Assembly (NCBI GenBank): GCA_028284805.1
Contig: JANQQZ010000084.1
Span: forward strand, 5,248 to 69,247
DNA length: 64,000 nt
Reading direction: 5' to 3'
Origin: Phycisphaerales bacterium
GTDB taxonomy: Bacteria; Planctomycetota; Phycisphaerae; Phycisphaerales; UBA1924
This document shows, one piece after another, positions 1 through 64,000 of this stretch. Every line of letters starts with the position of its first letter. Position 1 is the first letter of the stretch. The translations under genes were made by a program, and so were the position numbers. A model generated the notes under the pieces. That model had not been told where the DNA came from, ran no database searches, and saw only the letters and a list, made by a program, of their open reading frames with translations.

Positions 1-511
1 AGGCGCGGGGCATGACACCGGGATCGGCCTGCTGCTCGTGCGCGACTTTCAGCCCGAGCTTGCGGGCGTCTTCGAGGAACCGCTCGGTGTAGAAGTCGGC
101 GATCTGGCACGGGTCGTTCGGGTCGATGGACTCGACGTGCGCGGTGCCCGCCTTCTTGGCCTCACGCAGGCGCTCGCACGCGGCTTCCATCTTGTCCTCA
201 CCCGCGCCGTCGGCGAGGTCGTCGTCGGTCATGTGTCCGACGTCGGTGATGTTGAGGACGTGCCTGACCGTGCGCGGGCCGTGTTTCAGTGGGTCATGCA
301 CCTCGCCAGTCTTGTCGTCGATGAGCTTGCAGAGCGGGGACTCGATCCAGCGCCGGAGCAGGTCGGCGGCGAGGAACGCGCGAAAGTTCCCGATGTGGGC
401 GTCGTCGTAGACGGTCGGGCCGCAGGTGTAGAAGGTGACGTTCGTCGGGTCGAGGGCCCGGAAGGGCTCCTTGGACTTTGTGAGCGTGTTGTAGAGGGTT
501 AGCGTCGGCAT
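1..511 (-). CDS. cysS: cysteine--tRNA ligase, N-terminal part (3' end runs off the window)
   Basis: Absent from the ORF track because its stop is off-window. My minus-strand translation from the ATG at 511-509 reads [47 protein letters not shown]...[11 protein letters not shown]...GEDKM. It has a class-I HIGH motif (HIGN) and the CysRS N-terminal pattern, with no in-frame stop down to position 1. Confidence 0.85.
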
Positions 512-559
512 GTGTGGATCGTACGGGACCCCCCCTCGCCCGTCTCGCTGCGCTCGACA

Positions 560-584
560 CCCTCTCCCCAGCGGGGATGAGGGG
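560..584 (-). terminator. G/C-rich hairpin just downstream of the CBS/CorC gene stop
   Basis: CCCTCTCCCC-agc-GGGGAtGAGGGG forms a 10-bp stem with one bulge, 1 nt from the TAA stop at 586-588. There is no clear U-tract. It belongs to the same sequence family as the hairpins at 39728 and 47727. Confidence 0.4.
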
Positions 585-585
585 A

Positions 586-1926
586 TTAGTCGGCGGTTGC
601 GCTGTCGCCGTTGTTCGCGGTGCCTGGCGGGGCGTCGGCGGTGCGTTCGACACGGACGCGGAGCACACGGGTCGGGGCGGCGTCGAGGATGGTAAGCCTG
701 GCGTCGTCGAGCTCGATCGCCTCGCCTGCCTCGGGGATGCGCCCCAGGGTGGTGACGACGTAGCCGCCCACGGTGTCGTAGTCGTCCGACTCGGGGATCT
801 CGATCGCGAGGCTCTCGAGTTCGTCGTTGAGGTCGTCGACGTGGACCGCGGCGTCGGACTCGACCCAGCGGTTCTCGGCGTCGAGCTCCGCGGTGGGCTC
901 GTCGTCCTCCTCGAGCTCGTACTCGTCGCGGATGTCGCCGAAGACTTCTTCGATGATGTCCTCGATGGTGACGAGGCCCGAGGTGCCCCCGTACTCGTCG
1001 GCAACCATGGCCAGGTGGACCTTCTGCTGAACGAGCTCGGTGAGCAGCTCGCGAACGGTCTTCTGCTCGGGGACGAAGAGGGCGTCGCGGACGATGTCCT
1101 GGAGGTCGAAGTCGTCGTCAGGCGACCGCCCGGGCTCGGTGAGCCAGTGGAGCAGGTCCTTGGCGTAGAGGATGCCGACGATGTCGTCGAGGCTGTCGCG
1201 GTAGACGGGGATGCGGCTGTGCCCGATCTCCTTGACGCGCTGCTCGATCGTGTGGAGATCGCCCCCCACCTCGATGGCGTCGATCTCGGTGCGCGGGGTC
1301 ATGATGCTCTCGACGGTGGTCGTGCGGAAACCGACGACGCCCTCGATCATCTCGCGCTCGGCCTCGTCGAGCTGGCCCTCGGCCTCGGACTCTTCGACGA
1401 CCGAGAGGATCTCGGCCTGGGCGTCGTGCCCGTTCTTGTCCTCGGCGCCGGCGAGGCGCCGGATGGCCTCGTCGAGCACGTTGAGCAGCGATCGGACCGG
1501 CGCGGTGATCGCGTGGGCGACGCGGATGGTGCCCGACAGCGCGAGCACGACACGCTCGCCCGCGTGCGTCGCGATGCTGAGCGGCACGACCAGCCCGAAG
1601 ACCCAGAGCACACAGGCCGTAACCGCGCCCGCGATGAACAGGTCCCTGAGCGCCAGCGGCTCCGGGTTGAACGAGTCGATCCAGAGCAGAACGGCGAACC
1701 CGGCGGTAACGTTGAGCGCGACGCGCGGCAGAGCGATCGATGCCGCGTGCCCCGTGCGGTCGTCGAGGATGCGAGAGAGCTTGGCGCGTTGGGCCTCGCT
1801 CTTGCGCGTCGCGGCGAGATCCTCCAGACGCGAGCGGCTGAGGGATCGCAGCGACTGATGGACCGCCGAGCACGCGGCGCCGACGATCACCGCACCGATC
1901 GCAGTCCAGAGCGCCGCTTGGTTCAC
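586..1926 (-). CDS. hemolysin/CorC-family protein (DUF21 membrane domain + CBS pair + CorC_HlyC C-terminal domain)
   Basis: 446-aa ORF. It has N-terminal TM helices followed by [50 protein letters not shown] and a C-terminal DTVGGYV...LGRIPEAGE block, all typical of TlyC/CorC proteins. Its start overlaps the ybeY stop by 4 nt. Confidence 0.9.
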
Positions 1927-2480
1927 GGCGCCGCCTCCGAACGGGTTGGGGAGGCGCTGTAGACGGGGCCGACACCCGCGGCGGTGAGCAGTTCATCCTC
2001 GCGGGCGTGCATGGCGCGCGCGGCCTCGTCGGTGTCGTCGTCGTAGCCCGAGCAGTGCAGCACGCCGTGCGCGACGTAGAGCAGCAGCTCGTGCTCAACC
2101 GGGATGCCGCGCGCCGCGGCCTGGCGCGAGGCCTCGTCGGCGCAGATCAGCAGGTCGGCGTCGAGGGGTGCGGCCGGGTCGCCAGCGAGATCGAAGGTCA
2201 GCACGTCGGTGGTGCCCGGGGTGTCCTTGTAGCGCTCGTGGGCTTCGGCCATGGCGTCGTCGGCGACGACACGCACGCGGACGTCGCCCGTGCGCGGGAC
2301 AAACGCCTGCGCGAGGCGGTGCAGCAGGGCGTCGAGACAGGGCCCGATGGTGTCGGCGTCGGCCGTGCCCGCGGCCCACTCGACGTGGAACACGGGCCCG
2401 GCGGAGGGAGGTCGATCGGACGCGTCGGGATCGCTGATCGCTCCGGCGTCGGGTCGGTCGGGCTGTGAGGGGTCGTTCAT
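1923..2480 (-). CDS. ybeY: rRNA maturation endoribonuclease YbeY
   Basis: 185-aa ORF with the TDVLTFD motif and the metal-binding H-x3-H-x5-H-like motif HGVLHCSGYDD. It has the classic ybeY-corC adjacency with a 4-nt overlap. The ~40-aa N-terminal extension is low-complexity. Confidence 0.85.
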   Translation of the reverse strand: MNDPSQPDRPDAGAISDPDASDRPPSAGPVFHVEWAAGTADADTIGPCLDALLHRLAQAFVPRTGDVRVRVVADDAMAEAHERYKDTPGTTDVLTFDLAGDPAAPLDADLLICADEASRQAAARGIPVEHELLLYVAHGVLHCSGYDDDTDEAARAMHAREDELLTAAGVGPVYSASPTRSEAAP

Positions 2481-2628
2481 CGCTGTGGGTCACAGCGGCC
2501 TGGCCCCGAGCCCGCCGCACTGCCATCCATCCGGCCTCGGGCCGCTCGTGGCGGCCTCTCCGGGACGATCACGATACGCGAATTCGGGCCCCGTGCCCAG
2601 CCACTTTCGGCGAAGGCGATCGGCAGGA

Positions 2629-3711
2629 TCAGTTCTCGGCCTCGGACCGCTCATAGACGGCGTAGACCACCGAGAGTTGGGGGGCCGTCAGCCCTTCCCG
2701 ATCGAGCGGACGGCGGAACTCGTCCACCTGCTCGCGGGTGCCGAGCATCGCGTTGAACTGGCTGGCGTCCGAGGCCATCGCGAGCGGGGTCAGCCCCGCG
2801 GCCCGCGCGGCCTCGGGGCCGATCACGGGGCGGACGTCCCCGCTCTGGGCGAGATCGTTGTTGGCTCGCGCGGGCATGCCCCAGTTGTACAGAACCGCGC
2901 GCCCGCTGATCGCGAGAGCCCCCGCGATGCGTGCCGCGGCCTCTTCGGGCGTTGCGCCCAGGGGTTTGTCGATCGTCGTCGGGGCCCGATGGCGGAACTG
3001 CGAGGGGACCGGTTCGACCCGACCCATTGACAGCGCGTTGACGCCCAGGATCAGGTCGAAGGGTTCACCGAGGTCGTCCTCGTCGGCTGGCCAGTTGGTG
3101 TCGAGGATGGTGACGGATCCATCGGGCCCGCCATCGAGCCCGTTGACCCGTCCCTGGTCGCTGGGCGAGTCATAGATGGCGCGGAACCGCTGGCGGTTGG
3201 AGACGATGGTGACATCGGCGCCGTGCCGGGCGAGGAGCCAGGCGTGCGTGACGACCCCGGGGTCGACCAGCAGGATGCGCGCCCCCGCGAGTGCCGAGGG
3301 CTCGGCGAGCGGCGTGCCCGTGACCGCGAGGTCGTAGGCACGGAACTCGATGAAGGGCGCGTCGGCGTTCCAGCCGGCGTAGTACAGCAGCTCGTGGATG
3401 CCCACGAAATCGAGCAGGCGTTGGTCCTCCGCGTCCAGGGCGTGGTACTGCTCGATGGTGTAGGTGCGCTCGCCGAAGCCGCGGGTGCTCCAACGCCAGC
3501 GCCGGATGCGCGGGGGGAGATCGCCGACCGCGTCGACCATGGCGGTGCCTGTCGCGGTGGTCATCCAGGGGCGGACGATCTCGGACCGGACCTGGAGAGC
3601 CTCGGCCATAGACGACCGCTCCGCGAACTGTGAGGGATAGGCGTGGGCGAAGGGCTGGGCGTGTGCTGCGCCAGCCCACGCGAGCAAAGCGACTGCGATC
3701 GGTCGGATCAT
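2629..3711 (-). CDS. secreted hypothetical protein
   Basis: ORF 2629..3777. The start was moved to the internal Met that gives the signal peptide MIRPIAVALLAWAGAAHAQP. I recognise no domain with confidence; ARILLVDPG...PFDLILGVN gives only a weak Rossmann/methyltransferase-like hint. Confidence 0.6.
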   Translation of the reverse strand: MIRPIAVALLAWAGAAHAQPFAHAYPSQFAERSSMAEALQVRSEIVRPWMTTATGTAMVDAVGDLPPRIRRWRWSTRGFGERTYTIEQYHALDAEDQRLLDFVGIHELLYYAGWNADAPFIEFRAYDLAVTGTPLAEPSALAGARILLVDPGVVTHAWLLARHGADVTIVSNRQRFRAIYDSPSDQGRVNGLDGGPDGSVTILDTNWPADEDDLGEPFDLILGVNALSMGRVEPVPSQFRHRAPTTIDKPLGATPEEAAARIAGALAISGRAVLYNWGMPARANNDLAQSGDVRPVIGPEAARAAGLTPLAMASDASQFNAMLGTREQVDEFRRPLDREGLTAPQLSVVYAVYERSEAEN

Positions 3712-3836
3712 TGGAGTCTCCTCGGCGGCGAACATGCAGAGGCTAGGGGACCGAGGGTCGATCAGGCTTGCGGGCATAGATCGTGGGATGTAGACTATGA
3801 CTCATCGATATTCAATTTCTGAAAGGTTTTTGTAAG

Positions 3837-4319
3837 ATGTTGACCGCTAAACACTTACTGTCGTTTGTTCTGGCCCTGTTGCTGGGTGCGGCCGTGATGG
3901 GTTGCGCTTGCAAGATCAAGATGCCCCCGGAGAAGGACGAGCGGACGACTGAGCTTCTTGCGAAGTTCAAGGCCGATCTCAACAAGATCGACGCAAGCGG
4001 CGACATCGAGGCGGACTACAAACGAATTCACAAAGTGCACTTCCCTGAATTGAATGATTGCCACGTGACGCTCTACATGCTGCTTGAACATGCTCGGTGC
4101 CTGATGAATGAGAAGCGGACCTTTGAGGCGGGACAAGAGGCGGCCCGTCACGCTCTCGATATCTCGAACAAATGCCAAAACGCCATGTCGCTGACTCGAC
4201 CGTTCGAGGATCAGTTGACGCTGGACGAGATCCGGGGTATTGAGGGCTCGGATCTGAGTGAGACCACACAGTCACGGATGTTCAAGACTTTGGAACAGGC
4301 GGGGCTTGCACGGCCATGA
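3837..4319 (+). CDS. lipoprotein, hypothetical (predicted helical)
   Basis: 160 aa with a signal peptide and lipobox (LLLGAAVMGC). It lies in visibly lower-G+C DNA, and its stop overlaps the next gene's start (ATGA at 4316-4319). Confidence 0.7.
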   Translation: MLTAKHLLSFVLALLLGAAVMGCACKIKMPPEKDERTTELLAKFKADLNKIDASGDIEADYKRIHKVHFPELNDCHVTLYMLLEHARCLMNEKRTFEAGQEAARHALDISNKCQNAMSLTRPFEDQLTLDEIRGIEGSDLSETTQSRMFKTLEQAGLARP

Positions 4320-6157
4320 TCCGTGCTCTTCTTGGCTCGTTGGTTTATCTCGGCTCGATCCTGCCCGCGTCCGTCGCGGGGCAGGATCAGCCGCGCCTGG
4401 TCGTATTGAGCATCGGGCTCGGGAACTATGCCGATGACGACATGGACTTTGAGATCGTAGAGGACGCTAATTCTGATCGAGCCCTTCCGAGCGATGGAGC
4501 ACGGTGGTTCGGAGAGACAATCGGTGCCGCAGCCGGTGTTTGCCCGATCATTCTGACCGACAACGAGGCGACGACCGGCCGAGTCCGCCGCGAGTTGATC
4601 GACCAGGTCTCTCGACTCCCACCGCGATCGACGGTCCTGCTGTACTTTGGGGGCCACGGCCACCGCGTGCGACACGGGACCAGCGGCACCTCGGATCTTT
4701 ACTTACTGCTCTTTGGCTCGACACAGCAAGAACCGCTCGGGGACGCGATCATGCTGCACGAGCTGCTACTGATGTTCAAGCGTGCGCCCGGGATCAACGC
4801 AATGATCTTCCTGGACTGCTGCTACGCCGGGCAGGACGCCCAGACCCGTTTTGGGCACGCGGCAGATTTTAATGAGCTCGGCAGCCGGGTAGTGCTCTAT
4901 GCGGCGTCGAGCGAATACGAGCGGGCCCATTCGGGTCAATTCGTGAGCGCCCTGAAACGAGTCTGGGCGCAGTCGAGCGATCAGTGTGAGATGCCCCCTC
5001 AGCTTGAACGACTCATCCAGGATGAACTCGCCGATGCCACCACACGGTGCCATCTCTATCTGGGCGAACAGACCGAGATCTGCCTGCGCAACCCGGCCGA
5101 CGCGGCTGGGCTCAAGCTGCTGTGTATTGAGTTCGACGGGGACTTGAACCAGCATCTGACGCTGCTCCGGAAGAACAAGCAGACCGGAGGCTTCGAGGAG
5201 GTCAACGAGATCACCAGGGCGTCGAGTTCGAGACGGACGGGCTACGTCCGGCAGATTCAGAATCAGCCAGCCGAGTACCAGTTGGTGCCCACGCTCGATT
5301 ACCGGCACAGCAAGAAGTACTCGGATGTCGCTGAGCTGCAGATCACCGCAGCGATGCTTGAGGACAAGATTGTTGTATGGAACCCGCGGCTCAAAAAATT
5401 CATCGTCTCGCGTTCGGACAGGCCCGAGATCGAACGGCTAGAGTTCCGCCTTGCGTCCTCGATCGAGCACGGCATGCCGCAGCAAGTTGTGGATGACATT
5501 ACCATTCAGGTGGCCCAAGCCAGGTTCGACGCCGATCCGTTCGACGGCATGGATGATCTCTTCGAGTTGCATGAGAACGACCTGATCCAGACTACGTCCT
5601 TCAAGATCGCTAAGATCGACCGGGACGGCCCCGCGATGCTGGTCGAAGGTCTAGTTCCGGGCGACGCCTTGCCCACGTTTGAAGTGCTACGAGCAAAACG
5701 GCTCACGGCATCGCAGTACGCCACGCTGTTCGAGTCACAGATCGCCTCGTTGAGCAATGACCAAGTCCTCGACACCTTCGCGAGCGACTCGTTCAAACAG
5801 ACCATGATACAGGTACAGGCGCTGGGCGGGCACCAGTTGGTGTACGGCTATGCCAAGGGGCTTGAATCGAAGCTCGTTAATCCCCATGCCCGTGCCGAGG
5901 TTCTATCGATCGGCGCCCTGAGCGCGGCGCTCGTGGGAGAGACCGGCGTGGCCGAGGAGTGGAGCGAGGATGTTATCAGGGAGTCGACCGTGCAGGATCC
6001 GGTGTACAGGATGGCCTTGTTTACCAAGGGGCTCTCGATGCAGTACCACGAAGGCGGGGACACCGAGGACACCGAGACGGAACGCATCAAGGACTTCTGG
6101 TCGGCTCACTTTCCTGGAGTCAGCGAGTACGGAGTATCCGTAGACGGAGACGACTGA
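4316..6157 (+). CDS. caspase-like (peptidase C14 family) protein with signal peptide and a ~430-aa uncharacterised C-terminal region
   Basis: 613 aa. The signal peptide is MIRALLGSLVYLGSILPASVAGQ. The caspase-fold order is RLVVLSIGLGNY, then the His site LLYFGGHGH (H114, nt 4655-4657), then the Cys site IFLDCCYAG (C168/C169, nt 4817-4822), then VVLYAASS. I recognise nothing in the remainder of the protein. Confidence 0.8.
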   Translation: MIRALLGSLVYLGSILPASVAGQDQPRLVVLSIGLGNYADDDMDFEIVEDANSDRALPSDGARWFGETIGAAAGVCPIILTDNEATTGRVRRELIDQVSRLPPRSTVLLYFGGHGHRVRHGTSGTSDLYLLLFGSTQQEPLGDAIMLHELLLMFKRAPGINAMIFLDCCYAGQDAQTRFGHAADFNELGSRVVLYAASSEYERAHSGQFVSALKRVWAQSSDQCEMPPQLERLIQDELADATTRCHLYLGEQTEICLRNPADAAGLKLLCIEFDGDLNQHLTLLRKNKQTGGFEEVNEITRASSSRRTGYVRQIQNQPAEYQLVPTLDYRHSKKYSDVAELQITAAMLEDKIVVWNPRLKKFIVSRSDRPEIERLEFRLASSIEHGMPQQVVDDITIQVAQARFDADPFDGMDDLFELHENDLIQTTSFKIAKIDRDGPAMLVEGLVPGDALPTFEVLRAKRLTASQYATLFESQIASLSNDQVLDTFASDSFKQTMIQVQALGGHQLVYGYAKGLESKLVNPHARAEVLSIGALSAALVGETGVAEEWSEDVIRESTVQDPVYRMALFTKGLSMQYHEGGDTEDTETERIKDFWSAHFPGVSEYGVSVDGDD

Positions 6158-6181
6158 TCAGCCTGTGCCGACCGGGGACGC

Positions 6182-7591
6182 TCACCCCTTCGCCATCGCC
6201 CCGATCGAGACGGTGACCGGCACGTGGGCCGGCCTGACGCGGGTCTCGAACTCGTCGCGGTACTTGTTCATGATCGTCCGCAGGGCCCAGTTGTTGCCGT
6301 CCGCCAGGCCGCAGATGGTCGTGCCTGGCATCGAGCCCATGCTGGTGCCGACCTCAAGGGCCAGGTCCAGGTCCTTGGTCGTCGCGTCGCCCTCTTCGAT
6401 CCGGCACATCAGCTGGTACAGCCAGCCCGAACCCTCCCGGCAGGGCGTGCACTGACCGCAGCTCTCGTGCTTGAAGAACCGGGCGATGTTCCGGGCGACG
6501 GCGACCATGTCCGTGTCCTCATCGAACACGGTCGGGCACGCCGTGCCCAGCCCGAGCACGTTGTATTTGCGCCCGATGTCGAAGTCCATCTCGGCCTCGT
6601 ACTGATCGGGCCCGAGGATGCCCATGGACACGCCGCCCGCGATGGCGCCCTTGAACTTCTTGCCGTTTCGCATGCCGCCGCAGTAGTCCTCGACGATCGT
6701 GCGCAGGGGGATTCCCAGGTCGAACTCGAAGACGCCCGGCTCGTTGACGTGCCCGGAGACGCCCATGAGCTTCGTGCCGTAGCTGGGAGGCCCGCCGACG
6801 GTCGATTCGCAGCCCTGCTTGGTGAACCACTCGCCGCCGTGCTGGATGATGTCGGGCAGGTGCTGCAGGGTCTCGACGTTGTTGATGATGGTGGGCTTGC
6901 CGAACAGGCCCTTGAGCGCCGGGAACGGGGGCTTGATGCGGGGCCAGCCGCGCTTGCCCTCGAGCGCTTCGAGCAGTCCCGTCTCCTCGCCGCAGATGTA
7001 CGCGCCCGCGCCGCGGTGGACGTAGCAGTCGACGCGGAACTTCTCGCCGCCCGTGTTCTCGCCCGACAGCTGCAGGCAGTTCTCGCCGAAGATGCCGTGC
7101 TCGTAGGCCTCCTTGAGCGCCTCCTCGAGCACGTGCGCCTGGTGGTGGTACTCGCCCCGGATGAAGATGTACGCCTTGGTGAGCCTGCACGCGTGGCAGC
7201 AGATCGCGATGCCCTCGAGCAATGCGTGCGGGTCGAAGTCCATCAGCAGCCGGTCCTTGAAGGTCCCGGGCTCCGACTCGTCGGCGTTCACCGCCAGGTA
7301 CCGCTCGGCGCCCGGTTCGCCCGGCGTCTTGCCCTCGGGCACCGGGGGCAGGAAGGTCCACTTCAGCCCCGTCGGGAAGCCCGCGCCGCCCCGCCCACGC
7401 AGCATCGAGGTCTTGACCTCTTCGGTCACGTCCTCGGGCTTCATGCCCAGCGCCTTGCGGAGACCCTCGTAGCCCCCGGTCCCGACGAACTCGTCGTATC
7501 CCACGACATGGCGATCACTGATCTTGCCGTAGGGAGGCGTGGGGATGCGCTTCAGGAGGTAGTGGCGGTCGATCGAGGGCTGCCAGGACAT
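6182..7591 (-). CDS. nuoF: NADH-quinone oxidoreductase subunit F
   Basis: 469 aa with GRGGAGFPTGLKW (FMN/NADH site), YICGEETGLLEALEG and the 4Fe-4S motif ESCGQCTPCREG. Confidence 0.95.
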   Translation of the reverse strand: MSWQPSIDRHYLLKRIPTPPYGKISDRHVVGYDEFVGTGGYEGLRKALGMKPEDVTEEVKTSMLRGRGGAGFPTGLKWTFLPPVPEGKTPGEPGAERYLAVNADESEPGTFKDRLLMDFDPHALLEGIAICCHACRLTKAYIFIRGEYHHQAHVLEEALKEAYEHGIFGENCLQLSGENTGGEKFRVDCYVHRGAGAYICGEETGLLEALEGKRGWPRIKPPFPALKGLFGKPTIINNVETLQHLPDIIQHGGEWFTKQGCESTVGGPPSYGTKLMGVSGHVNEPGVFEFDLGIPLRTIVEDYCGGMRNGKKFKGAIAGGVSMGILGPDQYEAEMDFDIGRKYNVLGLGTACPTVFDEDTDMVAVARNIARFFKHESCGQCTPCREGSGWLYQLMCRIEEGDATTKDLDLALEVGTSMGSMPGTTICGLADGNNWALRTIMNKYRDEFETRVRPAHVPVTVSIGAMAKG

Positions 7592-7685
7592 AGAAGACGG
7601 CTCCAGGGGTCTGCGGACGGTTCGCCGGTGGGCGTGAGGCCGATTCTAGGGGTGCCGGGAGGCGAGCCTCGTGCGAGAGCGAGAC

Positions 7686-7871
7686 TCAACCCGGTTTGGG
7701 TGTGCTGGCCTGTTGGACCTCGATCTCCTCGATGGTCGTTCGCCGGACGGTGACCGTGCCCAGATCCGTCTCCCGGGTCTCGGTCTCGGTGGTTCGGCTG
7801 ACCTCGACGGGCCGCTTCGAGGGGGCGACCGCCTTGGAAATCTCGCCGACGAACCGGCCGAGGCTTCGCAT
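7686..7871 (-). CDS. small hypothetical protein (61 aa)
   Basis: This is the 3' part of ORF 7686..8069, taken from the internal Met (MRSLGRFVGEISK...). The upstream part overlaps the real gene 7906..8997. There is no homology signal, so it could be non-coding. Confidence 0.25.
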   Translation of the reverse strand: MRSLGRFVGEISKAVAPSKRPVEVSRTTETETRETDLGTVTVRRTTIEEIEVQQASTPKPG

Positions 7872-7905
7872 GAGAGAGGGCTTGCTCACCGCCTGATCGT
7901 ATGGA

Positions 7906-8997
7906 TCAGGGGCAGCCTGCGTTGAAGTTGATGATCCACCCGTTGAAGTCAGCCGGGGTGCAGAGGCCGTCGCCGTTCTGGTCGCAGGCGGGTGCCTGGT
8001 TGTTGAAGGCGAGGATCCAGCCGTTGAAATCGGCGGGCGTGAGCTGACCGTCGCCGTTCGTGTCGGCAACGCAGGACACCGTCGGGCTGACCGGGCTGGC
8101 CACGCGGAAGCCGATCTCCTCGTCCTGCGTGTTGGGGGTGTCCTCGTCGCGCGCGGTCGAGCGCAGGCCGACGATGCCCTCCTCCCAGTTGCCGCCTCGC
8201 TGGCCCCGCTCGGATCCCTCGATGAGCGTCTCGTTCCACTCGGTCACGTTGCCGTTCATGTCGGACGCGCCGTAGAAGCTCGTGTTGCCCGCGGAACCGA
8301 CGGTCGTAACATTCCCGTTCTCGCCGTTCCAGTCTGCACCCCTTGTGTAGTTGGCGACGCCGGGTCCGGGGTTGGCGATGTCGCCCGTGGGCGTGGCCGC
8401 GGCGATGGTGGGCACGCTGTTGCTCTGCGTCGCGTAGAGCCAGTAGCCGTCCGCGTCCCCGCCCTGCGCCGCGGGCTGGTGGTACGCGGCCTTGTACCAC
8501 TCGTTCTCGGTCGGGATGAAGACCTGGTCCGGGTTCGACAGGTCGCGGGTGATGGCGCTGACCGAGTTGGTGCCGCTGAGGGTGTACACGCCCGACTCGG
8601 TGCCGCCCGAGCCCTGGCCGTTGGTCAGCCAGTTGCAGAAGCGGGCTGCGTCGAACCAGCTGACATAGTTCACGGGCTTGTTGCCCATGTTGGGCTTCAC
8701 GGAATAGGTAAAGCTCCCGGACGAGCCCGAGCGCGTGATGCCCCCGAGCTCCGAGCTGCCCATGTTCGAGTTGTAGAGGTTGTTGGGGTCGCTGGCGGCG
8801 ACGGCGTTGAGGAACGCCGCGTACTGCGCGTTGGTGACCTCGGTCGTCGCGATACGGTACTCGTACGCGACCGAGCCGAAGCCGGTGGTCGGGTCGGGGG
8901 CGTTGCCCGGGTTGCCCACGGTCGCCCAATCGATGGCGATCTGGGCCTGAGCGGCGGACGCGGCGAGCAGAAACGCAAGAGTCGTCTGTGTACGCAT
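7906..8997 (-). CDS. secreted formylglycine-generating-enzyme (FGE/SUMF1)-domain protein with GC-ended dockerin-like C-terminal tail
   Basis: The signal peptide is MRTQTTLAFLLAASAAQAQ. FGE-sulfatase-type motifs are present: VNYVSWFDAARFCNWL, NGNVTEWNE, RGGNWEEG and IGFRVASP. The tail is [55 protein letters not shown] (nt 7906-8073). Confidence 0.85.
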   Translation of the reverse strand: MRTQTTLAFLLAASAAQAQIAIDWATVGNPGNAPDPTTGFGSVAYEYRIATTEVTNAQYAAFLNAVAASDPNNLYNSNMGSSELGGITRSGSSGSFTYSVKPNMGNKPVNYVSWFDAARFCNWLTNGQGSGGTESGVYTLSGTNSVSAITRDLSNPDQVFIPTENEWYKAAYHQPAAQGGDADGYWLYATQSNSVPTIAAATPTGDIANPGPGVANYTRGADWNGENGNVTTVGSAGNTSFYGASDMNGNVTEWNETLIEGSERGQRGGNWEEGIVGLRSTARDEDTPNTQDEEIGFRVASPVSPTVSCVADTNGDGQLTPADFNGWILAFNNQAPACDQNGDGLCTPADFNGWIINFNAGCP

Positions 8998-9217
8998 GGT
9001 GATCTCCCTTTGTGGGCAGGAGATTCGGGGGAAACATCGGCCCGATGCACGTTCCGATCAAAAATCGGAATACCGGCTCCGATTGTCTGTGTGGACCTTA
9101 GTTTAGATACATATGCACAATACGAAATCGCATCTGAACAGTAACATGCGGCGCATCGTCGACCCGGCAGCGTGCGCACCCGGCGCGAGGTTGCACCGGC
9201 TTCGTTTTGTGCATCGC

Positions 9218-9415
9218 TCACGGGCAGCCGGCGTTGAAATTCAGGATCCAGGCGCTGAAGTTGGCGGGGGACAGGGCGTTGTCCCCGTTGGTGTCGGCAA
9301 GGCAGGGCGTGGGATCACGGCCGAACACGACGTAGCCCGCGCCCGCGTGCGGCACGTCGCCCGTAGTGGTCTCTGCACCGATGAGTAAATCGTCGATACC
9401 GTCGCGTGACGGCTC
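9218..9415 (-). pseudogene. start-less C-terminal fragment of an FG-GAP protein with a single-repeat GC-ended tail
   Basis: My translation of the 65 codons between the TGA at 9416-9418 and the TGA at 9218-9220 is EPSRDGIDDLLIGAETTTGDVPHAGAGYVVFGRDPTPCLADTNGDNALSPANFSAWILNFNAGCP. It contains no ATG, GTG or TTG start. It has an FG-GAP-like DGIDDLLIGA...GAGYVVFG block plus half of the tail domain. Confidence 0.55.
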
Positions 9416-9691
9416 TCAGGCCGCGTCGCCGTCGTGCAGCTCGCCGTCCACCAGCTCCACGCGGGAGTACTGGTCGAGGTTGAGCGTCACCAGCTCGCCG
9501 TCGGCCTTGCGCAGCTCGAGACGCTCGATCCACAGCTTCTTGTCCTTGCTGTGCGCGAACCAGGAACCGGTCTTGCTGAAGCCGAACGAGACGACCTCGC
9601 CCTCGACCGCGGCGGCGTGCGAGCCGCTCTGGCGAGGCACCTGCTGCACCACGCGCACCTGCTGACCAACCTCGAGCCGCCTGTCGGACAT
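9416..9691 (-). CDS. small hypothetical protein (91 aa)
   Basis: ORF 9416..9724, with the start set at the internal Met (MSDRRLEVGQQVRVV...). That Met is preceded by TATACT plus 6 nt. Coding-like composition; no domain recognised. Confidence 0.6.
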   Translation of the reverse strand: MSDRRLEVGQQVRVVQQVPRQSGSHAAAVEGEVVSFGFSKTGSWFAHSKDKKLWIERLELRKADGELVTLNLDQYSRVELVDGELHDGDAA

Positions 9692-9697
9692 GCAGCC

Positions 9698-9703
9698 AGT
9701 ATA
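9698..9703 (-). promoter_or_regulatory. -10-like hexamer TATACT, 6 nt upstream of the ATG at 9691
   Basis: The minus strand reads TATACT-GGCTGC-ATG. Confidence 0.35.
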
Positions 9704-9731
9704 GACGGAACCACCGGCGTCCATCCCCCAC

Positions 9732-9737
9732 TACCAT
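9732..9737 (+). promoter_or_regulatory. -10-like hexamer TACCAT, 6 nt upstream of the lptF-like ATG at 9744
   Basis: The plus strand reads TACCAT-CACGCC-ATG. Confidence 0.35.
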
Positions 9738-9743
9738 CACGCC

Positions 9744-11471
9744 ATGCCGGCCCGCCTGTGGAAGTACATCCTCGCCGACCTGTGGCGGCTGCTCCTGCTC
9801 ACGACCGTCGTGATCGTCACGGTGATCGCGCTCGCTGTGACCATCCGCCCGCTCGCGGACGGCAAGCTCACGCCCCTGCAGGCGATCCACTTCATGGGGC
9901 TAGCGACGATCCCGATGCTGGCGTATGCCGTGCCGTTCGGAGCCGGGTTCGCGGCGACGCTGGTCTACCACCGGATGGCGCAGGACAACGAGCTTGCCGC
10001 GGCTCACGCGGGGGGCGTCGGGCACCGCTCGGTGCTCGCGCCGGCGCTGATCTCGGGCGTGCTGCTCGCGGGCGTGCTTGGGGTGATCAGCGACCAGGTG
10101 ATCCCGCGGTTCCTGCGCACCATGGAGTCCTACGTCCGGCTCTCCATCGCCGACTGGATGGTCGTGCAGCTCACGCTGGGGAACACGTTCGAGTTCAACG
10201 GCACCGTGATCGGCGCGGAAGTGGTCGAGAAGCTCGACCCCGAGAACGTTGAGGGCGCCAAGACGGTTATCGCGCTGGGCAAGCCCGCGTTCCTGTTCCT
10301 CGACAGCGAGGGGCGGGCGAACACCGCGGGCACGGCGCGACGGGCGTTCCTGGCTGTGCGGCCCTCCGATGACCCGTGGGACGGGCCCGACGCGGGCGGT
10401 GGCACGGGCGCCGGGGGCGAGACCCGCTTCGGGTCCGTCGTGACCATCGTCGCGGAGGACTACCGGGGCAGCGGCGCCGGGGGCACGATCGCCAGCGAGG
10501 ACACGTTCCGCTACGACTTCGCGGTGCCGCCAGCGATCGTTGACGACCCGAAGTTCTTCACGTTCTCGCAGCTGCGGATCCTGCGAGAGCACCCAGAGCG
10601 GTTCGATTTCATCGACGAGTTCCGGCACCGCCTCGCGCTGCGCACGGCGTCCGTCGAGTACCTGCGCGATGTCGACACCGATCTTCGCGACGACCAGACC
10701 GCTGCGCTGACCACGGGCGAGGGCGACACGATCACAATCGAAGGGGCGCACCTCTCGGCGGGGCCGGCGCTGCGCCGCAGGGTGATCCCCGCGACGCCGG
10801 GCGTGCCGATCGACATCACGATCCGACGTGCGAGCGGCGAGACGGAGCGGGTCTCGGCGGCGCGGGCGATCCTGAACACCGCGGCGCCCGACGAGCTGAC
10901 ACGAAAGGGAGTCGAGGCACGCCTCGAGCTCGAGCACGTCGCCACGACCGGGCGTTCGGCGGCCGAGAGCATCCGCCTCGCGAGCGAGAGCACCCAGCCG
11001 GTCGCGGGCGTGCGTCGCCAGCGGTCCGTCACCGGGATCGTGACCGACAGCCCGAGGTACGCCGAGCTGCGCACCGGGTCGCTCGACACGGTTCTGGCCG
11101 AGACCGCCTACCTCACCGAGGGCGCCACGAAGTTCCAGGGCGCGATCGAGGCCCACGACAAGCTCGGCGCCATGCGCGTTGACGTGCTGCGCGAGATCAA
11201 CGCGAACATCCACGAGCGCATCGCGATGTCGCTCGCGGGGCTCGTGATGGTGCTGACGGGCGCGGTCGTCGCGATCCGCCTGCGCGACGCGCTGACGCTG
11301 ACCGTCTACCTCTGGGCGTTCTTCCCTGCGCTCTTCTCTGTGCTCGTCATCAGCATGGGCAAGCAGCTCACGCACGAGTTCGGATTCATCGGCGTGCCGA
11401 CGCTCTACCTGGGCGTGCTGATCCCGCTGGGCTACGCCGTTCTCACGTACCAGCAGATCCGCAGGCGATGA
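9744..11471 (+). CDS. LptF/LptG-family (YjgP/YjgQ) LPS export permease with an enlarged periplasmic domain
   Basis: 575 aa. The N-terminus MPARLWKYILADLWRLLLLTTVVIV... and three N-terminal plus three C-terminal TM helices flanking a large soluble domain fit the YjgP/YjgQ architecture. It overlaps the next gene by 4 nt (ATGA). Confidence 0.85.
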   Translation: MPARLWKYILADLWRLLLLTTVVIVTVIALAVTIRPLADGKLTPLQAIHFMGLATIPMLAYAVPFGAGFAATLVYHRMAQDNELAAAHAGGVGHRSVLAPALISGVLLAGVLGVISDQVIPRFLRTMESYVRLSIADWMVVQLTLGNTFEFNGTVIGAEVVEKLDPENVEGAKTVIALGKPAFLFLDSEGRANTAGTARRAFLAVRPSDDPWDGPDAGGGTGAGGETRFGSVVTIVAEDYRGSGAGGTIASEDTFRYDFAVPPAIVDDPKFFTFSQLRILREHPERFDFIDEFRHRLALRTASVEYLRDVDTDLRDDQTAALTTGEGDTITIEGAHLSAGPALRRRVIPATPGVPIDITIRRASGETERVSAARAILNTAAPDELTRKGVEARLELEHVATTGRSAAESIRLASESTQPVAGVRRQRSVTGIVTDSPRYAELRTGSLDTVLAETAYLTEGATKFQGAIEAHDKLGAMRVDVLREINANIHERIAMSLAGLVMVLTGAVVAIRLRDALTLTVYLWAFFPALFSVLVISMGKQLTHEFGFIGVPTLYLGVLIPLGYAVLTYQQIRRR

Positions 11472-13048
11472 ACGGCGAGCGTCCCACCAAGCCGGTCGAC
11501 GCCGCCCTCGCGCTCGTGCTCGCGGTCACGGTGGTGCGCGCCGTGTACGTGCTCTTCCTCTCGCCCTACGCGCTCGTCGAGGACGAGGCGCACTACTGGG
11601 AATGGGCCCTGCGCCCCGACTGGTCGTACTACAGCAAGGGGCCGGGCGTCGCGTGGTCGATCTGGCTCTCGACGTCGCTCCTCGGTCACGGCGAGGGCGT
11701 TATCCGCCTGCCCGCGGTGATCGCGGGGGGCGTGCTCGCGCTCGCGGTCGCGCGGACGACGAGCCGCCTCTACCACGACCAGCCCTGGAAGCACCACGCG
11801 GCGTTCGTCGGCGCCGCCCTCGTCTGCCTCACGCCCGCGTACCAGCTCCCCGCGATCCTCATGACCATCGACGGGCCCTACGTCGCCTGCTGGGCTCTCG
11901 CGGCCTGGATGCTGCTTGTTGCCCTGGTCCCGACCGACCCGACACGCAGGCGAGGCAACGGCGGCGCACTGCTCCTCTTCGCGCTCTTCCTGGGCGCCGG
12001 CTTCCTCTACAAGTACACCATCTTGCTCATGCTCCCTGGCCTCGCGGGCTTCCTGCTGATCAACCGCAGACGCATCGCGATCCCGGGGATCCCTGCGATC
12101 TTCGCCTCGACGCTGCTCGCGCTTTCGGCGCTCGCGCCGGTCGTGATCTGGAACGCGCAGAACGGCTGGGTGACCGTGAAGCACCTCGCCGGGCATCTGG
12201 GGCTGGCCTGGGGCGATCAGCCGCTGGCGCCGACCGACGGGGGCGGCTGGTCCTACGACCCGAACTGGACGCTCGAACTGGTCGGCACGCAGCTGGGCAT
12301 CGCCGGGCTCACGATCATCCTTTGCGTTCTCGGCATCTGGCACGCACGCAAGAACGGGCTCGGACCCGTGCGCCTCGGCGAGTCGCTCATGCTGTGGATC
12401 GCGGTCCCGATCCTGGTCTTCTATCTGCTCGTGACGCTCTTCACCGACGCCGAGACGAACTGGCCGATCGCAGGCTATCTCACACTCATCCCGCTTGCCG
12501 CGCGGGTCGTCGCAGAGGGTGTCGGCAGGTGGAGCAGCCGCCTCTGGAAGGCATCCGTGGTGCTGGGTGTGCTCGCTGGCATCGTTCTGGCGCGTCTCGA
12601 CCTCGCCGCCGCGGGCGCACGCGCGGCGGGTCTCGAGAGAGTCAACGCCGGGCGCCTGCTCTCGGGCCCTGGGATGGGCGAGGATTTCGACGTGCTCCGC
12701 GCCCAGCTCGCCTCGGAGACCGGGCGGGAGCCCTTCATCGTCGCCGCCCACTACGCCCGCGCGTCGATCCTGGCGTACTACCTGCCCGATCGGCCGAGCG
12801 TGGTCTATTCCGCCTCGCCGTACGCGGGTGGGCGCAAGAGCCAGCAGGACTTCTGGGAGGACACCAGCCTGGCCAAGCCCGAGTTGCTGGGACGCCCCGC
12901 CATCATGCTCGGCGGACTGCCCGAGCACTGGCAGCCCGCCTTCGAGCGGATCGAAGCGATCCCCAACGTTCCAAGCGACCACAAGGGCGATCGGCGGACG
13001 CTCTTCCTCGGGTACGGGTATCGTGGCTTCCCGGAGGACGCCCGCTGA
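11468..13048 (+). CDS. GT-C fold glycosyltransferase, family 39 / ArnT-PMT_2-like
   Basis: 526 aa and polytopic. It has the first-loop acidic motif VEDEAHYWEWA and YSKGPG, typical of ArnT/PMT_2-type lipid-linked-sugar transferases. Confidence 0.85.
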   Translation: MNGERPTKPVDAALALVLAVTVVRAVYVLFLSPYALVEDEAHYWEWALRPDWSYYSKGPGVAWSIWLSTSLLGHGEGVIRLPAVIAGGVLALAVARTTSRLYHDQPWKHHAAFVGAALVCLTPAYQLPAILMTIDGPYVACWALAAWMLLVALVPTDPTRRRGNGGALLLFALFLGAGFLYKYTILLMLPGLAGFLLINRRRIAIPGIPAIFASTLLALSALAPVVIWNAQNGWVTVKHLAGHLGLAWGDQPLAPTDGGGWSYDPNWTLELVGTQLGIAGLTIILCVLGIWHARKNGLGPVRLGESLMLWIAVPILVFYLLVTLFTDAETNWPIAGYLTLIPLAARVVAEGVGRWSSRLWKASVVLGVLAGIVLARLDLAAAGARAAGLERVNAGRLLSGPGMGEDFDVLRAQLASETGREPFIVAAHYARASILAYYLPDRPSVVYSASPYAGGRKSQQDFWEDTSLAKPELLGRPAIMLGGLPEHWQPAFERIEAIPNVPSDHKGDRRTLFLGYGYRGFPEDAR

Positions 13049-13773
13049 TGCTCCGCGCCGCCCCACCAAAGCTGCTCGACGCCCGCGCCGGCACCATCGA
13101 CGCCTGGCAGGCCCGGGCCCGCTGGCACGTGATCGCCGCGATCACCATGCCCGTCATCGCGTTGCTCCACCTCTTCGACGAGTGGGCGTTCTATTACTTT
13201 CTCGAGCCCGTGTTCCGCGTCAAGGAGCTCCAGCCGCCCGGGTTCTTCCTGCCCGACTGGTACCAGGTGCTGCGCCAGGCCGGCAACCTCGAGCTCTGGA
13301 TCGTCCTCTCGCTCATGCTCTGGGGTGTCGACGCCGCCCGCGTCGGTCGGGTGCTCACGCCCGGCGCGTTCAGACGAGGCTGGCTGCTGCTCGCGGGCAG
13401 CGCCGGCGCGGGCATCGTCGCCGAGTTCGGCAAGCTCGTCGTGGCCCGCGAGCGCCCGATCACGGGCGGGAGCATCGACTACCAGGGCTACGTGCACCAC
13501 TGGCCGCTGATCGACCCGCTGCTGGGGCAGGGCAACCTGGGGTTCCCGTCGAGCCACGCGGCGGTGGCGTTCGGCGCGGCGCTCACGCTCGCGTGGCTCG
13601 TCCCGGGCACGCTTCCGGTCATGATCTTCCTGGCGCTGGGCTGCGCCTGGACGCGCATGCTCATGGGGGCGCACTTCCTGACCGATGTCGCGGGCGGCGC
13701 CGCCCTCGCCTGGATCTGGGTGACCTGGCTCCGCCCCGAGACCCGGATGCGTCGGTGGAGCCTCGCGCCGTGA
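13048..13773 (+). CDS. PAP2-family phosphatase (lipid phosphatase-like)
   Basis: This is the in-frame 3' part of track ORF 11602..13773. The ATG at 13048 overlaps the upstream TGA (TGATG). All three PAP2 motifs are present: KLVVARERP, PSSHA and TRMLMGAHFLTDV. Confidence 0.85.
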   Translation: MLRAAPPKLLDARAGTIDAWQARARWHVIAAITMPVIALLHLFDEWAFYYFLEPVFRVKELQPPGFFLPDWYQVLRQAGNLELWIVLSLMLWGVDAARVGRVLTPGAFRRGWLLLAGSAGAGIVAEFGKLVVARERPITGGSIDYQGYVHHWPLIDPLLGQGNLGFPSSHAAVAFGAALTLAWLVPGTLPVMIFLALGCAWTRMLMGAHFLTDVAGGAALAWIWVTWLRPETRMRRWSLAP

Positions 13774-14888
13774 AGCTCATCGACCGCTACATCGCGAGGC
13801 AGTACCTGATCAACATCGCGGCGCTGCTTGCGATCCTGTTCAGCTTCGTGGTGACGATCGACGCGTCGATCAACATCGACGAGTTCTGGGAGGCCGCGGG
13901 GGAGACCGAGTCGGGCGAGCCGCCCGGGCTGATCCGGCGCGTCACGCTGACCGCGCTCTGGATCGCCCACCTGTGGTGGCCCCGCCTGCTGCAGCTGTTC
14001 AACATGATGCTGGGCGTGGTTTTGGTGGGCGCGATGGGTTTCACGTGCGTGCAGTTGGTCCGCCACCGGGAGACGGTCGCGGTCCTGGCCTCGGGCCTGA
14101 GCCTGCGCCGCGTCGCTGCGCCGATCATCGCGGTGAGCGTGCTGATGGTGGGCCTGGCGGCGGTGAACCAGGAGGCGGTGCTCCCCGAGGTCGCCAAGCT
14201 GCTGACGCGCGAGCACCGGGACCTGGGCACACGCCAGACCGCGTCGGGCCCGATCCCGCTCGCGACGGGCAACCAGGGGCGTCTGCTGATCTACGCCCGC
14301 GAGTTCAACCCCGACGACGCGGTGCTCGAGGGCTTCCTGTTCATCGAGCGCGACGAGCGGGGCGTGGGTCTCCGCCACACCACGGGCGAGCGGGCCACCT
14401 GGACGGGCGAGGCCTGGGCTTCCCAGAACGCCCACCTCGAGGACCTCACCAAGCCCGAGGCGAGCGCCTCGGGCATCCCGGTCGAGATCGAGACCGACCT
14501 CGACCCCACGGCCCTGACCGTGCTCCAGTACGCGGGCTTCAGCCAGAACCTCAGCTTCCGCCAGATCGGGCGTCTGCTCGAGCAAACCCGCGGCGGCGAC
14601 GCCAACGTCCGCGACCGGCTCCAGCGCAACCGCTTCGGACGCATCGCGATGGCCCTAAGCAACATCCTCATCATCGTGATCGCGTTGCCCTTCTTCCTGA
14701 CGCGGATGCCCGGGAACTCCCTGGGCGGGAGCCTGCGGGGGGCCCCGGTCGCGATCGTGTGCATCGTGGGCGCGACGCTCGGGACGTCCGCCCCGGTGCC
14801 TGGCGTGCCGGCGGTGGTCTCCGTCTTCCTGCCCGTGCTCGTCCTCGCCCCGCTCGCGGTTGCCGTCGCGATCAGCCCGAAGACGTAG
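13770..14888 (+). CDS. LptF/LptG-family (YjgP/YjgQ) LPS export permease
   Basis: This is the 3' part of track ORF 12495..14888. The GTG at 13770 overlaps the PAP2 stop (GTGA). The protein starts VKLIDRYIARQYLINIAALLAILFSFVV... and has a 3+3 TM layout with a central periplasmic domain. Confidence 0.85.
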   Translation: MKLIDRYIARQYLINIAALLAILFSFVVTIDASINIDEFWEAAGETESGEPPGLIRRVTLTALWIAHLWWPRLLQLFNMMLGVVLVGAMGFTCVQLVRHRETVAVLASGLSLRRVAAPIIAVSVLMVGLAAVNQEAVLPEVAKLLTREHRDLGTRQTASGPIPLATGNQGRLLIYAREFNPDDAVLEGFLFIERDERGVGLRHTTGERATWTGEAWASQNAHLEDLTKPEASASGIPVEIETDLDPTALTVLQYAGFSQNLSFRQIGRLLEQTRGGDANVRDRLQRNRFGRIAMALSNILIIVIALPFFLTRMPGNSLGGSLRGAPVAIVCIVGATLGTSAPVPGVPAVVSVFLPVLVLAPLAVAVAISPKT

Positions 14889-15060
14889 CAGAGCTCCCCC
14901 CGTCCGCGCTGCGAACGAGCCCCTTGCGTGGGCACGGGGAAGGGTCCGCGTTCCCCCTCGCTCGCGCTCCGGGCCCGTGAACGCAGGCAGCATGTATACA
15001 AGCGACCCACGGTCCACGCGTCGTACACTAGAGTGAACCCCCACGCACCGGAGCCGCCTC

Positions 15061-16359
15061 ATGGCCTCAGTCTGCTTCTACTTTCAGGTCCACCAGCCCT
15101 ACCGCCTGAAGCGGTACTCGGTCTTCGACGACCACCCGTTCTACTTCGACACCGACAAGAACGCCGCGATCTGCCAGAAGGTCGCGGACAAGTGCTACCG
15201 CCCCATGAACCGCCTGCTCCTCGAGCTGATCGAGGCCAACGACGGCAACTTCCGGTGCGCGTTCAGCGTCTCGGGCGTCGCGCTCGACCAGTTCGCGGAG
15301 TACGCGCCCGACGTGCTCGACAGCTTCCAGAGGCTCGCCGAGACCGGGTGCGTCGAGTTCCTGGGCGAGACCTACCACCACTCGCTCAGCTTCCTCTACT
15401 CCCGACGCGAGTTCCTCGAGCAGGTCGACCTGCATACCGCCAAGGTGCAGGAGCTGTTCAATCAGACCCCGAGGGTCTTCCGGAACACAGAGCTCATCTA
15501 CTCCAACGAGGTCGGGCATGCCGTCGCCGCCATGACCAACCCCGACGGCACCCGTCGCTTCGACGGCATGTGCTGCGAGGGCTGGGATGCCTACCTGGGC
15601 TACCGCAAGCCCAGCTACGTCTACACACCCCCCGGCTCCCCGACCGGCGCCGGCTCGAACCCCTTCGGGCTGCTGCTCAAGAACTACGCCCTGTCCGACG
15701 ACGTCGCCTTCCGCTTCAGCAACCGGGGCTGGGAAGAGTGGCCCCTGACCACCGAGAAGTTCGCCAAGTGGGTCAACGACGTCAACGGCGACGGCTTCCT
15801 CGTCAACCTCTTCATGGACTACGAGACCTTCGGCGAGCACCAGTGGGCAGACACCGGGATCTTCGACTTCGTCCGCGCCCTGCCCGCCGCCATCTTCGAC
15901 GTCGCGCCCGGCGAGAACCACTTCATCACCCCGAGCATGGCGCTCGAGCAGTTCGAGCCCGTGGGCGAGTACGACGTGCCCAACTACCTGAGCTGGGCCG
16001 ACACCGAGCGCGACCTGTCCGCCTGGCTCGGGAACGCGATGCAGGCCAACGCCCTGCACGAAACGTACAAGGCCGAGGCCGACATCCGCAAGGCGGTCGA
16101 GCTCGCCGAGAGCCTGGGCGAGGCCCAGCCCGAGCTCGCCAAGCAGGCGCTCTACCTGCTCGAAGACTGGCGGAAGCTCACGACGAGCGACCATTTCTAC
16201 TACATGTGCACCAAGTACTGGGCCGACGGCGACGTGCACAAGTACTTCAGCCCCTACGACTCGCCCTACGACGGCTACATCAACTTCATGAACGTGCTCG
16301 ACAACGTGCGGGCACGCCTGGCGAGGCTTGACCTGAAGCCCGAAACCGTGCGGGGCTGA
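15061..16359 (+). CDS. glycoside hydrolase family 57 (alpha-amylase-type)
   Basis: 432 aa. It starts MASVCFYFQVHQPYRLKRY and contains FLGETYHHSL and the FMDYETFGEH block, all characteristic of GH57. Confidence 0.9.
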   Translation: MASVCFYFQVHQPYRLKRYSVFDDHPFYFDTDKNAAICQKVADKCYRPMNRLLLELIEANDGNFRCAFSVSGVALDQFAEYAPDVLDSFQRLAETGCVEFLGETYHHSLSFLYSRREFLEQVDLHTAKVQELFNQTPRVFRNTELIYSNEVGHAVAAMTNPDGTRRFDGMCCEGWDAYLGYRKPSYVYTPPGSPTGAGSNPFGLLLKNYALSDDVAFRFSNRGWEEWPLTTEKFAKWVNDVNGDGFLVNLFMDYETFGEHQWADTGIFDFVRALPAAIFDVAPGENHFITPSMALEQFEPVGEYDVPNYLSWADTERDLSAWLGNAMQANALHETYKAEADIRKAVELAESLGEAQPELAKQALYLLEDWRKLTTSDHFYYMCTKYWADGDVHKYFSPYDSPYDGYINFMNVLDNVRARLARLDLKPETVRG

Positions 16360-16372
16360 AGCCGAGCGGGGC

Positions 16373-16846
16373 ATGGAGTTCAAGAACAAGCACCATTCCT
16401 CGCTGCACCAGTTCTTCGCGATCATGGGTCTGGTCGTCAGCGCGTTCTTCCTGACGATCGGGCTGGTGCTCGCGCTGCTGTTTCTCAGCGCCGGGTCCGC
16501 GAAAGGGATGCACCTGCTGGTCGCGCTGCTCATCTCGAGCATCGTCGGGATCGCGCAGGCGGTCTTCGCGCTCAAGCTGCCGAGGCGTGTGCAGTTCTAC
16601 GACCACGGGCTCCGCGCCGTCTCGTTCGCGGGCAAGAAGGACATCGCCTGGGGCACCATCGGCGCGATCGAGTTCCGCCGGATCAAAACAGTGATCGGCA
16701 CGCGCCACCCCGACGCGGGGGCGATCGTCCTCAAGAACAGCCGGGGCACACCGATCCTGCTGATCGGGAAGGGCTTCAGCGACGCCCGGTCGATGGCCCG
16801 GCTCATCCACGAGCAGGCGCCGGACGCGACGTTCACCGAGCGCTAG
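16373..16846 (+). CDS. membrane protein, hypothetical (possible bacterial PH-like C-terminal domain)
   Basis: 157 aa with two TM helices followed by a small soluble domain. The function call is tentative. Confidence 0.6.
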   Translation: MEFKNKHHSSLHQFFAIMGLVVSAFFLTIGLVLALLFLSAGSAKGMHLLVALLISSIVGIAQAVFALKLPRRVQFYDHGLRAVSFAGKKDIAWGTIGAIEFRRIKTVIGTRHPDAGAIVLKNSRGTPILLIGKGFSDARSMARLIHEQAPDATFTER

Positions 16847-18381
16847 CCCAGCTTGGCGAGCAGGATCTCGCGCACCGCCTTCGCGTCCGCCTGGCCCCCG
16901 CTGCGCTTCATCACCTCGCCGATGAGGCGCCCGATCGCCTGCTGCTTCCCGCCCCGGATCTGATCGGCGATCTCGGGGAAGGCCGCGATCACCTCGTCGG
17001 CCCAGCCCTCGAGCGCGCCCGTGTCGGTCACCTGGAGCAGGTTCTCCCGCTCCGCGATCGCGCGGGGCGTGTCGCCCGACCCGATCAACAGTTCCAGGAT
17101 CTTCTCGGCGCCGTTGCCGCTGATCTCGTTCGACTGGCGGAGCACGACGACCTCGCCGATCTTCGCTGCATCGAGCCCGAGCGCCGCGACCGATGTCTCT
17201 CGTTCGTTCGCGATCCGCCCGAGCCCCTGAACGACCAGGTTCGCCGCAAGCTTCGCGGCCTCGGCCCGGTCGATGCCCGACGAGGCCGCCGCCTCGACCG
17301 CGCCGTCGAACAGATCCGCCATGCCGCGGTCGAAGGCGATCTGCTGCGCGTCGCGGTCCGCGAGCCCCAGACCGTCGCGGTACCGCGTCGCGCGCTCGAC
17401 CGGGAGTGTTGGAAGGCACTCGCGCACCGACTTCTTCCACGCGCTGTCGACAACCACGGGCACCAGGTCCGGGTCGGGGAAGTAGCGGTAGTCCAGCGCA
17501 TCCTCCTTCGACCGCTGGAGGAACGTGGCCTCTTTCGCGTCATCCCAGCCGCGCGTCGACTTCATCGCGGGCCCGTGCTCCTCGCCCGTCTCGACCCACC
17601 GGCTGGGCTGCTGCCTCAGCTCGTGGCGGATCGCGCCCGCGACCGACCGGAACGAGTTCAGGTTCTTGACCTCGACGATCGGCGTCGTGACCGTGCGCCC
17701 GTCCTTCATCGTGAGCACGCAGTTGATGTTGGGCTCGAAGCGCATCTGCCCCTTCTGCATGTCGCCTCCGGTCACGCCCAGGAACCGGCACGTCGCGTGC
17801 AAGACGCGGCAGAAGGCCATCGCGTCCTCGACCCGACGGAAGTCCGGCGCCGTCACGATCTCGAGCAGGGGTGTCCCGGCGCGGTTCAGATCGACCTGCG
17901 AACCAGATCCGCCCTCGTGGGTCAGCTTGCCCGCGTCTTCCTCGAGGTGCGCGCGCACGATGCCGACCCGGCAGCCCTCGCCCCCGAACTCGAGCCACCC
18001 CGCGTCGTCCATCGCGGGCACGTCCACCGCTCCGTCGAAGCACAGAGGCAGGTCGTACTGGCTCAGCTGGTACGCCTTGGGCAGGTCCGGGTAGAAGTAG
18101 CTCTTGCGGTCCCAGACGCTCCGCTCAGCGATCGAGCAGCCGAGCGCCATGCCGACGAGCATGGACATCTCGACCGCCGCCCGGTTCATCACGGGCAGAG
18201 CCCCGGGCAGCGCGAGCACGACCGGGTCGATCAGCGTGTTGGGCTCGGCGTCCTCGAAGTCGGGGTGCGCCGGGCTCGGCGCGGACGCGAACATCTTGCG
18301 CCGCGTCGCCAACTCGACGTGGATCTCCATGCCGACGACCAACTGAACCGATTCGATCGTGTCGTGGGAACGCTCGCTCAC
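16843..18381 (-). CDS. gatB: Asp-tRNA(Asn)/Glu-tRNA(Gln) amidotransferase subunit B
   Basis: 512 aa with VVGMEIHVEL, DLNRAGTPLLEIVT, RFEPNIN and a C-terminal YqeY/GatB domain. It has a GTG start. Confidence 0.95.
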   Translation of the reverse strand: MSERSHDTIESVQLVVGMEIHVELATRRKMFASAPSPAHPDFEDAEPNTLIDPVVLALPGALPVMNRAAVEMSMLVGMALGCSIAERSVWDRKSYFYPDLPKAYQLSQYDLPLCFDGAVDVPAMDDAGWLEFGGEGCRVGIVRAHLEEDAGKLTHEGGSGSQVDLNRAGTPLLEIVTAPDFRRVEDAMAFCRVLHATCRFLGVTGGDMQKGQMRFEPNINCVLTMKDGRTVTTPIVEVKNLNSFRSVAGAIRHELRQQPSRWVETGEEHGPAMKSTRGWDDAKEATFLQRSKEDALDYRYFPDPDLVPVVVDSAWKKSVRECLPTLPVERATRYRDGLGLADRDAQQIAFDRGMADLFDGAVEAAASSGIDRAEAAKLAANLVVQGLGRIANERETSVAALGLDAAKIGEVVVLRQSNEISGNGAEKILELLIGSGDTPRAIAERENLLQVTDTGALEGWADEVIAAFPEIADQIRGGKQQAIGRLIGEVMKRSGGQADAKAVREILLAKLG

Positions 18382-18387
18382 GCGTGC

Positions 18388-18393
18388 ATGGTA
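18388..18393 (-). promoter_or_regulatory. -10-like hexamer TACCAT, 6 nt upstream of the gatB GTG
   Basis: The minus strand reads TACCAT-GCACGC-GTG. Confidence 0.3.
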
Positions 18394-18410
18394 CCGGCCC
18401 CGGGCGGGGG

Positions 18411-20084
18411 TCAGGCGTCGGCTGATCGCCTCGCGGCCTCGAGCGCGTGCCTGATCGCTGCGCGCTCCGACCGTGCCGCGTGCAGGGGCTTGGACCCGAG
18501 CGCGTCGGCCAGCTCCGCCAGCGTCAGCGGGCGGGCGTCCTCGACGCTCGGGGGCGGGGGCGCGTAGCCGAACCGCAGGCGGAGGATGAGGGCGTCGCGA
18601 CTACCAACCAGATCGAGAGCGCCGCGGATCCTGGCGTCCGGCTCGAGGACGCGCTGCCAGCCGTAGACCATCCGCGTCAGGTCACGCACCGCCGTCGAGG
18701 ACCCGATCTTCCGACGAGCCTTCCCGGGCTGTGCCGCGGCACGCACCGCGGGGATCGACCGCATCGAGCGGTCGACCGCGAGCGAAACAGGAGATGCCAG
18801 CCGGCCCCGGTCGCCCGGGTGCACGGTGTCGATCGCCGAGGCGGCGGCCTCGATGCCCGACTCGACGACCGCCCGCAGGGCGACCGAGCCGAGCTGCTCG
18901 GCCTCGGCGCCGAGGCGCGACTCGATCGCGCGGAGCATGACGGGCAGCAGCGCGCGGACAAGCTCGGCCTTGACCCGCGCCGACCAGCGCAGGTCGGTCT
19001 CGATCCGATCGATCTCGGGGCTGCTGTTGCCGTGCTCGGGCAGCTCGCCGATCGCGCGGGCGGCGCGCCGTCGGAGCTCGCGGCAGGCGGTGAGACGCCC
19101 CCGTTCCTCGGCGGCGGGGATCGGGCCCAGCCCGCGCGCAAGGGCCAGGAAGTCCTCGAGCAGGTCCGGGCCCGCCCAGCCGATGCCGCCGGTCGCGTAC
19201 TCGCCCGCGGCGGCGGTCTCGTCGGGTGCCTCGTCGCGCAGGCCCCGTGCGATGGCGGGCAGCAGCCCGCGCAGCACACGCGCCCGCTCGTCGACCGTGA
19301 CGCGGAGCACGCTCGCGCGGGGCTTGCCCACTCGCGTGGCGACGACGCCCGGCTCGAGCGCCCGGCGCCAGGCCAAGAAGCAGAGGCGACGCTCGCGCGG
19401 GCCCATTGGCCCGGACCCATCGAAGAGCGACTCGCCCTCCTCGCGCTCCCAGCGCTGCAGGATCTGGCGCACGGTCTCGTGCCCGCGCCCGATGCGTTCG
19501 GCGATCGAGAGCGCCGCCTGATTGAGACTCTTGCCCTCGCGCGCGTGCTCGCGTGCCTCGGCGATCACCCTCGCCCGCACCTCGGGCTCCAGACGGCTGA
19601 ACGTGGTCGCCGCCCGGAGCGTCTGGGGCTCGCGCTGCTCGAACGCCGCGACCGCCTCGGGCATGTACGCGACCCGGGGCTTCCCGCCCGCGCCGATCAC
19701 GCGACGCGACAGAAGGCCGCGACGCCTGTACCGCTCGAGCGTCTTCCGGCTCACGCTCCATTTCTCGCACAGCGCCTCGGCGGACAGCGCGCCGTCGAGC
19801 GACGACAGCTCGATCTTCGCCGACGACGACAGGTGCTCGGCAAGCGTCGCCAGCTCGCCCAGGAGTTCCTCGCCCGGGATCAGCGCATCGGCCGAGCGGT
19901 CGGGACGGTACCCGGTCACGCGGAAGACAACGTAGTCGAGCGGGAACGAGCCGCCCGCGTCGAGCTCGTACGCGAGTGCTTCGGTGCGCTCCAGGTCGCG
20001 CACCAGCGCCGATCTCGGCGCGAACCGCAGCTGGGCCGCCAGCTCGGCGAGTTCGTCGACGCGGAATCGAGGCAGTGGAGGCAC
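18411..20084 (-). CDS. large multi-HTH DNA-binding protein, sigma-70 region-4-like C-terminus
   Basis: 557 aa with at least three HTH-like segments: WSVSRKTLERYRRRGLL, LNQAALSIAERIGRGHETVRQILQRW and C-terminal LTLAELADALGSKPLHAARSERAAIRHAL. I could not identify a canonical sigma region 2. It has a GTG start preceded by GAGGG. Confidence 0.65.
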   Translation of the reverse strand: MPPLPRFRVDELAELAAQLRFAPRSALVRDLERTEALAYELDAGGSFPLDYVVFRVTGYRPDRSADALIPGEELLGELATLAEHLSSSAKIELSSLDGALSAEALCEKWSVSRKTLERYRRRGLLSRRVIGAGGKPRVAYMPEAVAAFEQREPQTLRAATTFSRLEPEVRARVIAEAREHAREGKSLNQAALSIAERIGRGHETVRQILQRWEREEGESLFDGSGPMGPRERRLCFLAWRRALEPGVVATRVGKPRASVLRVTVDERARVLRGLLPAIARGLRDEAPDETAAAGEYATGGIGWAGPDLLEDFLALARGLGPIPAAEERGRLTACRELRRRAARAIGELPEHGNSSPEIDRIETDLRWSARVKAELVRALLPVMLRAIESRLGAEAEQLGSVALRAVVESGIEAAASAIDTVHPGDRGRLASPVSLAVDRSMRSIPAVRAAAQPGKARRKIGSSTAVRDLTRMVYGWQRVLEPDARIRGALDLVGSRDALILRLRFGYAPPPPSVEDARPLTLAELADALGSKPLHAARSERAAIRHALEAARRSADA

Positions 20085-20120
20085 GGTGTCGCCCTCTGCG
20101 CCGGACCTTCCCCCCTCGGG

Positions 20121-21047
20121 TCAGCCCGGCGACGCGAGCACCCCGTCGGCCACGACGAGTTCGCTCGCCCCGATCAGCCCCAGCGCCGCGCACTTCTCCA
20201 AGAACAGCCCCGCCGCCTGGCGGGCACGCTCGTCGAAGTCGAAGCGGAGGCACTCCCCTACGTACCGCCTGGCCAGGTCCGCCGGCCAGCGGTGCTCGGG
20301 CGACCGGTCCGTGACGATCTGGTCGATCCGGGTCGCGTTGTGCAGCCTCTGGCGCTCCAGCACCGCCGCCGCACGACGAACCGCGGGATCGCCAACGCGG
20401 TCACGCCGGCACATCCATACGGCATATACGAACGGGAGCCCGGTCAGTTCCCGCCACGCCTCTCCCAAATCCAGCTGGTGGGGGTACCGGACCGCTGGGG
20501 GGCTGTCCGTGACGACCTTATCGCCGATCAGGAGCATCGCCTCGGGCCACTCGTTCCCGGAAGCGGGGTCCTCGCCCGAGGCGTCCGATGCCGCCGCCAG
20601 GGGCATCCGCTCGCGGGCGTCGTAGTCCACCAGCTCGACATCGATACCAAACCGATCCCTCATCACCAGGCGCGCCAGCGCGACCGACGTGTGGCTGTCG
20701 GTGTCGATGTGCACCCGCCTGACCGTCTCGAGCGGCACCTGGCTGTAGATCCGCACCGTCAGCGTCGGCCCGTCGCATCCGATCATGCCCGCCGGAACGA
20801 TCGTCAGCGGCGCGGACGATTTCTGCGCGTCGATCAGGCTGACCAGACTGACATCCGCCTCGTCGCGTTCGAGCAGTTCCACGAGCCGGCTCGGCACCCG
20901 GCGCACGATCTCGACGCCCTCAAGCGACTCCAGCCCCTCGACCAGGGGCCACGTGTTGAGGTAGTTCACACACCCGATGCGCGTTCGTTCGTTCACAGGG
21001 CATCGTAGCGGGACAAGCCCCGAGCGCAAGCGGGGCAACACCACCAT
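20121..21047 (-). CDS. mqnA: chorismate dehydratase MqnA-like (futalosine menaquinone pathway)
   Basis: It has an IGCVNYLNTWPL start motif and a periplasmic-binding-protein-like fold pattern, and it lacks the MqnD CPND motif. The start codon is uncertain. Confidence 0.7.
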   Translation of the reverse strand: MVVLPRLRSGLVPLRCPVNERTRIGCVNYLNTWPLVEGLESLEGVEIVRRVPSRLVELLERDEADVSLVSLIDAQKSSAPLTIVPAGMIGCDGPTLTVRIYSQVPLETVRRVHIDTDSHTSVALARLVMRDRFGIDVELVDYDARERMPLAAASDASGEDPASGNEWPEAMLLIGDKVVTDSPPAVRYPHQLDLGEAWRELTGLPFVYAVWMCRRDRVGDPAVRRAAAVLERQRLHNATRIDQIVTDRSPEHRWPADLARRYVGECLRFDFDERARQAAGLFLEKCAALGLIGASELVVADGVLASPG

Positions 21048-21051
21048 CCAC

Positions 21052-21057
21052 TACCAT
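21052..21057 (+). promoter_or_regulatory. -10-like hexamer TACCAT, 6 nt upstream of the ATG at 21064
   Basis: The plus strand reads TACCAT-CGTCTC-ATG. Confidence 0.35.
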
Positions 21058-21063
21058 CGTCTC

Positions 21064-21699
21064 ATGACCGAACCCGTGAAGCTCACTCTCGTCGGAGGCG
21101 GGGGGCACGCCCTCGTCGTCGCGGACGCCGCACTCCGAGCGGGCCTCGCCCTTCAAGGCTTCTACGACGACGACTCCGACGCCCCCCTCGCCCAGGGCAC
21201 CCCGAGCTGCCCGTTCCTGGGCGATCTCACGGGTCTCGAAGACCGCGAGCTCGATGGCTCGCCCTGGATCCTCGCGCTGGGCGATCTGGGCACCCGCCGC
21301 TGGCTGATCGACCGCCTCTACAAGGCGGAGGACGATGCCGCCATGGTCATCCACCCGGATGCGACCGTCAGCGAGTCGGCTGTCATCGCGGGCGGCGTGT
21401 GGGTCGGCCCGCGAGCGGTCGTTCACACCCGCGCCCGTGTGCTCGACCACGCCATCGTCAACTCCGGGGCGATCGTCGAGCACGACTGCCTGATCTCAGA
21501 GAACGCGCACGTCGCGCCGGGCGCCGCGCTCGGGGGCAGCGTCAGCGTCGGCAACGACACCCTCGTTGGCCTGAACGCGACGGTCCTGCCCGGCGTCGCC
21601 ATCGGCAGCGGGTGCACGATCGGGGCCGGAGCGGTGGTAACGCAAGATGTTCCTGACATGAAGACCGTGCGAGGTGCGCCCGCGATCGAGAGTTCGTGA
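21064..21699 (+). CDS. NeuD/PglD-family sugar O/N-acyltransferase (left-handed beta-helix)
   Basis: From the internal Met of ORF 20977..21699. It has an N-terminal Rossmann-like LTLVGGGGHALVV followed by hexapeptide repeats (IVNSGAIVEHD..., VGNDTLVGLNATVLPGVAIGSGCTIGAGAVV). Confidence 0.85.
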   Translation: MTEPVKLTLVGGGGHALVVADAALRAGLALQGFYDDDSDAPLAQGTPSCPFLGDLTGLEDRELDGSPWILALGDLGTRRWLIDRLYKAEDDAAMVIHPDATVSESAVIAGGVWVGPRAVVHTRARVLDHAIVNSGAIVEHDCLISENAHVAPGAALGGSVSVGNDTLVGLNATVLPGVAIGSGCTIGAGAVVTQDVPDMKTVRGAPAIESS

Positions 21700-21774
21700 T
21701 TGACCCCGAATCGATGTTCTGTTCTACTCAACATGCAGAAGCGGCTGCCTGTGGGAAGCAATCGGAGGCGAGTC

Positions 21775-22515
21775 ATGATCCGACTAACTGGGGCGACCGG
21801 TATTGCCTTTGCTCTGGCTTTGACAGCAGCCGCGCAGCCGAACGTCGATGTCTCGTTGGGCGAGGCGCAGTACCAGTTTGTCTATCTCACGTCAGACTTT
21901 CAGAACGACATCGTGGGCGGTGCCGCTGACGCGTCGGCCGGCCCCGCAACGGCCTCCGATTCCCTGAGCATCCCCGAGCCGCTCGGGGGCACGCACGACA
22001 TGCAGGCCTCGACGACCGCAAACTTTTCAGGATTCACCTACTCCGGGAGCGGATCGGCCTTCTATCAGGCGCCGAGTTCTCGCGACGCGACCGGCACGGC
22101 ACCCGGCACCACAGCATCGGTATCCGAAGCCCGCATCGTCTTTCAGGTGAACAACCCGATCGAGTTCTTCTACTCCTACTCCGGAAGCGCAACCGCGTCC
22201 GGAATCGCAGCAGTAGACCTGGGTTCCAGTTTCCGATTCCAGCTGACTGATCTCGACGTCGGAGGACCGAACATCATCGAAGAAGAAGTCCTGTTCACGT
22301 CCAGCGCGACATCGTTTGGCAATCCGGGCGCAAGCATCATGCTGAACCCGGGAACCTATCAAGCGCGGTGGAACGCCCTCGTCATCAGCGGCAACAGCTT
22401 CGGCTACGACTCCGAAACCGTGAACTACACGTTCGGAGCGAGCATCGTGCCCGCTCCCTCGGCCGCCGCTCTCCTCGGGCTCGCGGGCCTCGCGGCAACA
22501 CGACGCCGGCGTTGA
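21775..22515 (+). CDS. PEP-CTERM-type sorting-domain protein, hypothetical
   Basis: The signal peptide is MIRLTGATGIAFALALTAAAQP, with a GGAGG Shine-Dalgarno upstream. The C-terminus is IVPAPSAAALLGLAGLAATRRRR: a (V/I)P-x-P motif, a TM helix and an Arg cluster. Confidence 0.75.
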   Translation: MIRLTGATGIAFALALTAAAQPNVDVSLGEAQYQFVYLTSDFQNDIVGGAADASAGPATASDSLSIPEPLGGTHDMQASTTANFSGFTYSGSGSAFYQAPSSRDATGTAPGTTASVSEARIVFQVNNPIEFFYSYSGSATASGIAAVDLGSSFRFQLTDLDVGGPNIIEEEVLFTSSATSFGNPGASIMLNPGTYQARWNALVISGNSFGYDSETVNYTFGASIVPAPSAAALLGLAGLAATRRRR

Positions 22516-22518
22516 GCC

Positions 22519-23160
22519 CTATCCGCGCCGACGACGCCCCATGAGCAGCACGCCCGACGCCAGGACCGCAACGCTCGCGGGGGCAGGCACGATCGTCAGC
22601 GTCGGCAAGAAGAGCAGCGGCGGGGCAGAAAACGGCACCGTGCCCGCGCTGCCGTCGGCACGCTGGTAGAAGAACACCTCGCCGAACGAGCCGTCCTCGT
22701 ACGCGCCGGTGAACTGCCCGACGATCGTGATATCCGCAAAGATGGTGCGCTCGGTGTCGTCCGTGATGAGCATGTCGTAGGTGTAGATCGAGAGCGGGTT
22801 CGAGGAATCGGGGGTGCCCAGAGGCGAAAGGCTCTGCGAGCCGACCGCGCCCGTGATCGAGTCGCCCGAAGCCGTGCCGTTGACCGCTGGAAAGAGGCCA
22901 TCGAACGCGGGCAGGTAGGCGTTGTTCGAGAGCTCCACCCCGGCATCGCCCCCGTAGTCGAGCCCGAATCCGATATCGAGCACCGTCGCGAGAACCGTGC
23001 GATCGGACGGCACGCTGTCGAGTTCGGCGATGATCGTCCAGGTCACGACATCGCCCAGACGTGCCGTCGACTGGCTTGGGTACGCGCCGATCACCAGGTT
23101 CTGGGCCTGAACCGCGGGGCTCAGGGCGGCAACGGCAACAGCAGCATGGCACGGTCGCAT
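22519..23160 (-). CDS. PEP-CTERM-type sorting-domain protein, hypothetical
   Basis: It has a signal peptide and the C-terminus IVPAPASVAVLASGVLLMGRRRRG. It is convergent with the previous gene, and the two stops are 3 nt apart. Confidence 0.75.
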   Translation of the reverse strand: MRPCHAAVAVAALSPAVQAQNLVIGAYPSQSTARLGDVVTWTIIAELDSVPSDRTVLATVLDIGFGLDYGGDAGVELSNNAYLPAFDGLFPAVNGTASGDSITGAVGSQSLSPLGTPDSSNPLSIYTYDMLITDDTERTIFADITIVGQFTGAYEDGSFGEVFFYQRADGSAGTVPFSAPPLLFLPTLTIVPAPASVAVLASGVLLMGRRRRG

Positions 23161-23263
23161 GGGTCTATCCCTCCTCGTCTAAGGAAGTAGACAGCGGACT
23201 TGCCTTCCGGGACAAGAGGTATGTGGCGCTTTCGTTCCAAATTCATCGGATTCGGGCGTCCGA

Positions 23264-23677
23264 TCAGCCCCCCCGGGTCGCGTCGCGCAGGTCGGTCGCG
23301 CGCTCGAGCAACTCCGCCTCGGCCTCGAGGGCCTCGGCGCTGCCCGGAGGCACCTCGGGCTCCAGCTCGAAGTCCCATTCGATCGAGGTCTTCACCCGCC
23401 ACGGCGCCAGAATCGCGAGCAGGTCGATCACCGGGTACTCCCAGATGGGCGTGGTGGTCTCGCGCCTGGTCACCAGGGGCTCGTAGCCGTCCTTCCGCAC
23501 GCGCACGTCGTACACGCCGAAGTACGTGAACTCGGTCGTGACCGGTGTGCGCCCGATCTCGACGTCGTTGAGCGTGACCACCGCTCCGGGGGGCCCGCTC
23601 GTGACCGTGATCGTGCGCTCGAGGCACCCCCCCATCGACAGGGCGCAGACAAGCAGGATCGACGCGCCGAGCCTCAT
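23264..23677 (-). CDS. PEGA-domain lipoprotein
   Basis: It has the lipobox ALSMGGC and the PEGA motif PPGAVVTLNDVEIGRTPV. Its start overlaps the lptB stop. Confidence 0.8.
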   Translation of the reverse strand: MRLGASILLVCALSMGGCLERTITVTSGPPGAVVTLNDVEIGRTPVTTEFTYFGVYDVRVRKDGYEPLVTRRETTTPIWEYPVIDLLAILAPWRVKTSIEWDFELEPEVPPGSAEALEAEAELLERATDLRDATRGG

Positions 23678-24504
23678 CCTGCCTTGGCCTCGGGGTCCGA
23701 GTCGGTCTCCGGGCGACGCTTGGGCGCGGTCGACTTCTCGTGCGACCGCGTCGGGGCGGGCGCGAAGTCGTCGTCGAACTCGTCGCCACGGAAGAGCGAG
23801 CCGAGGTAGACCCGCCTGACCATCTCGTCGTTGATCAGGGCCTTGGGCGTGCCCCGCGCGAACACCTTGCCCTCGTCGATGATGTACGCGCGGTCGCAGA
23901 CCCGGAGCGTCTGCTGCACGTTGTGGTCGGTGATGAGCATCGCGATGCCGGTCTCGCTCAGCTTCTTGATCTCGGCCTGCAGGTCCTCGACCGCGATCGG
24001 GTCGACGCCCGCGAACGGCTCGTCGAGCAGGATGATGCGGGGCTCGGTCACCAGCGAGCGGGCGATCTCCAGCTTGCGCCGCTCGCCCCCCGAGCAGGTC
24101 CGCGCCTGGTCCTTGGCCTTGTGCGTCAGCCCGAAGCGTCCGAGCAGCTCGCCCGCGCGCGTCTTGCGTTCCTTCCGCCCGAGCGGGAGCGTCTCCAGGA
24201 TCGCCAGCAGGTTCTGCTCGCAGGTCATCCGTTGGAAGATGCTCGGCTCCTGGCTGAGGTAGCCCATCCCGAGCTTGGCCCGCTCGAACATGGGCCAGCC
24301 CGAGACGTCCTCGCCGTTGAAGACCACACGCCCCCCGTCGGCGTCGATCATGCCGATCGTCATGCGGAAGCTGGTGGTCTTGCCCGCGCCGTTGCGACCG
24401 AGCAGCCCGACTGTCTCGCCCGGCTCAACCCCGAACGAGACGCCCTGCACGACCGCGCGGCCGCCGTAGGACTTCTTCAGCTTGTGCGCCTCGAGCAGCG
24501 GCAT
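23674..24504 (-). CDS. lptB: LPS export ABC transporter ATP-binding protein LptB (with ~35-aa acidic/basic C-terminal extension)
   Basis: It has Walker A GRNGAGKTT, the signature CSGGERRKLEIARSL, Walker B ILLDEPFAGVDP, and the LptB-typical YLSQEPSIF and VRRVYLG motifs. Confidence 0.9.
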   Translation of the reverse strand: MPLLEAHKLKKSYGGRAVVQGVSFGVEPGETVGLLGRNGAGKTTSFRMTIGMIDADGGRVVFNGEDVSGWPMFERAKLGMGYLSQEPSIFQRMTCEQNLLAILETLPLGRKERKTRAGELLGRFGLTHKAKDQARTCSGGERRKLEIARSLVTEPRIILLDEPFAGVDPIAVEDLQAEIKKLSETGIAMLITDHNVQQTLRVCDRAYIIDEGKVFARGTPKALINDEMVRRVYLGSLFRGDEFDDDFAPAPTRSHEKSTAPKRRPETDSDPEAKAG

Positions 24505-24510
24505 CCCGCC

Positions 24511-24516
24511 AGTATA
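24511..24516 (-). promoter_or_regulatory. -10-like hexamer TATACT, 6 nt upstream of the lptB ATG
   Basis: The minus strand reads TATACT-GGCGGG-ATG. Confidence 0.35.
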
Positions 24517-24541
24517 GATTGGCTCGTCGACGAGGCCGGGA

Positions 24542-25009
24542 TCAGGCCATCGGAGGCGTTGGGTCCTTGATCACCCGGATGCACGCCGGGTATCGGAAGA
24601 CCTCCGACCGAAGCGCCGCAACGCCCCCGAGCACCCCTCCGATGATCCCGAAGAACGGCAGGATCATGAACCCGAGGATCCCGACGCCGCAGAACACCAA
24701 GGGGATCAGGATCAGACCGATCAGGATGAGTGAGATCTGGAAGTTGAGCGCTTCGCGCCCGTGGTCATCGATGAACTCGCTGTCTGCCTTGCGGATCTGC
24801 CACATCGCCAGAGCCACCAGAGGCGGCACGACGAACGCGATCCCCGAGCTGAAAAACACGCTCGAAGCCCAGGCGATCAGGCTTCCGAAGTGAATCCAGC
24901 TCGCGTAGATCCGCTGATCGTCGGGCAGATCGACCGCCCGGAGCTTGCTCTTCTCGGTCCGCTCGTACGCAGGTGTCCAGCTGCTCGTGCCCATCGTTGC
25001 CGTCGCCAT
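24542..25009 (-). CDS. DUF4870-like membrane protein
   Basis: From the internal Met (MATATMG...) of ORF 24542..25330. It has the pattern ASWIHFGSL...PPLVALAMW...DSEFIDDHGREALNFQISL followed by TM helices. Confidence 0.75.
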   Translation of the reverse strand: MATATMGTSSWTPAYERTEKSKLRAVDLPDDQRIYASWIHFGSLIAWASSVFFSSGIAFVVPPLVALAMWQIRKADSEFIDDHGREALNFQISLILIGLILIPLVFCGVGILGFMILPFFGIIGGVLGGVAALRSEVFRYPACIRVIKDPTPPMA

Positions 25010-25068
25010 CGTCGGATCCCCACCGGCGGCCCCCCCGGCTCGATGCCAGGACCGGGCCGCCCGCTGGG

Positions 25069-25497
25069 TCATTCCGAATCTAGCCCCTCCGCTTTCTCGT
25101 CCGGACGCGTGTTGTCGGGCAGGAACTCGGTCCCCAGTATCAGCCCGCACTCCGGGCAGGTTTCCGAACGGAGCCCGCTCAGATTGAACCCGCACCCGGG
25201 GCAGGCCGCCCGCACCCGCGCGGGCACGAGCCACCGAGCGATCCACCGGGGCCAGCCGATCGCGATGATCGCGAACACCAATAGGACCGCCTGGAGCGAG
25301 ACGCTTGAGACCAGGCGTTCGAGGTTCCACCGCTGCACGCCGCCCCGACCCATCGCGGACGACAGATCATCGAGGTTCGTCCAGATGAAAGTGCCGACCC
25401 GCGTCGCGGCATAGAGCAGCAGGAGCAACCCGACGCCGCGCACGACCGCCGCGGCGACGTGCCTGTATCGGGCGATGTCAGCTGGGGTCGGGACCAT
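25069..25497 (-). CDS. small membrane protein with C-terminal CxxC...CPECG zinc ribbon (paralog S1)
   Basis: 142 aa with TM helices followed by ACPGCGFNLSGLRSETCPECGLILG. It overlaps the S2 stop by 20 nt. Confidence 0.7.
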   Translation of the reverse strand: MVPTPADIARYRHVAAAVVRGVGLLLLLYAATRVGTFIWTNLDDLSSAMGRGGVQRWNLERLVSSVSLQAVLLVFAIIAIGWPRWIARWLVPARVRAACPGCGFNLSGLRSETCPECGLILGTEFLPDNTRPDEKAEGLDSE

Positions 25498-25867
25498 CAG
25501 CCGAGTCTACCGAGCCCTCACGCAAAGCGAGCCCGCACTCCGGGCACGCTTCTGCTGCATCCGCCCGATAGCCGCACCGAGGGCAGCGTTCCTTCTGCAC
25601 GCGGACCATCTCTCTCGCCAGCCGCGGACCGAGCAGCCACAACGCCAAGGCAGCGCTCAGCCAGAACGCCACCGACGCGAACCGCACGAACTCCCAGGGT
25701 GACTGCGTCATCCCCTGCACCGCCACCGAGTAGTCCGCGTAGGCGATCGCGTACTCGACGTGCGTCAGCACGTCGCGCATCGCCCACAGCAGCGCGAGCA
25801 CCGAGATCACCCGCAGCGCCGCGACGACGAAGTGCCGAACGAGCCGGACCCGGTCGGCTTCAATCAC
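25478..25867 (-). CDS. small membrane protein with C-terminal CxxC...CPECG zinc ribbon (paralog S2)
   Basis: ORF 25478..25930. I place the start at the GTG at 25867, which overlaps the S3 stop as GTGA and aligns the N-terminus (VIEADRVRLVRHFVVAALRVISV) with S1 and S3. The zinc ribbon is RCPRCGYRADAAEACPECGLAL. Confidence 0.65.
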   Translation of the reverse strand: MIEADRVRLVRHFVVAALRVISVLALLWAMRDVLTHVEYAIAYADYSVAVQGMTQSPWEFVRFASVAFWLSAALALWLLGPRLAREMVRVQKERCPRCGYRADAAEACPECGLALREGSVDSADGPDPS

Positions 25868-26256
25868 GGCGGATCGTCCTTCGACTCGACCGGTGCATCG
25901 ACGATGTTCGTCCCCAGAACCAGCCCACATTCAGGGCAGACGTCGCCCCGCAGCCCTTCGAGGTCATACCGGCACTTCGGGCATTTCGTCATTCCCCACG
26001 GCAGCGCCGCACGAGCAAGAAACGGCGCGAGGTACCACAGTCCGACGTAAGCCAAGACATAGATCAGCATCCGGATCAGCGATCGCCACAGATCATCTGG
26101 ATCAGGCGCGTACCCCACCGGGTAGTTCCCGAAGTACGTCACGAAGACCAAATCCACCGACGCGATAAAGTAGTAAATGCCGAACCCGACCGATACAACA
26201 CGCATCGCACCCACCAGAATGCGGCGAGCACGGTACGTGAACTGGTCGTCGGTCAT
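25864..26256 (-). CDS. small membrane protein with C-terminal CxxC...CPECG zinc ribbon (paralog S3)
   Basis: 130 aa with TM helices followed by KCPKCRYDLEGLRGDVCPECGLVLG. Its start lies 3 nt after the upstream gene's stop. Confidence 0.7.
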   Translation of the reverse strand: MTDDQFTYRARRILVGAMRVVSVGFGIYYFIASVDLVFVTYFGNYPVGYAPDPDDLWRSLIRMLIYVLAYVGLWYLAPFLARAALPWGMTKCPKCRYDLEGLRGDVCPECGLVLGTNIVDAPVESKDDPP

Positions 26257-26259
26257 CGC

Positions 26260-27390
26260 TCAGTGTCCAAACAGGTTCTTCTGCCCGAACATCCCCGCTT
26301 CTTCGAAGTGCTGCAACGCCTCGTCCACGCTCCCGAAGATCTTCGTCGAGGTCTCCGTGATGAACGGGCTCGGGGGCTTGGCGGGCTTCCACACCACGTA
26401 GACCTCCTTCGCGTGCTCGAAGGCGTGCTGGAGCTCGCGTTCGACGCCGCTCGAGAGCCCAGGGGTGCCGCCCGGGAGCTCGGGCACGAGGCTCACGATC
26501 ATGTCGGCCTGATCGATCAGCTTGAAGTCGCGCATGTAGATCTGGCCGTCGATGTCGCCCGCGATGTCGAGCACGTCGCGCGTCTTCATGCGGATGGGCG
26601 CCGCCGAAGCGCCCTTGGCCTCTCCCCCGAGCGCCACGACCTCGTGGTCGAAGAAGTCCTGCCCATTCTTCGCGGCCTCGACACCCCGATCGAGCAGCAG
26701 CTTCTCGTCCACGTCGCCCGGATCGAACGTGATGAAGTGCTCGGCGAGCGCATCGCGGAACTGATCAATCTCCGCCTGCACGTCGGGCATGCCCACGACG
26801 TGGCTCATCGGGAAGCTGGGGTAGACCGTCTTCAGGTCGGGGCGTGTCACCAGGCGGAACATGGTCCGCTCCGTCGTCGCGTGACGGCCGCGGCTGACGA
26901 TGTAGAACCTGCTCCCGGGCACCGCCTGGCTCATCAGCTCGGTCGCCAGGATCTCCTCCTCGCGCCAGACCATCAGGTCTTTCAGGTTGGCATCGATCAC
27001 GTGCTCGCCGTGCAGGCGTTCGTGCACGACCTCGATGTTGTCGACCAGACAGATGAACAGGTCGGGCTTGAAGGCCTGGATCTGATCGAAGTCGAACGCG
27101 CTGAACAGGCCGTGCCGCCAGCGGAACGTCGCGTGCGTGTTGACGATCACGTTGTCCATGTCCTGCGCGCCCATGATCGCGTCCTTGAACGCGGCCCGGC
27201 GCAGCGAGTTCAGACGGCTCAGCGGCAGATCGAGGATCCGGCCCGGCTTGACGTCGCGGGCCTCCTGGTACATCAGGTCGCCGATGTGGAAGACCTCCAC
27301 GGGCTCCCCCTGCTCGCCTGCGAACGAGCGCACCGCCTCGAGGTACTGCTTCTTGTCCATGCCGACCTGGCCCGTCACGATCGCACGCAT
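26260..27390 (-). CDS. conserved hypothetical two-domain protein (kinase-like N-half, nucleoside 2-deoxyribosyltransferase-like C-half; tentative)
   Basis: From the internal Met (MRAIVTGQVGMDKK...) of ORF 26260..27588, preceded by GGAAGGGG. The N-terminal segment is a degenerate P-loop. The C-terminal QADMIVSLVPE...GTPGLSSGVERELQHAFEHAKEVYVVW resembles the NDT-like fold. The function call has low confidence. Confidence 0.65.
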   Translation of the reverse strand: MRAIVTGQVGMDKKQYLEAVRSFAGEQGEPVEVFHIGDLMYQEARDVKPGRILDLPLSRLNSLRRAAFKDAIMGAQDMDNVIVNTHATFRWRHGLFSAFDFDQIQAFKPDLFICLVDNIEVVHERLHGEHVIDANLKDLMVWREEEILATELMSQAVPGSRFYIVSRGRHATTERTMFRLVTRPDLKTVYPSFPMSHVVGMPDVQAEIDQFRDALAEHFITFDPGDVDEKLLLDRGVEAAKNGQDFFDHEVVALGGEAKGASAAPIRMKTRDVLDIAGDIDGQIYMRDFKLIDQADMIVSLVPELPGGTPGLSSGVERELQHAFEHAKEVYVVWKPAKPPSPFITETSTKIFGSVDEALQHFEEAGMFGQKNLFGH

Positions 27391-27568
27391 ACCAAACCCC
27401 TTCCACCGGTCCCGGAACCTGTGATGGTAAGGTTGGCCGCCCTCCGGGGGCCGGAATCGCACAAAATCACCCGCTCCACGGTCGCCGCTCTGGCGGCAGA
27501 AGCGAGGATCCGGTTCAATGGCTCCGGGGCGATTCGCCTCTGGTGCAGACGACGAGGGATCCACGAAC

Positions 27569-28633
27569 ATGCCAGGACGAGCCGCCACGCTATCGATCGC
27601 CGCTGTCGCTCTGGCCTCAGCGACGACCTCGGCTGCCCAGCTCGGCGCATCCTGCCCACTCGCTTTGACACCAGCCCAGGCGCTGGAGGCCCGCGCGAAC
27701 CTCGAGGCCGGGCTCTACGACGCCCCGCCGATCGCGAGCCTCGGCACGACGGTCATCCCCATCGTCGCCCATGTCGTCCGCCGATCCGACGGCACAGGCG
27801 GGCTCAGCCAGGTCGACCTCGACCAGAGCTTCCTCGACGCCCAGGCCCACTTCACGCCGGGCGGCTTCGAGCTCTGCGTCGCCGACGTGCTGTTCATCGA
27901 CGACGACGGCTTCTACTCGGGCATCGACTCGATGGCGGAGCTCGATACGCTCCGCTCGACCAACCCCGTGCAAGGAGCGATCAACATCTACTTCACCGAG
28001 GAGCTGTCCTCGGGCGGCTCCACCATCTGCGGGATGTCCTCCTTCACCTTCTCGAGCGTGCAGGGCATCGTCGTCCGCAACGCGTGTACCGCGGCAGGGA
28101 GCAACACCTCGACGCTCGCGCACGAGATCGGACACTACTTCGATCTCTTCCACACGCACGAGAACGCGCTGGGCACCGAGTGCGTCGACGGGTCGAACTG
28201 CACAACCAACGGCGACCAGCTCTGCGACACCCCCGCCGATCCCAACGTGCTGGGTGAGGTTGACACCTCTTGCACCTGGTTCGGCTCCGCGAGCGACCCC
28301 TGCGGAAGCGGGCTCCCCTTCGACCCGCCCGTTTTCAACCTGATGAGCTACAGCACCACCGCGTGTCGCCAGCAGTTCACGCCCCAGCAACTCGGCCGCG
28401 TGCTCGCGACGCTGACCAACCTGCGCACCGACCTCGACCCGGCTCTCTGCGAGCCCGCCTGCGACAGCCCCGCCGACGCCAACGCCGACGGCGAGCTCAC
28501 CCCCGCCGACTTCAACGCCTGGATCCTCGCCTTCAACACCAACGATCCCATCGCCGACCAGAACGCCGACGGGTTGATCAACCCGTCAGACTTCAACGCG
28601 TGGATCCTGAACTACAACGCCGGCTGCCCATAA
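27569..28633 (+). CDS. secreted zinc metalloprotease, M43 (pappalysin/cytophagalysin)-like, with GC-ended dockerin-like tail (Cys-poor variant)
   Basis: It has a signal peptide, the metzincin motif HEIGHYFDLFHTH and a downstream CDTPADP. The tail is CDSPADANADGELTPADFNAWILAFNTNDPIADQNADGLINPSDFNAWILNYNAGCP (nt 28460-28633). Confidence 0.85.
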   Translation: MPGRAATLSIAAVALASATTSAAQLGASCPLALTPAQALEARANLEAGLYDAPPIASLGTTVIPIVAHVVRRSDGTGGLSQVDLDQSFLDAQAHFTPGGFELCVADVLFIDDDGFYSGIDSMAELDTLRSTNPVQGAINIYFTEELSSGGSTICGMSSFTFSSVQGIVVRNACTAAGSNTSTLAHEIGHYFDLFHTHENALGTECVDGSNCTTNGDQLCDTPADPNVLGEVDTSCTWFGSASDPCGSGLPFDPPVFNLMSYSTTACRQQFTPQQLGRVLATLTNLRTDLDPALCEPACDSPADANADGELTPADFNAWILAFNTNDPIADQNADGLINPSDFNAWILNYNAGCP

Positions 28634-28727
28634 CCCTGGGAGGTCCCGCCGGCTTGCACAAGATTCACTTTTGATCCACCGCGGGTGCCGGTACGCTGTA
28701 TGCAATTCTTGTTCTGGAGGAACCGAG

Positions 28728-31298
28728 ATGCGCACGTCCCTGTCGATTGTCCTCGTGTCTGGCCTTGCCTCGAGCACCGCCGGTCAGTCCGTCCCGGCGG
28801 AGCTAGCCGATCTCGTCCGCGTCGACAGCCCCGACGCGATCGTGCGCGTGATCGGTGAGCTGGACTCGCCCGACGCCGACCCCGCGGTCATCGAGGTCGT
28901 CGCGCCGGCGTCCGTCGCGGTGACGATCGGCGACGCCGAGCCCGTCGTGCTGGGCAGCCTCTTCCTCCCCGCTGATCTGCTCGACATCCAGACCGACCCG
29001 CCCGAGGGCGACATGGGCGCCGCAGTCCGCTACCTGCCCGATGGGAGCGGCTTCATCGTGCTCAACCGCGACAGCCAGAACCTCGTCCGGTTCGACGCGA
29101 GCAACCCCTCGGTGGATCCCACCGCCATCGCGCTGCCCGAGCTGGCGGTCGGCTTCGACATCACGCCCGACGGCGCAACAGCGGTCGTCGCGAACCTCAA
29201 CGCCGACTCTGCCTCCGTTGTCGACCTGGCGACCGGGAACACGACCACCATCTCCGTGGGCGACTTCCCGGGCAGCGTGATCGTCTCGCCCGACGGGACC
29301 TACGCCGTCATCGGGTGCGGGGGCGATTCCACGCTTCACGTCATCAACCTCTCGACGCTCGCGGTCGAACGCGTGATCGGCTCGCCGCAGTTCGCGTCGA
29401 TCCTGTCCTTCGGCACCGAGAGCGCCGCGGTCGACTACCGCTTCACGACGCCTCTGGTCTTCCTCGACAACACCACCCTCGCGTTCCCCGGGCGGTTCGA
29501 CGACGTGCTCGCGTTCATCGATGTCGCGACGGGCACGCGCACCGACCTCGCGCTCTCTCAGACCGACCCCGCGGGCATCGACGTGGTGGGCAGCACCATC
29601 GTCGTCGGGCACGCGATCAACCCGGGCTTCGTCACGGTTATCGACGCGGGCACCCAGACCGAGCTGCGCACAATCAACACCGCCAACACCCGCGCCAACG
29701 GGCCCCTGGCCCTGAACGCCGACGCGACCAAGGTCGCTGTCGCGCTGCAGAACACGACGCGTGTTCTCGATCTGACGACCGACACGTTCGGCGGCACGCT
29801 CGACACCTCGAACCTCAACGACATCAAGCCCAACTTCGACCGCACCCGAGCGGTCGGCATCGGCTTCTCGGGCGCCGTGATCGACTTCGCAACCGGCGTC
29901 CGCCTCGCCCGGGCAAACGACCGCGTCTCCGCCGCCCACGGCGCTGTCAGCCCCACCGCCGATCAGTCCGCCATGATCTCGACCACGTTCGGCGATGACC
30001 TCGTCGTCATCGAGACCGATGCCTCGCCTGCGCTCGAGTTCTTTGGTGACTCCGGGCCGGGCACCGAGGGCGACCTGAGCCGCAACGCCGCGATCAGCGC
30101 CGACGGCACGCTCGCCGCCAGCTCCAACCTCTTCAGCGACAACCTCACCATCTTCGACACCGCTACGGGCAACCAGACCGCCCTGGGCACACTCAACGAG
30201 CGACCGGGCGAGGTCGAGCTCACCCCGGATGGCTCCACCGCGGTGGTCTGCAATCTCGATGGCTTCTTCGTGAGCATCGTCGACACCGCCACCGGTACCA
30301 GCACGCAGGTGCCGTCCGCGCGCCGCCTCGCCCAGGTCGAGATCTCACCCGACGGGCAGTTCGCCTATCTCGCGCAGGTTGCCAGCGGCGACGGCATCCG
30401 CAAGCTGGATCTCGCTACCAACTCGTTCATCGGCGGGCTCACCGCGACCGGCAACCTGGGCGGCGTCGGCTACAGCTACAGCCAGAACTCGCAGATCGCG
30501 CTGAACCCGGACGGCACCCTGCTCGCCGTCGCCAGCTCGTTCACCGACGATCTCATCCTCGTCGACACCGCGACCATGCTCGTCACCCAGACCCTCATCC
30601 CGGGCGACTTCCCGACGCGCGTCGACTGGAGCGACGATGGCCAGCTCGTGCTCGTTGCCAACCGCAACGAGGACAGCGTCACCGTCTTCAACGACATCAC
30701 AGGCACGGGCGTCTTCGGCGAGCTCGGCACCGTGAGCGTCGGCGACTCGCCCTTCGACATGCTCGTCGCGCCCGACAACGCGACCGCCTACGTGCTCAAC
30801 TGGGGCGACTCCACACTCGGTGTGATGGACCTGAACACCTTCACACAGACCGCCACCGTGCCCCTGCCCTACCGACCGATGGGCCTGAGCTTCAACGAGG
30901 ACGCGACCGAGATCCGCGTCGCGGGCGGCAGCGCAGCGACCAGCGCGGGCGGCGGCGCGTTCACGCAGACCCGCGAGGGCGAGCTGACCGTCATCGATCT
31001 CGCGACGCTCACCGTCGTCGATCAGGTCGACACGGGCCAGCCCAACGCCAGCTACGCCGCCAGTGCCGACGGCGCGACGATCGTCTACGCCTCGCCCGGC
31101 GCCGACGGGCTCGCCCTCGTCCGCGAGGACAACTGCGTCGCAGACACCAACGGCGACGGGCTGCTCACCCCGGCGGACTTCAACGGGTGGATCATCGCGT
31201 TCAACACGCAGTCGCCCGCGTGCGATCAGAACGCGGACGGGCTGTGCACGCCCGCCGACTTCAACGCATGGATCATCAACTTCAACAACGGCTGCTAG
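28728..31298 (+). CDS. secreted multi-blade beta-propeller repeat protein (YVTN/YncE-like repeats) with GC-ended dockerin-like tail
   Basis: The start is at MRTSLSIVLVSGLASSTAGQ, after GGAGG. It has many ~40-aa repeats of the type I(T/S)PDG..AVV.N..SDS(V/L)(S/T)V(I/F)D. The tail is [54 protein letters not shown] (nt 31134-31298). Confidence 0.85.
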   Translation: MRTSLSIVLVSGLASSTAGQSVPAELADLVRVDSPDAIVRVIGELDSPDADPAVIEVVAPASVAVTIGDAEPVVLGSLFLPADLLDIQTDPPEGDMGAAVRYLPDGSGFIVLNRDSQNLVRFDASNPSVDPTAIALPELAVGFDITPDGATAVVANLNADSASVVDLATGNTTTISVGDFPGSVIVSPDGTYAVIGCGGDSTLHVINLSTLAVERVIGSPQFASILSFGTESAAVDYRFTTPLVFLDNTTLAFPGRFDDVLAFIDVATGTRTDLALSQTDPAGIDVVGSTIVVGHAINPGFVTVIDAGTQTELRTINTANTRANGPLALNADATKVAVALQNTTRVLDLTTDTFGGTLDTSNLNDIKPNFDRTRAVGIGFSGAVIDFATGVRLARANDRVSAAHGAVSPTADQSAMISTTFGDDLVVIETDASPALEFFGDSGPGTEGDLSRNAAISADGTLAASSNLFSDNLTIFDTATGNQTALGTLNERPGEVELTPDGSTAVVCNLDGFFVSIVDTATGTSTQVPSARRLAQVEISPDGQFAYLAQVASGDGIRKLDLATNSFIGGLTATGNLGGVGYSYSQNSQIALNPDGTLLAVASSFTDDLILVDTATMLVTQTLIPGDFPTRVDWSDDGQLVLVANRNEDSVTVFNDITGTGVFGELGTVSVGDSPFDMLVAPDNATAYVLNWGDSTLGVMDLNTFTQTATVPLPYRPMGLSFNEDATEIRVAGGSAATSAGGGAFTQTREGELTVIDLATLTVVDQVDTGQPNASYAASADGATIVYASPGADGLALVREDNCVADTNGDGLLTPADFNGWIIAFNTQSPACDQNADGLCTPADFNAWIINFNNGC

Positions 31299-31301
31299 CC
31301 G

Positions 31302-32165
31302 TCAGCGGAAGACCACGGTCCGCCGCCCCGAGACCAGCACACGGTCGTCCAGGTGCAGACGCACCGCGTCGGCGAGGACAACCCGCTCAAGGTCGCGCCC
31401 CTTGCGGACCATCTCGGCGACCGCGTCGCGGTGGCTGACCCGCGCCGTCTGCTGCGCGATGATCGGACCCTCGTCCAGCTCGTCGGTGACGTAGTGGCTC
31501 GTGGCGCCGATCAGCTTCACGCCCCGCTCGAAGGCCTGGTGGTAGGGCCTGGCCCCCGCGAACGCGGGCAGGAAGCTGTGGTGGATGTTGACGATGCGCG
31601 CCGGGTACCGCGCGACAGCCCCCGGGCTCAGGATCTGCATGTACCGTGCGAGCACCACCAGATCCGCGCCCGCGGACCCGAGCGCCTCGAGCACGCGCGC
31701 CTCCTGCGCGGGCTTGCCGTCCGCGCCGATCGGCTCGTGCACGAACGGCACACCGGCCTGCTCGGCGAGCGACCGACCCGTCTCGTGGTTGCTCAGCACG
31801 AGCGACACCTCGCCCCCCGCGAACTCACCGTTGGCCGAGCGCCAGAGCAGGTCGCTCAGGCAGTGGGTCTCGGTGCTGCACAGGACCGCGACGCGCCTGG
31901 GCGGCGCGCCCGCCCAGCGGAGGCGGTGGGTGATCGACAGCTCACCCGCGAGCGGCGCGAACGCCGACTCGAACGCCGATGCGGGCTGCCCAGGCGAGGG
32001 CTCGAACTCGACCCGCATGAAGAACCGGCGTGTGTCGGGGTCGGTGTGCTGATCGGCGTCGAGGATGTTCCCGCCCGTGTCCGCGATGAGCGTCGCGACG
32101 CGGGCGACCACCCCGCGCGCATCCGGGCACTCGATCAGCAGTCTGGTCGTCGCCGCGTTGCCCAA
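31302..32165 (-). CDS. purU: formyltetrahydrofolate deformylase
   Basis: It has an ACT-like N-terminus (LLIECPDARGVVARVATLIADTGGNILDADQH) and a formyltransferase core (IVNIHHSFLPAFAGARPY, SHYVTDELDEGPII). The track ORF extends into sucD, so I infer an in-frame TTG start at 32165, which gives 287 aa. Confidence 0.85.
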   Translation of the reverse strand: MGNAATTRLLIECPDARGVVARVATLIADTGGNILDADQHTDPDTRRFFMRVEFEPSPGQPASAFESAFAPLAGELSITHRLRWAGAPPRRVAVLCSTETHCLSDLLWRSANGEFAGGEVSLVLSNHETGRSLAEQAGVPFVHEPIGADGKPAQEARVLEALGSAGADLVVLARYMQILSPGAVARYPARIVNIHHSFLPAFAGARPYHQAFERGVKLIGATSHYVTDELDEGPIIAQQTARVSHRDAVAEMVRKGRDLERVVLADAVRLHLDDRVLVSGRRTVVFR

Positions 32166-32169
32166 CCGG

Positions 32170-33144
32170 TCAGCCCAGGCCCATGGCCCGCGCCATGGCG
32201 GCACCCATGTCCGCCGGGCTCTCCGCGACAGTGATCCCCGCCGACTGCATCGCCTCGATCTTGCTCTCGGCGGTGCCCTTGCCGCCCGCCTCGATGATCG
32301 CGCCCGCGTGCCCCATCCGCTTGCCGGGCGGCGCGGTGCGCCCCGCGATGAACCCTGCAACGGGCTTGGAAACCTTGTTCTTCACGTACGCCGCGGCGGC
32401 CTCTTCGTCGGTCCCGCCGATCTCACCGATCATCAGGATGCCGTGGGTGTCGGGGTCGTTCTCGAACAGCTCGATCGCGTCGATGTGGTTCATGCCCCGC
32501 ACCGGGTCGCCACCGATGCCGATGCAGGTCGACTGACCCAGCCCGAGGTTCGAGGTCTGCCACACCGCCTCGTACGTCAGCGTGCCCGAGCGGCTCACGA
32601 TGCCGACCGACTTGCCGGTCTTCGCCTCGCTCACGTGCGTGTGGATGTAGCCTGGCATGATGCCGATCTTGCAGCCCGCGTCGGTGTAGGGGTCGCTGCC
32701 CGACTCCCCGGAGCCCGTCTTCGGTCCGGGTGTGATGACGCCCGGGCAGTTCGGGCCGATCAGCGTGATCCGGCTCGACGCCTCACGCCCGGCGTTCATC
32801 TCGTCGAGCACCGAGCGCACCTTCACCATGTCCTGCACCGGGATGCCCTCGGTGATCGCGCAGATCAGCTTGATGCCCGCGTCGGCCGCCTCGAGGATCG
32901 CGTCGCCCGCGAACGCCGGCGGAACGAAGATCATCGTCGCGTCCGCGCCCACGCCCTTCACCGCCGCCTCGACCGTGTCGAAGATCGGCAGCCCGTTGTC
33001 GTCCTTCGAGCCGCCCTTGCCGGGGGTCACGCCCCCCACGACCTTCGTGCCGTAGAGGTGGCAGCCCTTGGTGTGCACCGCGCCGAACGAGCCGGTGATG
33101 CCCTGACAGATGACCTTGGTAGACGCGTTGACGAGCACCGCCAT
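32170..33144 (-). CDS. sucD: succinate--CoA ligase subunit alpha
   Basis: It reads [21 protein letters not shown]..., [11 protein letters not shown], and contains the catalytic His in [11 protein letters not shown]. It has two insertions around CPGVITPG...CKIGIMPG relative to E. coli SucD as I recall it. Confidence 0.95.
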
Positions 33145-33226
33145 GATCGGCTCCTGCATGGTTCGGGAAGCGGGACGACGCAGGATAGCCGCCGGGCCCG
33201 CACCCCGCCCGTCGGCAGGTGGCCCG

Positions 33227-34660
33227 TCAGCACCCGTTGTTGAAGTTCACAATCCAGGCGTTGAAGTCCTGAGGCGTGCACAGCCCGTCCCCGTTCTGGT
33301 CGCACGCCGGGCTCTGCGCGTTGAACGCCACGATCCACGCGTTGAAGTCCTGGGGGCTCACCATGCCGTCCCCGTTCGTGTCCGCGCGGCAGGGCGCCTC
33401 GCCGTAGAACACGCGGATCGACACGTCGCCCGAGTAGCCGATCGCGACGTCGGTCACGCCGTCGCTGTTCAGATCGCCGAACACGATCGCCGTGCCCACC
33501 TGCGTCGCGTCGTACGTCCAGCTGGGGGCGTTCGAGAGCGTGCCTCCGTCGTTCAGATAGATGTGGGCGCGTCCGTCGCTGAAATGTACCTCGCCGAGGT
33601 CGGCGTCCCCGTCGCCGTCCACGTCGGCCGCCCGGATGTCCTGCACACCGATGAACGGCGCACCGCTCACCCAGTCCTCGGTCAGCATGGGCGTCGGGCC
33701 GGTCGACGTGTTCAGGTAGCTGGACGACGGGTTGGCCGATCCGCTCCGCCCCACGACGAAGTCGACCTTGTCGTCGCCGTCGAAGTCCGCGGCCGCGGCG
33801 CCGCGATCGGTGGTGGTACGCCCGGTCGTCCACGAGACGCCCGTGTCGAGGCTGCCCGCGTTGTTCCGGTGGATCGCCGTCTCGAAGTTGGCCCACTTGG
33901 TGACGAACACATCGTCGAACCCGTCGCCGTCGTAATCGCCGATCGCGATCGCGTTCTGGATCGAGGCCTCGTCGCTCTCCCACGCCGGAACCGTCGGCAG
34001 CGTGCCGTTGTCGTTGATGAACATGTACATCTTGCGGAACGGGTTGGGCGTCAGGCCCTGGTTCGTGGTGATCACGTCCAGGTCATCGTCGTTGTCGACG
34101 TCGAAGAGCGCCACGCCCAGGCTGAAGGTCGGAACGGGCTCGTTCGCCACCCAGCCCGCCGCCGTCGACGGGCCCGAGGGCGATCCGAAGTAGATCACGC
34201 TGTCGCTGAAACCGGTGCCTCCGTTCGACGTGAAGATGTCCGGGTGCCCGTCCTTGTTGATGTCACCGAGCTTGATGTCGGCGGTCGATGCCTGATCGTC
34301 CGACACCCAGCTCGGGTCCGCTTCGAGGCCCGACCCGGTTCCGAAGTAGACCAGGTTCTGCCAGTTGTCGTAGGGCGGGAAGCTGTTGCTGATGTAACAC
34401 CCCACCGCCAGGTCGTTGTGCCCGTCGCCGTTCAGATCGGCGATCTCGAGCGCGCCGACCTGGCGGCGCAGCGTGTTCTGCCAGTCGGGCTCGGCGCCGA
34501 ACGGCACACCCGCGCCCTCGGCAGCCCACGCCCCCTCACCGGCGTACTGCTCGAAGGTCGCGAGCGTCCGCCCGTCCTCCGACACCTCCACCTGACCGGA
34601 AGCCGACACACAGACCGCGCCCACGAGTCCCACAACCGCCAGCGCGTTGGTTCTGTGCAT
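33227..34660 (-). CDS. secreted FG-GAP/VCBS-repeat protein with GC-ended dockerin-like tail
   Basis: The start is at [23 protein letters not shown]. It has repeated DxNGDGxxD(L/V/I) FG-GAP calcium-loop motifs: [71 protein letters not shown] and [13 protein letters not shown]. The tail is [54 protein letters not shown]. Confidence 0.85.
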
Positions 34661-34685
34661 CCGAGTTCTCCACTCCGTCCAGGCC

Positions 34686-35978
34686 TCAGCAACCATTGTT
34701 GAAGTTCACGATCCAGGCGTTGAAGTCCTGCGGCGTGCAGAGCCCGTCCCCGTTCTGATCGCACGCGGGCGACTGGCTGTTGAACGCCACGATCCACGCG
34801 TTGAAGTCCTGAGGACTGACCACGCCGTCCCCGTTCGTGTCGGCTGGGCACGCCGCGACGATGTCCACCCGGATGATCGCCCGCCCGAGCGAGCCGTTGC
34901 GGCCCTCGAGAGCCGCGTTCACCAGCGCCTGCCCGGCGTCGTTGATGTCCACCCCCCCGCTGAAGCCCGTGATCGTCGCGAGCCCTGCGTCGGTCTCGAC
35001 CTGCGTCCCGACCGCCGCGATCTCGAGCAGATCGACCCCGTCGCCCACGAACACCGCCTGCTCACCGCCCGCGTTGAACGCCCGGAAGACGATCCAGCCA
35101 TCGTTGTTGATGCGCGGGTTGAAGAACGCGATGTCGCTCACGACCCCGTCGTCCTCGTCCGCGTACACGGTGATCGTGCCGTCGGCATCGACACCCAGGA
35201 TCTCGTCGCCCCCGCTCGTGAAGGCATTGATCGCGACGCGACCCGCGTCGTTCAGGTCGGTCCCGTTCAGGAACCCCGTGACCGTGTCGCCCGAAGGCGA
35301 CGGGTCGCCCTCGAGCACCACGGGCGTGAAGCTCCCGTCGCTCTCGAACACGAACACGCCGTCCGCAGCGCCCGCGCGGTTGCCCCGGCACGAAATCCGG
35401 AGCGACTCGTTCAGCCCGATCGTGCTGTTCAGAAAGGTGAACGGGAGCGAGTCGTCCACCGCGATCGGTGTAAACGTGGTCCCGGTGTAGAACCCGATCG
35501 CGTCGTTGAGCGCGAACTCCGCGCGGGTCGCGATCACGCCTGCGTCGTTGATCGTGGGCGTGCCCCAGCCGCTCGCGCCCAGGGGGTTCGTCGTAAGCCG
35601 GCTCGTCACGCCCGTCGACAGGTCGTGCGTCCACACGCCCCAGTTCAGCGGGTTCGGGTCGAGCGTCGTCACCCGCCACACCACGAGCCCGTCGTCGTTC
35701 AGGTTCGGGTCGCTCGTCGAGAAGAACGCCGCTGACACGCTCTGCCCGTTGACCCAGACCACCTTGTCGATGTTCGCATCGAAGTAGCTGAACGTCACGT
35801 CGCCGTTGGCGTTGATCCGCGGCGTTACGTTCGTCACCTGGCTGAACGGGGGCAGCATGAACCCCGGGCCGTCGAAGACGCCCCGAGCCAGCACCTCGTA
35901 TCCAGACACCGAAGAGGGCAACTGGCCGGTAGCCCCACCCGCGATCGACGCGGCCGCACAAGCACACAACACACGCAT
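34686..35978 (-). CDS. secreted repeat protein ((I/L)N(D/N)(A/D)G-type repeats, propeller-like) with GC-ended dockerin-like tail
   Basis: It has a signal peptide (MRVLCACAAASIAGGATGQ) and about 7 repeats marked by INANGDVTF, LNDDGLVVW, INDAGVIATRAEF, LNDAGRVAINAF, INNDGWIVFRAF and INDAGQALVNAAL. The tail is [54 protein letters not shown]. The start could instead be 35996 or 35999. Confidence 0.8.
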   Translation of the reverse strand: MRVLCACAAASIAGGATGQLPSSVSGYEVLARGVFDGPGFMLPPFSQVTNVTPRINANGDVTFSYFDANIDKVVWVNGQSVSAAFFSTSDPNLNDDGLVVWRVTTLDPNPLNWGVWTHDLSTGVTSRLTTNPLGASGWGTPTINDAGVIATRAEFALNDAIGFYTGTTFTPIAVDDSLPFTFLNSTIGLNESLRISCRGNRAGAADGVFVFESDGSFTPVVLEGDPSPSGDTVTGFLNGTDLNDAGRVAINAFTSGGDEILGVDADGTITVYADEDDGVVSDIAFFNPRINNDGWIVFRAFNAGGEQAVFVGDGVDLLEIAAVGTQVETDAGLATITGFSGGVDINDAGQALVNAALEGRNGSLGRAIIRVDIVAACPADTNGDGVVSPQDFNAWIVAFNSQSPACDQNGDGLCTPQDFNAWIVNFNNGC

Positions 35979-36094
35979 GATCTGTCTCGCTCCCATCACC
36001 TAGGATCGAATGTAACAGAGCGCCGGGTCCGCTCCAAGCCCGCCGTCCGAAAAGGCGGCACACGGAACTATCCGCATCGCGAACCGACAGGCCC

Positions 36095-36547
36095 TCACTC
36101 CTCGATCGGGGCGTTGACCGAGAACGCGGTATCCGTAAACGACTGAGCGCTGGTCCCGCCCCTGGGGTAGACGACCATCGTGCCGGAGAGCCCGACGGTC
36201 CCTGCTGAAGCATCCAGTGGGGACCCGTCGAACGGCACGGTCTGCGTGAGCGACACCGTTCCGCCCTTCGGCAGATCCGTGTGCGTCTCCCACACCCCGC
36301 TCCCGACCGGGTGCGGGCCGAGCGTCAGCTGGTAGTTCACCTGGTACAGGTGCAGGTCGTAGTCCGAGGGGTTCTCGACCGTGAGAGCCAGCACGGCCGC
36401 GTCGGGCGTCAGACGCGCCGACGTCACCGACAGCAACGGGTTCGAGCTGTTCGGCGGGCTGCAGCCCACACCGACTGCCGCGGCACCCAAGAGCAGCACC
36501 CAGGCCTGCAGTCGCACCATCGCTTCAGCTCCTTTCATCCGCGTCAC
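36095..36547 (-). CDS. LEA_2 / WHy-domain lipoprotein
   Basis: It has the lipobox AVGVGC followed by LALTVENPSDYDLHLYQVNYQLTLG..., typical of bacterial LEA14-like (late embryogenesis abundant type 2) proteins. Which of three N-terminal Met codons is used is uncertain. Confidence 0.75.
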   Translation of the reverse strand: MTRMKGAEAMVRLQAWVLLLGAAAVGVGCSPPNSSNPLLSVTSARLTPDAAVLALTVENPSDYDLHLYQVNYQLTLGPHPVGSGVWETHTDLPKGGTVSLTQTVPFDGSPLDASAGTVGLSGTMVVYPRGGTSAQSFTDTAFSVNAPIEE

Positions 36548-36583
36548 CCTCCTCGGGCTCGCACACCTTCCCGAACCGTCGGA

Positions 36584-37903
36584 TCACCGATCGACCGACG
36601 CGGGCTCCTTGAACACCTCACCCGCCTTCATGACGAAGACGACCCGCCCGAGCGCCCCGATGTCTTCGAGGGGATCGCCTTCGAGCGCGATGATGTCCGC
36701 CACCATACCGGGCGCGAGCGTGCCGACGTCCTCCAGCCCGCACAGGTCCGCCGCGTTGATCGTCGCGGTCCTGATCGCCTCGTTCGGAGGCATGCCGGCC
36801 TCGGTCATGTAGACGAACTCAAGCCAGTTCGTGCCGTGCGCACCGACACCAACGTCGGTGCCGAAGGCGATCTTCACCCCGCCCTCGTACGCCCTCGCGA
36901 AGCTGCTCTGGATCTGAGGCCCCACGGCGGCCGCCTTCTCGCGGATCGCCGGATTGAACCACTCGGGCTCGGAGCTCTTCTCCGCGACGAACTTGCCCGC
37001 GTGGATCGTGGGCACGAGGTACGCGCCCGTCTCGACGAACAGCGCGATCGCCTCGTCGTCCAGGTACGTCCCGTGCTCGATCGAGTCGACGCCGCCCCGC
37101 AGAGCCGCCTTGATCCCGTCCGCCCCGTGCGCGTGCGCCGCGACCTTGCGCCCCATCATCCGCGCACTCTCGACGACCGCCTCCATCTCGTCATCGAACA
37201 TCTGCTGGTCGGTGCCCGCTGCCGTGTTGCTGAGCACCCCGCCCGTGGCGGTGATCTTGATCAGGTCGCTCCCGCGCTTGACACGCTCGCGCACGGCCTT
37301 GCGCATCTCCGCCGGCCCGTCCGCGACACCCTCCATCGGGCCCACGTCCGGACGCAGGTAAGGCTGGATGCCGTTGGTCGGGTCCGCGTGCCCGCCCGTG
37401 ACCGCGATGCTCTTGCCCGCCGCCAGGATGCGCGGGCCCACGATGTCGCCCGCGTTGATGCGGTCACGCAGCGCGTAGATGTCCTCACCGAAGCTGCCCA
37501 CGTTGCGCACGGTCGTGAACCCCGCCATGAGCGTGCGCTGGGCGTAGACCGTCCCGTCGATCGCGGAGTGCGCCATCGTCTCGGTCAGCGTGCGACGGAG
37601 CCGGATCGACATGGGCGGCAGCTCGTGCGTCAGGTGCGTGTGGCAGTCGATCAGCCCGGGCAGGACGAAGCTATCGCTCAGGTCGACGTGGCGCGTCGGC
37701 TCGCCGCCCGGCGCCGCGTCGATGAATAGGTGCCCCTCGAACACTCGAGTGATACGCCCGTCCTCGATCACGACGGAGCTCTCGCCCATCGGCGGCTCGC
37801 CGGGCACCGCGAGCAGCTGCCCGCAGTGCAGCACGACCCGGTCCTGCCCGGGCGACGCCGCGGCGACCAGCAACCCGATCATGAGACAGACAACACTCCG
37901 CAT
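36584..37903 (-). CDS. secreted amidohydrolase-family metallohydrolase
   Basis: The start is at MRSVVCLMIGLLVAAASPGQ, after GAAGGAG. It has the motifs PGLIDCHTHL, KVAAHAHG, DSIEHG and KIAFGTDVG. Confidence 0.85.
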   Translation of the reverse strand: MRSVVCLMIGLLVAAASPGQDRVVLHCGQLLAVPGEPPMGESSVVIEDGRITRVFEGHLFIDAAPGGEPTRHVDLSDSFVLPGLIDCHTHLTHELPPMSIRLRRTLTETMAHSAIDGTVYAQRTLMAGFTTVRNVGSFGEDIYALRDRINAGDIVGPRILAAGKSIAVTGGHADPTNGIQPYLRPDVGPMEGVADGPAEMRKAVRERVKRGSDLIKITATGGVLSNTAAGTDQQMFDDEMEAVVESARMMGRKVAAHAHGADGIKAALRGGVDSIEHGTYLDDEAIALFVETGAYLVPTIHAGKFVAEKSSEPEWFNPAIREKAAAVGPQIQSSFARAYEGGVKIAFGTDVGVGAHGTNWLEFVYMTEAGMPPNEAIRTATINAADLCGLEDVGTLAPGMVADIIALEGDPLEDIGALGRVVFVMKAGEVFKEPASVDR

Positions 37904-37987
37904 CCCGCGCTCCTTCTCTGGAAGTTCTACCGGGTCGCCCACACCCACCGTACCACGCAAGGCTCGGGAAAGATACGCTTCGGGCGT

Positions 37988-38479
37988 ATGGCCTCACTCC
38001 GCCAGCAGATCGGGAAGCAGCACGAGTTCGATCTGCCCGAGGAGGAGGTCTATCTCAACGTCATCCGCACCGCCGCCCTGTTCACCTCCGAGTTCAACCG
38101 CCTGTTCAAGAAACAGGGCCTCGGGGAATCGGGCTACAACGTGCTGCGCATCCTCCGGGCCGCGGGGGAAACCGGGCGGACATGGACCGAGATCCACCGA
38201 GACCTGGTCGTACCCGCCCCGGACGTCACCCGCCTCGTGGGACGCCTGGATCGCGACGGGTTCGCCCGACGCCGGCGCTCCACCGAGGACCGGCGCGTGA
38301 TCCGGGTGTTCATCACACCCGCGGGGCGCGAGATCGTGGACCGCCTCGACGAGCCGATCCGGGAGCTGCACCGCGCGCTGCTCGGGCACCTCAGCCCCGA
38401 CGACCTCACGGGCCTCAGCCGGCTCCTCGAGCGGGCGAGAGAGCCCCTGGAGAGCCCGCGAGGCTCGGACACCCCCTAA
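37988..38479 (+). CDS. MarR-family transcriptional regulator
   Basis: From the internal Met (MASLRQQ...) of ORF 37730..38479. The winged-HTH region is GYNVLRILRAAGETGRTWTEIHRDLVVPAPDVTRLVGRLDRDGFARR...DRRVIRVFITPAGRE. Confidence 0.85.
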   Translation: MASLRQQIGKQHEFDLPEEEVYLNVIRTAALFTSEFNRLFKKQGLGESGYNVLRILRAAGETGRTWTEIHRDLVVPAPDVTRLVGRLDRDGFARRRRSTEDRRVIRVFITPAGREIVDRLDEPIRELHRALLGHLSPDDLTGLSRLLERAREPLESPRGSDTP

Positions 38480-38535
38480 AGCGGCGGGTCGAAGCACCCG
38501 GGCCATCCTTGAAATCCGTGTGCGTGCCGGAATAT

Positions 38536-38551
38536 AGTTGTTGCGACAAGT
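38536..38551. promoter_or_regulatory. imperfect inverted repeat AGTTGT-tgcg-ACAAGT in an A/T-rich patch between marR and the pirin gene (possible MarR operator)
   Basis: The arms match 5/6. The repeat sits in aatatAGTTGTTGCGACAAGTaattat, which is unusually A/T-rich for this DNA. Confidence 0.3.
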
Positions 38552-38605
38552 AATTATCCCGTCGAGCCGATGCCACCCGGCATCGCAAACCGAAGGAGAC
38601 CCCCG

Positions 38606-39328
38606 ATGATCGAGACACGGACCGCCGCCGGGCGGGGCACGACCGACCTGGGCTGGCTCGACTCCCGGCACACCTTCGCCTTCGGGCGGGGCATCCCGAA
38701 CCGGGCCGAGGCGCACACCATGGGCTTCCGGAACCTGCGCGTGATCAACGACGACCGCGTCGCCCCGGGCCAGGGCTTCGGCACGCACGGGCACGACAAC
38801 ATGGAGATCATCTCCTTCGTGATCGACGGCGCCCTCGAGCACAAGGACTCCATGGGCACCACGCAGGCCATCGGCCCGGGCGACTTCCAGCTCACCACCG
38901 CCGGCTCGGGCATCACGCACTCGGAGTACAACCCGAGCCCCGACGAGCCCATGCGCTTCGTCCAGATCTGGATCCTCCCCGACGAGCAAAACGTCGCGCC
39001 GAGCTACGCCCACCTGACGCACGACACGGAAGCCTCGCGCAACCGTCTGCGCCTCACCGCCAGCCCCGACGGGCTCGATGGCTCGATGCGGATGCACGCC
39101 GACGCGAGGCTCTACGTCAGCCAGCTCGACGACGGCGCGTCCGTCTCGCTCGATCTCGCGCCGGGGCGGCACGCCTGGGTGCAGGTCACGCGGGGCACGG
39201 TGCGCGTCACCGCGGGCGGCCAGACCGTCGTCCTCAGCGAGGGCGACGGCGCCGCGATCAGCGACGAGGCCGCGGTGACGATCGACGCCACCACCGGGGC
39301 GGAGATCCTGGCCTTCGATCTCGCCTGA
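38606..39328 (+). CDS. pirin-family protein
   Basis: The start is at MIETRTAA, after AAGGAG. The cupin metal site is GFGTHGHDNMEIISFVIDGALEHKDS, followed by TAGSGITHSE. Confidence 0.9.
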   Translation: MIETRTAAGRGTTDLGWLDSRHTFAFGRGIPNRAEAHTMGFRNLRVINDDRVAPGQGFGTHGHDNMEIISFVIDGALEHKDSMGTTQAIGPGDFQLTTAGSGITHSEYNPSPDEPMRFVQIWILPDEQNVAPSYAHLTHDTEASRNRLRLTASPDGLDGSMRMHADARLYVSQLDDGASVSLDLAPGRHAWVQVTRGTVRVTAGGQTVVLSEGDGAAISDEAAVTIDATTGAEILAFDLA

Positions 39329-39363
39329 TCACTCACACGAAACCACACAGCAGGAGCAAAGCA

Positions 39364-39717
39364 ATGTCCATCACCGAAGCCGTCCACGACCTGATCGAGA
39401 CCATGAAAGCGGGCGACATCCTCGGGGCGTTCGAGAAGCACTACGCCCAGGACGTCGTGATGCAGGAGAACAGCGAGCCCCCCACCGAGGGCAAGGACGC
39501 CAACCGCGAGCGCGAGAAGCAGTTCGTCGCAAGCATCAAGGACTTCAAGAGCCTGTGGATCGACAGCGTCGCCGTGAACGAGCAGGACGGCGTCGCCTTC
39601 ATCGAGTACGGCTTCAACTTCATCAACACCGATGACCAGGACGTCACGTACCAGCAGGCCGCCCGCCAGACCTGGCAGAACGGCAAGATCGTCAGCGAAC
39701 GCTTCTACCACGGGTGA
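39364..39717 (+). CDS. SnoaL-like / NTF2-fold small protein
   Basis: 117 aa, preceded by AGGAG. Size and pattern are consistent with an NTF2-like fold. The function call has moderate to low confidence. Confidence 0.7.
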   Translation: MSITEAVHDLIETMKAGDILGAFEKHYAQDVVMQENSEPPTEGKDANREREKQFVASIKDFKSLWIDSVAVNEQDGVAFIEYGFNFINTDDQDVTYQQAARQTWQNGKIVSERFYHG

Positions 39718-39727
39718 ACGTCTTCCT

Positions 39728-39751
39728 CCCTCTCCCTACCGGGGGAGAGGG
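39728..39751. terminator. perfect 9-bp G/C hairpin between convergent genes (bidirectional terminator candidate)
   Basis: CCCTCTCCC-taccgg-GGGAGAGGG, followed by CCGGGGCGAGGGGG. It lies between the stops at 39717 (+) and 39766 (-). Confidence 0.5.
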
Positions 39752-39765
39752 CCGGGGCGAGGGGG

Positions 39766-40974
39766 CTACCTGTTCTCTTCTTCTCTGCCCTGCTCCCGCT
39801 TGGGCCGTAATGCCCCCGCCCGGGTGATCGCCCGCTTGCCGAACTTCTCGTTGATCGCATCAAACGCCGCGTCGACGCCGCGGCGTTTCTCGTGCGCCGT
39901 CTCATTCTCAAACAGCCCGAGTTGCTCGGGCTCATCCGCGTCGGTGAGCTGGCTGGTGCTCACCCCGATCAGCCGAACGGGCCGGAAGGTCTGGGCGGCC
40001 CACGCGTCAAACAGCCCGCGGGCCGCCGAATAGATCGTCTGCGTGTCGTCCGACGCCCGATCGAGCGTGTGGGCCCGCGTGATGGTCTGGAAGTCGCCGA
40101 AGCGGATCTTGACCGTCACGGTCCTCGCCTTGCGCGCCTTGGCCCGCAGCCGCCGCCCGACCTGCTCGGCCTGATCGAGCATCACCGCGCGCACGTCGTC
40201 GGGCTCGGTCAGGTCCTCCCCGAACGTCTGCTCGTGCCCCACGCTCTTGGCGACGCGGTCGGGCACCACCGGGCGTTCGTCGATGCCTCGGGCGAGCTCG
40301 TGGATCCGCGTGCCGAAGGTGCCCAGCGCCGACTCGACCGCCTCGACCGGCATCCGGCGCAGGTCGCCGATCGTGCGCACACCCAGCCTCGCGAGCTTCT
40401 GCTCGGCGGACCCGCCCACGCCGAAGATCCGCGTCACCGGAAGCGGGTCCAGCACCTGCTGGATGCGATCCGCCTCGATCACCGTCAGCCCGTCGGGCTT
40501 GTCCATGTCGCTGGCGAGCTTGGCCAGGAACTTGTTGGGTGCCACACCCACGCTGACCGTCAGCCCCGTCTCGGCCTTCACCCGCCCGCGGATCGACGTA
40601 GCGATGCTCACCGCATCGCCCACCGCGCGCAGCGATCCGGTCACGTCCAAGAACGCCTCGTCGATCGACAGAGGCTGGATCAGGGGCGTCACGCTCTCGA
40701 AGATCGTGAACACCTGCTGGCTCACCGATTTGTACTCGTCGTAGCTGCCGCGCACCACGACCGCGTCCGGGCAGAGCCGGAGCGCCGTGACCATCGGCAT
40801 CGCGCTCCGGCACCCGAACGCCCGCGCCTCGTAGCTCGCCGCCGCGACCACGCCCCGCTTGCCCGACCCGCCCACGAGCACGGGCTTGCCCCGCAGCGAC
40901 GGATCGTCCCGCTGCTCCACCGACGCGAAGAACGCGTCCATGTCGGCATGGAGGATGGAACGCTGGCCCGTCAT
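39766..40974 (-). CDS. dinB: DNA polymerase IV
   Basis: It has ILHADMDAFFASVEQRDDPSLRGKPVLVGG, SYEARAFGCRSAMP, SIDEAFLDVT, and little-finger and HhH regions. The start is set at MTGQRS; upstream in-frame Mets exist. Confidence 0.9.
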   Translation of the reverse strand: MTGQRSILHADMDAFFASVEQRDDPSLRGKPVLVGGSGKRGVVAAASYEARAFGCRSAMPMVTALRLCPDAVVVRGSYDEYKSVSQQVFTIFESVTPLIQPLSIDEAFLDVTGSLRAVGDAVSIATSIRGRVKAETGLTVSVGVAPNKFLAKLASDMDKPDGLTVIEADRIQQVLDPLPVTRIFGVGGSAEQKLARLGVRTIGDLRRMPVEAVESALGTFGTRIHELARGIDERPVVPDRVAKSVGHEQTFGEDLTEPDDVRAVMLDQAEQVGRRLRAKARKARTVTVKIRFGDFQTITRAHTLDRASDDTQTIYSAARGLFDAWAAQTFRPVRLIGVSTSQLTDADEPEQLGLFENETAHEKRRGVDAAFDAINEKFGKRAITRAGALRPKREQGREEENR

Positions 40975-40993
40975 CCGCTTCAGTCTGCCACGA

Positions 40994-41392
40994 TCACGCC
41001 CGCGGGGGAAGCTCCCCACCCGGATCCGCATCATCGTCCGTCCGATCATCGATCTGTGCCGCGTTCGAGGCCTCGCTGATCAGGTTGTGCAGCTCGCCCT
41101 CGGGCATGTCGAGTTGGTCCGCCAGATCGCTCACGACCTTCATGTACGCCAGGCGCAGCCCCGCGAGGATCGTCACGAGCTGATCGCGGTTCTCGCCCGT
41201 CAGCCGCTGGCTGCCCGCGACCTCGACCGCGGTCAGCAGTTCCGCGCCGTGCTCGGCGCCCCACGCCTGGAACGGATCCTCGGGCCGGAACTCCTCGGGC
41301 ACCTCATCGCCCTCTGCCAGGCGCGCCGCGAACACGATCGCCGGCTTGAACCGCTCGCTGATCCCCCGGATCGATGACTCGAACTCACTCAT
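40994..41392 (-). CDS. hypothetical acidic protein
   Basis: From the internal Met (MSEFESSIRG...) of ORF 40994..41440. Coding-like composition; no domain recognised. Confidence 0.55.
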   Translation of the reverse strand: MSEFESSIRGISERFKPAIVFAARLAEGDEVPEEFRPEDPFQAWGAEHGAELLTAVEVAGSQRLTGENRDQLVTILAGLRLAYMKVVSDLADQLDMPEGELHNLISEASNAAQIDDRTDDDADPGGELPPRA

Positions 41393-41483
41393 GACACAAG
41401 GGTAGCGCGTCCCCCGAGTGCACCGAGACTCCCAAACCACCCCGACGACGCGGCACAGGCTTGTCCGAGGCTTGCGTAGAGGC

Positions 41484-43211
41484 TTACAGCCGACTCGCGG
41501 CCGACGTCGGGTCGCGGCTCGCGCTCGCGGTCGCCGAGGGATCGATCAGCGTGCTCGGGTCCGCGGGGAGCAGCACACGGAACGTCGCACCACCGCCCCG
41601 GGTCTGTTCGACCCAGACCTCGCCCCGGTGGTCCTCGATGATCCGCTTGGTCACCGCGAGACCGAGGCCCGTGCCGCGCATGCCCTTGGTGGTGTGGAAG
41701 GGCTCGAAGATCCACTCGCGTCGCTCGGAGGCGATGCCGGGCCCGTTGTCGATGATCGCGATCTCGACCTCGGCCGAATCGCCCCGCGCGATGCGCGAGC
41801 CCGTCTTGTGCCCGTCCTCGATCGGGCGCCCCTTGGGGAAGTACCCCACGCGTACCGTCACCGTCCCCGACTTGGGCTCCACCGCCTCCACCGCGTTCGT
41901 CATCAGGTTCATCATCGCCTGGTGCATCAGGTTCGGGTCAAGGGGCAGCGGCGGGATGTCCGGGTCCACGTCTACGAGCAGCACTACCTGACGCGTCGAG
42001 CACAGGCCCTCGAGCAGCTGCGCGCAGTCGTCCAGCAGAGGCCCGAGCTTGGTCAGCTCGATCTCGATGTTCCGCTGGCGGCTGAACGCCAGCATGTTCA
42101 GTGTCAGCCCCATGATCCGGTCGAGGTTGCGCTTGAGGATCGACCACCCGCCCTTGGCGATCTTCAGGTCGTCCTTGCGCAGCCCCATCTCGACGACATC
42201 CGCCCCGCCGCGCAGGCCCTGCAGGATGTTCTTGATCGAGTGCGAGAGGCTCGCGACCGTCTCGCCGATGACCGCGAGACGCTCCTTGTGGATCTGGTCG
42301 CCCGTCAGCTCCAGGTTCGCCATCGCCAGGCCCGTCTGCTGGCCGACCGCGTTCAGCAGAGCGAGCTGATCCGCCGTGAACGTGTAGTTCACGATCGAGC
42401 TGTCGATGTAGATCGCCCCGAAGACACGGTCGCGGAAGACGATCGGCGCACACATCGCGCTGCGGATGCCGAACCGCTGGACGCTGTCGCCCGCCTTGAA
42501 CCGAGGGTCGGCCATCGCGTTCGAGCTCAGCACCGCCTGGCGCTTGCTCATCGCGTGCTGGAGGATCGTCTGGCTGATCTTGATCTTCTTGTCTTCCTCG
42601 TCCGTCGGCTCGGCCATGAACTTCACCGCGACCGGCTTGGGCGAGTGGTACTTGTCGGGCGCGATCATCATGACGCCCCGCTCGGGCTCGAACTGGTCGA
42701 AGACGGTTTCCAAGACCTCCGCCAGCAACTCCTGCTCGTCGAGCGCGTCCGTCGCGATCGCCGACACACGGAACAGCATCTTCAGGTGCTCGTTCGCCGC
42801 CAGCCTGGGCTCGGGCTCGGCCATCAGCACCGAGTCCTCGTTGCTCGCGAGCGCGTGCTCGATGTCCGCGTCGATCTCGTCGGGGCGCACCAGCTCGACG
42901 ATCTCCGACCCGGGATCGGTGAGCACCCCGCCGAACGCGAGCACCGTCGACCCGACCCGGATCTGATCCCCCGCGCGGAGTTTCACGCGTGAGGCGATCT
43001 GCGTCCCGTTCACCCACGTCCCGTTGTGGCTCTTCAGGTCGCGCACGTACCACGACCCGCCGTCGGGCGTTAGCTCGGCGTGCCGACGGCTCACCGTGTT
43101 GTCCGTGATGGGCAACGCCTCCGACGACCGCCCGATCAGCTGCGGCTCGTTGTCCGGCAGGCTGAACTGCTTGCCCTTCTGCGGGCCCTGGACGACGGTG
43201 AGGAGGAGCAT
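41484..43211 (-). CDS. cytoplasmic sensor histidine kinase: FHA + GAF + HisKA + HATPase_c
   Basis: The FHA domain is IGRSSEALPITDNTVSRRHAEL...VRDLKSHNGTWVNG. A central GAF-like segment follows. The H-box is SLSHSIKNILQGL, and N, G1 and G2 boxes are present (MMNLMTNAVEA, DNGPGI, GTGLGLAV). It has no TM helix. Confidence 0.9.
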   Translation of the reverse strand: MLLLTVVQGPQKGKQFSLPDNEPQLIGRSSEALPITDNTVSRRHAELTPDGGSWYVRDLKSHNGTWVNGTQIASRVKLRAGDQIRVGSTVLAFGGVLTDPGSEIVELVRPDEIDADIEHALASNEDSVLMAEPEPRLAANEHLKMLFRVSAIATDALDEQELLAEVLETVFDQFEPERGVMMIAPDKYHSPKPVAVKFMAEPTDEEDKKIKISQTILQHAMSKRQAVLSSNAMADPRFKAGDSVQRFGIRSAMCAPIVFRDRVFGAIYIDSSIVNYTFTADQLALLNAVGQQTGLAMANLELTGDQIHKERLAVIGETVASLSHSIKNILQGLRGGADVVEMGLRKDDLKIAKGGWSILKRNLDRIMGLTLNMLAFSRQRNIEIELTKLGPLLDDCAQLLEGLCSTRQVVLLVDVDPDIPPLPLDPNLMHQAMMNLMTNAVEAVEPKSGTVTVRVGYFPKGRPIEDGHKTGSRIARGDSAEVEIAIIDNGPGIASERREWIFEPFHTTKGMRGTGLGLAVTKRIIEDHRGEVWVEQTRGGGATFRVLLPADPSTLIDPSATASASRDPTSAASRL

Positions 43212-43223
43212 GACAAATCGTAG

Positions 43224-44405
43224 CTACTGACCACCAGCATGCAGCCTCGAAGCACAGGCCGCCTCTGTAGAAAGCAACTCCATGCTCAGGGGCAGTGTTC
43301 CGGCCCAACCGGCTCTGAGTTCCTCGCGAGTGGGCAGGTACTTCTCATCAGCGTCGGCTGCGATGCGAAATGCCGGATACTGAATGTCCAGAGCCGCCAC
43401 AAACCGTGCTTCATCCCGCACAACAACCATCAATCGATCAGCGTCGCCACGCAATGTCGATAAGCTTCCGAGTCGAGTTCGATGCTGTCTCCGCCAGGTA
43501 CCTTCTGTGCTTTGGTAGTGAAACTCGGTGACATAGCCGTACGGGAGCATGATCTGTGCCTCGAAACTCGAGAACCCATAGCTGACGAACTCGCCTTGCA
43601 CGGGACGCGGAATGAGATTCTCGCGGCGCCAGCCAATCCTCTCGATCTCGGTGAACCGGATGTAGTCTGATACGATTCTGGTCGCTTCGTGCGCGAGAAT
43701 GGTTTCTGGGAGGCTTCGGCCTCGAACCCACCGAGTAATGAGATCGCGAGAGACGTGGCGTGTGCGCGAAATGCTCCTTTCTCGCAAACCTCGGTCTTCA
43801 GGTATCGCAAGTCGCCACCAGCGATACGCGACGATCCGACAAAGAGGGCCGATCTCCCCGTACCGACCCCTTGAAAGCAGTTCCTCCGCAGCAGATGCTG
43901 AGTCACCGGGCATGTCGACGCGGTTCTCCTGATCCATCAACTCGCGCGCGAATCGATGAAACTTGTCCTGCTCAGCCAAGCTCACGTCCGTTGCAGGATC
44001 CAAACGCATCAGCTCCCAATCGAAGTGTCTGTAGTGGTCGTCCGAAAGCCGCATTGCCCATGGACCGTACAAGATCAATGCCGTTGTCGGCATCACGCCC
44101 CACGCGCCTCGCTCCTGCACCCGCGGCACGACCCACAGCCCATAGCCACCAACCACCATCACCAGCAGCAGCGCCCACGCCGAAACCCACCGCCGCCTCG
44201 TCCGCGTCAGATGCTTCGGCTTCGCGTGCGTCTTCCCACACTCCGGGCACGCCACCGGCACATCGCCCGCACCGTCCATGTCGTACCAGCACCGACAGCA
44301 CCGCCTCTGCCCCCGCGGCCGATCCCAGAACAGCGCCCACAGCACGCCGACGAACGCCAGCAGCGCGACCGCGTACCCCGACCAGTGCCAGAACCACTCG
44401 GGCAT
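43224..44405 (-). CDS. TM-zinc ribbon-TM membrane protein, array member P1 (C-terminal domain type A)
   Basis: 393 aa. The N-terminal module is MPEWFWHWSGYAVALLAFVGVLWALFWDRPRGQRRCCRCWYDMDGAGDVPVACPECGKTHAKPKHLTRTRRRW followed by a second TM helix. The C-terminal domain is homologous to that of P4. Confidence 0.8.
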   Translation of the reverse strand: MPEWFWHWSGYAVALLAFVGVLWALFWDRPRGQRRCCRCWYDMDGAGDVPVACPECGKTHAKPKHLTRTRRRWVSAWALLLVMVVGGYGLWVVPRVQERGAWGVMPTTALILYGPWAMRLSDDHYRHFDWELMRLDPATDVSLAEQDKFHRFARELMDQENRVDMPGDSASAAEELLSRGRYGEIGPLCRIVAYRWWRLAIPEDRGLRERSISRTRHVSRDLITRWVRGRSLPETILAHEATRIVSDYIRFTEIERIGWRRENLIPRPVQGEFVSYGFSSFEAQIMLPYGYVTEFHYQSTEGTWRRQHRTRLGSLSTLRGDADRLMVVVRDEARFVAALDIQYPAFRIAADADEKYLPTREELRAGWAGTLPLSMELLSTEAACASRLHAGGQ

Positions 44406-44411
44406 GAAGGC

Positions 44412-44417
44412 AGTCTA
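44412..44417 (-). promoter_or_regulatory. -10-like hexamer TAGACT, 6 nt upstream of the P1 ATG
   Basis: The minus strand reads TAGACT-GCCTTC-ATG. Confidence 0.4.
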
Positions 44418-44453
44418 TCGAAACCAGCAGCCCGCCCGAAGCAAACCAGCAGA

Positions 44454-45404
44454 CTACGGCGCGATCGGAAGCCGCTCGACTCGCTCGGGCTCGAACATGA
44501 ACCCACGGCCGGACGCCGGGCGGTACACAACCACGAGCCGGCAGTACTCGCCCTGATCATCGAAAAGACGGTATAGAATCCTGATGCGCCGAGGCTGATC
44601 CGTGTGCGGCATGAACGGTCGCCCGAGTATGCGCCGATCTGGTCGATAGGTAAGCATCCGACTTTCATCAAAGCTGAGTGGGTCGTCATCGTCTGAAAGA
44701 AATACGAAGCGAATCTCGCCGGACAAACTCATCCCGCTCTGCGGAAACTGATTGAGGTACTCCCAGTCGCTACCGGCAAGGCCAACGGCCTCGACGCTGA
44801 ACGCCCAAGTCGCCCAATCGGCGGCCCGCTCGCGGCTCAGCCTGCCGAACCACACCTCGTGCGCCAGGACCGCGTCGACAGCCGACGCTTCCGTCTGACT
44901 GGGCGCGCCCTGGCTTCTCCGCCACCCCGTCAGATACCAGTACTCGACGCCGACGGATTTCGCCCAGTCGGGGAGCCGGTCCCACCGCTGCCCCCAATAC
45001 CACAGCGCCGGGCTCCCATGGATCGCACCGACTGGAACGTCGTTCTCGTGAGATATCAGCGGCGCGATAGCAACCATCAGCGTTGTTGGGAGCAATCCTG
45101 GTGGGCCGTCCGAAGCAACCCGCGGCACCACCCACAGCCCGTACCCGCCAACCACCATCACCAACCCGAGCACAACCGCGCGCCCCCACCGACGACGCGT
45201 CCTCGTCAGGTCTTTCGCTTTCGCGTGCGCCTTGCCACACTCCGGACAACTCGCCGGCAGATCACCGACACCGCCCAGGTCGTACCAGCACCGCCGGCAC
45301 CGCTTCCTCCCGCGTGGTCGATCCCAGACGAGCGCCCACACGACACCGACGAACGAAACCAGCGCCACCGCGTACCCAGACCAGTGCCAGATCCACTCGG
45401 GCAT
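44454..45404 (-). CDS. TM-zinc ribbon-TM membrane protein, array member P2 (C-terminal domain type B)
   Basis: 316 aa. It has the same N-terminal module (…CRRCWYDLGGVGDLPASCPECGKAH…TRTRRRW… plus TM2). The Trp-rich C-terminal domain cannot be aligned by eye with P1, P3 or P4. Confidence 0.8.
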   Translation of the reverse strand: MPEWIWHWSGYAVALVSFVGVVWALVWDRPRGRKRCRRCWYDLGGVGDLPASCPECGKAHAKAKDLTRTRRRWGRAVVLGLVMVVGGYGLWVVPRVASDGPPGLLPTTLMVAIAPLISHENDVPVGAIHGSPALWYWGQRWDRLPDWAKSVGVEYWYLTGWRRSQGAPSQTEASAVDAVLAHEVWFGRLSRERAADWATWAFSVEAVGLAGSDWEYLNQFPQSGMSLSGEIRFVFLSDDDDPLSFDESRMLTYRPDRRILGRPFMPHTDQPRRIRILYRLFDDQGEYCRLVVVYRPASGRGFMFEPERVERLPIAP

Positions 45405-45410
45405 GGACTC

Positions 45411-45416
45411 AGTCTA
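45411..45416 (-). promoter_or_regulatory. -10-like hexamer TAGACT, 6 nt upstream of the P2 ATG
   Basis: The minus strand reads TAGACT-GAGTCC-ATG. Confidence 0.4.
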
Positions 45417-45430
45417 CTGAAAGCAACCGC

Positions 45431-46462
45431 TCAATCGACGACCTCAACCGCGATCGGATCCGCCTCCCACGACTGCACATCCAATTCTGCGTACGACTCG
45501 AGCACACCGGGCCGGTACGCCACGATCCATTTCCGCGTCACGCGGAAGTCCGGCTCGCGCACCCGGATCTGGTACCGCACCTCGACGCCCTCCTGCCACA
45601 CCGGATCGAAGTCGGCGAGCGGGTCCTCGCTGTCGGGGTTACCGCCGGTCGCCCACCCTCCGCTGCCGCTGATCATGGTGTAGCGGGGCGAGACGCCGTC
45701 CGCGCGGAGCATCCGCCAGTCGAGCCGCCACCCGCGAGGGATCACGATGCCGCGGTTCGACCAGGCCTGCTGCCTCGGGTGCTCCAACCAGATCCGGTCG
45801 CCGCGCGTGTCCATCCGACCAACAAGGGGCACATCGATCAAGCGTTGACCAACCGCCGAGTGCACCACCCGCCGCAGCATTGCTTCCGGCAGATTTGACT
45901 GCACGACGAGTTCCTCTCGGCACCACTGCACGAGCCGAGGCTCATCGTGCTGCCCGACCGGTTCCGGGCTCCATGCCCCGAACCAGCGGTACGCGACACC
46001 ACCCAGGACCTTCGGCATGTCGTAGCACCGGCGCCGTAGTTCTGACCCGTAGGTTGCCCCCCGAAACGCGGCATGACGCCCCGATGCACCCGGCGAACCC
46101 TCTGCCGCCTGAATCACAGGTGCGAAAGCAATCAACGCCGACGTTGGCACCACGCCAACCCACCCCTGCTCCTGCACCCGCGGCACGACCCACAGCCCAT
46201 ACCCACCAACCACCATCGCGAAGAACAGCGCAGCCGCACGCCACCACCGACGACGCGTCCTCGTCAGGTCCTTCGCTTTCGCGTGTGCCCTGCCACACTC
46301 CGGGCAGCTCGCCGGAAGATCACCGACACCGCTCATGTCGTACCAGCACCGCCGGCACCGCTTCCGCCCACGCGGGCGATCCCAGACGAGCGCCCACAGG
46401 ACGCCGACGAACGCCGCCAGCGCCACCGCGTACCCAGACCAGTGCCACACCTCTGCAGGCAT
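45431..46462 (-). CDS. TM-zinc ribbon-TM membrane protein, array member P3 (C-terminal domain type C)
   Basis: 343 aa with the same N-terminal module and a third, distinct C-terminal domain. Confidence 0.8.
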   Translation of the reverse strand: MPAEVWHWSGYAVALAAFVGVLWALVWDRPRGRKRCRRCWYDMSGVGDLPASCPECGRAHAKAKDLTRTRRRWWRAAALFFAMVVGGYGLWVVPRVQEQGWVGVVPTSALIAFAPVIQAAEGSPGASGRHAAFRGATYGSELRRRCYDMPKVLGGVAYRWFGAWSPEPVGQHDEPRLVQWCREELVVQSNLPEAMLRRVVHSAVGQRLIDVPLVGRMDTRGDRIWLEHPRQQAWSNRGIVIPRGWRLDWRMLRADGVSPRYTMISGSGGWATGGNPDSEDPLADFDPVWQEGVEVRYQIRVREPDFRVTRKWIVAYRPGVLESYAELDVQSWEADPIAVEVVD

Positions 46463-46468
46463 CGCCCG

Positions 46469-46474
46469 AGTCTA
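46469..46474 (-). promoter_or_regulatory. -10-like hexamer TAGACT, 6 nt upstream of the P3 ATG
   Basis: The minus strand reads TAGACT-CGGGCG-ATG. Confidence 0.4.
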
Positions 46475-46550
46475 TAGAGACGACCCGCTCATCCCAAGCA
46501 ATCCGGTGCACTGGCCTGATCGCCAGCACAGCGATCACCACGAGCCCGAG

Positions 46551-47711
46551 TTACAGCGGATCCTCGAACACCCGAGACCGCATCTCAATCTCAGACTCGA
46601 TCAGCTCGATGCCGTTCGGCAGCGTCCCCGTCCACTCTTCGCTGAGCGCATCAGCCTTGGGCAGATAGGTGTACCCGGCATCCGCCGCGATCCGAAACTC
46701 GTTGTATGCGACATCGAACGCCCCGACAAACCGAGACTCGTCGCGCACCACCACCGCGACACGGGTCGCCGCGCCCCGCAACGGCAGCCGACCGAGCTGA
46801 TGACGCCACCCGCCGTCGGGATCCATGTAGTGCACCTCGACGACGTACCCGCGCGGAAGTCCGAGCCGACCCTCGAAACGAACGAAGCCGCCGTAATTGA
46901 AATGCAACCCCTCGGGCGGGCGACGCACGAGACCCTCACGCTTCCACCCGATCCGCTCGATCGGCGTGGACTCGATGAGATCGCGGACGATGCCGATGCA
47001 CCCCGCATCCACAAGCGGCCCGGGCAGCTTGCGCGACCGCACCCATCCCCGCGACACCTCGTCGGTCACGCGGGCCGTGCCCCGCCACGAATCCGACTCT
47101 GCGCTCAGCCCCGCGGCATCCGCCCACCGCCACCACGTGAACGCGAGCACCCGCGTCCGCTCGCCCATCGACCCGGCGCGCACCAGCAGCTCTTCCGCCA
47201 TGCCCTCCGGCGTCTTCCGCAAAACACGGTTGTTCTGCTCCCACTCGGCCTTCGAAAACCGATGGAACCGGTCCGCCTCCGCTCGCTGCGCAGCCGTTGG
47301 TGTCTCTCCCCACTCCGCCAGATCAAACTGGATGCCGCTGATTTGGTCGTTCAGATGTTCAAGCCACGGGCCGGCCGCGATCAGTGCCGTCGTGGGAATC
47401 AGCCCCCACGCCCCGCGCTCCTGCACCCGCGGCACCACCCATAGCCCGTACCCGCCAACCACCATCGCGAGCGACAACAGAGCCGCCCGCCCCCACCGCC
47501 GCCGTGTGCGTGTCAGGTCCTTCGCTTTCGCGTGCGACCTGCCGCACTCCGGACAGCTCGCCGGCAGATCACCGACACCGCTCAGGTCGTACCAGCACCG
47601 CCGGCACCGCTTCCGCCCCCGCGCCCGATCCCAGAAGATCGCCCACACAACACCGACGAACGAAACCAGCGCCACCGCGTACCCAGACCAGTGCCAGATC
47701 CACTCGGGCAT
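46551..47711 (-). CDS. TM-zinc ribbon-TM membrane protein, array member P4 (C-terminal domain type A)
   Basis: 386 aa with the same N-terminal module. The C-terminal domain aligns with P1: DRFHRFSKAEWEQNNRV with DKFHRFARELMDQENRV, IERIGWKREGLVRRPPEG with IERIGWRRENLIPRPVQG, and RVAVVVRDESRFVGAFDVAYNEFRIAADAGYTYLP with RLMVVVRDEARFVAALDIQYPAFRIAADADEKYLP. Confidence 0.8.
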   Translation of the reverse strand: MPEWIWHWSGYAVALVSFVGVVWAIFWDRARGRKRCRRCWYDLSGVGDLPASCPECGRSHAKAKDLTRTRRRWGRAALLSLAMVVGGYGLWVVPRVQERGAWGLIPTTALIAAGPWLEHLNDQISGIQFDLAEWGETPTAAQRAEADRFHRFSKAEWEQNNRVLRKTPEGMAEELLVRAGSMGERTRVLAFTWWRWADAAGLSAESDSWRGTARVTDEVSRGWVRSRKLPGPLVDAGCIGIVRDLIESTPIERIGWKREGLVRRPPEGLHFNYGGFVRFEGRLGLPRGYVVEVHYMDPDGGWRHQLGRLPLRGAATRVAVVVRDESRFVGAFDVAYNEFRIAADAGYTYLPKADALSEEWTGTLPNGIELIESEIEMRSRVFEDPL

Positions 47712-47717
47712 GATGAA

Positions 47718-47723
47718 ATCTTA
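47718..47723 (-). promoter_or_regulatory. -10-like hexamer TAAGAT, 6 nt upstream of the P4 ATG
   Basis: The minus strand reads TAAGAT-TTCATC-ATG. Confidence 0.4.
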
Positions 47724-47726
47724 CAT

Positions 47727-47770
47727 CCTCCCCCGTCGCCGACGGGGGAGGGGGGCCCGCCGAAGGCGGG
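47727..47770 (-). terminator. two consecutive perfect G/C hairpins downstream of the M20 amidohydrolase gene and upstream of the array
   Basis: CCTCCCCCGTC-gcc-GACGGGGGAGG forms an 11-bp stem (47727-47751). CCCGCC-gaa-GGCGGG follows at 47756-47770. Confidence 0.5.
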
Positions 47771-47872
47771 GTCGGAGGGGGTCATCCGGTGCCTGGCCAC
47801 CCTGCATCACCGAAAGGCGGCCCCCTCAGTCGCTGCACGACAGCTCCCCCGTTGGCAACGGGGGAGCATGCA

Positions 47873-49084
47873 TCACGCCCGCAGGGCCAGCGTGCTCAGC
47901 AGCTCCACGCCCGTCGCGATCGCGTCGTCGTTGAAATCAAACGTCGGCGTGTGCAGCTCGGGGTAGTGGTCAGCGCCGCGGGGCTTCAACCCCATGAAGA
48001 AGAAGCACGCGGGCACGTGCATGCCGTAGTAGCTGAAGTCCTCGCCTCCCATGACGGGCTGCTGGGCGAGCATCACGCGCTCGGCGCCGAGCGCGCCGCA
48101 GGCGATCTCCATCGCCTTCGCGGCGAGCGTTTCGTCGTTCCGGGTCACCGGGTAGCCCACACGCCACTCGACGTGCGCCTCGCACCCGTGCGCCCTGGCG
48201 GTCAGGTCCGCGATCTCGCGTACGCGTCGCTCGAGCCGCTCGCGGATCTCGGGCAGCAGCGCGCGGGTCGTGCCCTCGAGCTCAACCTCTTCGGGGATGA
48301 TGTTGTCCACCGTCCCCCCCGTGATCCGCCCCACCGTGCACACGCCCGCCTCGAGAGGCCCGGTGCTCCGGCTGACCACGGTCTGCAACGCCATGACGAT
48401 CGCGCTCGCCGCGACAACCGGGTCGCGGCACTCGTGGGGCCACGCCGCGTGACCGCCCTTGCCCTTGACCGTGATCAGGAACTCATCGGTCGAGGCCATC
48501 ATCGGGCCCGGGCGCGTCGCAACGGTCCCAAGCTCCATGCCTGGCCAGCCGTGCAGGCCGAAGATCTCGCCGACCGGCGCGCCGAGCCCGCCGCCGGTCT
48601 CGCCCTTGAGCGCGCCCTCGTCGCACATCATCGCGCCCCCACCCCCGCCCTCTTCCGCCGGCTGGAAGACGAACGTGATCGGCCTCGGCCTGTGCTCGGC
48701 CTGACTGAGCACGCGGGCCGCGCCGAGGAGCATCGCCGTGTGCCCGTCGTGCCCGCACGCGTGCATCACGCCCGGGTTCGTGCTCGCGTGCGCCTCGCCC
48801 GACTTCTCCGTGATCGGCAGCGCGTCCATGTCCGCCCGCAGCGCCACAGCGGTCGCGTCCGTCTCGACCGTCGCAGGCAGGTACCCGAGCACGCCCGTGC
48901 CCTTCGCGTAGCCGCCCTTGCACTCGATGCCCAGGCGCGTCAGCTCGTCGACGACCACCCGGCTCGTGCGCGACTCCTCGAACATCAGCTCCGGGTGCGC
49001 GTGCAGGTCGCGGCGGATCGCGGTGATCGCCGAAATCTCGTCCTCGATCGCGCTACGCAGGGTCGGTGTGGTGGTCATGGTCAT
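47873..49084 (-). CDS. M20-family amidohydrolase (N-acyl-amino acid amidohydrolase / hippuricase-like)
   Basis: 403 aa with RRDLHAHPEL, MHACGHDGHTAMLLGAA, FQPAEEGGGG and GGEDFSYY. Confidence 0.9.
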   Translation of the reverse strand: MTMTTTPTLRSAIEDEISAITAIRRDLHAHPELMFEESRTSRVVVDELTRLGIECKGGYAKGTGVLGYLPATVETDATAVALRADMDALPITEKSGEAHASTNPGVMHACGHDGHTAMLLGAARVLSQAEHRPRPITFVFQPAEEGGGGGAMMCDEGALKGETGGGLGAPVGEIFGLHGWPGMELGTVATRPGPMMASTDEFLITVKGKGGHAAWPHECRDPVVAASAIVMALQTVVSRSTGPLEAGVCTVGRITGGTVDNIIPEEVELEGTTRALLPEIRERLERRVREIADLTARAHGCEAHVEWRVGYPVTRNDETLAAKAMEIACGALGAERVMLAQQPVMGGEDFSYYGMHVPACFFFMGLKPRGADHYPELHTPTFDFNDDAIATGVELLSTLALRA

Positions 49085-49136
49085 AGCCGAGATGATAGGG
49101 ACGACGCCCGGCCCGGTTTCACACCGAACACCTCGG

Positions 49137-50258
49137 CTAGATGCCGAGCACTTCCCTCGCCAGATCCCGCGCCGTCTCGATCTCCGCCGCCACGCCCGAC
49201 AGATCCGGCTGCGCCGGAGAATCGATTACCGTGTCCGGGTGCTCCGCCGCCAGCTCGCTCGCCAGGTCCGCGCGCAGGGGCACGTTCCTCGAGTCGCTGC
49301 CCATGATCAGCCGCTCGCCCTCGGCGCTGAGCAGAAACTCGATCAGCTCCGCCGCCTCTGCGGCGTTCGGTCCCCCCGCGACGCGGGCCACTGTGTTCGG
49401 GATCGTCAGCGGACCGAAGCTCGCCAGCGGAGGCACCTCGCCTCGCACCAGAGGCACACCGGGCGGCAGCTCCGTCGCCTCGTACACCAGCCCCACGGGC
49501 CAGCCCGCCTCCTGCCCGACCCACACGTCGTCGGTGTCGGTCAGGGCCAGCTCGATCTCGCCGTCCGCGATCGCGCGCACCACCGCGGAATTCGAGTCGT
49601 ACAGACGCAGGTTGTTCGCCGCCATCGCCTCGAACCACGACCGCGTCGGGCCCTCGCCCCACAGATGCACGAGCGAAGCCACGTGCCCGACGGTCGTGCC
49701 GAAGAGCGGACGCGCGATGCCCACCTTCCCGCTCCAGCTCGGTTCGGCAAGGTCGCGCAGCGTGCGAGGCGGGTCCGTGATCTTCCGCGTGTCGTACGCG
49801 ATCACTCTTGCGCGAAGCGCAAACCCGTACCAGGTGCCGTCCTCGGCGCGCATCGCGCTGGGCCAGCCGCCGCCGAAGTCCTCGTGCGCCCGCGACGCGG
49901 TGAACGGCGCGAGCACACCCTCCTCCGCCAGTCGCACCGTGTAGAACGGCTCGCTCGACCACCAGACGTCCGCGCGCGGCGCGTCCTTCTCGTTGATCAG
50001 ACGCTGGTACAGGCCGACCGTCTTCGTCGCCTCCGTGTCGCCCACCACGAGCACGTCGATGCCCGTGCGCTGCTCGAACACCGCAACGACCTGGTCCGCC
50101 AGGTAGTCGTCCGCGCTCGTGTAGAGCACGACCGACCGCGTCGGCCCGTCAGAGGTCTGCTGCTCTACCGGATCGGTCTCGGGCGCCTCGCCGCCGCACG
50201 ACACCAGCACACCGCACACGAGCGCCAGCGCGCCCCCCATCAAGCTCTTGATCTTCAA
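49137..50258 (-). CDS. ABC-transporter substrate-binding lipoprotein, iron(III)/family-1 solute-binding type
   Basis: It has VVLYTSADDY...FEQRTGIDV...ADVWWSSEP... of FbpA/AfuA-like binding proteins. I prefer the in-frame TTG at 50258, after GGAG, which gives MKIKSLMGGALALVCGVLVSCGG (lipobox). The alternative start is the ATG at 50240. There is no permease or ATPase gene nearby. Confidence 0.75.
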   Translation of the reverse strand: MKIKSLMGGALALVCGVLVSCGGEAPETDPVEQQTSDGPTRSVVLYTSADDYLADQVVAVFEQRTGIDVLVVGDTEATKTVGLYQRLINEKDAPRADVWWSSEPFYTVRLAEEGVLAPFTASRAHEDFGGGWPSAMRAEDGTWYGFALRARVIAYDTRKITDPPRTLRDLAEPSWSGKVGIARPLFGTTVGHVASLVHLWGEGPTRSWFEAMAANNLRLYDSNSAVVRAIADGEIELALTDTDDVWVGQEAGWPVGLVYEATELPPGVPLVRGEVPPLASFGPLTIPNTVARVAGGPNAAEAAELIEFLLSAEGERLIMGSDSRNVPLRADLASELAAEHPDTVIDSPAQPDLSGVAAEIETARDLAREVLGI

Positions 50259-50274
50259 ACCGTGGCTCCGCGTC

Positions 50275-52038
50275 CTACTCGCCCTCGGTTGCACTCTCGT
50301 CGGCCGCATCACCCGCGGCCTCGCGCTCCAGCGCGCCGAAGTACCGCTGCACGGCCTGCTCGTAGGCCCGCGGCACACGCATCGACTCGATCGCGTCCGT
50401 CGCCGAGGCCGACGCCGACTGCGCGGCAGCCGCGAACGTCGCCCGGCTCTCCCCTCGCACCTGGCTCTCGTACACCAGGCTCGATCCGATGATCGGCCCG
50501 TCGGTCGTCTTGACCGCACTCTTGGCAGCCGTCATCGAGAAGCTCGTCTCACGCGCCGCCGGGCTGTCACCGTTGCCCTGGCCCGGCCCGCCCGAGCCCT
50601 GGCCCATGCGGCTCGTGTCGCCCATACGCCACTCGCCCTGGCCCTGACCCTGGCCCATGCCCTGCGCGAGCATGCCGCCCATGCCCCCGCCCGAGCACTG
50701 ACCCAGCGAGAACGCCTTGCTCTGCATCTGCTGCATCATCGCCTGCATGCCAGCCATGTCGGACGCCAGCATCTCCATCTGCGACAGCTGATCCCCAAGC
50801 TCGCCCATCGCGGCGCTCATCTGCCCCATCTGGCCCGCCTGGCTCATCTGCGACATGGCCTGGGCCATCTGCGACATCGCGCCGCTCATGTTCTGGCACG
50901 CGCCCTGGCACTGCTGCGCGGTCTGTGCCATCTGCTGGAGCTGCTGCTTCTGCGCCTCGGTCAGGTTCTGGGCGTTCTCGAGCGTCCGCTTGAGCGCCTC
51001 GGGGTCGGCGGCGAGCCTCTTGGCCATCTCGCTCGACATGCCCGCCTGACGCAGCGCCGCCTCCATCTCGCCTTGGCGCTGCGCGAGCGCCTCCATCTGC
51101 TGCGACAGGCTCTCGAGCTGGCGCTGCAGTTGATCCTTCTGCTCTTCCGTCAGGTCGCCCTCGCGGAGCTGCTGCTCGAGCTGCTCCAGCGATTCCTTGG
51201 CCTTCCCGAACTCGCCCCGCGCGAGCGACCGCGCCAGATCCTCCGCGGGCCCGGGCCCGGGCTGACGCAACCGCTGCAGCCGGTTCTCGAGCGCTTCTCG
51301 CGTCTGCTGCTGCTGCGAGTCCATCTTGTCGGCCAGTTCGTCGCCCAGCTTCGTCAGCTTCTTGACCGCCGCCGCGCGGATCTGCTCGGGCGTCTGCTGG
51401 TCGGGGACGCCTACCTCTTCGCCCGGGGTCTCTTCGTCGAAGTCCAGCTTCAGGCCCAGTCGCACCGCCTGCTCCTGGAGCGTCTTCGTCGCGTCGTCGA
51501 CCTCGGCCTTGGCCTCGATCACCTCACGCTCGCTGGCGATCTCGGCGCGCTCGCCGAACAGGCCCGTCAGATCCGGCGCGGGCAACGCGACCGCGACCGC
51601 GAGCACACCCCACGCCGCGACCGGCGCGGGCCACGCGCGGGGCGACTCGATGGGAAGCGACCTGCCGAGATCGACACCCGCCGCGACGCGCTCCGCCTGC
51701 GCCACCGCGGCCCTCGACCACGCATCGTCCGACGACGCCACGCAGAGCGCTGTGCTCAGCGACTCGCGGAGCCCCGCGCGTTCGTCCACCCGGCGCGCGA
51801 CCGGATCGCCCTGGCGCACGCGAAGCACGCTCCACACGACCGACGCCACCAATGCCACTCCCGCACCCGCGCCGAGCATCGCTGCCCAGCCCGCAGGCGC
51901 CGGCGCGAGCGACGAGAGCATCCGCCACGCGAAGAGCACCGCCGCAGTTACCGCCAGCGTGACCGCCGACGTGCGCAGCACGTCGGTCAGCACCAGCCGC
52001 CACCACGCCCGCCGGATCAGCCGCTCGATGGTCCGCAT
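50275..52038 (-). CDS. membrane-anchored coiled-coil protein with Gln/Met-rich low-complexity segment
   Basis: The start is at MRTIERLIRRAWW, after TAGGAGG. It has N-terminal TM helices, a long heptad-like Q/E/L-rich region, and then QMAQAMSQMSQAGQMGQMSAAMG...MAGMQAMMQQMQ...GMGGMLAQGMGQGQGQG. Confidence 0.8.
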   Translation of the reverse strand: MRTIERLIRRAWWRLVLTDVLRTSAVTLAVTAAVLFAWRMLSSLAPAPAGWAAMLGAGAGVALVASVVWSVLRVRQGDPVARRVDERAGLRESLSTALCVASSDDAWSRAAVAQAERVAAGVDLGRSLPIESPRAWPAPVAAWGVLAVAVALPAPDLTGLFGERAEIASEREVIEAKAEVDDATKTLQEQAVRLGLKLDFDEETPGEEVGVPDQQTPEQIRAAAVKKLTKLGDELADKMDSQQQQTREALENRLQRLRQPGPGPAEDLARSLARGEFGKAKESLEQLEQQLREGDLTEEQKDQLQRQLESLSQQMEALAQRQGEMEAALRQAGMSSEMAKRLAADPEALKRTLENAQNLTEAQKQQLQQMAQTAQQCQGACQNMSGAMSQMAQAMSQMSQAGQMGQMSAAMGELGDQLSQMEMLASDMAGMQAMMQQMQSKAFSLGQCSGGGMGGMLAQGMGQGQGQGEWRMGDTSRMGQGSGGPGQGNGDSPAARETSFSMTAAKSAVKTTDGPIIGSSLVYESQVRGESRATFAAAAQSASASATDAIESMRVPRAYEQAVQRYFGALEREAAGDAADESATEGE

Positions 52039-52189
52039 GGATCGCCTCCTACACACTCAGACGTCGGCACCCGCCCACCGGTTCGTTCGAAGGTGTCCGC
52101 CTGATGCCCCAAAGTCTACCGGAACACCCCCGACCGGATCCAAACAAACCGCACACGCCGATGCCCCCTCCGCCTCCGTACGCTCAGGC

Positions 52190-53479
52190 GTGCTCCGAGC
52201 GCTCGCCCAATCACTCTTGGGAAACGCCCCCGACGCCTGCCGATCGCCCCGCGAGACCGCCCAGGTCCTCGCTGCCGCGGCCTTCGGCGTCGGGCTGGGG
52301 CTGCCCATCACCCCCATGGAACTCGCGGGCATCCCTCTCATTCTGCTCACGCTGGCGGCACTGCCAGCCTGCTGGCGATCGCTCGGCAGCCTGATCCGCA
52401 CTCCCTTCGCGCTCGCCCTGCTCGCCTGGATCGCATGGGCCCTCGTCGCGCTCGCCTGGTCACCCGATCCCGAGCACGGCCTCGACGAGCTCGCCAACGC
52501 GCGATGGCTCTGGGTCTTCCCCGCCCTCTGGCTCGCGCCGCACCTGGCGCGCCCCATGCTCGTGGGCATCGCCATCGGCTTCGTGCTCATGCACGCCTCG
52601 CAGGCAACCCAGTTCATTCTGCAACTCATGGGCAACGAGTGGATCGCCACCAAACGTCTGCCCGACCGCGTGAGCGGCTGGTCCCAGCCCGCGGTCGCAG
52701 GGTCGCTGCTCTGCGCGATCCTTGGGCTGCACCTGCCGCGCGCCGTCTGGTCGGCTTCGTGGGCCTCGCGCGTGCTCGCTGCGCTCGCGCTGATTGGCCT
52801 CATCGCGACGGGCACACGCGGCGCCTGGATCGTGGGCTCACTTATGCTCGCCGGCGCGGTCGCTGTCTTGATCGTCCTGGGCGTCCGCTCGCGCGAGCAG
52901 CGCACCCGCGCGATCATCGTGACGCTCGCGGGCGTGATGATCGTCAGCGCCGCCGCGGTCGCGCTGCAGGACAAGGTCCGCTCCCGCGTCGACGAGGCCC
53001 GGCGCGAGATCGCCGCTGCTCTCGACGAGGGCAACAAGCACACCAGCACGGGCGGTCGCATCGTCATGCTCGAGTGGGCGCTCGAGGCTGCGCAAGCCGA
53101 ACCCGTCGTCGGTGTAGGCACTGGCGGCTACCGCGCCTGGGTCAACGAGCGCCAAGCCGAGCGGGGCATCAACCCCAACTCGCAACGCGTGCTCGACCAC
53201 GCACACAACACCTACCTCCACCTCGCCGCAACGCAGGGCGTCGTGGGCCTTCTGCTGTTCCTGACGGCTGCGGGCCTCGCGCTGCGGAACGCCTGGCCCG
53301 CGCACCCGCGCGACGCGGGCGTGCTGACCGCGCTCGTGGGCCTCCTGCTCGTCGGCGCCTTCGACACCATCCCCGTCAACGCGCAGACGTCGGCGCTGGG
53401 CGTCTCGCTCGCCGCACTCGCGCTCGTCAGGAGCCGGGCTCGGCTTCGGGCGCCGGAGCCCGGAGCTCCGCAGGCGTGA
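52190..53479 (+). CDS. O-antigen ligase / Wzy_C-domain membrane protein
   Basis: This is the in-frame 3' part of track ORF 51326..53479. It is polytopic, with a loop containing ATGTRGAW and a distal HAHNTYLHLAATQG motif typical of the WaaL/O-antigen-polymerase family. The start is uncertain: GTG at 52190 or ATG at 52316. Confidence 0.75.
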   Translation: MLRALAQSLLGNAPDACRSPRETAQVLAAAAFGVGLGLPITPMELAGIPLILLTLAALPACWRSLGSLIRTPFALALLAWIAWALVALAWSPDPEHGLDELANARWLWVFPALWLAPHLARPMLVGIAIGFVLMHASQATQFILQLMGNEWIATKRLPDRVSGWSQPAVAGSLLCAILGLHLPRAVWSASWASRVLAALALIGLIATGTRGAWIVGSLMLAGAVAVLIVLGVRSREQRTRAIIVTLAGVMIVSAAAVALQDKVRSRVDEARREIAAALDEGNKHTSTGGRIVMLEWALEAAQAEPVVGVGTGGYRAWVNERQAERGINPNSQRVLDHAHNTYLHLAATQGVVGLLLFLTAAGLALRNAWPAHPRDAGVLTALVGLLLVGAFDTIPVNAQTSALGVSLAALALVRSRARLRAPEPGAPQA

Positions 53480-53900
53480 GCCCGCCGTGCGCGTCCGACC
53501 AGGGGACGCTGCCCGCGTTGACCAGACCATCGATCGCGACGAACCGGCGCTCCCAGGAATCGTCGATCGCCTGCGCCTCGGGCCCGTCCGCGGGCAACTC
53601 CACCGAGGCCCCCTCGCGCACCAGACGCAGCTTCTGCTGCCCGTCGCGCTCGACCGTGATCAGGTCCACGCTGCCCTGGGGCTGGAGATCGACGTAGGTC
53701 TCGACTCCGTCGTCGAACATCGCCGTGTAGCTCACGATCCGCTCACCCGTGAGCGTGATGACCCGCTGCACGCGCACCTCGCTGGGGCGGTCGCCCTCGA
53801 GCGCATCGGCGCACCCGGGCACGAGCATCATCGCCGCACAAAGGACGAGTGCGTGCGGCGATACGGTGTCCCGGTCTCGGGGGGGCAGCCCCTCACTCAT
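53427..53900 (-). CDS. lipoprotein, hypothetical
   Basis: It has the lipobox MMLVPGC. It overlaps the 3' end of the convergent O-antigen-ligase-like gene by 53 nt and the upstream gene's stop by 8 nt. Confidence 0.6.
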   Translation of the reverse strand: MSEGLPPRDRDTVSPHALVLCAAMMLVPGCADALEGDRPSEVRVQRVITLTGERIVSYTAMFDDGVETYVDLQPQGSVDLITVERDGQQKLRLVREGASVELPADGPEAQAIDDSWERRFVAIDGLVNAGSVPWSDAHGGLTPAELRAPAPEAEPGS

Positions 53901-54192
53901 CGCTGATGACGCGCGGGCCTTCCTTGCCAGCGACGCGCTCCATGACCCCGTCGCCCTTCTTCTCGTACTTCGTGAAGCCGAGCCGCTCGAGGTTCTTGTT
54001 GCTCAAGACCGACTTCTCTTTCAGGGGCGACCACTTGCCCGCGACCATGGGGGGCACGATCGCGCGACGGCAGGGCTTGCCCGTCTCGGGGTGCTTCGTC
54101 AGCGCGTCGTCCTTCATCGCCTGGGTCCACTCGAACCGCTCGCCCGTGGGCTCGCCCGCGTCGTCCAGGATCTCGTACTCGTACGTCGGCAT
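53893..54192 (-). CDS. FmdB-like small protein lacking the zinc-ribbon cysteines
   Basis: It has the MPTYEYE start and the ...FE...LTKHPETGKPCRRAI spacing of the FmdB/CxxC_CxxC_SSSS family, but both CxxC knuckles are replaced. Confidence 0.55.
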   Translation of the reverse strand: MPTYEYEILDDAGEPTGERFEWTQAMKDDALTKHPETGKPCRRAIVPPMVAGKWSPLKEKSVLSNKNLERLGFTKYEKKGDGVMERVAGKEGPRVISDE

Positions 54193-54219
54193 CGGTGCGT
54201 CTCCGCTCGGCTGCGCCGC

Positions 54220-54546
54220 CTACATGAACGTCCTGCCGCTCTCCGGGTCCATCATCTTCCAGCCGAGCACCCGGCAGAGCCTGGCGAGCACGGGCCAGGC
54301 CGTGTCCTCCTCGACCACGGTCACCATGATCTGGCGCAGCTCCTCCGCGGCGGTCGGCAGGTCGACCACCAGACCGGGGCCGTGCAGCGTGAGGGTGCCC
54401 AGCGCCGAACCGCCCGAGCCATCGGGCGAGGTGTTGAACGGCTCAAGGTCCCGGATCACCCGTCGGGGCGAGCCGAGCTCGGCCATGCCCGCGGCGGCAT
54501 CCTCAGCATCCTCGGGTTTGAATAGAACGATCTGACGGCTCGGCAC
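54220..54546 (-). CDS. hypothetical protein (108 aa)
   Basis: Coding-like composition. It lies between the response regulator and the FmdB-like gene on the same strand. Confidence 0.5.
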   Translation of the reverse strand: MPSRQIVLFKPEDAEDAAAGMAELGSPRRVIRDLEPFNTSPDGSGGSALGTLTLHGPGLVVDLPTAAEELRQIMVTVVEEDTAWPVLARLCRVLGWKMMDPESGRTFM

Positions 54547-54604
54547 CGAACATGATTCGCCGGCGCGGACGCCCCATCCAGTCGAAACCGACGGAACGCC
54601 CCGA

Positions 54605-55009
54605 TCAGCCCTTGCGTTCGCCCATCAGCTCAACCGCGAGCGATACCAGAGCACCCAGCGGCACAGGCTTGATCAGGTACGCGTCGACGCCCAGCGCCTC
54701 CGCGTACTCCTGGTGGCGCTTGCCCTCGTTCGCGGTCACCATGATCACCACGGGGCTCGTCTCGCGCCCCTTGATCTTCTCGAGCGCCAGAAACCCGGAG
54801 CGCCCGGGCAGCATCATGTCAAGGATTACCAGCGCGGGCGGATCGTCCGAGGCGCAGATCTCTACCGCCTCGTTCCCGTTGTCGCAGCTCTCGACCTCGG
54901 CGCCCTCGGCCAGCATCGCCGCCTCGAACGACTCGCGCACGTCCTGATCGTCGTCCACGATCAGCACGGGGATGTCCTCAAGCCGTCCGGTCGTTGTTTC
55001 GGTGCTCAT
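54605..55009 (-). CDS. single-domain response regulator (CheY-like receiver)
   Basis: From the internal Met (MSTETTT...), after GGGAG. It reads VLIVDDDQDVR...LVILDMMLPGRSG...VIMVTA...GVDAYLIKP. Confidence 0.85.
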   Translation of the reverse strand: MSTETTTGRLEDIPVLIVDDDQDVRESFEAAMLAEGAEVESCDNGNEAVEICASDDPPALVILDMMLPGRSGFLALEKIKGRETSPVVIMVTANEGKRHQEYAEALGVDAYLIKPVPLGALVSLAVELMGERKG

Positions 55010-55225
55010 CGTCTGCTCCCACCATCGAGCGGCGGCCGGTCTGCGGAAACCCTCGGCGTGCTCGCCGGTCGTCCCACCAACCGCCAGCACGCAGTATGAC
55101 CGACGGTCCGCGGGGCTTCAAACCCCAACCCGTCGGATTGAACATCTTCACAGTTCGTGCCCAGCCCACCCCAGGTTCCCGAACTGCACGACCGAGAACC
55201 ATCTTGTCCGTCAGTTCATTCGGCC

Positions 55226-56353
55226 TCAGTCCAGGCGGTCGGTCCCGCGCCGGGCGAGCTCTGCCGCGTCACGGTCGCTCTGCTCGACGATCGCCTCGAC
55301 CTCGTCCGCGCTCATCCAGGGCAGGGCCAGAAGTTTCTCGCGGAGTTCCTGAGGGAAACCCGTCTGCTCGCGTTCCCACACCGGGCGGCTCTTCCAGCAC
55401 CGGTGCATCCAGAAGTACTGGTCGGGCGCCATTCGGATCAGCCGCTCCAGTTCGCGCCGGTACCGCGCGGTGATGTAGAACGCCGGGTCGGGCTGGTCCT
55501 TCCAGTCCTCGTAGCGGATCGCCGAGATCATGTTGGTGCGGTAGCCGAGCTCGTCGAGCCGGCGTCCGGTCGCGCCGTCGTGCACCTCGTCGATGCCCAG
55601 GGCGTGCGCCCCGCCCTCGCGCAGGACCGCGCCCACGACCGCGGTCGCCCGTGTCCGCAAGAGCACGGATGCCACCGACTTGTAGCTGCTCGCGAGCCGC
55701 CCGAAGAAGGGGACGAACTCGCCTCGCTCGCCCGCGTTCTGGTCCGCCACGATCGCGGGCACCGCGCCGCCGTTGACGATCGCGGGCAGGCGTCGCATCG
55801 CGCCGAACTTGTCGACCAGTCGCATCCCGCGGCGCGCGCGGACCTCGCGCATCCATTCGTCGAGCGCCGTCAGATCCAGCGGGCGGTACAGCGCCTGGAT
55901 CGGGATCCCGAGCATCGCGATGCCGTGACCCACGAGCTCCCAGTTGCCCAGGTGCGCGGTGACCGTCACCGCCGGACGCCCCTCGAGGATGTCATCGAGC
56001 CCAGGGAAGCGTGACTCGAAGGTCATGTGACGGAACCAAACGTCCTCGTTCATGAACCGCGGTGCGCGCACCACCTCGGTCGCGAGCTGCCCGAGGTGCC
56101 GCCAGACGCCCTCGGCGCACGCCTCGACGCGCTCGTCGCTCCACTCGGGGAACGCGAACGCGATGCGCGCCTTGGTCTTCTCGCGTCGCTTCCGGTTCAG
56201 CGGGCTCGCGGCGAACGCCCCGCCGACGGATCGCGTCATCGACTCGGCGGAGTCGAGCCCGGGCCACTGCAGCAGGCCCAGCCCCGCGCGGACCGCCAGC
56301 CCGAGCGGCGCCTGCGCCGATGCCGGGAGCCCCCGCCTCAGACGCCCCCCCAC
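55226..56353 (-). CDS. lipid A biosynthesis (Kdo)2-lipid IVA acyltransferase family protein (LpxL/HtrB-like)
   Basis: It has the HLGNWE catalytic motif, FFGR...S and a C-terminal extension. The start is uncertain (GTG at 56353 or a downstream Met). Confidence 0.75.
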   Translation of the reverse strand: MGGRLRRGLPASAQAPLGLAVRAGLGLLQWPGLDSAESMTRSVGGAFAASPLNRKRREKTKARIAFAFPEWSDERVEACAEGVWRHLGQLATEVVRAPRFMNEDVWFRHMTFESRFPGLDDILEGRPAVTVTAHLGNWELVGHGIAMLGIPIQALYRPLDLTALDEWMREVRARRGMRLVDKFGAMRRLPAIVNGGAVPAIVADQNAGERGEFVPFFGRLASSYKSVASVLLRTRATAVVGAVLREGGAHALGIDEVHDGATGRRLDELGYRTNMISAIRYEDWKDQPDPAFYITARYRRELERLIRMAPDQYFWMHRCWKSRPVWEREQTGFPQELREKLLALPWMSADEVEAIVEQSDRDAAELARRGTDRLD

Positions 56354-56360
56354 GCGCGGC

Positions 56361-57746
56361 TCAGCGGACCGCCGACTGCACGCGACCGATCAGCGTGTAC
56401 AGGCGGTTCTCGTTGAGCACGGGAACGCTCGTCCGGCGCGCCTGGTCCAGCAGGTCGTTGTACCGCTTCAGCTCGGCTTCCTTGCGGATGTACTGCTCGA
56501 CGAGCGCGATCGGAGCGGTCACACCAGGCTCAGGCGGAAGCACGGGCGGAGCGCCGAGCACCAGGAAGTCCACGTCGCCCGTGAAGTCCTCGGTCGTCCG
56601 ACCGCCCCAGTCCTCGATGAGCGCCTCGATCTCGGCCCGCTCGGAGGGCGTGGGCTGGCGGTCGCCGTTCGTGTCGAAGTTGCCCGCCACCAGGAAGACG
56701 TACACCTTGTCGGGGTCGTACAGCGCGTTGGCGATCACGTCACCCCGCACGATCGGGTTGCCCTGCTGCTCACGCAGCACCCGAGCACGGCTCGACGTCT
56801 CGCCCACGTTGATCACCTCGATCGACCCCTTGCCGCGGGGGTACTCGCCCGTCTGCTCGTTGGGACGGATCTGGGCCGCGTCGGCATAGACCTCGAAGGT
56901 CATCCCGAGCACCACGTTCTGGCGCCGCCCCTGGCTGATGAAGACCTCGCCCGCGTTCGGGTTGGTGTTGACCACCGAGCCGTCGACGAGCGCCGCCTCG
57001 CTCTTGGGCCGGAGCGCCGAGCCGCGCACCTGCTCGCGGAGCGTCGAGACCTCGTCCTCCAGGATCAGGTTGCGCTGCTGCAGACCAGCGATCTGCTGCT
57101 GCAGGCTGCGCTCGGTCTCCTCCGCGTCGGCCCGCGCTTGTGCGAGCTCCTCCGCGTACCGGTTCTCCACGCCCTGCAGCCCGTCGCGCCACTGCTGGGC
57201 CTCGGCCTGCATCTGGTCGATCCGCGACTGGAGGCCCGCGACCGTCTGGCGCTGCTCGTCCTCCAGCTCGGTGAGCCGGTCGGTGTTCGCGCGGAGCGTG
57301 CGGAGCGCATCGTCGCGGGCACCGACCGCCGCGTCGCGCGCCTGCTGCGTGGTCTCGACCTCGCCCCGCAGCCCGCGGATGACACCGAGCAGGTCGCCCG
57401 TGTCGGCGCCCTGGATCCCCGCGGACTTGGCCTCGAGCGCCGCGACCCGGTCGCGGCTGTTGCCCGTCACCTTGTCGTACGTCTGGTTCAGCTGATCGGT
57501 GAGGTAGCCCACGAGGCTCTGCCCCTCGCTGCTCGCCGCCGCCAGGTCCGACGCAATGTTCGGATCCGACCGCTCGGCAGACCGCACGATCTCGCGGATG
57601 CTCGACTCCTGGTCCGCCAGCTGCTGGCGCAGCTTGCCGTTGTCGGAGAACTGCACGAGGAAGGTGACGAAGCCCGCCGCGGAAAGCAGCCCGAGCAGGC
57701 TCACCGCGAAGATCATCCCGAAGCCAGCGCTGGTCCGTGCCGCCAT
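56361..57746 (-). CDS. membrane-anchored coiled-coil protein, hypothetical
   Basis: From the internal Met (MAARTSAGFGMIFAVSLLGLL...). It has one N-terminal TM helix, about 200 aa of coiled coil, and then a globular C-terminal part that includes a DVDFLVLG segment. Confidence 0.7.
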   Translation of the reverse strand: MAARTSAGFGMIFAVSLLGLLSAAGFVTFLVQFSDNGKLRQQLADQESSIREIVRSAERSDPNIASDLAAASSEGQSLVGYLTDQLNQTYDKVTGNSRDRVAALEAKSAGIQGADTGDLLGVIRGLRGEVETTQQARDAAVGARDDALRTLRANTDRLTELEDEQRQTVAGLQSRIDQMQAEAQQWRDGLQGVENRYAEELAQARADAEETERSLQQQIAGLQQRNLILEDEVSTLREQVRGSALRPKSEAALVDGSVVNTNPNAGEVFISQGRRQNVVLGMTFEVYADAAQIRPNEQTGEYPRGKGSIEVINVGETSSRARVLREQQGNPIVRGDVIANALYDPDKVYVFLVAGNFDTNGDRQPTPSERAEIEALIEDWGGRTTEDFTGDVDFLVLGAPPVLPPEPGVTAPIALVEQYIRKEAELKRYNDLLDQARRTSVPVLNENRLYTLIGRVQSAVR

Positions 57747-58100
57747 GACATATCGCTCCACGTCTCGGCGAGAGCACCGCCCCCGCCCGCACCACGACCG
57801 TCCGGCCGTGCGCCGTTCACCTGTGCTCGTCCAACTGGAACCCGTTCCGGGCCCCGACCCGGCGTTCACGCCGCGTCGGCCCCGCCCGGTCCCTCGGGCG
57901 GCCCACCGTCGGCCGCGACCCCCGCCGCAGCCGGACACAGTCTACGAGTCTCGCCGCCCGCCTGCCGAGCGTCAACCCGCGCAATCTCAACTCGCCCCGA
58001 TTCGACCCGTCCAACGCCCCGGATCCCTCACATCTGCCGACGAAACCCCTTCGGCCTCTGGTAGGCTGAGCCCCACAGCATTCTCGGAAGGAGACCGCCC

Positions 58101-58949
58101 ATGAACACCCTGCCCAAATGCCTCACCCTCGGACTCGCCGCATTCGCAGCACTGCCGCTCACAGGCTGCACCTTCCAGACGCGCCCCGGTCTCACGGTCA
58201 CCGACCACCGAACCCCCGACCGCGACGGCTACTCCATCGCAGCCACCACCGCGGAGGGCGAGATCAAGGGCAGGCACGTCCTGGGCAACCCGATTCCGTT
58301 GCCCGAGACCCGGACCCTGCTCATCCCCTACGTCGTCGAGTCTGATAAGGGCATGTTCGACGACGACGACCCCTTCGCCAACCGCGGCGGCACCGAGACC
58401 TACGCCACGCTCCACGCCAACACAAGGGTCGCCCGAGACCGGAACCGCGCCAACGCCTTCCGCGTCAACGCGCGCTGGCACAACGCCTTCTTCCGCGACA
58501 TGGACACAGGCGAGGACTGGATGCTCCTCGACGAACGCGGCGTGATCAGCCTTGCGCAGTCCGTCCCCGACGACCCCTCGACCGATACCAACGAGGGCCT
58601 GGTCGCGTTCGTCGCCACCATCGACGACACCAACCAGGACGGGCGCATGGACAACCGCGACGCCCGCGTCGTCATCCTCACCGACGCCGACGGGCGCGAC
58701 CCGCGCATCATCTCCCCGCGCGACGCCCAGGTCCTCGCGTTCCGCTACCAGGCCGACAGCAAGACCCTCTGGCTCGACATTCTCCGTGATTCCAACGGCG
58801 ATCTCGCGTTCAAGGCGGACGACGACCGGCTGCCCTACCTCTGCCGACCCCTCGATGATCGGGCCGCGAGCCCTGTGATCGCCCTGGACACGATCGACCG
58901 TGCCCGGACCCTGCTCAGCGAGGGCGAGGAGATCAGCGCCGCCGAGTAA
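58101..58949 (+). CDS. lipoprotein, hypothetical
   Basis: It is preceded by GGAAGGAG and has the lipobox ALPLTGC. The Asp-rich DTNQDGRMDNRD segment is EF-hand-like. Confidence 0.75.
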   Translation: MNTLPKCLTLGLAAFAALPLTGCTFQTRPGLTVTDHRTPDRDGYSIAATTAEGEIKGRHVLGNPIPLPETRTLLIPYVVESDKGMFDDDDPFANRGGTETYATLHANTRVARDRNRANAFRVNARWHNAFFRDMDTGEDWMLLDERGVISLAQSVPDDPSTDTNEGLVAFVATIDDTNQDGRMDNRDARVVILTDADGRDPRIISPRDAQVLAFRYQADSKTLWLDILRDSNGDLAFKADDDRLPYLCRPLDDRAASPVIALDTIDRARTLLSEGEEISAAE

Positions 58950-59005
58950 TCCGAGCCGAATCGGGCTGAGGGAATAGTCTGGAACGCCCGATCTATATCC
59001 CCGCG

Positions 59006-59611
59006 ATGGCATCCGCCGGCAGGCCCAAATCGTTCGATCAGACCGCCGCCCTCGAGGCGGCGATGGGCGTGTTCTGGGCCAAGGGCTACGAGGGCGCCAG
59101 CATAGCCGAGCTCGTCGCGGCGATGGGCATCGGGCGCCAGTCGCTCTATGACACCTTTGGGGACAAGCGAGCCCTCTATCTGAGGGCTCTCCGGCACTAC
59201 GGCGAGCGCGCCATCGCCCCCACCCTCGAGACCCTCGCGGGCCCCGGAGAGCCGATCGACCGCATCCGGGCCGTCTTCGACCGCTGGGCGACCCAGCAGG
59301 CCTGCCCCGACTGCAAGGGCTGCTTCATGGCCGGGGCCCTCGCCCAGCTCGATCGGCAGGACGCCGACGCCGCGGAACTGGTGGACGAGATGCAGGCCCG
59401 CCTGACCGGGGCCTTCCGGGAAGCGATCGCCCAGGCCCAGTCCTCGGGCCAGATCACGGATTCCGCCGACGCCGGCGACATCGCCGCGATGCTCGTTGCG
59501 GTGGGTCACGGCCTCGCGCTCGCCGGCAGGGCCCCCTCGAATGCCAGCTTCGTCCCCGCGGGCGTCCGGGCCACGCTGGGCCTACTCGGGATCGCGGTTC
59601 CGGCCGGCTAA
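59006..59611 (+). CDS. TetR/AcrR-family transcriptional regulator
   Basis: The N-terminal HTH is ALEAAMGVFWAKGYEGASIAELVAAMGIGRQSLYDTFGDKRALY. Confidence 0.9.
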   Translation: MASAGRPKSFDQTAALEAAMGVFWAKGYEGASIAELVAAMGIGRQSLYDTFGDKRALYLRALRHYGERAIAPTLETLAGPGEPIDRIRAVFDRWATQQACPDCKGCFMAGALAQLDRQDADAAELVDEMQARLTGAFREAIAQAQSSGQITDSADAGDIAAMLVAVGHGLALAGRAPSNASFVPAGVRATLGLLGIAVPAG

Positions 59612-59650
59612 CGGCCTTCCAAGATCAATCGGTCAAAAACATTCTTGATC

Positions 59651-59670
59651 TCTGGAATGATCGTTCCAGA
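59651..59670. promoter_or_regulatory. perfect palindrome TCTGGAA-tgatcg-TTCCAGA (candidate TetR operator) upstream of the SDR gene
   Basis: It has 7-bp perfect arms. A third TCTGGAA half-site lies at 59693-59699, and an AGATCAA...TTGATCT inverted repeat lies just upstream (about 59622-59650). Confidence 0.45.
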
Positions 59671-59734
59671 GACATGGTTCCCCCTTCCGACCTCTGGAAC
59701 CACACACCCAGCGACGACCGGAAGGAGAACGCAC

Positions 59735-60625
59735 GTGCCACCTGCTTCACAGACCGTCCTCATCACCGGAGCCAGTACAGGCTTCGGGCGCGACACCGCG
59801 ATCGAGCTCGCCCGCAAGGGGCACACCGTCTACGCCTCCATGCGGGGCGTCTCGGGCAAGAACGCCCAGCACGCCAGCCACCTGACCGATCTTGCCGCGA
59901 GCGAGAAGCTGAGGCTCAGCGTCGTCGAGATCGACGTGACCGACAAGGCCCAGATCAACGCCGCGGTCGAGCAGATCACGAGCGAGGTCGGGCGGATCGA
60001 TGTGCTGATCAACAACGCCGGGTTCGCCGGCCTCGGGATGGCCGAGGGCTACACCACCGACCAGGCCCGCGCGATGTTCGAGACCAACTACTTCGGCCCG
60101 GTGGAGCTCACCCGTGCGGTGCTCCCGCACATGCGTGCCCAGAAGTCGGGCAAGCTCATCCATGTCACGAGCGGCATCGGGCGGTTCGCCATGCCCGGCA
60201 TGGCGCACTACGCCGCCACCAAGTGGGCCCTCGAGGCGTTCAGCGAGAGCATCCGCTACGAGCTCGCGGGCATCGGCATCGAGAGCTCAACGGTCGAACC
60301 CGGCGCGTTCAAGACAGAGATCTTCGGCAAGCTCCAGCAGCCCGCCGAGCCCGAGCGCCTCGGTGACTACGGCGAGCTCGCCGGCATCGCCGACGGCTTC
60401 GAGGGCGGCCTCCAGCAGTTCTTCGAGAGCGAGGCCTACCGAGGCCCCGAGATCGTCACCGAGGCGATCGTCGACATCGTCGAGGCCGAGCCCGGCAGCG
60501 CACCGACGCGAGTCGCCGTCGGCGCCGATGTCCAGGCCGTCGCCGAGCTCAACGAGCAGAGCGCCGTCAAGCAACGCGAGCTGCTCGCCGCCTTCGGCAT
60601 GGAGGCCTTCCAGCCGCTCGCCTGA
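59735..60625 (+). CDS. short-chain dehydrogenase/reductase (SDR) family oxidoreductase
   Basis: The GTG start follows GGAAGGAG. It has VLITGASTGFG (TGxxxGxG), NNAG, and the catalytic YAATK (YxxxK). Confidence 0.9.
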   Translation: MPPASQTVLITGASTGFGRDTAIELARKGHTVYASMRGVSGKNAQHASHLTDLAASEKLRLSVVEIDVTDKAQINAAVEQITSEVGRIDVLINNAGFAGLGMAEGYTTDQARAMFETNYFGPVELTRAVLPHMRAQKSGKLIHVTSGIGRFAMPGMAHYAATKWALEAFSESIRYELAGIGIESSTVEPGAFKTEIFGKLQQPAEPERLGDYGELAGIADGFEGGLQQFFESEAYRGPEIVTEAIVDIVEAEPGSAPTRVAVGADVQAVAELNEQSAVKQRELLAAFGMEAFQPLA

Positions 60626-60687
60626 GACCACCACACGGTCGGCCCGCCTGACCACCGGGCCCATCAACCACAACCCCAATCCCCGAC

Positions 60688-60720
60688 GCCCGGGCGAGCC
60701 CGCATCCTGCTCGCCCGGGC
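60688..60720 (+). terminator. rho-independent-type terminator hairpin after the SDR gene
   Basis: GCCCGGGCGAGC-ccgcatcct-GCTCGCCCGGGC forms a perfect 12-bp stem, followed by the pyrimidine/T-rich attcttccttc. Confidence 0.6.
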
Positions 60721-60763
60721 ATTCTTCCTTCATCGGCACCGGGAATCGACCGATACCGCCCAC

Positions 60764-61786
60764 ATGCCGCGTGTTCTCGGACTCATCCGATGGCTCAACC
60801 AGCCCTGGGATCCGGTCATCAGCCGCTCCCTGGCGATCCTCACGATCGTGATCCTGACCGGCACCGCCGGCTATGTCTGGATCGAGGACTGGCCCGTCTG
60901 GCACGCGCTCTTCTTCACCATCATCACCATCACCACCGTCGGCTACAGCGACTACGACCTCAGCAAGCACGGCGAGCTGTTCAGCATCCTCGTCATGGTC
61001 GGCGGGATCGGCACCGTCTCCTACGCCGCCAGCGGCCTCGTCCAACGCACCATCGCCCAGGGTCTCAACCCGGAGAAACGCATGCTGCAACGCATCAAGT
61101 CCATGCGCGACCACTACATCGTCTGCGGCTTCGGGCGCATGGGAAGGCGCGTCTCGCGCCAGCTCATCGCCGCCGACGTGCAGTTCGTCGTGATCGACAC
61201 CGACGAGAAGCTCGTGGCCCAGGCGCGCGAGCTGGGCATGATCGCGCTCGAGGGAGACGCGACCGAGGACGGTGTGCTCGAGGCAGCCGGGCTCGACCGC
61301 GCCGCGTCGCTCGCCGCGATCACCTCGTCCGACGCCGTCAACGCCATGGTCTGCCTCACGGCGCACGCCATCGCGCCCGACCTGCGCATCATCGCGCGGG
61401 CGGAGGACGAGGACTCCATCCGCAAGATGACCCGCGCCGGCGCCGACCGGGTGCTCAGCCCCAGCTCCCACGGCGCCGACGGCATCGCGCAGACCCTGCT
61501 CCGCCCCGATGCCGCCCGCGTGCTCTTCGGAGACGGGGGCATCGACAGCGCCCTCGCCTTCGGCGAGCTCGCGATCGCAGAGGGATCGCCCTTCGCGGGG
61601 CGGACCCTGCGCGACATCGGCGCGAATGCCCCCTCAATCGTCTTCGTGGCGTCGACCACCGCCGCGGGGGAGATCGAGATGCGCCCGAGCGCCGACCGCA
61701 GCCTCGCGACGGGCGACGTGCTCATCATCGCGGGCACCAACGCCGAGATCCGCGAGCTCCGCATGCAGCAGCGCATCGCGGCGTAG
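60764..61786 (+). CDS. potassium-channel-type protein with RCK (TrkA-N + TrkA-C) domains; variant selectivity filter TVGYSD
   Basis: It has two TM helices and a pore helix, with FFTIITITTVGYSDYD. RCK motifs are HYIVCGFGRMGRRV, ...GDATE..., and C-terminal TrkA-C (GRTLRDIG...GDVLIIAG). Confidence 0.9.
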   Translation: MPRVLGLIRWLNQPWDPVISRSLAILTIVILTGTAGYVWIEDWPVWHALFFTIITITTVGYSDYDLSKHGELFSILVMVGGIGTVSYAASGLVQRTIAQGLNPEKRMLQRIKSMRDHYIVCGFGRMGRRVSRQLIAADVQFVVIDTDEKLVAQARELGMIALEGDATEDGVLEAAGLDRAASLAAITSSDAVNAMVCLTAHAIAPDLRIIARAEDEDSIRKMTRAGADRVLSPSSHGADGIAQTLLRPDAARVLFGDGGIDSALAFGELAIAEGSPFAGRTLRDIGANAPSIVFVASTTAAGEIEMRPSADRSLATGDVLIIAGTNAEIRELRMQQRIAA

Positions 61787-61789
61787 CCC

Positions 61790-62512
61790 TCAGCGTCGTC
61801 GCCGAACCGCCAGCGCGCCACCAAGCCCGAGGACCAGGCACGAAGCCGGTACCGGTATCACAGTCGTCGTAAACGAGTACTGGCCACGCCCTCTGTCGGT
61901 GCCACGGGCCTGAAGCCAGTATGTGCCCGGGTCCAGGATTCCCGTCACTGAGCCCGAGCCCATTCCGCCTCCAATATCGCCGATATCAAGACCAGTAAAG
62001 ACAGGACCGTTGGCACTGTCCCAGAGCGCATACCAAGTGCCCCCCGTATCGTTGTCGTAGTACACGTCTGTTTGTGCCATCACGAATTCGACCGGCGACT
62101 CGATCGTAAAGTAGAACCACGCTCCGCCGCCGTAGCCGGTCGGCTTCGGCTGACTGAACTGAGCAATCCGATGAGATTCGATCGACATCGTGATGGACAT
62201 GACGTCGCCGTTCTGAACCAAATCGATCTCGTTGTGGTGCTCGAAGTAGTCGTGGGGGAAATCATTCACCCCGCCCGTCACGAACCGATCGAACGGCAAC
62301 AACTCTGTCCCGCCGATGTACTCGTACGATTCATTCCCAACAGAATGAAAGACCGGGATGCCGTACATGTCGTACGTCACGCCGTCCCATTCGAGAATGT
62401 CCGGCATCATCGCGTTGATCCGGACCTCGTCGATCGTCACCTGACCGGCCGCCGTGCCCGCCGACATCAGCACCAGGGCGAGACTCTTCATGTTCATGGC
62501 CAGCCCTTTCAT
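61790..62512 (-). CDS. PEP-CTERM-type sorting-domain protein, hypothetical
   Basis: It has a signal peptide (MKGLAMNMKSLALVLMSAGTAAGQ) and the C-terminus VIPVPASCLVLGLGGALAVRRRR. G+C is lower than the flanks. The ATG at 62512 is preceded by TAATAT plus 6 nt (hexamer at 62519-62524). Confidence 0.75.
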   Translation of the reverse strand: MKGLAMNMKSLALVLMSAGTAAGQVTIDEVRINAMMPDILEWDGVTYDMYGIPVFHSVGNESYEYIGGTELLPFDRFVTGGVNDFPHDYFEHHNEIDLVQNGDVMSITMSIESHRIAQFSQPKPTGYGGGAWFYFTIESPVEFVMAQTDVYYDNDTGGTWYALWDSANGPVFTGLDIGDIGGGMGSGSVTGILDPGTYWLQARGTDRGRGQYSFTTTVIPVPASCLVLGLGGALAVRRRR

Positions 62513-62622
62513 CACAAGATATTAGTGGTCTAAGCGATACAATTATATGTCAATATTTAGAATACACAAGATGATACTTCCCGATTGAGACACGACGTAC
62601 ACAATCCCGATCACAACAAATC

Positions 62623-62907
62623 GTGCAACTCCTTGTCAAGCAAGTGCTTGTGTGCAGGTACGCCGCACAATGGCCCAACAAGAACCCGGCGGTCCTCGAT
62701 GCGGTGAAGGCAGCAAAGAGTCTGATCGGCTTCCGCAAGGAGCCCCGAGCAAGCAAGAACGGGCGCAAGACCCCGATCATCGGCCGGGCCGTGCTCCGGA
62801 ACCCGGAAGGCTTGACTGACACCCCCGACGACATCGAAAAAGCGAAGGAAGGCGTCCGCCGCATGCTCGATTGGTTCGATGCCATTTCCAAGAACCTCGG
62901 GTCCTAG
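62623..62907 (+). CDS. small hypothetical protein (GTG start), doubtful
   Basis: 94-codon ORF next to an A/T-rich intergenic patch. It has no internal Met until near its end and no recognisable domain. Confidence 0.3.
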   Translation: MQLLVKQVLVCRYAAQWPNKNPAVLDAVKAAKSLIGFRKEPRASKNGRKTPIIGRAVLRNPEGLTDTPDDIEKAKEGVRRMLDWFDAISKNLGS

Positions 62908-62938
62908 CGCTCGCCGCGCCCCTCGCCCGACACACCCC

Positions 62939-63637
62939 ATGAGGCTCCCGATGCCCCCCGCTGTCCGCATGACCTGGAGCAACCTGCTCTTCCTGCACTG
63001 GCGCACCGACGCCGGGCACCTCCGCCCGCTCATCCCCGCCGAGCTCGACATCGACACCTTCGACGGCTCCGCGTGGGTCGCGCTCGTCCCGTTCGAGATG
63101 ACCGACACCCGCTTCCGCGGCATCCCGCCCTTGCCCGGCCTCTCGCGCTTCTACGAGTGCAACGTGCGCACCTACGTGCGCCACCGCGGCCGCCCGGGCG
63201 TCTGGTTCTTCAGCCTCGACGCTCAGACTCTGCTGCCGGTGCTGGGCGGGCGTTGGACGTGGAGCCTGAACTACGTGCACGCGCGCTTCGACGTCTCTCT
63301 GCATGATGATCGCACCGACTACCGCCTGACGCGGCGAGGCTGGGGCCCCTGGCCCGCCGCCCAGACACGCATCGCCTGGACGCGAGGCGAGGCGATCCCG
63401 CCCTCAGAGCCTGGCTCGCTCGAGCACTTCCTGACCGAACGCTACTGGCTCTTCACCAAACGGCGCGGGCGCATCATGGCGGGCCGGGTCGAGCATGATC
63501 CATGGCCGCTTCGCACCGCAACGCTCAACGAACTCGACGACAGCCTGATCCCTGCTGCCGGCGTGAAGCCCGAGGGCGAGCCCATCGCGCTGATGAACGA
63601 CTCGATCGCCGTGGAGGGCTACGCACTCACCGACTAG
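62939..63637 (+). CDS. DUF2071 (YqjF-like) family protein
   Basis: It has the MTWSNLLFLHWRTDAGHLRPLIPAELDIDTFDGSAWVALVPFEM... pattern. The start could be 62939, 62951 or 62969. Confidence 0.75.
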   Translation: MRLPMPPAVRMTWSNLLFLHWRTDAGHLRPLIPAELDIDTFDGSAWVALVPFEMTDTRFRGIPPLPGLSRFYECNVRTYVRHRGRPGVWFFSLDAQTLLPVLGGRWTWSLNYVHARFDVSLHDDRTDYRLTRRGWGPWPAAQTRIAWTRGEAIPPSEPGSLEHFLTERYWLFTKRRGRIMAGRVEHDPWPLRTATLNELDDSLIPAAGVKPEGEPIALMNDSIAVEGYALTD

Positions 63638-64000
63638 ACCCCGCGGTCACTCCCACCGAGGCTTTCCAGCTCATCCGCGTACCGCTCGCGCAGGGGCTCG
63701 ACGACCTCGGCCAAGAACCGCTCGGTCTGCTCGACGCTCCGCCCGACGTACTTCATCGGGTCCAGCAGCGCGTCCTCGGTCAGCGAGTCCTTCACCGCCG
63801 CGAACGCCGGGTCGCCGCGCAGACGATCGATCAGGTCGTTGTCCAGACCTTCCTGCTTCACGCGATGACCCGCAGCCTGCGCGTGCACGCGGATTTTCTC
63901 GTGCAGGTCCTGCCGATCCCCGCCCGCCTTCACGGCCTCCATCAGGATGTTCTCCGTCGCCAAGAACGGCAGTTCGGCCATCAGGTTCTTGCGGATCATC
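63634..64000 (-). CDS. purB: adenylosuccinate lyase, C-terminal part (5' end runs off the window)
   Basis: It reads ...NLMAELPFLATENILMEAVKAGGDRQDLHEKIRVHAQ..., the C-terminal domain of PurB. The reading frame is open to the window edge. Confidence 0.85.
   Translation of the reverse strand, partial: MIRKNLMAELPFLATENILMEAVKAGGDRQDLHEKIRVHAQAAGHRVKQEGLDNDLIDRLRGDPAFAAVKDSLTEDALLDPMKYVGRSVEQTERFLAEVVEPLRERYADELESLGGSDRGV

What the first reader, a model, noticed from the sequence alone, without database searches (positions are those of the whole stretch)
3780..6160. Lower-G+C two-gene island: lipoprotein plus exported caspase-like protease with a large unknown C-terminal region
Between two high-G+C genes the composition drops visibly. 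For example, the 60-nt line starting at 3781 is about 35% G+C and a line within the caspase gene is about 50%, compared with about two-thirds elsewhere. These are hand counts of single lines only.

The island holds a 160-aa lipoprotein (3837-4319) whose stop overlaps the start of a 613-aa protein (ATGA).

That protein has a signal peptide and a clear peptidase C14 core: RLVVLSIGLGNY, the His in LLYFGGHGH, and the Cys in IFLDCCYAG. About 430 aa that I cannot assign follow.

Bacterial caspase homologs are mostly cytoplasmic components of signalling or conflict systems. An apparently exported one, translationally coupled to a lipoprotein and apparently horizontally acquired, is atypical. It could be a two-component envelope system, with protease plus inhibitor, chaperone or tether. 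No integrase, tRNA or flanking repeats mark the island.
Basis: partly seen in the sequence, partly recalled or inferred. Interest (0 to 1): 0.65.

Follow-up and report, generated by a model that had tools for sequence, protein, structure and literature searches.

The report
Lipoprotein plus exported caspase-like protease cassette
A planctomycete picked up a small two-gene cassette: a membrane-anchored lipoprotein and, coupled to it, an exported caspase-like protease. The lipoprotein belongs to a rare undescribed family that nearly always sits just upstream of an exported protease, so the two probably work together, but how is not yet known.

Summary
ORFs 3837-4319 (160 aa) and 4316-6157 (613 aa) overlap by ATGA. 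They form the lowest-G+C 2.4 kb of the window (58.4% against 67.8%; GC3 0.70 and 0.76 against 0.91±0.02).

The host is a Phycisphaerales MAG. In its closest relatives nuoF and the flanking gene are 55 bp apart, or hold other cargo (a Fic gene, a histidine kinase). The pair is therefore an insertion at a variable site.

The 613-aa protein has a signal peptide and a very divergent metacaspase-type C14 domain (His114, Asp167, Cys169). Its 360-aa C-terminal region has no credible relative among 1.84 billion representative proteins.

The lipoprotein belongs to a rare, unannotated family of about 15 clusters. Predicted features are a four-helix bundle, an invariant lipobox Cys and two further invariant Cys.

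In 7 of 8 informative contexts this family sits immediately upstream of an exported protease. Five are trypsin-like with Asp189. Two are signal-peptide caspases: this window and L092 (31% identical).

So this is a conserved lipoprotein-plus-exported-protease cassette with interchangeable protease class. My best guess is a potempin-like guard or inhibitor. A protease-processed lipoprotein effector is nearly as likely. Exported bacterial caspases are already known.

The parts
2629..3711 (-). Left flank (not part of the cassette). Conserved secreted protein of unknown function. In relatives it lies directly downstream of nuoF on the same strand.
   Evidence: tblastn synteny. The start at 3711 (MIRPIAV...) matches the L004 ortholog start and the 360-aa gene call. 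No Pfam hit.
3712..3836 (.). Divergent intergenic region at the left island edge. Its A+T-rich part (3781-3840) is 35% G+C. It presumably carries promoters for the cassette and for the now orphaned flank operon (inferred).
   Evidence: Sequence and composition. No sigma-70 consensus match was found, so promoter function is not shown.
3837..4319 (+). Gene for the 160-aa lipoprotein, a member of a rare unannotated family.
   Evidence: ORF. Family found by exhaustive phmmer and profile search. No consistent Pfam, NCBIfam or PADLOC family. The AlphaFold2 core (residues 25-117) is a four-helix bundle with block-mean pLDDT 72-92. No Foldseek PDB match.
3837..3905 (+). Lipoprotein signal peptide and lipobox (MLTAKHLLSFVLALLLGAAVMG-C23).
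   Evidence: Translation. Cys23 is invariant and preceded by a lipobox in all 11 members of alignment A1 (further members in A2). Hydropathy check.
3909..3929 (+). Conserved segment C25-K-I-K-M-P-P just after the lipid anchor. Family motif is C-x-I-x-P-P, where x after the Cys is K or R in 7 of the 11 A1 members. Cys25 is invariant and a probable disulfide partner of Cys88 (inferred).
   Evidence: Alignment A1 has invariant C23, C25, P30, D74 and C88. Coordinates checked.
4098..4100 (+). Codon of invariant Cys88 in helix 3 (family motif LNDxNxxLYxLLxAxxC).
4316..4319 (+). ATGA stop/start overlap, implying translational coupling of the two genes.
   Evidence: Sequence. The L092 pair is similarly tight, with 2 nt between stop and GTG start.
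4316..6157 (+). Gene for the 613-aa exported caspase-like (metacaspase-type C14) protease.
   Evidence: ORF and translation. NCBIfam caspase_w_EACC1 E 1.7e-12. PADLOC 'caspase' E 4.3e-11. Pfam C14 18.8 bits. L092 homolog is 31% identical, E 9e-32, and carries a Pfam C14 hit.
4316..4381 (+). Predicted Sec signal peptide (MIRALLGSLVYLGSILPASVA|G).
   Evidence: Heuristic n-h-c analysis. The same feature is present in the L092 caspase and in all trypsin-type partners. No trained predictor was available.
4391..5071 (+). Caspase/metacaspase-like catalytic domain (residues 26-252).
   Evidence: Profile hits. The three-sequence profile has T. brucei MCA2 (4afr, E 0.0084) and A. thaliana metacaspase-4 (6w8s, E 0.0096) as its top PDB matches. 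Plasmid tblastn finds three weak matches, two of them under genes annotated as caspase family protein.
4655..4657 (+). Codon of predicted catalytic His114 (LLYFGGH114GH).
   Evidence: Aligned to HYSGHG in the MCA2 alignment; TbMCA2 His158 by my residue numbering. Invariant in window, L092 and P0002.
4814..4822 (+). Asp167-Cys168-Cys169. Cys169 is the predicted nucleophile. Asp167 is the predicted S1 residue of Arg/Lys-specific C14B enzymes.
   Evidence: Aligned to the FDC(A)HSG stretch of the crystallised TbMCA2 variant; Asp211/Cys213 by my residue numbering. Asp211 is listed as an S1-pocket residue in PMC4357240.
5072..6154 (+). C-terminal region of about 360 aa with no detectable relatives. 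Low-confidence prediction: an unassigned segment (253-368), then a helical part (369-605).
   Evidence: Exhaustive phmmer of 1.84e9 representatives finds only itself plus junction and repeat noise. No Pfam, NCBIfam, PADLOC or PHROG hit. No PDB hit. No similarity to the trypsin partners. AlphaFold2 pLDDT 34. GC3 of 0.78 and the unbroken frame show it is coding.
6182..7591 (-). Right flank (not part of the cassette). nuoF, convergent with the caspase gene. Its stop lies 24 bp from the caspase stop.
   Evidence: Pfam Complex1_51K, SLBB and NADH_4Fe-4S. Sequence. 94% identity to Phycisphaerales and Planctomycetota MAGs.

Best explanation
What it is (confidence about 0.8). A 2.4-kb, horizontally acquired two-gene cassette inserted at a variable site downstream of nuoF in a Phycisphaerales genome. 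It encodes two translationally coupled, exported proteins:
- a small lipoprotein with a predicted four-helix bundle and a probable disulfide;
- a signal-peptide-bearing, highly divergent metacaspase-type cysteine protease (His114/Cys169, with S1 Asp167 predicting cleavage after Arg or Lys) that carries an orphan C-terminal region of about 360 aa.

The lipoprotein family is a dedicated partner of exported proteases. Elsewhere its downstream gene is a trypsin-like serine protease with Asp189, so also Arg/Lys-directed. The protease class has been swapped while the partner was kept.

How it most likely works (inferred, confidence about 0.35-0.4). The lipoprotein is made first and anchored in a membrane facing the periplasm. 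There it binds and holds in check its co-translated protease, protecting the producer's own envelope until the protease is released or activated. This is the logic of the potempin/KLIKK-peptidase pairs of Tannerella forsythia. The candidate contact element is the conserved Pro-rich segment C25-K/R-I-x-P-P, probably stapled by a disulfide and lying next to the anchor. It would offer a basic residue to an Arg/Lys-specific S1 pocket of either protease class.

Shown: gene structure, composition, synteny, family membership of the domains, conserved pairing.
Inferred: export, disulfide, P1 specificity, physical interaction, inhibition.
For: Island:
- Composition and GC3 are outliers.
- The site is empty in L004 and holds other cargo in L006, L011 and L003.

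Export of both proteins:
- Invariant lipobox Cys.
- An n-h-c N-terminus in the window caspase, the L092 caspase and all four trypsin partners. The cytoplasmic-type relative P0002 lacks it.
- No longer ORF is possible upstream of 4316.

Caspase identity:
- NCBIfam E 1.7e-12 and PADLOC E 4.3e-11.
- The profile's best PDB matches are metacaspases, with His and Asp-Cys-Cys aligned.
- Asp at position C-2 marks Arg/Lys-specific C14B enzymes, against Gln in caspases (PMC4357240).

Pairing:
- Lipoprotein followed by Trypsin/Trypsin_2 in L083, L084/L085/L089, L086, L087/L088 and the P0007 contig.
- Lipoprotein followed by Peptidase_C14 with a signal peptide in L092 (lipoprotein 29% and caspase 31% identical to the window's).
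- The trypsin partners carry DTC[HK]GDSGGP, that is Asp189.
- The two partner classes share nothing detectable outside the catalytic function. Whatever the lipoprotein recognises is therefore likely tied to the active site or its specificity.

Precedent: potempins are lipoproteins of 98-132 aa encoded immediately upstream of secreted peptidases of different catalytic classes, and they inhibit them. One fold type (OB) inhibits both metallo- and serine peptidases (PMC9890683).
Against: - No interaction, inhibition or export has been tested.
- The lipoprotein is predicted helical. Potempins are beta-barrels, and it matches no known inhibitor fold.
- The K/R after Cys25 is present in 7 of the 11 members of alignment A1, not all.
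- Trypsin-linked members carry an Arg-rich C-terminal tail at the position that is low-confidence in the window model. This looks more like a cleavable substrate than an inhibitor.
- The closest curated caspase family is the EACC1-associated type, whose small partner is a protease-activated toxin, not an inhibitor.
- One family member (L093) has no adjacent protease.
- Only two caspase-type pairs are known, and the second is cut by a contig end.
Confidence: 0.38

Rival explanations
1. Protease-processed lipoprotein effector. This would be an envelope-located analogue of the cytoplasmic protease-effector conflict modules (EACC1-caspase, Pepco/Trypco-trypsin, gasdermin-protease). The lipoprotein is a latent effector, such as a membrane-active helical protein or a peptide precursor. 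Its partner protease cuts it after Arg or Lys. The orphan C-terminal region of the caspase is the sensor that licenses cleavage.
For: - The architecture matches Kaur et al. 'System 4': a 5' small membrane-associated protein, then a 3' protein with an N-terminal caspase and a variable C-terminal domain (PMC7159879).
- The best curated hit of the caspase domain is caspase_w_EACC1. PADLOC 'caspase' also hits.
- In those systems one effector family pairs interchangeably with trypsin-like, caspase-like or S8 proteases, and the small partners are activated by site-specific cleavage (PMC12642450). The trypsin/caspase swap seen here is the same pattern.
- Trypsin-linked lipoproteins have an Arg/Lys-rich stretch before a last short helix, at the position that is low-confidence in the window model.
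- Some contexts are conflict or mobile regions: an RHS toxin, ParE, a transposase.
Against: - The lipoprotein shows no similarity to EACC1, Trypco or any PADLOC model.
- Both proteins carry export signals, whereas the described modules act in the cytoplasm.
- The trypsin-type partners have no sensor domain, only a signal peptide, an N-terminal region of about 100 aa and the protease.
- The caspase scores 47 bits against a 140-bit cut-off for the EACC1-associated subfamily.
- The window locus sits among housekeeping genes, not in a defence island.
- No viral relatives were found.
Confidence: 0.3
2. Adaptor or tether. The lipoprotein recruits the protease to a membrane and activates it or presents substrates to it. 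The precedents are helical lipoproteins such as NlpI for Prc and LbcA for CtpA (from my own knowledge of those systems, not checked here).
For: - Helical-bundle lipoprotein.
- Conserved adjacency and translational coupling with exported proteases.
- The protease itself has no membrane anchor after signal-peptide cleavage.
Against: - The caspase-type and trypsin-type partners share no detectable non-catalytic domain that an adaptor could grip.
- To my knowledge the known adaptor lipoproteins are TPR proteins that are not encoded next to their protease.
- The bundle is small (about 90 aa), with no repeat signature.
Confidence: 0.15
3. No functional link. The two genes are merely co-transferred neighbours, or the caspase-like protein is an inactive pseudo-protease used as a binding scaffold.
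For: - The family is very small, about 15 clusters.
- One member is solo.
- The caspase domain falls below Pfam's threshold.
- Pseudo-orthocaspases are common in bacteria. Dyad conservation is 64% in Planctomycetes (PMC3501461).
Against: - ATGA overlap.
- 7 of 8 informative contexts have a protease immediately downstream on the same strand, across very different genomes.
- His114, Asp167 and Cys169 are intact and conserved in L092 and P0002.
- Lipoprotein and caspase have diverged in parallel, 29% and 31% identity to the L092 pair.
Confidence: 0.07

Closest known systems
Potempin / KLIKK-peptidase pairs of Tannerella forsythia (Ksiazek et al. 2022, PMC9890683)
   Same: A small lipoprotein (98-132 aa there; 123-160 aa for full-length members here) is encoded immediately upstream of, and co-expressed with, a secreted peptidase. 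Partners of different catalytic classes occur. The logic is protection of the producer's envelope.
   Different: - Potempins are beta-barrels (OB or eight-stranded). This family is predicted to be a four-helix bundle and has no sequence or Foldseek similarity to them.
- The peptidases here are trypsin-like or caspase-like, with no KLIKK C-terminal domain or T9SS signal.
- Inhibition has not been shown here.
EACC1-caspase two-gene conflict system (Kaur et al. 2020, 'System 4', PMC7159879; Evans et al. 2025, PMC12642450)
   Same: A 5' small hydrophobic-N-terminus protein is followed by a 3' protein with an N-terminal caspase domain and a variable C-terminal region. The best curated profile hit of the caspase is the EACC1-associated subfamily.
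   Different: - The small protein is not EACC1: there are no profile hits, it has a lipobox, and it is a helical bundle rather than a TM helix with alpha+beta extensions.
- The caspase has a signal peptide.
- It scores far below the subfamily cut-off (47 against 140 bits).
- The small-protein family mostly pairs with simple secreted trypsins that lack sensors.
Trypco/Pepco-trypsin protease-effector modules
   Same: A small uncharacterised protein family is defined by co-occurrence with a trypsin-like protease gene.
   Different: There is no similarity to any PADLOC model or to any curated Pfam or NCBIfam family. Whether those libraries hold Trypco/Pepco models was not verified. Both partners are exported here. 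The described modules are cytoplasmic and fused to sensors.
Prokaryotic metacaspases/orthocaspases with an N-terminal signal or TM helix (Asplund-Samuelsson et al. 2012, PMC3501461)
   Same: A C14B-type domain with a His/Cys dyad and an acidic S1 residue, placed behind a single N-terminal hydrophobic helix. This architecture has already been counted (46 of 671).
   Different: This one is much more divergent (below the Pfam cut-off). It has an orphan 360-aa C-terminal region and a dedicated lipoprotein partner, which that survey did not describe.

Membership tests
Peptidase family C14 (caspase/metacaspase, clan CD) | Significant sequence homology to the C14 catalytic domain | tested here: met
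   - NCBIfam caspase_w_EACC1 E 1.7e-12; PADLOC caspase E 4.3e-11.
- The three-sequence profile hits metacaspase MCA2 (E 0.0084) and metacaspase-4 (E 0.0096) as its top PDB matches.
- Homolog L092 carries a Pfam PF00656 hit.
- Caveat: the window protein itself scores 18.8 bits against Pfam PF00656, below the 21.4-bit gathering cut-off.
Peptidase family C14 (caspase/metacaspase, clan CD) | Catalytic His and Cys at the ends of the conserved strands (GHG ... DxCxxG) | tested here: met
   H114 in YFGGHG and C169 in LDCCYAG align to HYSGHG and to the FDC(A)HSG stretch of T. brucei MCA2. Both are invariant in the three relatives.
Peptidase family C14 (caspase/metacaspase, clan CD) | Caspase/haemoglobinase fold with a superposable dyad | tested here: inconclusive
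   AlphaFold2 with a two-sequence alignment gave mean pLDDT 34. The strand-helix order fits the fold, but the model is unusable for superposition. No further structure jobs were available.
C14B subtype (metacaspase/paracaspase/orthocaspase, Arg/Lys-specific) | Acidic S1 residue two positions before the catalytic Cys (Asp211 in TbMCA2, Asp462 in MALT1; Gln in caspases) | tested here: met
   Asp167 aligns to the Asp of TbMCA2's FDC(A)HSG stretch, which is Asp211 by my residue numbering. Asp211 (TbMCA2), Asp462 (MALT1) and Gln184 (caspase-7) are listed as S1 residues in PMC4357240. Their position two residues before the catalytic Cys is from my own knowledge. Actual specificity is not testable here.
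EACC1-caspase two-gene conflict system | 5' gene encodes an EACC1 domain | tested here: not met
   No Pfam, NCBIfam or PADLOC hit for the window lipoprotein or any of the 10 relatives. Predicted architecture is a lipobox plus a four-helix bundle, against a conserved TM helix with alpha+beta extensions.
EACC1-caspase two-gene conflict system | 3' gene: N-terminal caspase of the EACC1-associated subfamily plus a variable C-terminal domain | tested here: inconclusive
   The domain order matches. NF047832 is the best curated hit but scores 47.3 bits against a 140-bit cut-off. The protein has a signal peptide, which the description of the system does not include.
Potempin / KLIKK-peptidase system | Small lipoprotein ORF immediately upstream of a secreted peptidase gene | tested here: met
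   for the window. for relatives.
Potempin / KLIKK-peptidase system | Beta-barrel (OB or eight-stranded) inhibitor fold; peptidase with a KLIKK C-terminal domain | tested here: not met
   The lipoprotein is predicted all-helical with no Foldseek match. The protease ends ...GVSVDGDD, with no KLIKK motif. The pair is therefore analogous to this system, not a member of it.
Potempin / KLIKK-peptidase system | The lipoprotein specifically inhibits the downstream peptidase | not testable with these tools
   Needs biochemistry or a confident complex model.
Bacterial lipoproteins (Lgt/LspA substrates) | N-terminal signal peptide ending in a lipobox [LVI][ASTVIM][GAS]-C | tested here: met
   The window has LLGAAVMG-C23. 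The Cys is invariant and all 11 members of alignment A1 have a lipobox (further members in A2). h-region hydropathy is 2.77. No trained predictor (SignalP or LipoP) was available.
Genomic island (horizontally acquired insertion) | Atypical composition and absence from the syntenic site of close relatives | tested here: met
Genomic island (horizontally acquired insertion) | Integrase, tRNA target or flanking direct repeats | tested here: not met
   No tRNA. No credible flanking repeats. No recombinase ORF lies between 3712 and 6181. The insertion mechanism is unknown.

The most novel reading that the evidence does not exclude
The pair is an extracytoplasmic counterpart of the protease-effector immune modules (EACC1/Pepco/gasdermin logic). 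An exported caspase-like or trypsin-like protease would cleave a dedicated lipoprotein in the envelope, releasing or activating a membrane-active or signalling fragment. The orphan C-terminal domain of the caspase would license this by sensing an external cue such as phage adsorption, a competitor or envelope damage. That would be regulated, caspase-driven proteolytic activation operating outside the cytoplasm in bacteria, with a new effector family.
Probability: 0.2. Interest if true: 0.8.

Novelty: new variant of a known kind. Interest (0 to 1): 0.5.

Why it matters
Three things would matter if this holds.

1. It defines an unannotated lipoprotein family whose only recognisable trait is a dedicated partnership with exported proteases of two unrelated folds that appear to share Arg/Lys specificity. 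That is a natural 'domain-swap experiment' on how a small partner controls, or is controlled by, a protease.

2. It gives a concrete, synthesisable two-gene system for asking what exported bacterial metacaspases do. These have been counted in surveys, but I found no functional account of the exported ones in the papers read here.

3. If the partner is an inhibitor, it would be a new inhibitor fold able to serve both serine and clan CD cysteine proteases. If it is a substrate, proteolysis-gated effector activation would extend to the cell envelope.

The limits are real. The family is very rare, known only from metagenomes, and nothing has been tested.

Tried and rejected
Searches that found nothing useful:
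- Word-indexed homology searches of both proteins returned only self plus one weak caspase hit, P0002.
- Single-sequence PDB search of the whole protein and of the C-terminal region found no caspase or other meaningful hit.
- PHROGs gave nothing.
- Scans of viral contigs for both proteins found no relatives, so there is no phage link.
- Rfam, tRNA, repeat and promoter/terminator scans of the island were uninformative.

Structure:
- AlphaFold2 of the 613-aa protein with the only eligible alignment (2 sequences) gave pLDDT 34. I did not use it for fold search.
- Foldseek of the lipoprotein model against PDB gave only chance helical matches, all with E above 1.

Comparisons and weak hits:
- hhalign of the trypsin partners against the caspase C-terminal region found no shared module.
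- EntV-family bacteriocin hits to two lipoprotein relatives score 13-15 bits and cover the signal peptide. I rejected them as noise.
- P0004 and P0013 from the exhaustive search are a chimera-junction hit and a tandem-repeat hit. I rejected both.
- A plasmid 'caspase family protein' (Pseudoroseomonas) has a different architecture and context, so it tells nothing about the pair.

Technical failures and method notes:
- The first metagenome scan with the full family alignment failed because no conserved block was found. The subgroup alignment returned only 3 loci.
Hits were assigned by query coordinates.

Idea rejected: that the N-terminal hydrophobic segments are internal TM helices of longer proteins. 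No upstream in-frame start exists.

Full report
**1. The observation**

The two ORFs exist as described. They are 3837-4319 (+, 160 aa) and 4316-6157 (+, 613 aa), and they overlap in ATGA. No earlier in-frame start is possible for the second gene.

The composition drop is real and is the strongest in the window.
- 3780-6160 is 58.4% G+C against 67.8%. It is the lowest 2.38-kb stretch, about 3.7 SD below the mean.
- The line at 3781 is exactly 35% G+C. The lowest line in the caspase gene is 48%.
- Third-position G+C is 0.70 and 0.76 against 0.913 ± 0.024 in 28 neighbouring genes.
- No tRNA, Rfam element, integrase or credible flanking repeat marks the segment.

**2. Where it sits**

NuoF (6182-7591, minus strand) is 94% identical to NuoF of several Phycisphaerales/Planctomycetota MAGs. 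In those relatives the order is nuoF, then a conserved secreted protein of unknown function, then ybeY, then corC, all on one strand.
- In L004 the nuoF stop and the next start are 55 bp apart.
- In the window the same two genes are separated by 2.47 kb carrying the cassette in the opposite orientation. The caspase stop lies 24 bp from the nuoF stop. A 125-bp divergent intergenic region lies at the other end.
- The same site holds a hybrid histidine kinase in L006, a low-G+C Fic-domain gene in L011 and a decayed Fic remnant in L003.

The cassette is therefore an insertion at a variable site in an otherwise housekeeping neighbourhood. The mechanism of insertion is unknown.

**3. The 613-aa protein**

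- *Signal peptide.* The N-terminus (MIRALLGSLVYLGSILPASVA|GQ) has the n-h-c layout of a Sec signal peptide. No trained predictor was available.
- *Catalytic domain.* Residues about 26-252 are a very divergent caspase-type domain.
  - Pfam C14 reaches only 18.8 bits against a cut-off of 21.4. NCBIfam caspase_w_EACC1 gives E 1.7e-12 and PADLOC 'caspase' gives 4.3e-11.
  - tblastn against plasmids finds three weak matches, two of them under genes annotated as caspase family proteins.
  - A three-sequence profile (window, L092, P0002) has T. brucei metacaspase MCA2 (E 0.0084) and Arabidopsis metacaspase-4 (E 0.0096) as its best PDB matches. GSU0716 and MALT1 follow.
- *Active site.* In that alignment YFGGH114G falls on HYSGHG and LD167-C168-C169-YAG falls on FDC(A)HSG of the crystallised variant. 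By my numbering these are TbMCA2 His158 and Asp211/Cys213. Asp two residues before the nucleophile is the S1 residue of Arg/Lys-specific C14B enzymes, where Asp-specific caspases have Gln (PMC4357240; the C-2 spacing is from my own knowledge). I therefore predict, as inference, an active, basic-P1 metacaspase-like enzyme.
- *Fold.* Superposition of the dyad could not be tested. The only eligible alignment had two sequences and AlphaFold2 returned pLDDT 34.
- *C-terminal region.* Residues 253-613 are an orphan.
  - An exhaustive phmmer pass over 1.84 billion representatives found only the protein itself plus two artefacts.
  - Pfam, NCBIfam, PADLOC, PHROGs and PDB gave nothing.
  - The region is clearly coding (GC3 0.78).

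**4. The lipoprotein**

It has a lipobox (LLGAAVMG-C23). The same exhaustive search found about ten weak relatives of 123-154 aa, at 25-41% identity and E 1e-7 to 1e-4. A profile search added a few more. In total there are about 15 clusters in the collections searched.
- The family alignment has invariant C23 (lipid-anchor Cys), C25, P30, D74 and C88. Its motifs are C-x-I-x-P-P (x is K or R in 7 of the 11 aligned members) and LNDxNxxLYxLLxAxxC.
- AlphaFold2 with nine family members models residues 25-117 as a four-helix bundle with block-mean pLDDT 72-92. The C-terminal tail is low-confidence.
- Foldseek finds no PDB match.
- No member consistently hits Pfam, NCBIfam or PADLOC.

This is an undescribed family.

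**5. The key comparative result**

| Context | Gene downstream of the lipoprotein, same strand |
|---|---|
| L083 | Trypsin/Trypsin_2 serine protease (truncated before the catalytic Ser) |
| L084/L085/L089 | Trypsin/Trypsin_2 serine protease |
| L086 | Trypsin/Trypsin_2 serine protease |
| L087/L088 | Trypsin-like serine protease (identified by the family alignment; no Pfam call) |
| P0007 contig | Unknown 478-aa gene, then Trypsin_2 |
| L092 | Peptidase_C14, starting 2 nt after the lipoprotein stop |
| L093 | None (solo lipoprotein) |
| Window | Caspase-like protease |

- The trypsin-type partners all begin with a signal peptide. The three intact ones carry DTC[HK]GDSGGP, that is Asp189, which indicates Arg/Lys specificity.
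- The L092 caspase gene is cut by the contig end at residue 239. It has its own signal peptide and is 31% identical to the window protein over residues 1-238, with motifs FIYFAGHG and ILDCCYSG (E 9e-32). Its lipoprotein is 29% identical to the window's.
- Other contigs were too short to be informative.
- The trypsin-type and caspase-type partners share nothing detectable beyond being exported proteases.

The cassette is 'lipoprotein plus exported protease' with the protease class swapped.

**6. How it probably works**

*Shown:* tight coupling, export signals on both proteins, conserved pairing, intact catalytic residues, and a shared predicted P1 preference of the two protease classes.
*Inferred:* everything about the interaction.

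I rank the explanations as follows.

(a) Guard or inhibitor, about 0.38. This copies the potempin/KLIKK logic. There, small lipoproteins encoded immediately upstream of secreted peptidases of different classes inhibit them and protect the outer membrane (PMC9890683). The Pro-rich C25-K/R-I-x-P-P segment, probably stapled by a disulfide, is a candidate substrate-like wedge.

(b) Protease-processed effector, about 0.30. This is the logic of the EACC1, Pepco and MBL modules. There, one small-partner family pairs interchangeably with trypsin- or caspase-type proteases and is activated by cleavage (PMC7159879 section 33; PMC12642450). In its favour are the EACC1-type affinity of the caspase domain, the variable C-terminal region that could be a sensor, and the Arg-rich tails of the trypsin-linked lipoproteins. 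Against it are the export signals, the absence of sensors on the trypsin partners, and the lack of any similarity to EACC1 or Trypco.

(c) Adaptor or tether, about 0.15. This is weakened because the two partner classes share no non-catalytic domain.

(d) No functional link or a pseudo-protease, about 0.07.

**7. Comparison with what is known, and novelty**

Exported prokaryotic caspase homologs are already documented. A 2012 survey found 46 of 671 with a single N-terminal helix and 30 assigned as extracellular (PMC3501461). That part of the finding is not novel. The same survey reports no lipoprotein partner.

Membership tests gave these results.
- C14/C14B: sequence homology, dyad and S1 Asp are met. 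The fold is untested.
- EACC1 system: not a member, because the small protein is not EACC1.
- Potempin system: analogous, but not a member, because the fold differs and there is no KLIKK domain.

I rate it a new variant of a known kind. It is a secreted protease with a dedicated upstream lipoprotein, but with a new lipoprotein family, a cross-class protease swap, and an orphan C-terminal domain on a highly divergent metacaspase.

**8. Verdict**

The feature is real, horizontally acquired, rare and uncharacterised. The mechanism is open between two attractive models that simple experiments can separate. Interest is 0.5.

Noticed in passing
window 43224-46462 (-): Three tandem paralogous ORFs of 393, 316 and 343 aa. 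They share an N-terminus (MPEW[FI]WHWSGYAVAL..WDRPRG..RCxRCWYDM..CPECGK.HAK: a TM segment plus a zinc-ribbon-like CxxC...CxxC) and a second TM segment. Their C-terminal halves are divergent. The 3' end of the array is a lower-G+C patch (about 0.59-0.60 at 43000-43500).
   Followed up: no
window 61790-62515 (-): The second low-G+C patch (0.57) holds a 241-aa ORF. It has a signal peptide and a C-terminal PEP-CTERM-like sorting tail (..VIPVPASCLVLGLGGALAVRRRR).
   Followed up: no
L011 11550-12875; L003 11720-12115: At the same nuoF-downstream site, relative L011 carries a low-G+C (56%) 441-aa Fic-domain gene with motif HPFCDGNGRTAR. L003 carries a decayed fragment of the same gene and lacks the conserved flanking gene. 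The site is an insertion hot spot in this clade.
   Followed up: partly
L006 11559-13253: Relative L006 has a 564-aa hybrid histidine kinase/response regulator of native G+C at the same site.
   Followed up: no
L083 4551-5774: The trypsin-type partner in this locus ends at ...AAAPKE*, before the DSGGP catalytic-serine motif. It also has a long low-complexity N-terminal insert. It may be a pseudogene or an assembly error.
   Followed up: no
L084 2131-7320: A 1729-aa RHS/YD-shell polymorphic-toxin gene lies about 680 bp upstream of the lipoprotein-trypsin pair. ParE (L083) and a transposase-like gene (P0007 contig) occur near other pairs. This suggests that some pairs sit in conflict or mobile regions.
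   Followed up: no
window lipoprotein residues 134-155; P0012 (L092 5006-5458): The two caspase-linked lipoproteins share a tail motif (I-x-x-SDLS...F..LE..G). It is absent from the Arg-rich tails of the trypsin-linked subgroup. It could be partner-specific.
   Followed up: no
window 41484-43211 (-): A 575-aa protein whose sequence looks like an N-terminal FHA-like domain fused to a histidine-kinase core (judged by eye; no domain search was run). It lies next to the paralog array.
   Followed up: no
window 2629-3711 (-): A conserved secreted protein of about 360 aa with no Pfam family. It is tightly linked to nuoF-ybeY-corC across Phycisphaerales. In the window it is cut off from nuoF by the insertion, so it must be transcribed from the island's edge.
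   Followed up: partly

Follow-up and report, generated by a model that had tools for sequence, protein, structure and literature searches.

Why do five predicted exported proteins with unrelated N-terminal parts close with one and the same short module, and what does this module do for them? The question arises in the window, the 64-kb (64,000-nucleotide) stretch of a Phycisphaerales contig analysed here, where a duplicated tail of 54 residues with the pattern DxNxDGxxxPxDFNxWI, stopping at G-C or G-C-P, closes five open reading frames. A sequence-only reading had listed these frames as secreted carriers of a double EF-hand or dockerin-like tail. All five are present, each closing with the tail, and their N-terminal parts do belong to unrelated families, namely Peptidase_M43, a lactonase/YVTN propeller, FG-GAP, DUF7453 with the NxxGxxAF repeat, and FGE-sulfatase.

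Five carrier genes and a relic

On the forward strand, an M43-type zinc metallopeptidase gene (27569-28633; Peptidase_M43, 34 bits) opens with a predicted signal peptide at about 27569-27637 (by eye, ..TSAA before Q) and ends with a GCP-terminated tail at 28469-28630, which scores 106.5 bits against a profile derived from the window tails. It is followed by a YVTN/lactonase-type beta-propeller gene (28728-31298; TIGR02276, 76 bits, with a Lactonase family match), whose signal peptide spans about 28728-28784 (by eye, ..STAG before Q) and whose 54-residue, four-cysteine tail at 31134-31295 ends in GC (117.3 bits). The reverse strand carries an FG-GAP repeat gene (33227-34660; FG-GAP_3, 98 bits) with a signal peptide at about 34660-34595 (by eye, ..SASG before Q) and a tail at 33230-33391 (120.7 bits). 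Adjacent to it on the same strand lies an NxxGxxAF-repeat/DUF7453 gene (34686-35978), with a signal peptide at about 35978-35925 (by eye, ..GATG before Q) and a tail at 34689-34850, the one modelled below. Its product matches DUF7453 and is a member of the NCBIfam 'choice-of-anchor' repeat family TIGR05002 (54 bits, cutoff 50), while its score against the MYXO-CTERM-anchored family MXAN_5453 is 77 bits, below the cutoff of 500. Finally, an FGE-sulfatase (formylglycine-generating-enzyme-like) domain gene at 7906-8997 on the reverse strand (82 bits) has a signal peptide at about 8997-8944 (by eye, ..AAQA before Q) and a GCP-terminated tail at 7909-8073 (115.4 bits). The proposed start codons (27569, 28728, 34660, 35978 and 8997) each give a signal-peptide-like N-terminus at residue 1, and a crude hydrophobic-stretch rule finds a hydrophobic N-terminal stretch in 93 of 110 full-length related carriers, in keeping with the export assigned to these proteins earlier.

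The tail motif is sharply confined to these genes. DFN[AG]WI, back-translated, has ten matches in the window, two per tail, and none in 100 dinucleotide-preserving shuffles of the window. In a six-frame translation, the window-derived profile gives 106-121 bits on the five frames and 36 bits on one fragment, with no further match. GC-stop closes three of the tails and GCP-stop the other two. The consensus proposed earlier fits, except that the M43 tail departs from it: this two-cysteine variant reads ADANADG...DPIADQNADGLINP...NYN and is without both internal cysteines. The tails of the adjacent FG-GAP and NxxGxxAF genes are 94% identical in amino acids and 88% in nucleotides; the other pairs share 72-82% of their DNA positions and 52-70% of third-codon positions. 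With most pairs diverged to this degree, recent duplication is rejected; on sequence grounds, selection and not recent copying accounts for the similarity of the window tails.

The fragment at 9218-9415 on the reverse strand, previously counted as a sixth occurrence, consists of one FG-GAP-like repeat (FG-GAP, 17.7 bits) and a single-repeat half tail, PCLADTNGDNALSPANFSAWILNFNAGCP-stop, that aligns to profile positions 1-27. It has no start codon, an in-frame stop lies immediately upstream, and it gives no match to the NCBIfam model NF041540 at E<=0.01. Its best matches are the C-termini of FG-GAP carriers of about 600 residues at the related locus L056. Five full tails thus stand in 64 kb, and the sixth, as judged from these features, is a remnant of the 3' end of an FG-GAP carrier gene, not a working gene.

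The other C-terminal tag of this organism is PEP-CTERM-like and closes a further secreted protein of the window (..IVPAPASVAVLASGVLLMGRRRRG; 22519-23178, reverse strand); the sequence-only reading had placed such tags alongside the GC tails. The assignment looks right by eye, and every top match of this tail is a PEP-CTERM-class model; its TIGR02595 score of 14.7 bits falls just below the cutoff of 16. The PEP-CTERM pattern, a short motif and a hydrophobic transmembrane segment followed by a basic cluster, is present on this protein and on paralogues at loci L014, L015 and L010.

The window is syntenic with a contig of the Phycisphaerales MAG CTOTU7352, with orthologues 58-93% identical. At the syntenic locus L003, the YVTN protein has a 72% identical orthologue that carries the tail, and the NxxGxxAF protein an 84% identical one; the FG-GAP carrier gene has no counterpart there.

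Family, predicted fold and distribution of the tail

All five proteins exceed the cutoff of 29 bits for NF041540, 'dockerin_GC', with 39.0 (M43), 33.1 (YVTN), 42.2 (FG-GAP), 46.2 (NxxGxxAF) and 36.8 bits (FGE). The name suggested in the sequence-only reading, 'GC-type dockerin domain-anchored protein', is therefore correct, and public Planctomycetota/Phycisphaerales MAG proteins with 60-85% identical tails bear it. By profile score, the window tails are members of NF041540 and not different in kind. More general models score lower: on isolated tails, Pfam Dockerin_1 (PF00404) aligns over model positions 2-50 of 57 and gives 21.2, 20.2, 14.3, 17.4 and 17.3 bits, short of the gathering score of 22.9, and EF-hand_1 (PF00036) passes its threshold of 25.4 bits in two of the five (28.6 and 28.8) and stays below it in three. 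Sequence-profile matches in the PDB comprise EF-hand proteins and the dockerins 4fl4_A, 2y3n_B and 2ccl_B, the best match being an EF-hand calcium-binding protein (Entamoeba CaBP, PDB 2JNX; E 1e-6). Among the profile results on the window carriers, models of type IX secretion C-terminal domains give no match. The tail is thus an already catalogued domain, which standard annotation (PGAP) would label on the carrier genes, and the result mainly confirms it rather than adding a new kind of element. In the literature searched, 'GC-type dockerin' returns no publication, 'choice-of-anchor' nothing that bears on this domain, and dockerins in Phycisphaerae or Phycisphaerales only the planctosome hypothesis and unrelated papers. 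The domain accordingly has a name and, in that literature, no published or experimental description, in agreement with the earlier statement that no experimental work on its mechanism or partner was known.

An AlphaFold2 model of the NxxGxxAF-protein tail (60-residue construct; pLDDT 90.8, pTM 0.76) adopts a loop-helix, short helix, loop-helix topology, with helices at residues 19-30 and 47-58 and no helix entering loop 1. The closest folds are the Clostridium thermocellum dockerins 4fl4_J (TM 0.59), 8x39_B (0.59) and 4fl4_G (0.56), at an rmsd of about 3 Å, whereas calmodulins reach TM 0.2-0.3. Foldseek E-values for the dockerin matches are 2.7 or higher and non-significant, as expected with a 60-residue query. 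The earlier dockerin/EF-hand reading is compatible with this structural comparison, in that two loop-helix units are predicted and the nearest folds by TM-score are dockerins.

Each loop comprises 12 residues, D-x-N-x-D-G-x-(L/V/C)-x-P-x-D, and runs into a helix F-N-A-W-I-x-(A/N)-F-N; the two loop-helix units are spaced by 27 residues. Across 172 unique tails, the ligand positions 1, 3, 5 and 12 are nearly invariant, being Asp in 170, Asn in 169, Asp in 170 and Asp in 172 for loop 1, and Asp in 172, Asn in 172, Asp in 170 and Asp in 172 for loop 2; position 6 is nearly as constant. The tail can be described as a minimal dockerin-like module in which both loops are predicted to bind calcium. 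Both helices conserve Asn, Trp and Phe/Tyr; these residues could mark a hydrophobic core instead of a binding face.

The cysteines suggest two covalent staples. Patterns over the four positions are CCCC in 162 tails, CxxC in 11, CCxC in one and CxCC in none, and loop-2 position 8, when not Cys, is I, L or F. Because the two internal cysteines are lost together, the Cys just before loop 2 probably forms a disulfide with the Cys at loop-2 position 8, closing loop 2. The first Cys and the terminal G-C probably form a second disulfide, as suggested by residue invariance (G53 in 171 and C54 in 172 of 172 unique tails) and dockerin geometry.

Beyond the window, 2,591 protein clusters carry the tail, and among the 150 best-scoring of these, nearly all have it at the extreme C-terminus. 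Endings in 144 related proteins include GC (91), GCP (25), GCD (8) and GCG (6), with zero to two unconserved residues after the terminal Cys. Genomic matches fall exclusively in Phycisphaerales or Planctomycetota MAGs. The earlier view of a major secretome tag is borne out in related genomes: MAG J06621_18 encodes at least 70 distinct carriers in the part of its genome covered, and carrier arrays reach 11 genes in 20 kb. Passenger domains include DUF7453, FG-GAP, beta-helix, reprolysin, GH10, CBM4_9, endonuclease I, M23 and GDSL. Single-repeat tails are also found in intact genes.

Possible roles of the tail

An indication of function comes from paralogues that bear different tags. At L014, a protein with a PEP-CTERM-like tail (7797-8591) is a paralogue of its neighbour with a GC tail (9038-10216; 33% identity, E 2.6e-25), and the tail switches exactly at ..PGQW(I/V)RVV; L015 2123-2803 and L015 385-2082 show the same relation. 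Because adjacent paralogues bear either a GC or a PEP-CTERM-like tail, this exchange supports, at the level of sequence, an anchoring or sorting role for the GC tail. The 'choice-of-anchor' membership of the window's NxxGxxAF protein counts in favour of such a role as well.

On balance we favour, with confidence a little above even, a reading in which the GC tail would be a calcium-loop, dockerin-like tag that retains exported passengers non-covalently on a common envelope receptor or complex. Fused to the C-terminus of many unrelated Sec-exported proteins, the tail would fold with calcium after export, either extracellularly or in the oxidising environment of the periplasm, and would then hold its passenger non-covalently on one common envelope receptor or in a multiprotein complex, so that the same genomes would have a second means of anchoring beside PEP-CTERM/exosortase. 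This reading predicts calcium- and disulfide-dependent retention of the carriers on the cell surface.

No docking partner emerges from the sequences examined. In agreement with the sequence-only reading, the window yields no partner candidate, and no cohesin is found in the window, in eight large carriers or in seven large neighbouring ORFs. Since the sequences covered amount to about 13% of any one related genome, little weight attaches to this negative result. When 844 ORFs from 74 loci are clustered, no conserved processing gene appears near tail carriers; the neighbours that recur and have no tail all serve housekeeping functions (ABC ATPase, dihydrolipoamide dehydrogenase, NAD-dependent epimerase, ECF sigma factor and phytoene desaturase). 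A LEA_2-type beta-sandwich lipoprotein adjoining the cluster (36095-36547) was considered as a partner and rejected, as related loci totalling 1.14 Mb contain no homologue. Set against a docking model are the missing receptor, the Dockerin_1 scores below the Pfam cutoff and the non-significant fold E-values. The single-repeat tails of intact genes likewise misfit the two-repeat plan of classical dockerins, unless such tails pair up.

Three other roles have to be weighed against surface docking. The tail might be a secretion or sorting signal, read in a type IX-like manner by a dedicated outer-membrane translocon or processing enzyme and perhaps removed or modified at the terminal Cys. Such a signal would suit the strictly C-terminal position, the exchange with PEP-CTERM-like sorting tails on paralogues, the very many cargoes per genome and the near-invariance of G53 and C54, but the tail has neither a transmembrane helix nor a basic cluster, and an all-helical module of calcium-loop type is unlike any known sorting domain. 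Moreover, the Cys need not be terminal, no cleavage motif is seen and no processing gene is conserved nearby, which leaves this reading improbable. The calcium sites and the conserved Asn and aromatic residues might instead bind a non-protein component of the envelope or of a substrate (polysaccharide, peptidoglycan, a mineral or a metal surface), which would dispense with a cohesin-like protein altogether, in line with the failure to find one in the sequences examined. Asn, Trp and Phe/Tyr are residue types common in carbohydrate-binding sites, and more than 70 cargoes would be expected to overload a protein receptor of low copy number, whereas a polymer could accommodate them. Against this, the aromatics are spaced i, i+3/4, i+7, as is typical of a buried helix face, the nearest folds are protein-binding dockerins, and the cohesin search, at its coverage of about 13% of any one related genome, says little; we regard this reading, too, as unlikely.

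A role that needs no partner is the least probable of those considered, and we give it little credence: the tail would be a cap, stapled by disulfides and dependent on calcium, that stabilises the passenger or helps it to fold, or else a calcium switch, its passengers staying unfolded in the low-calcium cytoplasm and folding outside, as RTX repeats do. The canonical calcium loops, the two isolated tails that pass the EF-hand_1 threshold and the top PDB sequence match to an EF-hand calcium-binding protein all accord with such a cap. The passengers, by contrast, are unrelated autonomous folds that occur elsewhere without the GC tail, paralogues exchange the tail for a PEP-CTERM-like anchor and not for nothing, and a module of 54 residues would hardly govern how passengers of 300-1,800 residues fold.

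Surface docking thus remains the preferred reading, and a bolder form of it is offered tentatively, with more doubt than confidence. The GC-type dockerin might be the cargo tag of a lineage-specific Phycisphaerales surface display parallel to exosortase, doubly disulfide-stapled and displaying 70 or more cargoes per genome on one non-cohesin receptor, with single-repeat tails restoring the two-loop fold in pairs, possibly linked by disulfides. If this were true, identifying the receptor would establish a new class of dockerin interaction that does not depend on cohesin. Few known protein-protein interactions are stronger than those of cohesin-dockerin pairs, which synthetic biology uses widely; to our knowledge, dockerin-like modules outside cellulosomes are frequent in genomes and their partners mostly unknown. 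In this marine Phycisphaerales lineage, a large part of the exported proteins, including peptidases, propellers, integrin-like repeats, glycosidases and nucleases, bears one very uniform tail, and the lineage offers a clean system for a receptor hunt, with a 54-residue bait and a cargo list readable from the genome.

Comparison with known systems

The closest relative is the catalogued family itself. The window tails share with NF041540 the terminal Gly-Cys and the C-terminal position, and the match spans the full model; they differ in length, at 54-55 residues against a 67-position model, and in the two-cysteine variant of the M43 protein. Type I dockerins (PF00404; PDB 4FL4, 1OHZ, 2CCL) have in common with the GC tail the duplicated loop-helix ('F-hand') units, in the GC tail with predicted calcium loops, the Asp at loop position 12, the C-terminal placement on secreted enzymes and, as modelled, the three-helix topology. 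The GC tail is shorter (54 residues, repeat period 27) and has four conserved cysteines and an obligatory terminal G-C. Its loop positions 10-11 are P-A/Q, whereas clostridial dockerins carry a Ser-Thr recognition pair there. In addition, its passengers are mostly not carbohydrate-active enzymes, it is without a cohesin in the sequences examined, and single-repeat versions occur in intact genes. The EF-hand pair (PF00036/PF13499) likewise has paired 12-residue DxNxDG loops with a hydrophobic position 8, but the GC tail has, in the model, no entering helix before loop 1, is cysteine-rich and predicted to be extracytoplasmic, and resembles calmodulin-type structures only at the TM of 0.2-0.3 given above; at loop position 12 it has Asp, where classical EF-hands usually have Glu.

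The planctosome hypothesis of Andrei et al. (2019) proposes that cohesin-dockerin pairs of Nemodlikiaceae (Phycisphaerae), outside cellulose degradation, hold metallopeptidases (M12B reprolysin-like and M14) on the cell surface (PMC6461901). That model is purely computational and builds on conventional dbCAN/InterPro matches, with 0-6 dockerins and 0-1 cohesins per genome (PMC6461901). Reprolysin-type and M43 peptidases are likewise among the GC-tail carriers, whereas the few dockerins per genome of the planctosome contrast with a GC tail on at least 70 proteins, for which no cohesin is seen here.

Among sorting systems, type IX C-terminal domains are beta-sandwiches of about 70-100 residues, while the modelled GC tail is all-helical and loop and has 54. 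PEP-CTERM/exosortase (TIGR02595) and MYXO-CTERM resemble the GC tail as modular C-terminal tags on many unrelated exported proteins per genome. GC tails do not show the TIGR02595 pattern: neither a hydrophobic stretch nor an Arg cluster occurs in them. In PEP-CTERM, a motif precedes a transmembrane helix with an Arg cluster behind it, and a membrane enzyme carries out the processing, whereas the GC tail is predicted to be a soluble, folded calcium-loop domain.

Tail-bearing proteins of the window and their family

All five open reading frames singled out in the sequence-only reading are present and carry the described C-terminal tail, a domain of 54-55 residues with two predicted calcium loop-helix repeats that ends in GC(P). 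Their N-terminal parts are unrelated, as had been claimed, comprising a Peptidase_M43 domain (27569-28633), a YVTN/lactonase propeller (28728-31298), FG-GAP repeats (33227-34660), DUF7453 with an NxxGxxAF repeat (34686-35978) and an FGE-sulfatase domain (7906-8997), and the start codons chosen there give each a signal-peptide-like N-terminus. The back-translated DNA pattern for D-F-N-[A/G]-W-I matches ten times in the window, twice per tail, versus zero times in 100 dinucleotide-preserving shuffles. In a six-frame translation of the window, a profile of the five tails scores 106-121 bits against the five frames, and no further match is found beyond these and a fragment at 9218-9415 (-). The tail of the M43 protein departs from the consensus written earlier and lacks both internal cysteines. 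DNA identity among the tails is 72-88%, and 52-74% at third codon positions; they are not recent copies of each other.

The five tails score 33-46 bits against NCBIfam NF041540 (dockerin_GC, GC-type dockerin domain-anchored protein), above the curated cutoff of 29, so that the family name given earlier is the right one; close relatives from public Planctomycetota and Phycisphaerales MAGs bear the same name. The tail is an already catalogued domain, nameable by routine annotation, and the window tails are new members of a known, uncharacterised family rather than a new kind of element. Pfam detects it marginally: isolated tails reach up to 28.8 bits with EF-hand_1 (cutoff 25.4) and 14-21 bits with Dockerin_1 (cutoff 22.9), the latter alignment spanning model positions 2-50 of 57. 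A profile search of PDB sequences returns EF-hand proteins first (E 1e-6), followed by several clostridial dockerins (E 1e-3 to 1e-2), and contains no close solved relative. The earlier finding is correct in observation, and in interpretation as far as testable here; added to it are a confident dockerin-like model, a pattern of cysteine co-loss, the large number of carriers in Phycisphaerales and their clustering, and a direct exchange of the tag for PEP-CTERM-like tails.

The fragment at 9218-9415 (-), formerly counted as a sixth occurrence, does contain tail sequence (36 bits, across half of the profile), but as a single repeat in a gene relic. It consists of one FG-GAP-like unit followed by the repeat, lacks a start codon and has an in-frame stop immediately upstream, and its closest matches are the C-termini of FG-GAP carriers of about 600 residues from another MAG. 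A 102-residue frame with good coding statistics (9416-9724, -) abuts the start of the relic exactly with its end, in the same frame; it has no Pfam or NCBIfam family match and no homologue among the related loci.

The predicted signal peptides of the five carriers (27569-27640, 28728-28787, 34592-34660, 35922-35978 and 8941-8997) and of the PEP-CTERM-like protein of the window (23100-23178) all close with [A/G]-Q, which would leave Gln as the first residue of the mature proteins. In 80 of 110 full-length public carriers, residues 13-45 contain [AGSTV]-x-[AGS]-Q; a control stretch contains it in 15. Such a Gln may give rise to pyroglutamate N-termini, which are known from type IX secretion cargo of Bacteroidota.

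Predicted fold, cysteines and single-repeat tails

An AlphaFold2 model of a 60-residue construct, built with a 45-sequence alignment, has a mean pLDDT of 90.8 and a pTM of 0.76. Long helices span residues 19-30 and 47-58, a loop leads into each of them, and a three-residue helix separates the two; the predicted topology is that of a dockerin. In Foldseek searches of the PDB, the top TM-scores belong to C. thermocellum dockerins (4fl4_J 0.59, 8x39_B 0.59, 4fl4_G 0.56; about 3 Å rmsd), with E-values that are not significant for this very short query, whereas calmodulin-type EF-hand structures give 0.2-0.3. A dockerin-like fold, for which an AlphaFold check had been proposed, is favoured to this extent. 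Across 172 unique tails, D, N, D, G and D hardly vary at positions 1, 3, 5, 6 and 12 of either loop, position 8 is taken by L or V in the first loop and by Cys in the second, and each loop is followed by a helix with the consensus F-(N/S/T)-A-W-(I/V)-x-(A/N)-(F/Y)-N.

All four cysteines are retained in 162 of 174 full tails, while exactly the two internal ones are missing in 11; the third alone is missing once and the second alone never, and where loop 2 lacks its position-8 Cys, I, L or F stands there. Because these two cysteines are lost together, we infer a disulfide between the Cys preceding loop 2 and that at position 8 of this loop. Since the first and last cysteines never vary, covariation is uninformative on their pairing; a disulfide between them is nevertheless plausible by analogy, because in the dockerin fold loop 1 begins next to where the last helix ends. 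The last Cys is followed by zero to two unconserved residues, which counts against a mechanism requiring it to be terminal and against a cleavage motif.

Intact genes with single-repeat tails occur in related MAGs (L008 1124-7156, L030 4573-8133, L025 10186-11127 and L035 13146-14084), with the pattern C-P-A-D-Q-N-F-D-G-x-L-x-P-x-D-F-N-x-W-[IV]-x-N-[FY]-N-x-G-C, and are mostly tandem beta-helix-like paralogues. Since a lone loop-helix unit is unable to make the two-loop fold, these tails suggest pairing between molecules.

Distribution of carriers and exchange with PEP-CTERM-like tails

An exhaustive search of 1.84 billion representative proteins matches the tail profile to 2,591 clusters with an E-value of at most 1e-3, of which 841 stay at or below 1e-10. 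The 150 best of the 2,591 are almost all matched up to their final or penultimate residue. When one genome per GTDB species is scanned with a pattern, the tail turns up in eight MAGs, all Phycisphaerales or Planctomycetota; two named protein matches belong to MAGs that bear the labels Pseudomonadota and Leptolyngbya. Carriers are clustered, with up to 11 tails per 20-kb locus, and MAG J06621_18 contains at least 70 distinct ones in the examined parts, its two contigs seen amounting to 3.39 Mb. Passenger domains among 113 carriers include DUF7453 (16), FG-GAP types, beta-helix, reprolysin peptidases, GH10, CBM4_9, endonuclease I, M23 and GDSL lipase, and many carriers have no Pfam match. Dockerin_1 matches two of the 113 (not named individually; best E-value 2.6e-55). 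The set includes P0177, a public protein of 544 residues with five internal tail-profile matches, none of them C-terminal, and a C-terminus other than GC, which is possibly a conventional multi-dockerin protein.

The window from 18400 to 38500 is syntenic with positions 1-17136 of L003, a locus of Phycisphaerales MAG CTOTU7352, the orthologues sharing 58-93% identity. L003 retains the YVTN and NxxGxxAF carriers, tails included, and lacks the M43 and FG-GAP carriers, the LEA_2 lipoprotein (36095-36547) and the PEP-CTERM-like gene (22519-23178, -) of the window; carrier genes thus come and go inside a stable housekeeping backbone. Elsewhere in the window, the tandem paralogous frames 45431-46471 and 46551-47720 (-) show by eye a short hydrophobic start (WHWSGYAVAL...) with R/K residues after it; no family matches either frame significantly, the sole hit being MFS_1 for the first (16.7 bits, cutoff 33.4).

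In two related loci, neighbouring paralogues have a passenger domain in common and differ in their tails. Specifically, L014 7797-8591 ends in ..PGQWIRVVPSPGTATLFGIGLIAANRRRR, while L014 9038-10216, 33% identical to it (E 2.6e-25), ends in a GC tail; L015 2123-2803 and L015 385-2082 (47% identity) differ in the same way. The hydrophobic tails match PEP-CTERM-class models only, at or slightly under the TIGR02595 cutoff of 16 (15.2 and 15.4). In L010, two PEP-CTERM proteins above that cutoff (16520-17233, +, and 17442-18044, -; 18.8 and 19.9 bits) lie where an array of nine GC-tail carrier genes ends, so that both tagging systems lie side by side in one locus. In addition, the NxxGxxAF protein of the window meets an NCBIfam 'choice-of-anchor' repeat model and resembles a MYXO-CTERM-anchored family. 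Judged from these sequence relationships, the GC tail fills the slot held in homologues by membrane-anchoring sorting signals, which speaks for a role in anchoring or sorting.

Partner candidates and published systems

Neither a cohesin nor another plausible receptor is found among the window proteins scanned, in eight large carriers or in seven large neighbouring frames; the genes that recur next to carriers are housekeeping ones. The LEA_2 lipoprotein adjoining the cluster was considered as a partner and set aside, having no homologue among the related loci. This absence is weak evidence, because the search covered about one eighth of any related genome.

The searched literature holds no mention of a 'GC-type dockerin'. 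Closest to it among published ideas is the 'planctosome', a computational proposal in which metallopeptidases of Nemodlikiaceae (Phycisphaerae) are held at the surface via conventional cohesin-dockerin pairs, on the basis of 0-6 dockerin and 0-1 cohesin matches per genome (Andrei et al. 2019, PMC6461901).

Follow-up and report, generated by a model that had tools for sequence, protein, structure and literature searches.

A tandem array of four predicted membrane proteins with a conserved zinc-ribbon module and cassette-like C-terminal domains beside a histidine kinase gene in a Phycisphaerales bacterium

Introduction

What kind of system is encoded by four consecutive genes which begin with nearly the same membrane-bound zinc ribbon, end in different domains and lie next to a histidine kinase gene? 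Such an array was analysed in the window, i.e., the whole 64,000-nt stretch of Phycisphaerales DNA. The evidence suggests a diversifying receptor-like system, of which close relatives carry other outer domains at the same spot by a conserved kinase. The finding is an uncharacterised family and not a demonstrated new mechanism.

Results

Four tandem genes with their own promoter boxes

P1 to P4 are four tandem ORFs on the minus strand with spacers of 26-88 nt (Table 1). Their coordinates match those of the first-pass annotation exactly, and ORF and alignment checks bore out its description of a tandem array of four with a shared N-module and swapped C-domains. The array is real and not a chance product, because an HMM of the module matches the four ORFs with E=5e-58 to 8e-56 and the synonymous difference between the modules (pS 0.24-0.41) is far below that between the C-domains of P1 and P4 (0.72). 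All four frames are intact and have coding-type periodicity (GC1 > GC2 < GC3); the in-frame GC1/2/3 values of P3, 0.71/0.50/0.80, are consistent with coding, and the exact P3 protein is absent from the protein collection searched. Many long spurious ORFs are expected from the GC-rich DNA of this region.

Table 1. Features of the array and its flanks (positions in the window).
Feature	Position	Strand	Remarks
FHA-GAF-HisKA-HATPase histidine kinase, soluble	41484..43211	-	Pfam FHA 8e-19, GAF 3.5e-15, HATPase_c 1.7e-23
P1 family gene, 393 AA	43224..44405	-	N-module and type-A C-domain; stop codon, then 12 nt, kinase ATG
N-module DNA repeat of P1	44052..44405	-	Alignment, identity, shared tracts
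-10-like hexamer TAGACT	44412..44417	-	6 nt before P1 ATG
P2 family gene, 316 AA	44454..45404	-	N-module and type-B C-domain; AF2 model pLDDT 70.6
N-module DNA repeat of P2	45051..45404	-	Alignment, identity, shared tracts
-10-like hexamer TAGACT	45411..45416	-	6 nt before P2 ATG
P3 family gene, 343 AA	45431..46462	-	N-module and orphan C-domain
N-module DNA repeat of P3	46109..46462	-	Alignment, identity, shared tracts
-10-like hexamer TAGACT	46469..46474	-	6 nt before P3 ATG
P4 family gene, 386 AA	46551..47711	-	N-module (AA 1-118) and type-A C-domain homologous to P1
N-module DNA repeat of P4, codons 1-118	47358..47711	-	TM1, C36xxC39...C53xxC56 ribbon, LTRTRRRW, TM2 with GGYG, short helix
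-10-like hexamer TAAGAT	47718..47723	-	6 nt before P4 ATG; putative leaderless-type start
M20 peptidase gene, outside the system	47873..49084	-	Flank on the 5' side of the slot, conserved in most relatives

The hexamers which had been placed exactly 6 nt ahead of each ATG were found at all four positions. Of 15 orthologues, 14 have TAnnnT 6 nt upstream of the ATG, and 24 of the 88 called genes of the lineage have it ending 5-7 nt before the start, compared to 1.2% of all ATGs. A leaderless-type start appears to be common in this lineage, and the predicted independent, possibly leaderless, transcription of the four genes is supported by both the conservation of TAnnnT and its lineage-wide enrichment. 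Since each gene would have its own promoter, an operon is not implied.

The N-terminal module

Residues 1-96 of P1-P4 align without gaps (identity 74-90% for protein and 80-89% for DNA); exactly 10 of the 96 positions distinguish P2 from P4, where about 10 had been counted by hand. The module had been described as ~100 AA long. Its shared start was correct, but conservation runs to ~118 AA, and the ~22 residues past TM2 (QERGxWGxxPTTxLIxxxPW) are also conserved among the copies. The direct DNA repeats of ~300 bp reported earlier are present, with exact tracts of 16-63 nt common to copies, the longest of them between P2 and P4. TM1 comes first and is followed by a very basic C4 zinc ribbon, with LxxTRRRW as juxtamembrane motif at its end, then by TM2 with its GGYG packing motif and by a short helix. 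The cytoplasmic part, of only ~45 AA, lacks an enzymatic output. C36, C39, C53, C56 and G57 are invariant among 101 divergent superfamily members, of which 89 keep T69, 89-99 keep R70-R72 and 89 keep L66. In the AF2 model of P4 (pLDDT 68.5), which like that of P2 is of moderate confidence only, a TM helix, a β-hairpin ribbon, a second TM helix, a short helix, a helical subdomain and a β subdomain follow each other, and in both models short strands are predicted around each Cys knuckle.

Distribution of the family

The module defines a large, undescribed and almost entirely Phycisphaerae superfamily, of which 4,475 clusters (50% identity) are obtained at E≤1e-3 and still 2,134 at the stricter E≤1e-10. 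It is carried by 330 confirmed genomic stretches, and the 78 loci listed are nearly all from Phycisphaerae MAGs. Many copies occur per genome, with tandem arrays of up to 6 copies, in which N-module identity always exceeds C-domain identity. With thousands of members, the family is not rare. Among 101 members, the C-termini of 19 have HEAT repeats and those of 3 have LRR (~20% with HEAT, ARM or LRR repeats in all).

P1-P4 gave no match above threshold in Pfam, NCBIfam or PADLOC. Foldseek searches of the AF2 models of P4 and P2 against the PDB returned no match below E=0.1, the PDB sequence search generic zinc knuckles only, and the viral contigs of IMG/VR no relatives. The first-pass annotation knew of no characterised family with such an architecture, and this statement holds, since none of the searches in Pfam, NCBIfam, PADLOC and the PDB gave an explanatory match.

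Membrane topology

Strong hydrophobicity characterises TM1 and TM2, and their connecting loop contains 12-14 K/R versus 5 D/E. One superfamily protein (P0029) is built as module-domain-module-domain with exactly four TM windows, and eleven double-module proteins were found in the superfamily. Therefore, the number of TM helices between ribbons should be even, with the ribbons on one side of the membrane and the C-domain on the other. The proposed topology, a cytoplasmic ribbon and a variable domain across the membrane, fits the hydrophobicity, the loop charge and these arrangements and is retained as a prediction; of the 'exposed' variable domain, the extracytoplasmic placement stands, but exposure is at most periplasmic. 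According to these data, each protein is predicted to consist of a short N-tail outside, TM1, the cytoplasmic C4 ribbon, TM2, an interfacial helix and a periplasmic C-domain of 200-300 AA.

The segment AA 100-118 is marginally to moderately hydrophobic (KD mean up to 1.73, in P3), which leaves a small probability that it forms a further TM helix and that the C-domain is cytoplasmic. With this segment as third TM, the variable domain would be a cytoplasmic sensor and the TM hairpin a membrane-damaging effector of an abortive-infection-type defence. The hot-spot behaviour, variability and atypical GC of the locus (see below) resemble defence islands, and HEAT and LRR, which act as sensors in other defence proteins, are also present in the family. 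However, the summed Hessa value of the segment is 6-9 versus 0.3-3 for TM1 and TM2 (poor insertion), it contains two prolines, its AF2 helix spans only 7-15 residues, and the second ribbon of P0029 would fall outside the cell if it crossed the membrane. As there is also neither a PADLOC match nor an NTPase or nuclease partner, such a defence function is considered very improbable.

Diversity of the C-terminal domains

BLASTP and hhalign agree with the initial assignment of one domain type to P1 and P4 and of another one each to P2 and P3. Homology between the P1 and P4 C-domains is evident from 45% identity over 294 AA (E=4e-70). Past the linker, P2 and P3 have no BLASTP similarity to any other array copy, and hhalign did not link their C-domains to the other copies (best probability for P3, 3.9%). 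The type-B domain of P2 is common to two proteins of other genomes (P0008 and P0009, 46-48% identity), and type-A domains recur in other genomes as well; a search of 5.8e9 protein clusters returned no homologue of the P3 C-domain. Altogether, ~25 sequences sort into 12 C-domain types.

GC3 of the C-domains is 0.58-0.81 versus 0.92-0.96 in the flanking kinase and M20 genes and is low in every genome (P1, 0.62 versus 0.94). For P2 and P0008, pS of the C-domain is 0.70 and that of the corresponding kinase comparison ~0.33. Low GC3 and high pS mark the C-domain alleles as putatively foreign or ancient. The domains appear to be under purifying selection, pN being well below pS for both P1/P4 and P2/P0008. 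In recent pairs, N-module and C-domain diverge equally (0.86 versus 0.85 and 0.88 versus 0.83); over long distances, the C-domains evolve faster than the N-modules.

It might be argued that these genes are decaying duplicates in which the N-modules alone are real and some C-terminal parts, especially that of P3, are remnants or chance GC-rich frames. The absence of P3 from the protein collection, its C-domain without homologue, the low GC3 and the abundance of spurious ORFs in such DNA would agree with this. Nevertheless, decay is highly unlikely given the four intact frames with coding-type periodicity, the low pN, the promoter box kept by each copy and the recurrence of type-A and type-B domains elsewhere.

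Exchange of C-domains at the slot

In one clade, the present subfamily occupies one chromosomal site (the slot) just 5' of the kinase gene. The slot contains one family gene in most loci, two in one locus (L003) and four in the window. Across loci, the flanks are collinear with 80-97% nt identity, and inside the slot only the N-module aligns. For the loci L001 and L008, identity is 90-97% as far as codon ~122 and resumes at this level at the kinase ATG; the C-domain DNA between these limits is unalignable and without any similarity. Between its two family copies, L003 retains 85 nt that duplicate the kinase 5' end with 95% identity. C-domain types are distributed incongruently with kinase relatedness. 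An exchange of the C-domains as cassettes by recombination is shown by the unrelated domains with sharp boundaries in near-identical genomes, by the kinase-end remnant and by the low GC3; the first two of these also sustain the earlier suggestion of cassette-like domains and recombinational shuffling. Tandem arrays are found elsewhere in the superfamily; at this slot most relatives have a single copy.

A somewhat unlikely explanation for this exchange is that the periplasmic domains neutralise or exclude variable toxins of competitors or phage components. The array would then be a specificity repertoire, the hairpin a mere anchor and the kinase an incidental neighbour marking a recombination hot spot. 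Such a conflict or immunity function would suit the replacement of C-domains between near-identical genomes, the 12 types, the atypically low GC3 in every genome, the age of the allele types (pS ~0.7 versus ~0.33 for the kinase), the variable copy number with tandem arrays elsewhere, and the kinase without family neighbour outside the clade. Strain-level cassette turnover together with atypical GC is commoner for conflict genes than for sensors, which counts against a receptor. However, no toxin, secretion-system or phage gene is present in or near the slot in any locus surveyed, and neither PADLOC nor IMG/VR provided a match. Immunity proteins are usually small and without a strongly conserved cytoplasmic module, and the invariant TM helices and LxxTRRRW imply more than a passive anchor.

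Linkage to the kinase

ORFs and Pfam confirmed the FHA-GAF histidine kinase gene at the 12-nt distance first noted. The kinase is without TM helices, and the canonical FHA residues G27, R28, S41, H44 and N63 are all present, as are G64 and T65. A separate TACGAT box precedes its ATG by 5 nt. The gene is conserved on the 3' side of the family gene and delimits the variable cassette there. In one clade, the family gene is followed directly by a kinase orthologue at each of the 14 evaluable loci (window, L001, L003, L005, L006, L008, L010, L013-L017, L087, L089), and in L005 linkage is kept despite a different upstream flank. Across Phycisphaerae, the kinase belongs to the core genes (3,453 matches, ~60% identity). 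The survey of relatives upheld the linkage within the clade but not at three orthologous kinase loci of ~60% identity, which have no family gene beside the kinase. Linkage is limited to this one clade, in which gene order is generally stable.

The hairpin could also be a general envelope scaffold, tethering periplasmic HEAT, ARM, LRR or unknown α+β domains to the inner membrane for cell-envelope organisation, with neither signalling nor an arms race and with variability due to weak constraint. The repeats in ~20% of the members, the large single-lineage family with many copies per genome and the faster evolution of the C-domains over long distances are in line with a scaffold. It is nonetheless unlikely, as it leaves unexplained the clean cassette replacement between flanks 90-97% identical, the low GC3, the complete retention beside the kinase (including the locus with a different upstream flank) and the strong conservation of the basic cytoplasmic zinc ribbon.

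Discussion

Proposed mechanism

Our preference, tentative and held with considerable reservation, is for a recombining array of paralogous inner-membrane anchors with variable periplasmic binding domains, possibly coupled to the kinase. At the slot, incoming alleles replace the C-domain between close relatives through homologous recombination, with the N-module and the kinase 5' end as arms. When an allele is added instead of exchanged, the array grows from one copy to two and then to four as in the window, and gene conversion subsequently keeps the ~350-bp modules similar. Each copy would be transcribed from its own leaderless-type promoter. The variable domain may be a binding or recognition module and the constant zinc-ribbon hairpin a common output or docking element. 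Through its invariant TM helices the hairpin probably oligomerises, and at this locus it is likely to recruit the adjacent soluble kinase or to modulate it, e.g., by binding of the FHA domain to phospho-Thr69 of LTRTRRRW. If this is true, one kinase gains several alternative periplasmic inputs from the array, and whatever is recognised is subject to diversifying or frequency-dependent selection.

While we infer receptor-like proteins with a periplasmic binding domain, a coupling to the kinase is possible, with adjacency as its evidence. It is weakened because the kinase is a core gene, kinase loci without a family gene exist, gene order is stable and the promoters are separate. FHA domains do not typically prefer an Arg at pT+3, which counts against docking via pThr69. 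Further points against the preferred reading are that Thr69 and TRRRW are also conserved in thousands of superfamily members without kinase linkage, that the cytoplasmic part is short and that the AF2 models have no fold match.

Comparison with known systems

The polymorphic toxin loci CdiA-CT and Rhs-CT also combine a conserved N-part with unrelated C-terminal cassettes in tandem arrays, with replacement by recombination at a sharp module boundary and atypical cassette GC. In contrast to these, interleaved immunity genes, a toxin domain, a secretion-system gene and a delivery domain are missing here, and P1-P4 are integral to the membrane.

The ZAS anti-sigma factors RsiW and RslA (Pfam zf-HC2) bind zinc in the cytoplasm and carry a TM helix and an extracytoplasmic sensor domain. 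The anti-sigma-like resemblance seen in the first-pass annotation is superficial, and one 'antisigma' match in NCBIfam is sub-threshold (E=0.75, 9.7 bits versus a cut-off of 100). P1-P4 have CxxC...CxxC between two TM helices instead of HxxxCxxC, an anti-sigma domain would not fit into the 45-AA loop, neither zf-HC2 nor RskA matches, and no sigma-factor gene occurs in the neighbourhoods surveyed. That zinc-binding anti-sigma regulators with variable sensor domains are encoded is thus barely credible; motif, Pfam families and sigma partner, the defining features of this reading, are all missing.

Two CxxC knuckles on β-hairpins are shared with the archaeal RNA polymerase subunit Rpo12/P and HVO_2753/DUF1610, to which weak profile matches were obtained, all below threshold (PDB 36rp_P, E=0.015; 6ydh, E=0.063; NCBIfam HVO_2753, E=0.07). 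The ribbon of P1-P4 differs in being located between two TM helices, highly basic and followed by LxxTRRRW. LITAF-like and double-zinc-ribbon (DZR) proteins likewise have a zinc ribbon tightly associated with hydrophobic membrane segments. In LITAF, however, the hydrophobic hairpin lies between the knuckles, whereas P1-P4 have both knuckles in one inter-TM loop and no Pfam match to either family; among the 101 superfamily members, 4-5 reach DZR or DZR_2 and one reaches zf-LITAF-like.

The neighbouring kinase resembles the EspA-type histidine kinases of Myxococcus in its N-terminal FHA domain, with partial NCBIfam matches to EspA (6.5e-28) and EspC (6.3e-25) far below the cut-offs. In the EspA system, the FHA-bearing kinase acts with Ser/Thr kinases and the co-encoded membrane protein EspB. 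Here, GAF takes the place of PAS in the kinase, a receiver domain is missing, no Ser/Thr kinase is encoded in the locus, and P1-P4 are unrelated to EspB.

Methyl-accepting chemotaxis proteins and other receptors docking soluble CheA offer a functional analogy only, with no relationship in sequence or fold. Pfam detects neither HAMP nor MCPsignal in P1-P4, whose cytoplasmic part is a 45-AA ribbon between the TM helices and not a long coiled-coil after them. The likeness is a variable periplasmic domain on a conserved membrane and cytoplasmic module, in many paralogues per genome; by this analogy, the soluble kinase without TM helices could be the common output.

The four-gene array

The open reading frames P1 to P4, encoding 393, 316, 343 and 386 aa, lie exactly where the first-pass annotation had placed them. 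Its proposal of a shared N-terminal module was upheld by alignment: the first 96 residues align without gaps at 74-90% protein and 80-89% DNA identity, and P2 and P4, for which about ten differences had been counted in this stretch, differ at exactly 10 of 96 positions. Conservation extends to about residue 118 and includes a linker common to the copies after the second transmembrane helix (TM2), QERGxWGxxPTTxLIxxxPW. This constant part is referred to as the N-module and the variable remainder as the C-domain. P1 and P4 are homologous past the linker (45% over 294 aa, E = 4e-70), and the C-domains of P2 and P3 match neither these nor each other in BLASTP or profile-profile comparison. The hexamers TAGACT (three copies) and TAAGAT (P4) each stand exactly 6 nt before the ATG, and 12 nt separate the P1 stop codon from the ATG of the FHA-GAF-HisKA-HATPase kinase gene. 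As a whole, the earlier observation is confirmed.

The exact P3 protein is absent from a collection of 15 billion proteins in which P1, P2, P4 and the kinase of the same contig are present; P3 may have been left uncalled, or called otherwise, in the source annotation. Its frame has coding-type GC periodicity. A search for homologues of the P3 C-domain found none anywhere.

Features of the array and its surroundings (window coordinates)
Feature	Coordinates	Strand	Description
Second tandem array	25069-26256	minus	three ORFs of 142, 150 and 130 aa
Acidic ORF	40994-41392	minus	132 aa, directly after the kinase gene
Box of the acidic ORF	41399-41404		TACCCT, TAnnnT pattern
Kinase	41484-43211	minus	FHA-GAF-HisKA-HATPase histidine kinase
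GC dip	42001-46000		GC 0.63-0.66 vs about 0.68-0.71
Kinase box	43217-43222		TACGAT, TAnnnT pattern
P1	43224-44405	minus	ORF; type-A C-domain
P2	44454-45404	minus	ORF; type-B C-domain
P3	45431-46462	minus	ORF; C-domain without match to other copies
P4	46551-47711	minus	ORF; type-A C-domain
M20-P4 spacer	47724-47872		149 nt, GC-rich hairpins
M20	47873-49084	minus	M20 peptidase gene

Anatomy and topology of the N-module

Strong membrane-insertion scores mark TM1 (about aa 8-26) and TM2 (about aa 74-94). The 47-residue loop between them carries 12-14 Lys/Arg against 5 Asp/Glu, and the 8-residue N-terminal tail has no Lys or Arg. The loop cysteines are arranged as C36xxC39 and C53PEC56G, and all four, together with G57, are invariant across 101 divergent relatives. 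Ribbons of the C4 zinc class have two CxxC knuckles on beta-hairpins, separated by 13-30 residues, that coordinate one Zn. Besides the invariant Cys pattern, AF2 models of P4 and P2 have short beta strands at both knuckles, and weak PDB matches to Rpo12 were obtained. The arrangement is a C4 zinc-ribbon pattern with predicted metal binding, and weak profile matches to Rpo12 and DUF1610 agree with it.

A PDB sequence search with the module profile returned Aart and consensus zinc fingers with E-values down to 1.7e-20, summed over repeated fingers. These C2H2 matches cover only CPECGxx...L..RT, a local coincidence multiplied over the repeats. The C2H2 spacing C-x2-4-C-x12-H-x3-5-H is not present: the residue 13 positions past C56, where the first His would stand, is Thr69, and an extra CxxC pair lies upstream. 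The C2H2 class was therefore ruled out.

The loop is closed by L66-x-x-T69-R-R-R-W73, which is kept in 77-99 of the 101 relatives, depending on the position. In the subfamily to which P1 to P4 belong, TM2 reads MVVGGYGLWVVPRV with almost no variation, which points to specific helix packing. The segment that follows (aa 100-118) has two prolines and no more than marginal hydrophobicity; AF2 places a helix of 7-15 residues there.

Eleven proteins of the superfamily have two modules in the order TM-ZnR-TM-TM-ZnR-TM, and protein P0029, a module-domain-module-domain fusion, has exactly four TM windows. These proteins argue for a membrane crossing by TM1 and TM2 only, which would give a cytoplasmic ribbon and a periplasmic C-domain. 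This topology is considered likely. A reading of the copies as three-TM defence proteins is very unlikely. Neither P1-P4 nor the kinase nor the 132-aa ORF downstream of it matched any PADLOC-DB v2 model at E ≤ 0.01. The first ribbon of P0029 is without its cysteines. The two-module and fusion proteins listed are P0029, P0030, P0031, P0041, P0054, P0059, P0076, P0081, P0110, P0138, P0146 and P0152.

Delimitation of the superfamily

Pfam, NCBIfam and PADLOC scans of P1-P4 returned nothing above threshold; the best matches below it (CcmD, E = 0.05; HVO_2753, 0.07; DUF7130, 0.16) were taken as noise. The superfamily is defined here by the N-module profile A2 and has no public accession. Its signature, which P1-P4 fit, is TM1 - DRxRGRxRC(P/R)xCWYD...CPECG - LxxTRRRW - TM2 - PxVxxxG...P. 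The HMM built from A2 matches P1-P4, which are themselves in its seed, at 5e-58 to 8e-56.

With P4 as the query, no more than 21 proteins were retrieved, each of them from a Planctomycetota or Phycisphaerales MAG. The module-only profile retrieved at least 4,475 clusters (50% identity, E ≤ 1e-3), and 2,134 at E ≤ 1e-10. In species-representative genomes, 330 stretches were confirmed, and among the 78 loci listed nearly all are from Phycisphaerae. A scan of IMG/VR viral contigs found no relatives of the family, and a scan of metagenomes yielded just four further contigs of the subfamily, all short.

Tandem arrays are frequent, with five copies in loci L004 and L018, six in L044 and four to five in L046 and L071. 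In all array pairs the N-module is more similar (40-76% identity) than the C-domain (20-35% or undetectable). The module is followed by HEAT repeats in 19 and by LRR repeats in 3 of the 101 divergent members; most carry no known domain. Because of the module profile, the tandem arrays and the diverse C-termini, the layout of constant anchor plus variable domain, initially described for the array, holds for a whole unannotated, lineage-specific superfamily. A role of these proteins as scaffolds is unlikely. The literature search found no publication describing the superfamily, nor a relevant one on FHA and GAF histidine kinases of Planctomycetes.

The window contains a second tandem array, whose ORFs each encode two hydrophobic helices and, at the C-terminus, a zinc ribbon of the form CPxCxY...CPECGL. 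This ribbon shares its knuckle motif with P1-P4 but is located after TM2. The 130-aa ORF has a weak N-module HMM match (2e-6).

Structure of the C-domains

AF2 models of P4 and P2 reached only moderate confidence (pLDDT 68.5 and 70.6). In both, the part nearest the membrane is helical and a beta-rich part comes after it, and a Foldseek search of these models against the PDB gave nothing better than E = 0.16. Comparison of the 12 C-domain clusters of the subfamily with hhalign moderately linked the P2 type with the P0016 type (89%), the P0015 type with P0014 (87%) and the P1/P4 type with P0006 (44%), and gave no link joining P1/P4, P2 and P3. The C-domains of P1-P4 are not a known domain.

The slot beside the kinase

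The kinase-linked subfamily is marked by a WHWSGYAVA-type TM1 and a GGYGLWVVPRV TM2, both present in all four copies. Subfamily genes lie directly upstream of the orthologous FHA-GAF kinase gene, with gaps of a few to about 25 nt, in 14 of 14 evaluable loci (window, L001, L003, L005, L006, L008, L010, L013-L017, L087 and L089). At L005 the upstream neighbour differs and the adjacency to the kinase is kept. Most loci have one copy in this slot, L003 has two, and the window has four, the largest array observed at the slot.

The kinase shares 90-94% identity with its nearest relatives (pS about 0.33), and 76-77% with those at the clade's edge. It is a core gene of Phycisphaerae, with 3,453 matches at E ≤ 1e-60 and about 60% identity across the group. 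With respect to a possible accessory or co-sensor role, which would require physical interaction with the kinase and control of its activity, adjacency is found at every evaluable clade locus and at none of three more distant orthologous kinase loci (about 60% identity), so the association is clade-specific. Local gene order is generally stable here, and the adjacency is therefore only moderate evidence for functional coupling. The FHA domain of the kinase, as read from its sequence, keeps all canonical phosphothreonine-binding residues (G27-R28, S41, H44 and N63-G64-T65).

The acidic ORF directly after the kinase gene (about 132-139 aa) has orthologues in L001, L003, L005 and L006 and no Pfam or PADLOC match; in the distant locus L115 a 96-aa ORF takes its place. 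A stand-alone receiver-domain gene lies about 7 kb upstream in the syntenic block.

Cassette exchange and sequence history

Comparison of the window with L001, L003, L006, L008 and L010 shows that the slot has collinear flanks (80-97% nucleotide identity), whereas inside it only the module of about 300-366 nt aligns. Between L001 and L008, identity is 89.7-96.7% up to about codon 122 of the family gene and resumes at the kinase ATG; the roughly 750 nt in between are without similarity. The N-modules of these two loci are 95% identical. The non-redundant proteins of the subfamily, about 25 in number, represent 12 C-domain types, whose distribution is incongruent with the relatedness of the kinases: type B is common to the window and L008, not to L001 and L008. 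Cassettes have been exchanged by recombination at the slot.

Between the two family genes of L003 lies an 85-nt stretch (11094-11178) that duplicates the first 28 codons of the kinase gene (95% identity) and is fused to the promoter region of the second family gene. This copy is the footprint of an allele, extending from the module to the 5' end of the kinase gene, that was added by recombination and not exchanged. Such a kinase remnant was also sought in the spacers of the window and was present in L003 only. Diversity-generating retroelements and phase-variable inversion were considered; no reverse transcriptase or invertase gene was seen in the locus.

In every genome, GC3 is 0.58-0.81 in C-domains, 0.75-0.89 in modules and 0.92-0.96 in the kinase and M20 genes. 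A local dip in GC content was observed in the window. Even within one type and between close genomes, synonymous sites of C-domains are saturated (P2 vs the type-B protein P0008, pS 0.70), so the cassettes are old and horizontally circulating rather than freshly mutated. In very recent pairs, module and C-domain diverge equally (0.86 vs 0.85 and 0.88 vs 0.83). In the window, pS is 0.24-0.41 for the modules vs 0.72 for the P1/P4 C-domains. The most similar modules are those of P2 and P4, despite unrelated C-domains, and they share an identical tract of 63 nt; this likeness indicates gene conversion and provides a substrate for unequal crossing-over. The reading of the copies as decaying duplicates is very unlikely: pN is well below pS in the C-domains, which shows purifying selection. 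Module anatomy and recombination history, taken jointly, are regarded as highly probable.

A repertoire of immunity or exclusion determinants under frequency-dependent selection is the main rival to a receptor function. It fits the turnover and the GC signature better than the receptor reading, but no toxin, secretion or phage context was found and the conserved cytoplasmic module is left unexplained; we consider it rather unlikely. The scaffold, three-TM defence, decaying-duplicate and anti-sigma readings are less likely than this rival.

Transcription and spacers

Of 15 subfamily genes from different species, 14 have the box TAnnnT exactly 6 nt upstream of the ATG, with the variants TAGACT, TACACT, TAAACT, TACGCT and TATGCT. 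Of 88 called genes sampled from L001, L003, L004, L005 and L006, 24 have such a box with its end 5-7 nt upstream of the start codon, compared with 1.2% of all ATGs; further genes of the set are preceded by AAGGAG-like Shine-Dalgarno sequences. It is plausible on these sequence grounds that each copy is transcribed independently from a leaderless-type start, as is typical of the lineage, and such starts do not imply co-transcription with the kinase. A sigma-70 consensus scan found no -35/-10 promoter between the copies, and a terminator scan of the same spacers gave nothing convincing.

The M20-P4 spacer contains nested GC-rich hairpins (CCCCCGTTGCCAACGGGGG, CCCGCCTTCGGCGGG and CCCCCGTCGGCGACGGGGG) with an MFE of -93.6 kcal/mol and no T-tract behind them. 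The spacer may act as a terminator or represent a REP-like element.

Proposed function and comparison with known systems

We propose a receptor-like protein in which a periplasmic recognition domain would be mounted on a constant hairpin. The cytoplasmic ribbon and LxxTRRRW may form a common output or docking surface, and the modules probably oligomerise via their invariant TM helices. At the slot, the adjacent soluble kinase would be the most plausible partner, with Thr69 as the obvious candidate ligand of its FHA domain. This receptor-plus-kinase mechanism is possible but doubtful, and the overall statement combining receptor-like reading, anatomy and history is held tentatively, at somewhat less than even confidence. 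The boldest form is a new type of receptor, in which swappable periplasmic cassettes on a zinc-ribbon hairpin plug into the FHA-GAF kinase via a phosphothreonine of LxxTRRRW and recombination among cassettes at a dedicated slot diversifies the repertoire; this is distinctly unlikely. If true, a recombining receptor repertoire would feed one kinase, and thousands of unlinked Phycisphaerae paralogues would dock likewise onto other FHA or partner proteins.

In Planctomycetota, large families of hypothetical membrane proteins are nothing unusual, and the N-module family accounts for many such proteins in the poorly studied Phycisphaerae. The locus is an unusually clean natural case of domain-level cassette exchange, with breakpoints that fall sharply at the edge of the module and where the next gene begins, a footprint in one relative and a copy series of 1, 2 and 4. 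Should the hairpin dock the FHA-GAF kinase, the reading of Ser/Thr phosphorylation would be joined to two-component signalling via exchangeable sensors; should the cassettes be immunity or exclusion determinants, they would offer a first handle on inter-strain conflict in Phycisphaerae. As a side result, leaderless-type starts mark roughly a quarter of the sampled genes in related genomes. Family size, clean exchange and the possible link between zinc-ribbon hairpin and FHA kinase are of note to specialists in Planctomycetota and signalling.

None of four known classes, namely ZAS anti-sigma factors, C2H2 fingers, polymorphic toxins and known defence systems, fits the locus by its defining features. 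ZAS factors (zf-HC2) combine an N-terminal cytoplasmic HxxxCxxC domain with an adjacent ECF sigma gene; here the motif is absent, no Pfam match was obtained and no sigma gene lies near the slot in L001, L003, L005 or L006, and an anti-sigma role is extremely unlikely. As to polymorphic toxins or orphan cassette systems, Pfam finds no toxin or delivery domain, and the gaps between the genes, 26-88 nt long, are too short to hold immunity genes. The family is uncharacterised and its domain architecture new. The theme, a constant anchor with diversifying exposed domains, is known, and no categorically new mechanism is demonstrated. As regards working principle, the closest analogues are modular receptors such as the MCPs, in which a variable periplasmic domain goes together with a soluble kinase and a conserved docking module; polymorphic cassette loci such as CdiA-CT and Rhs come closest in how they evolve.
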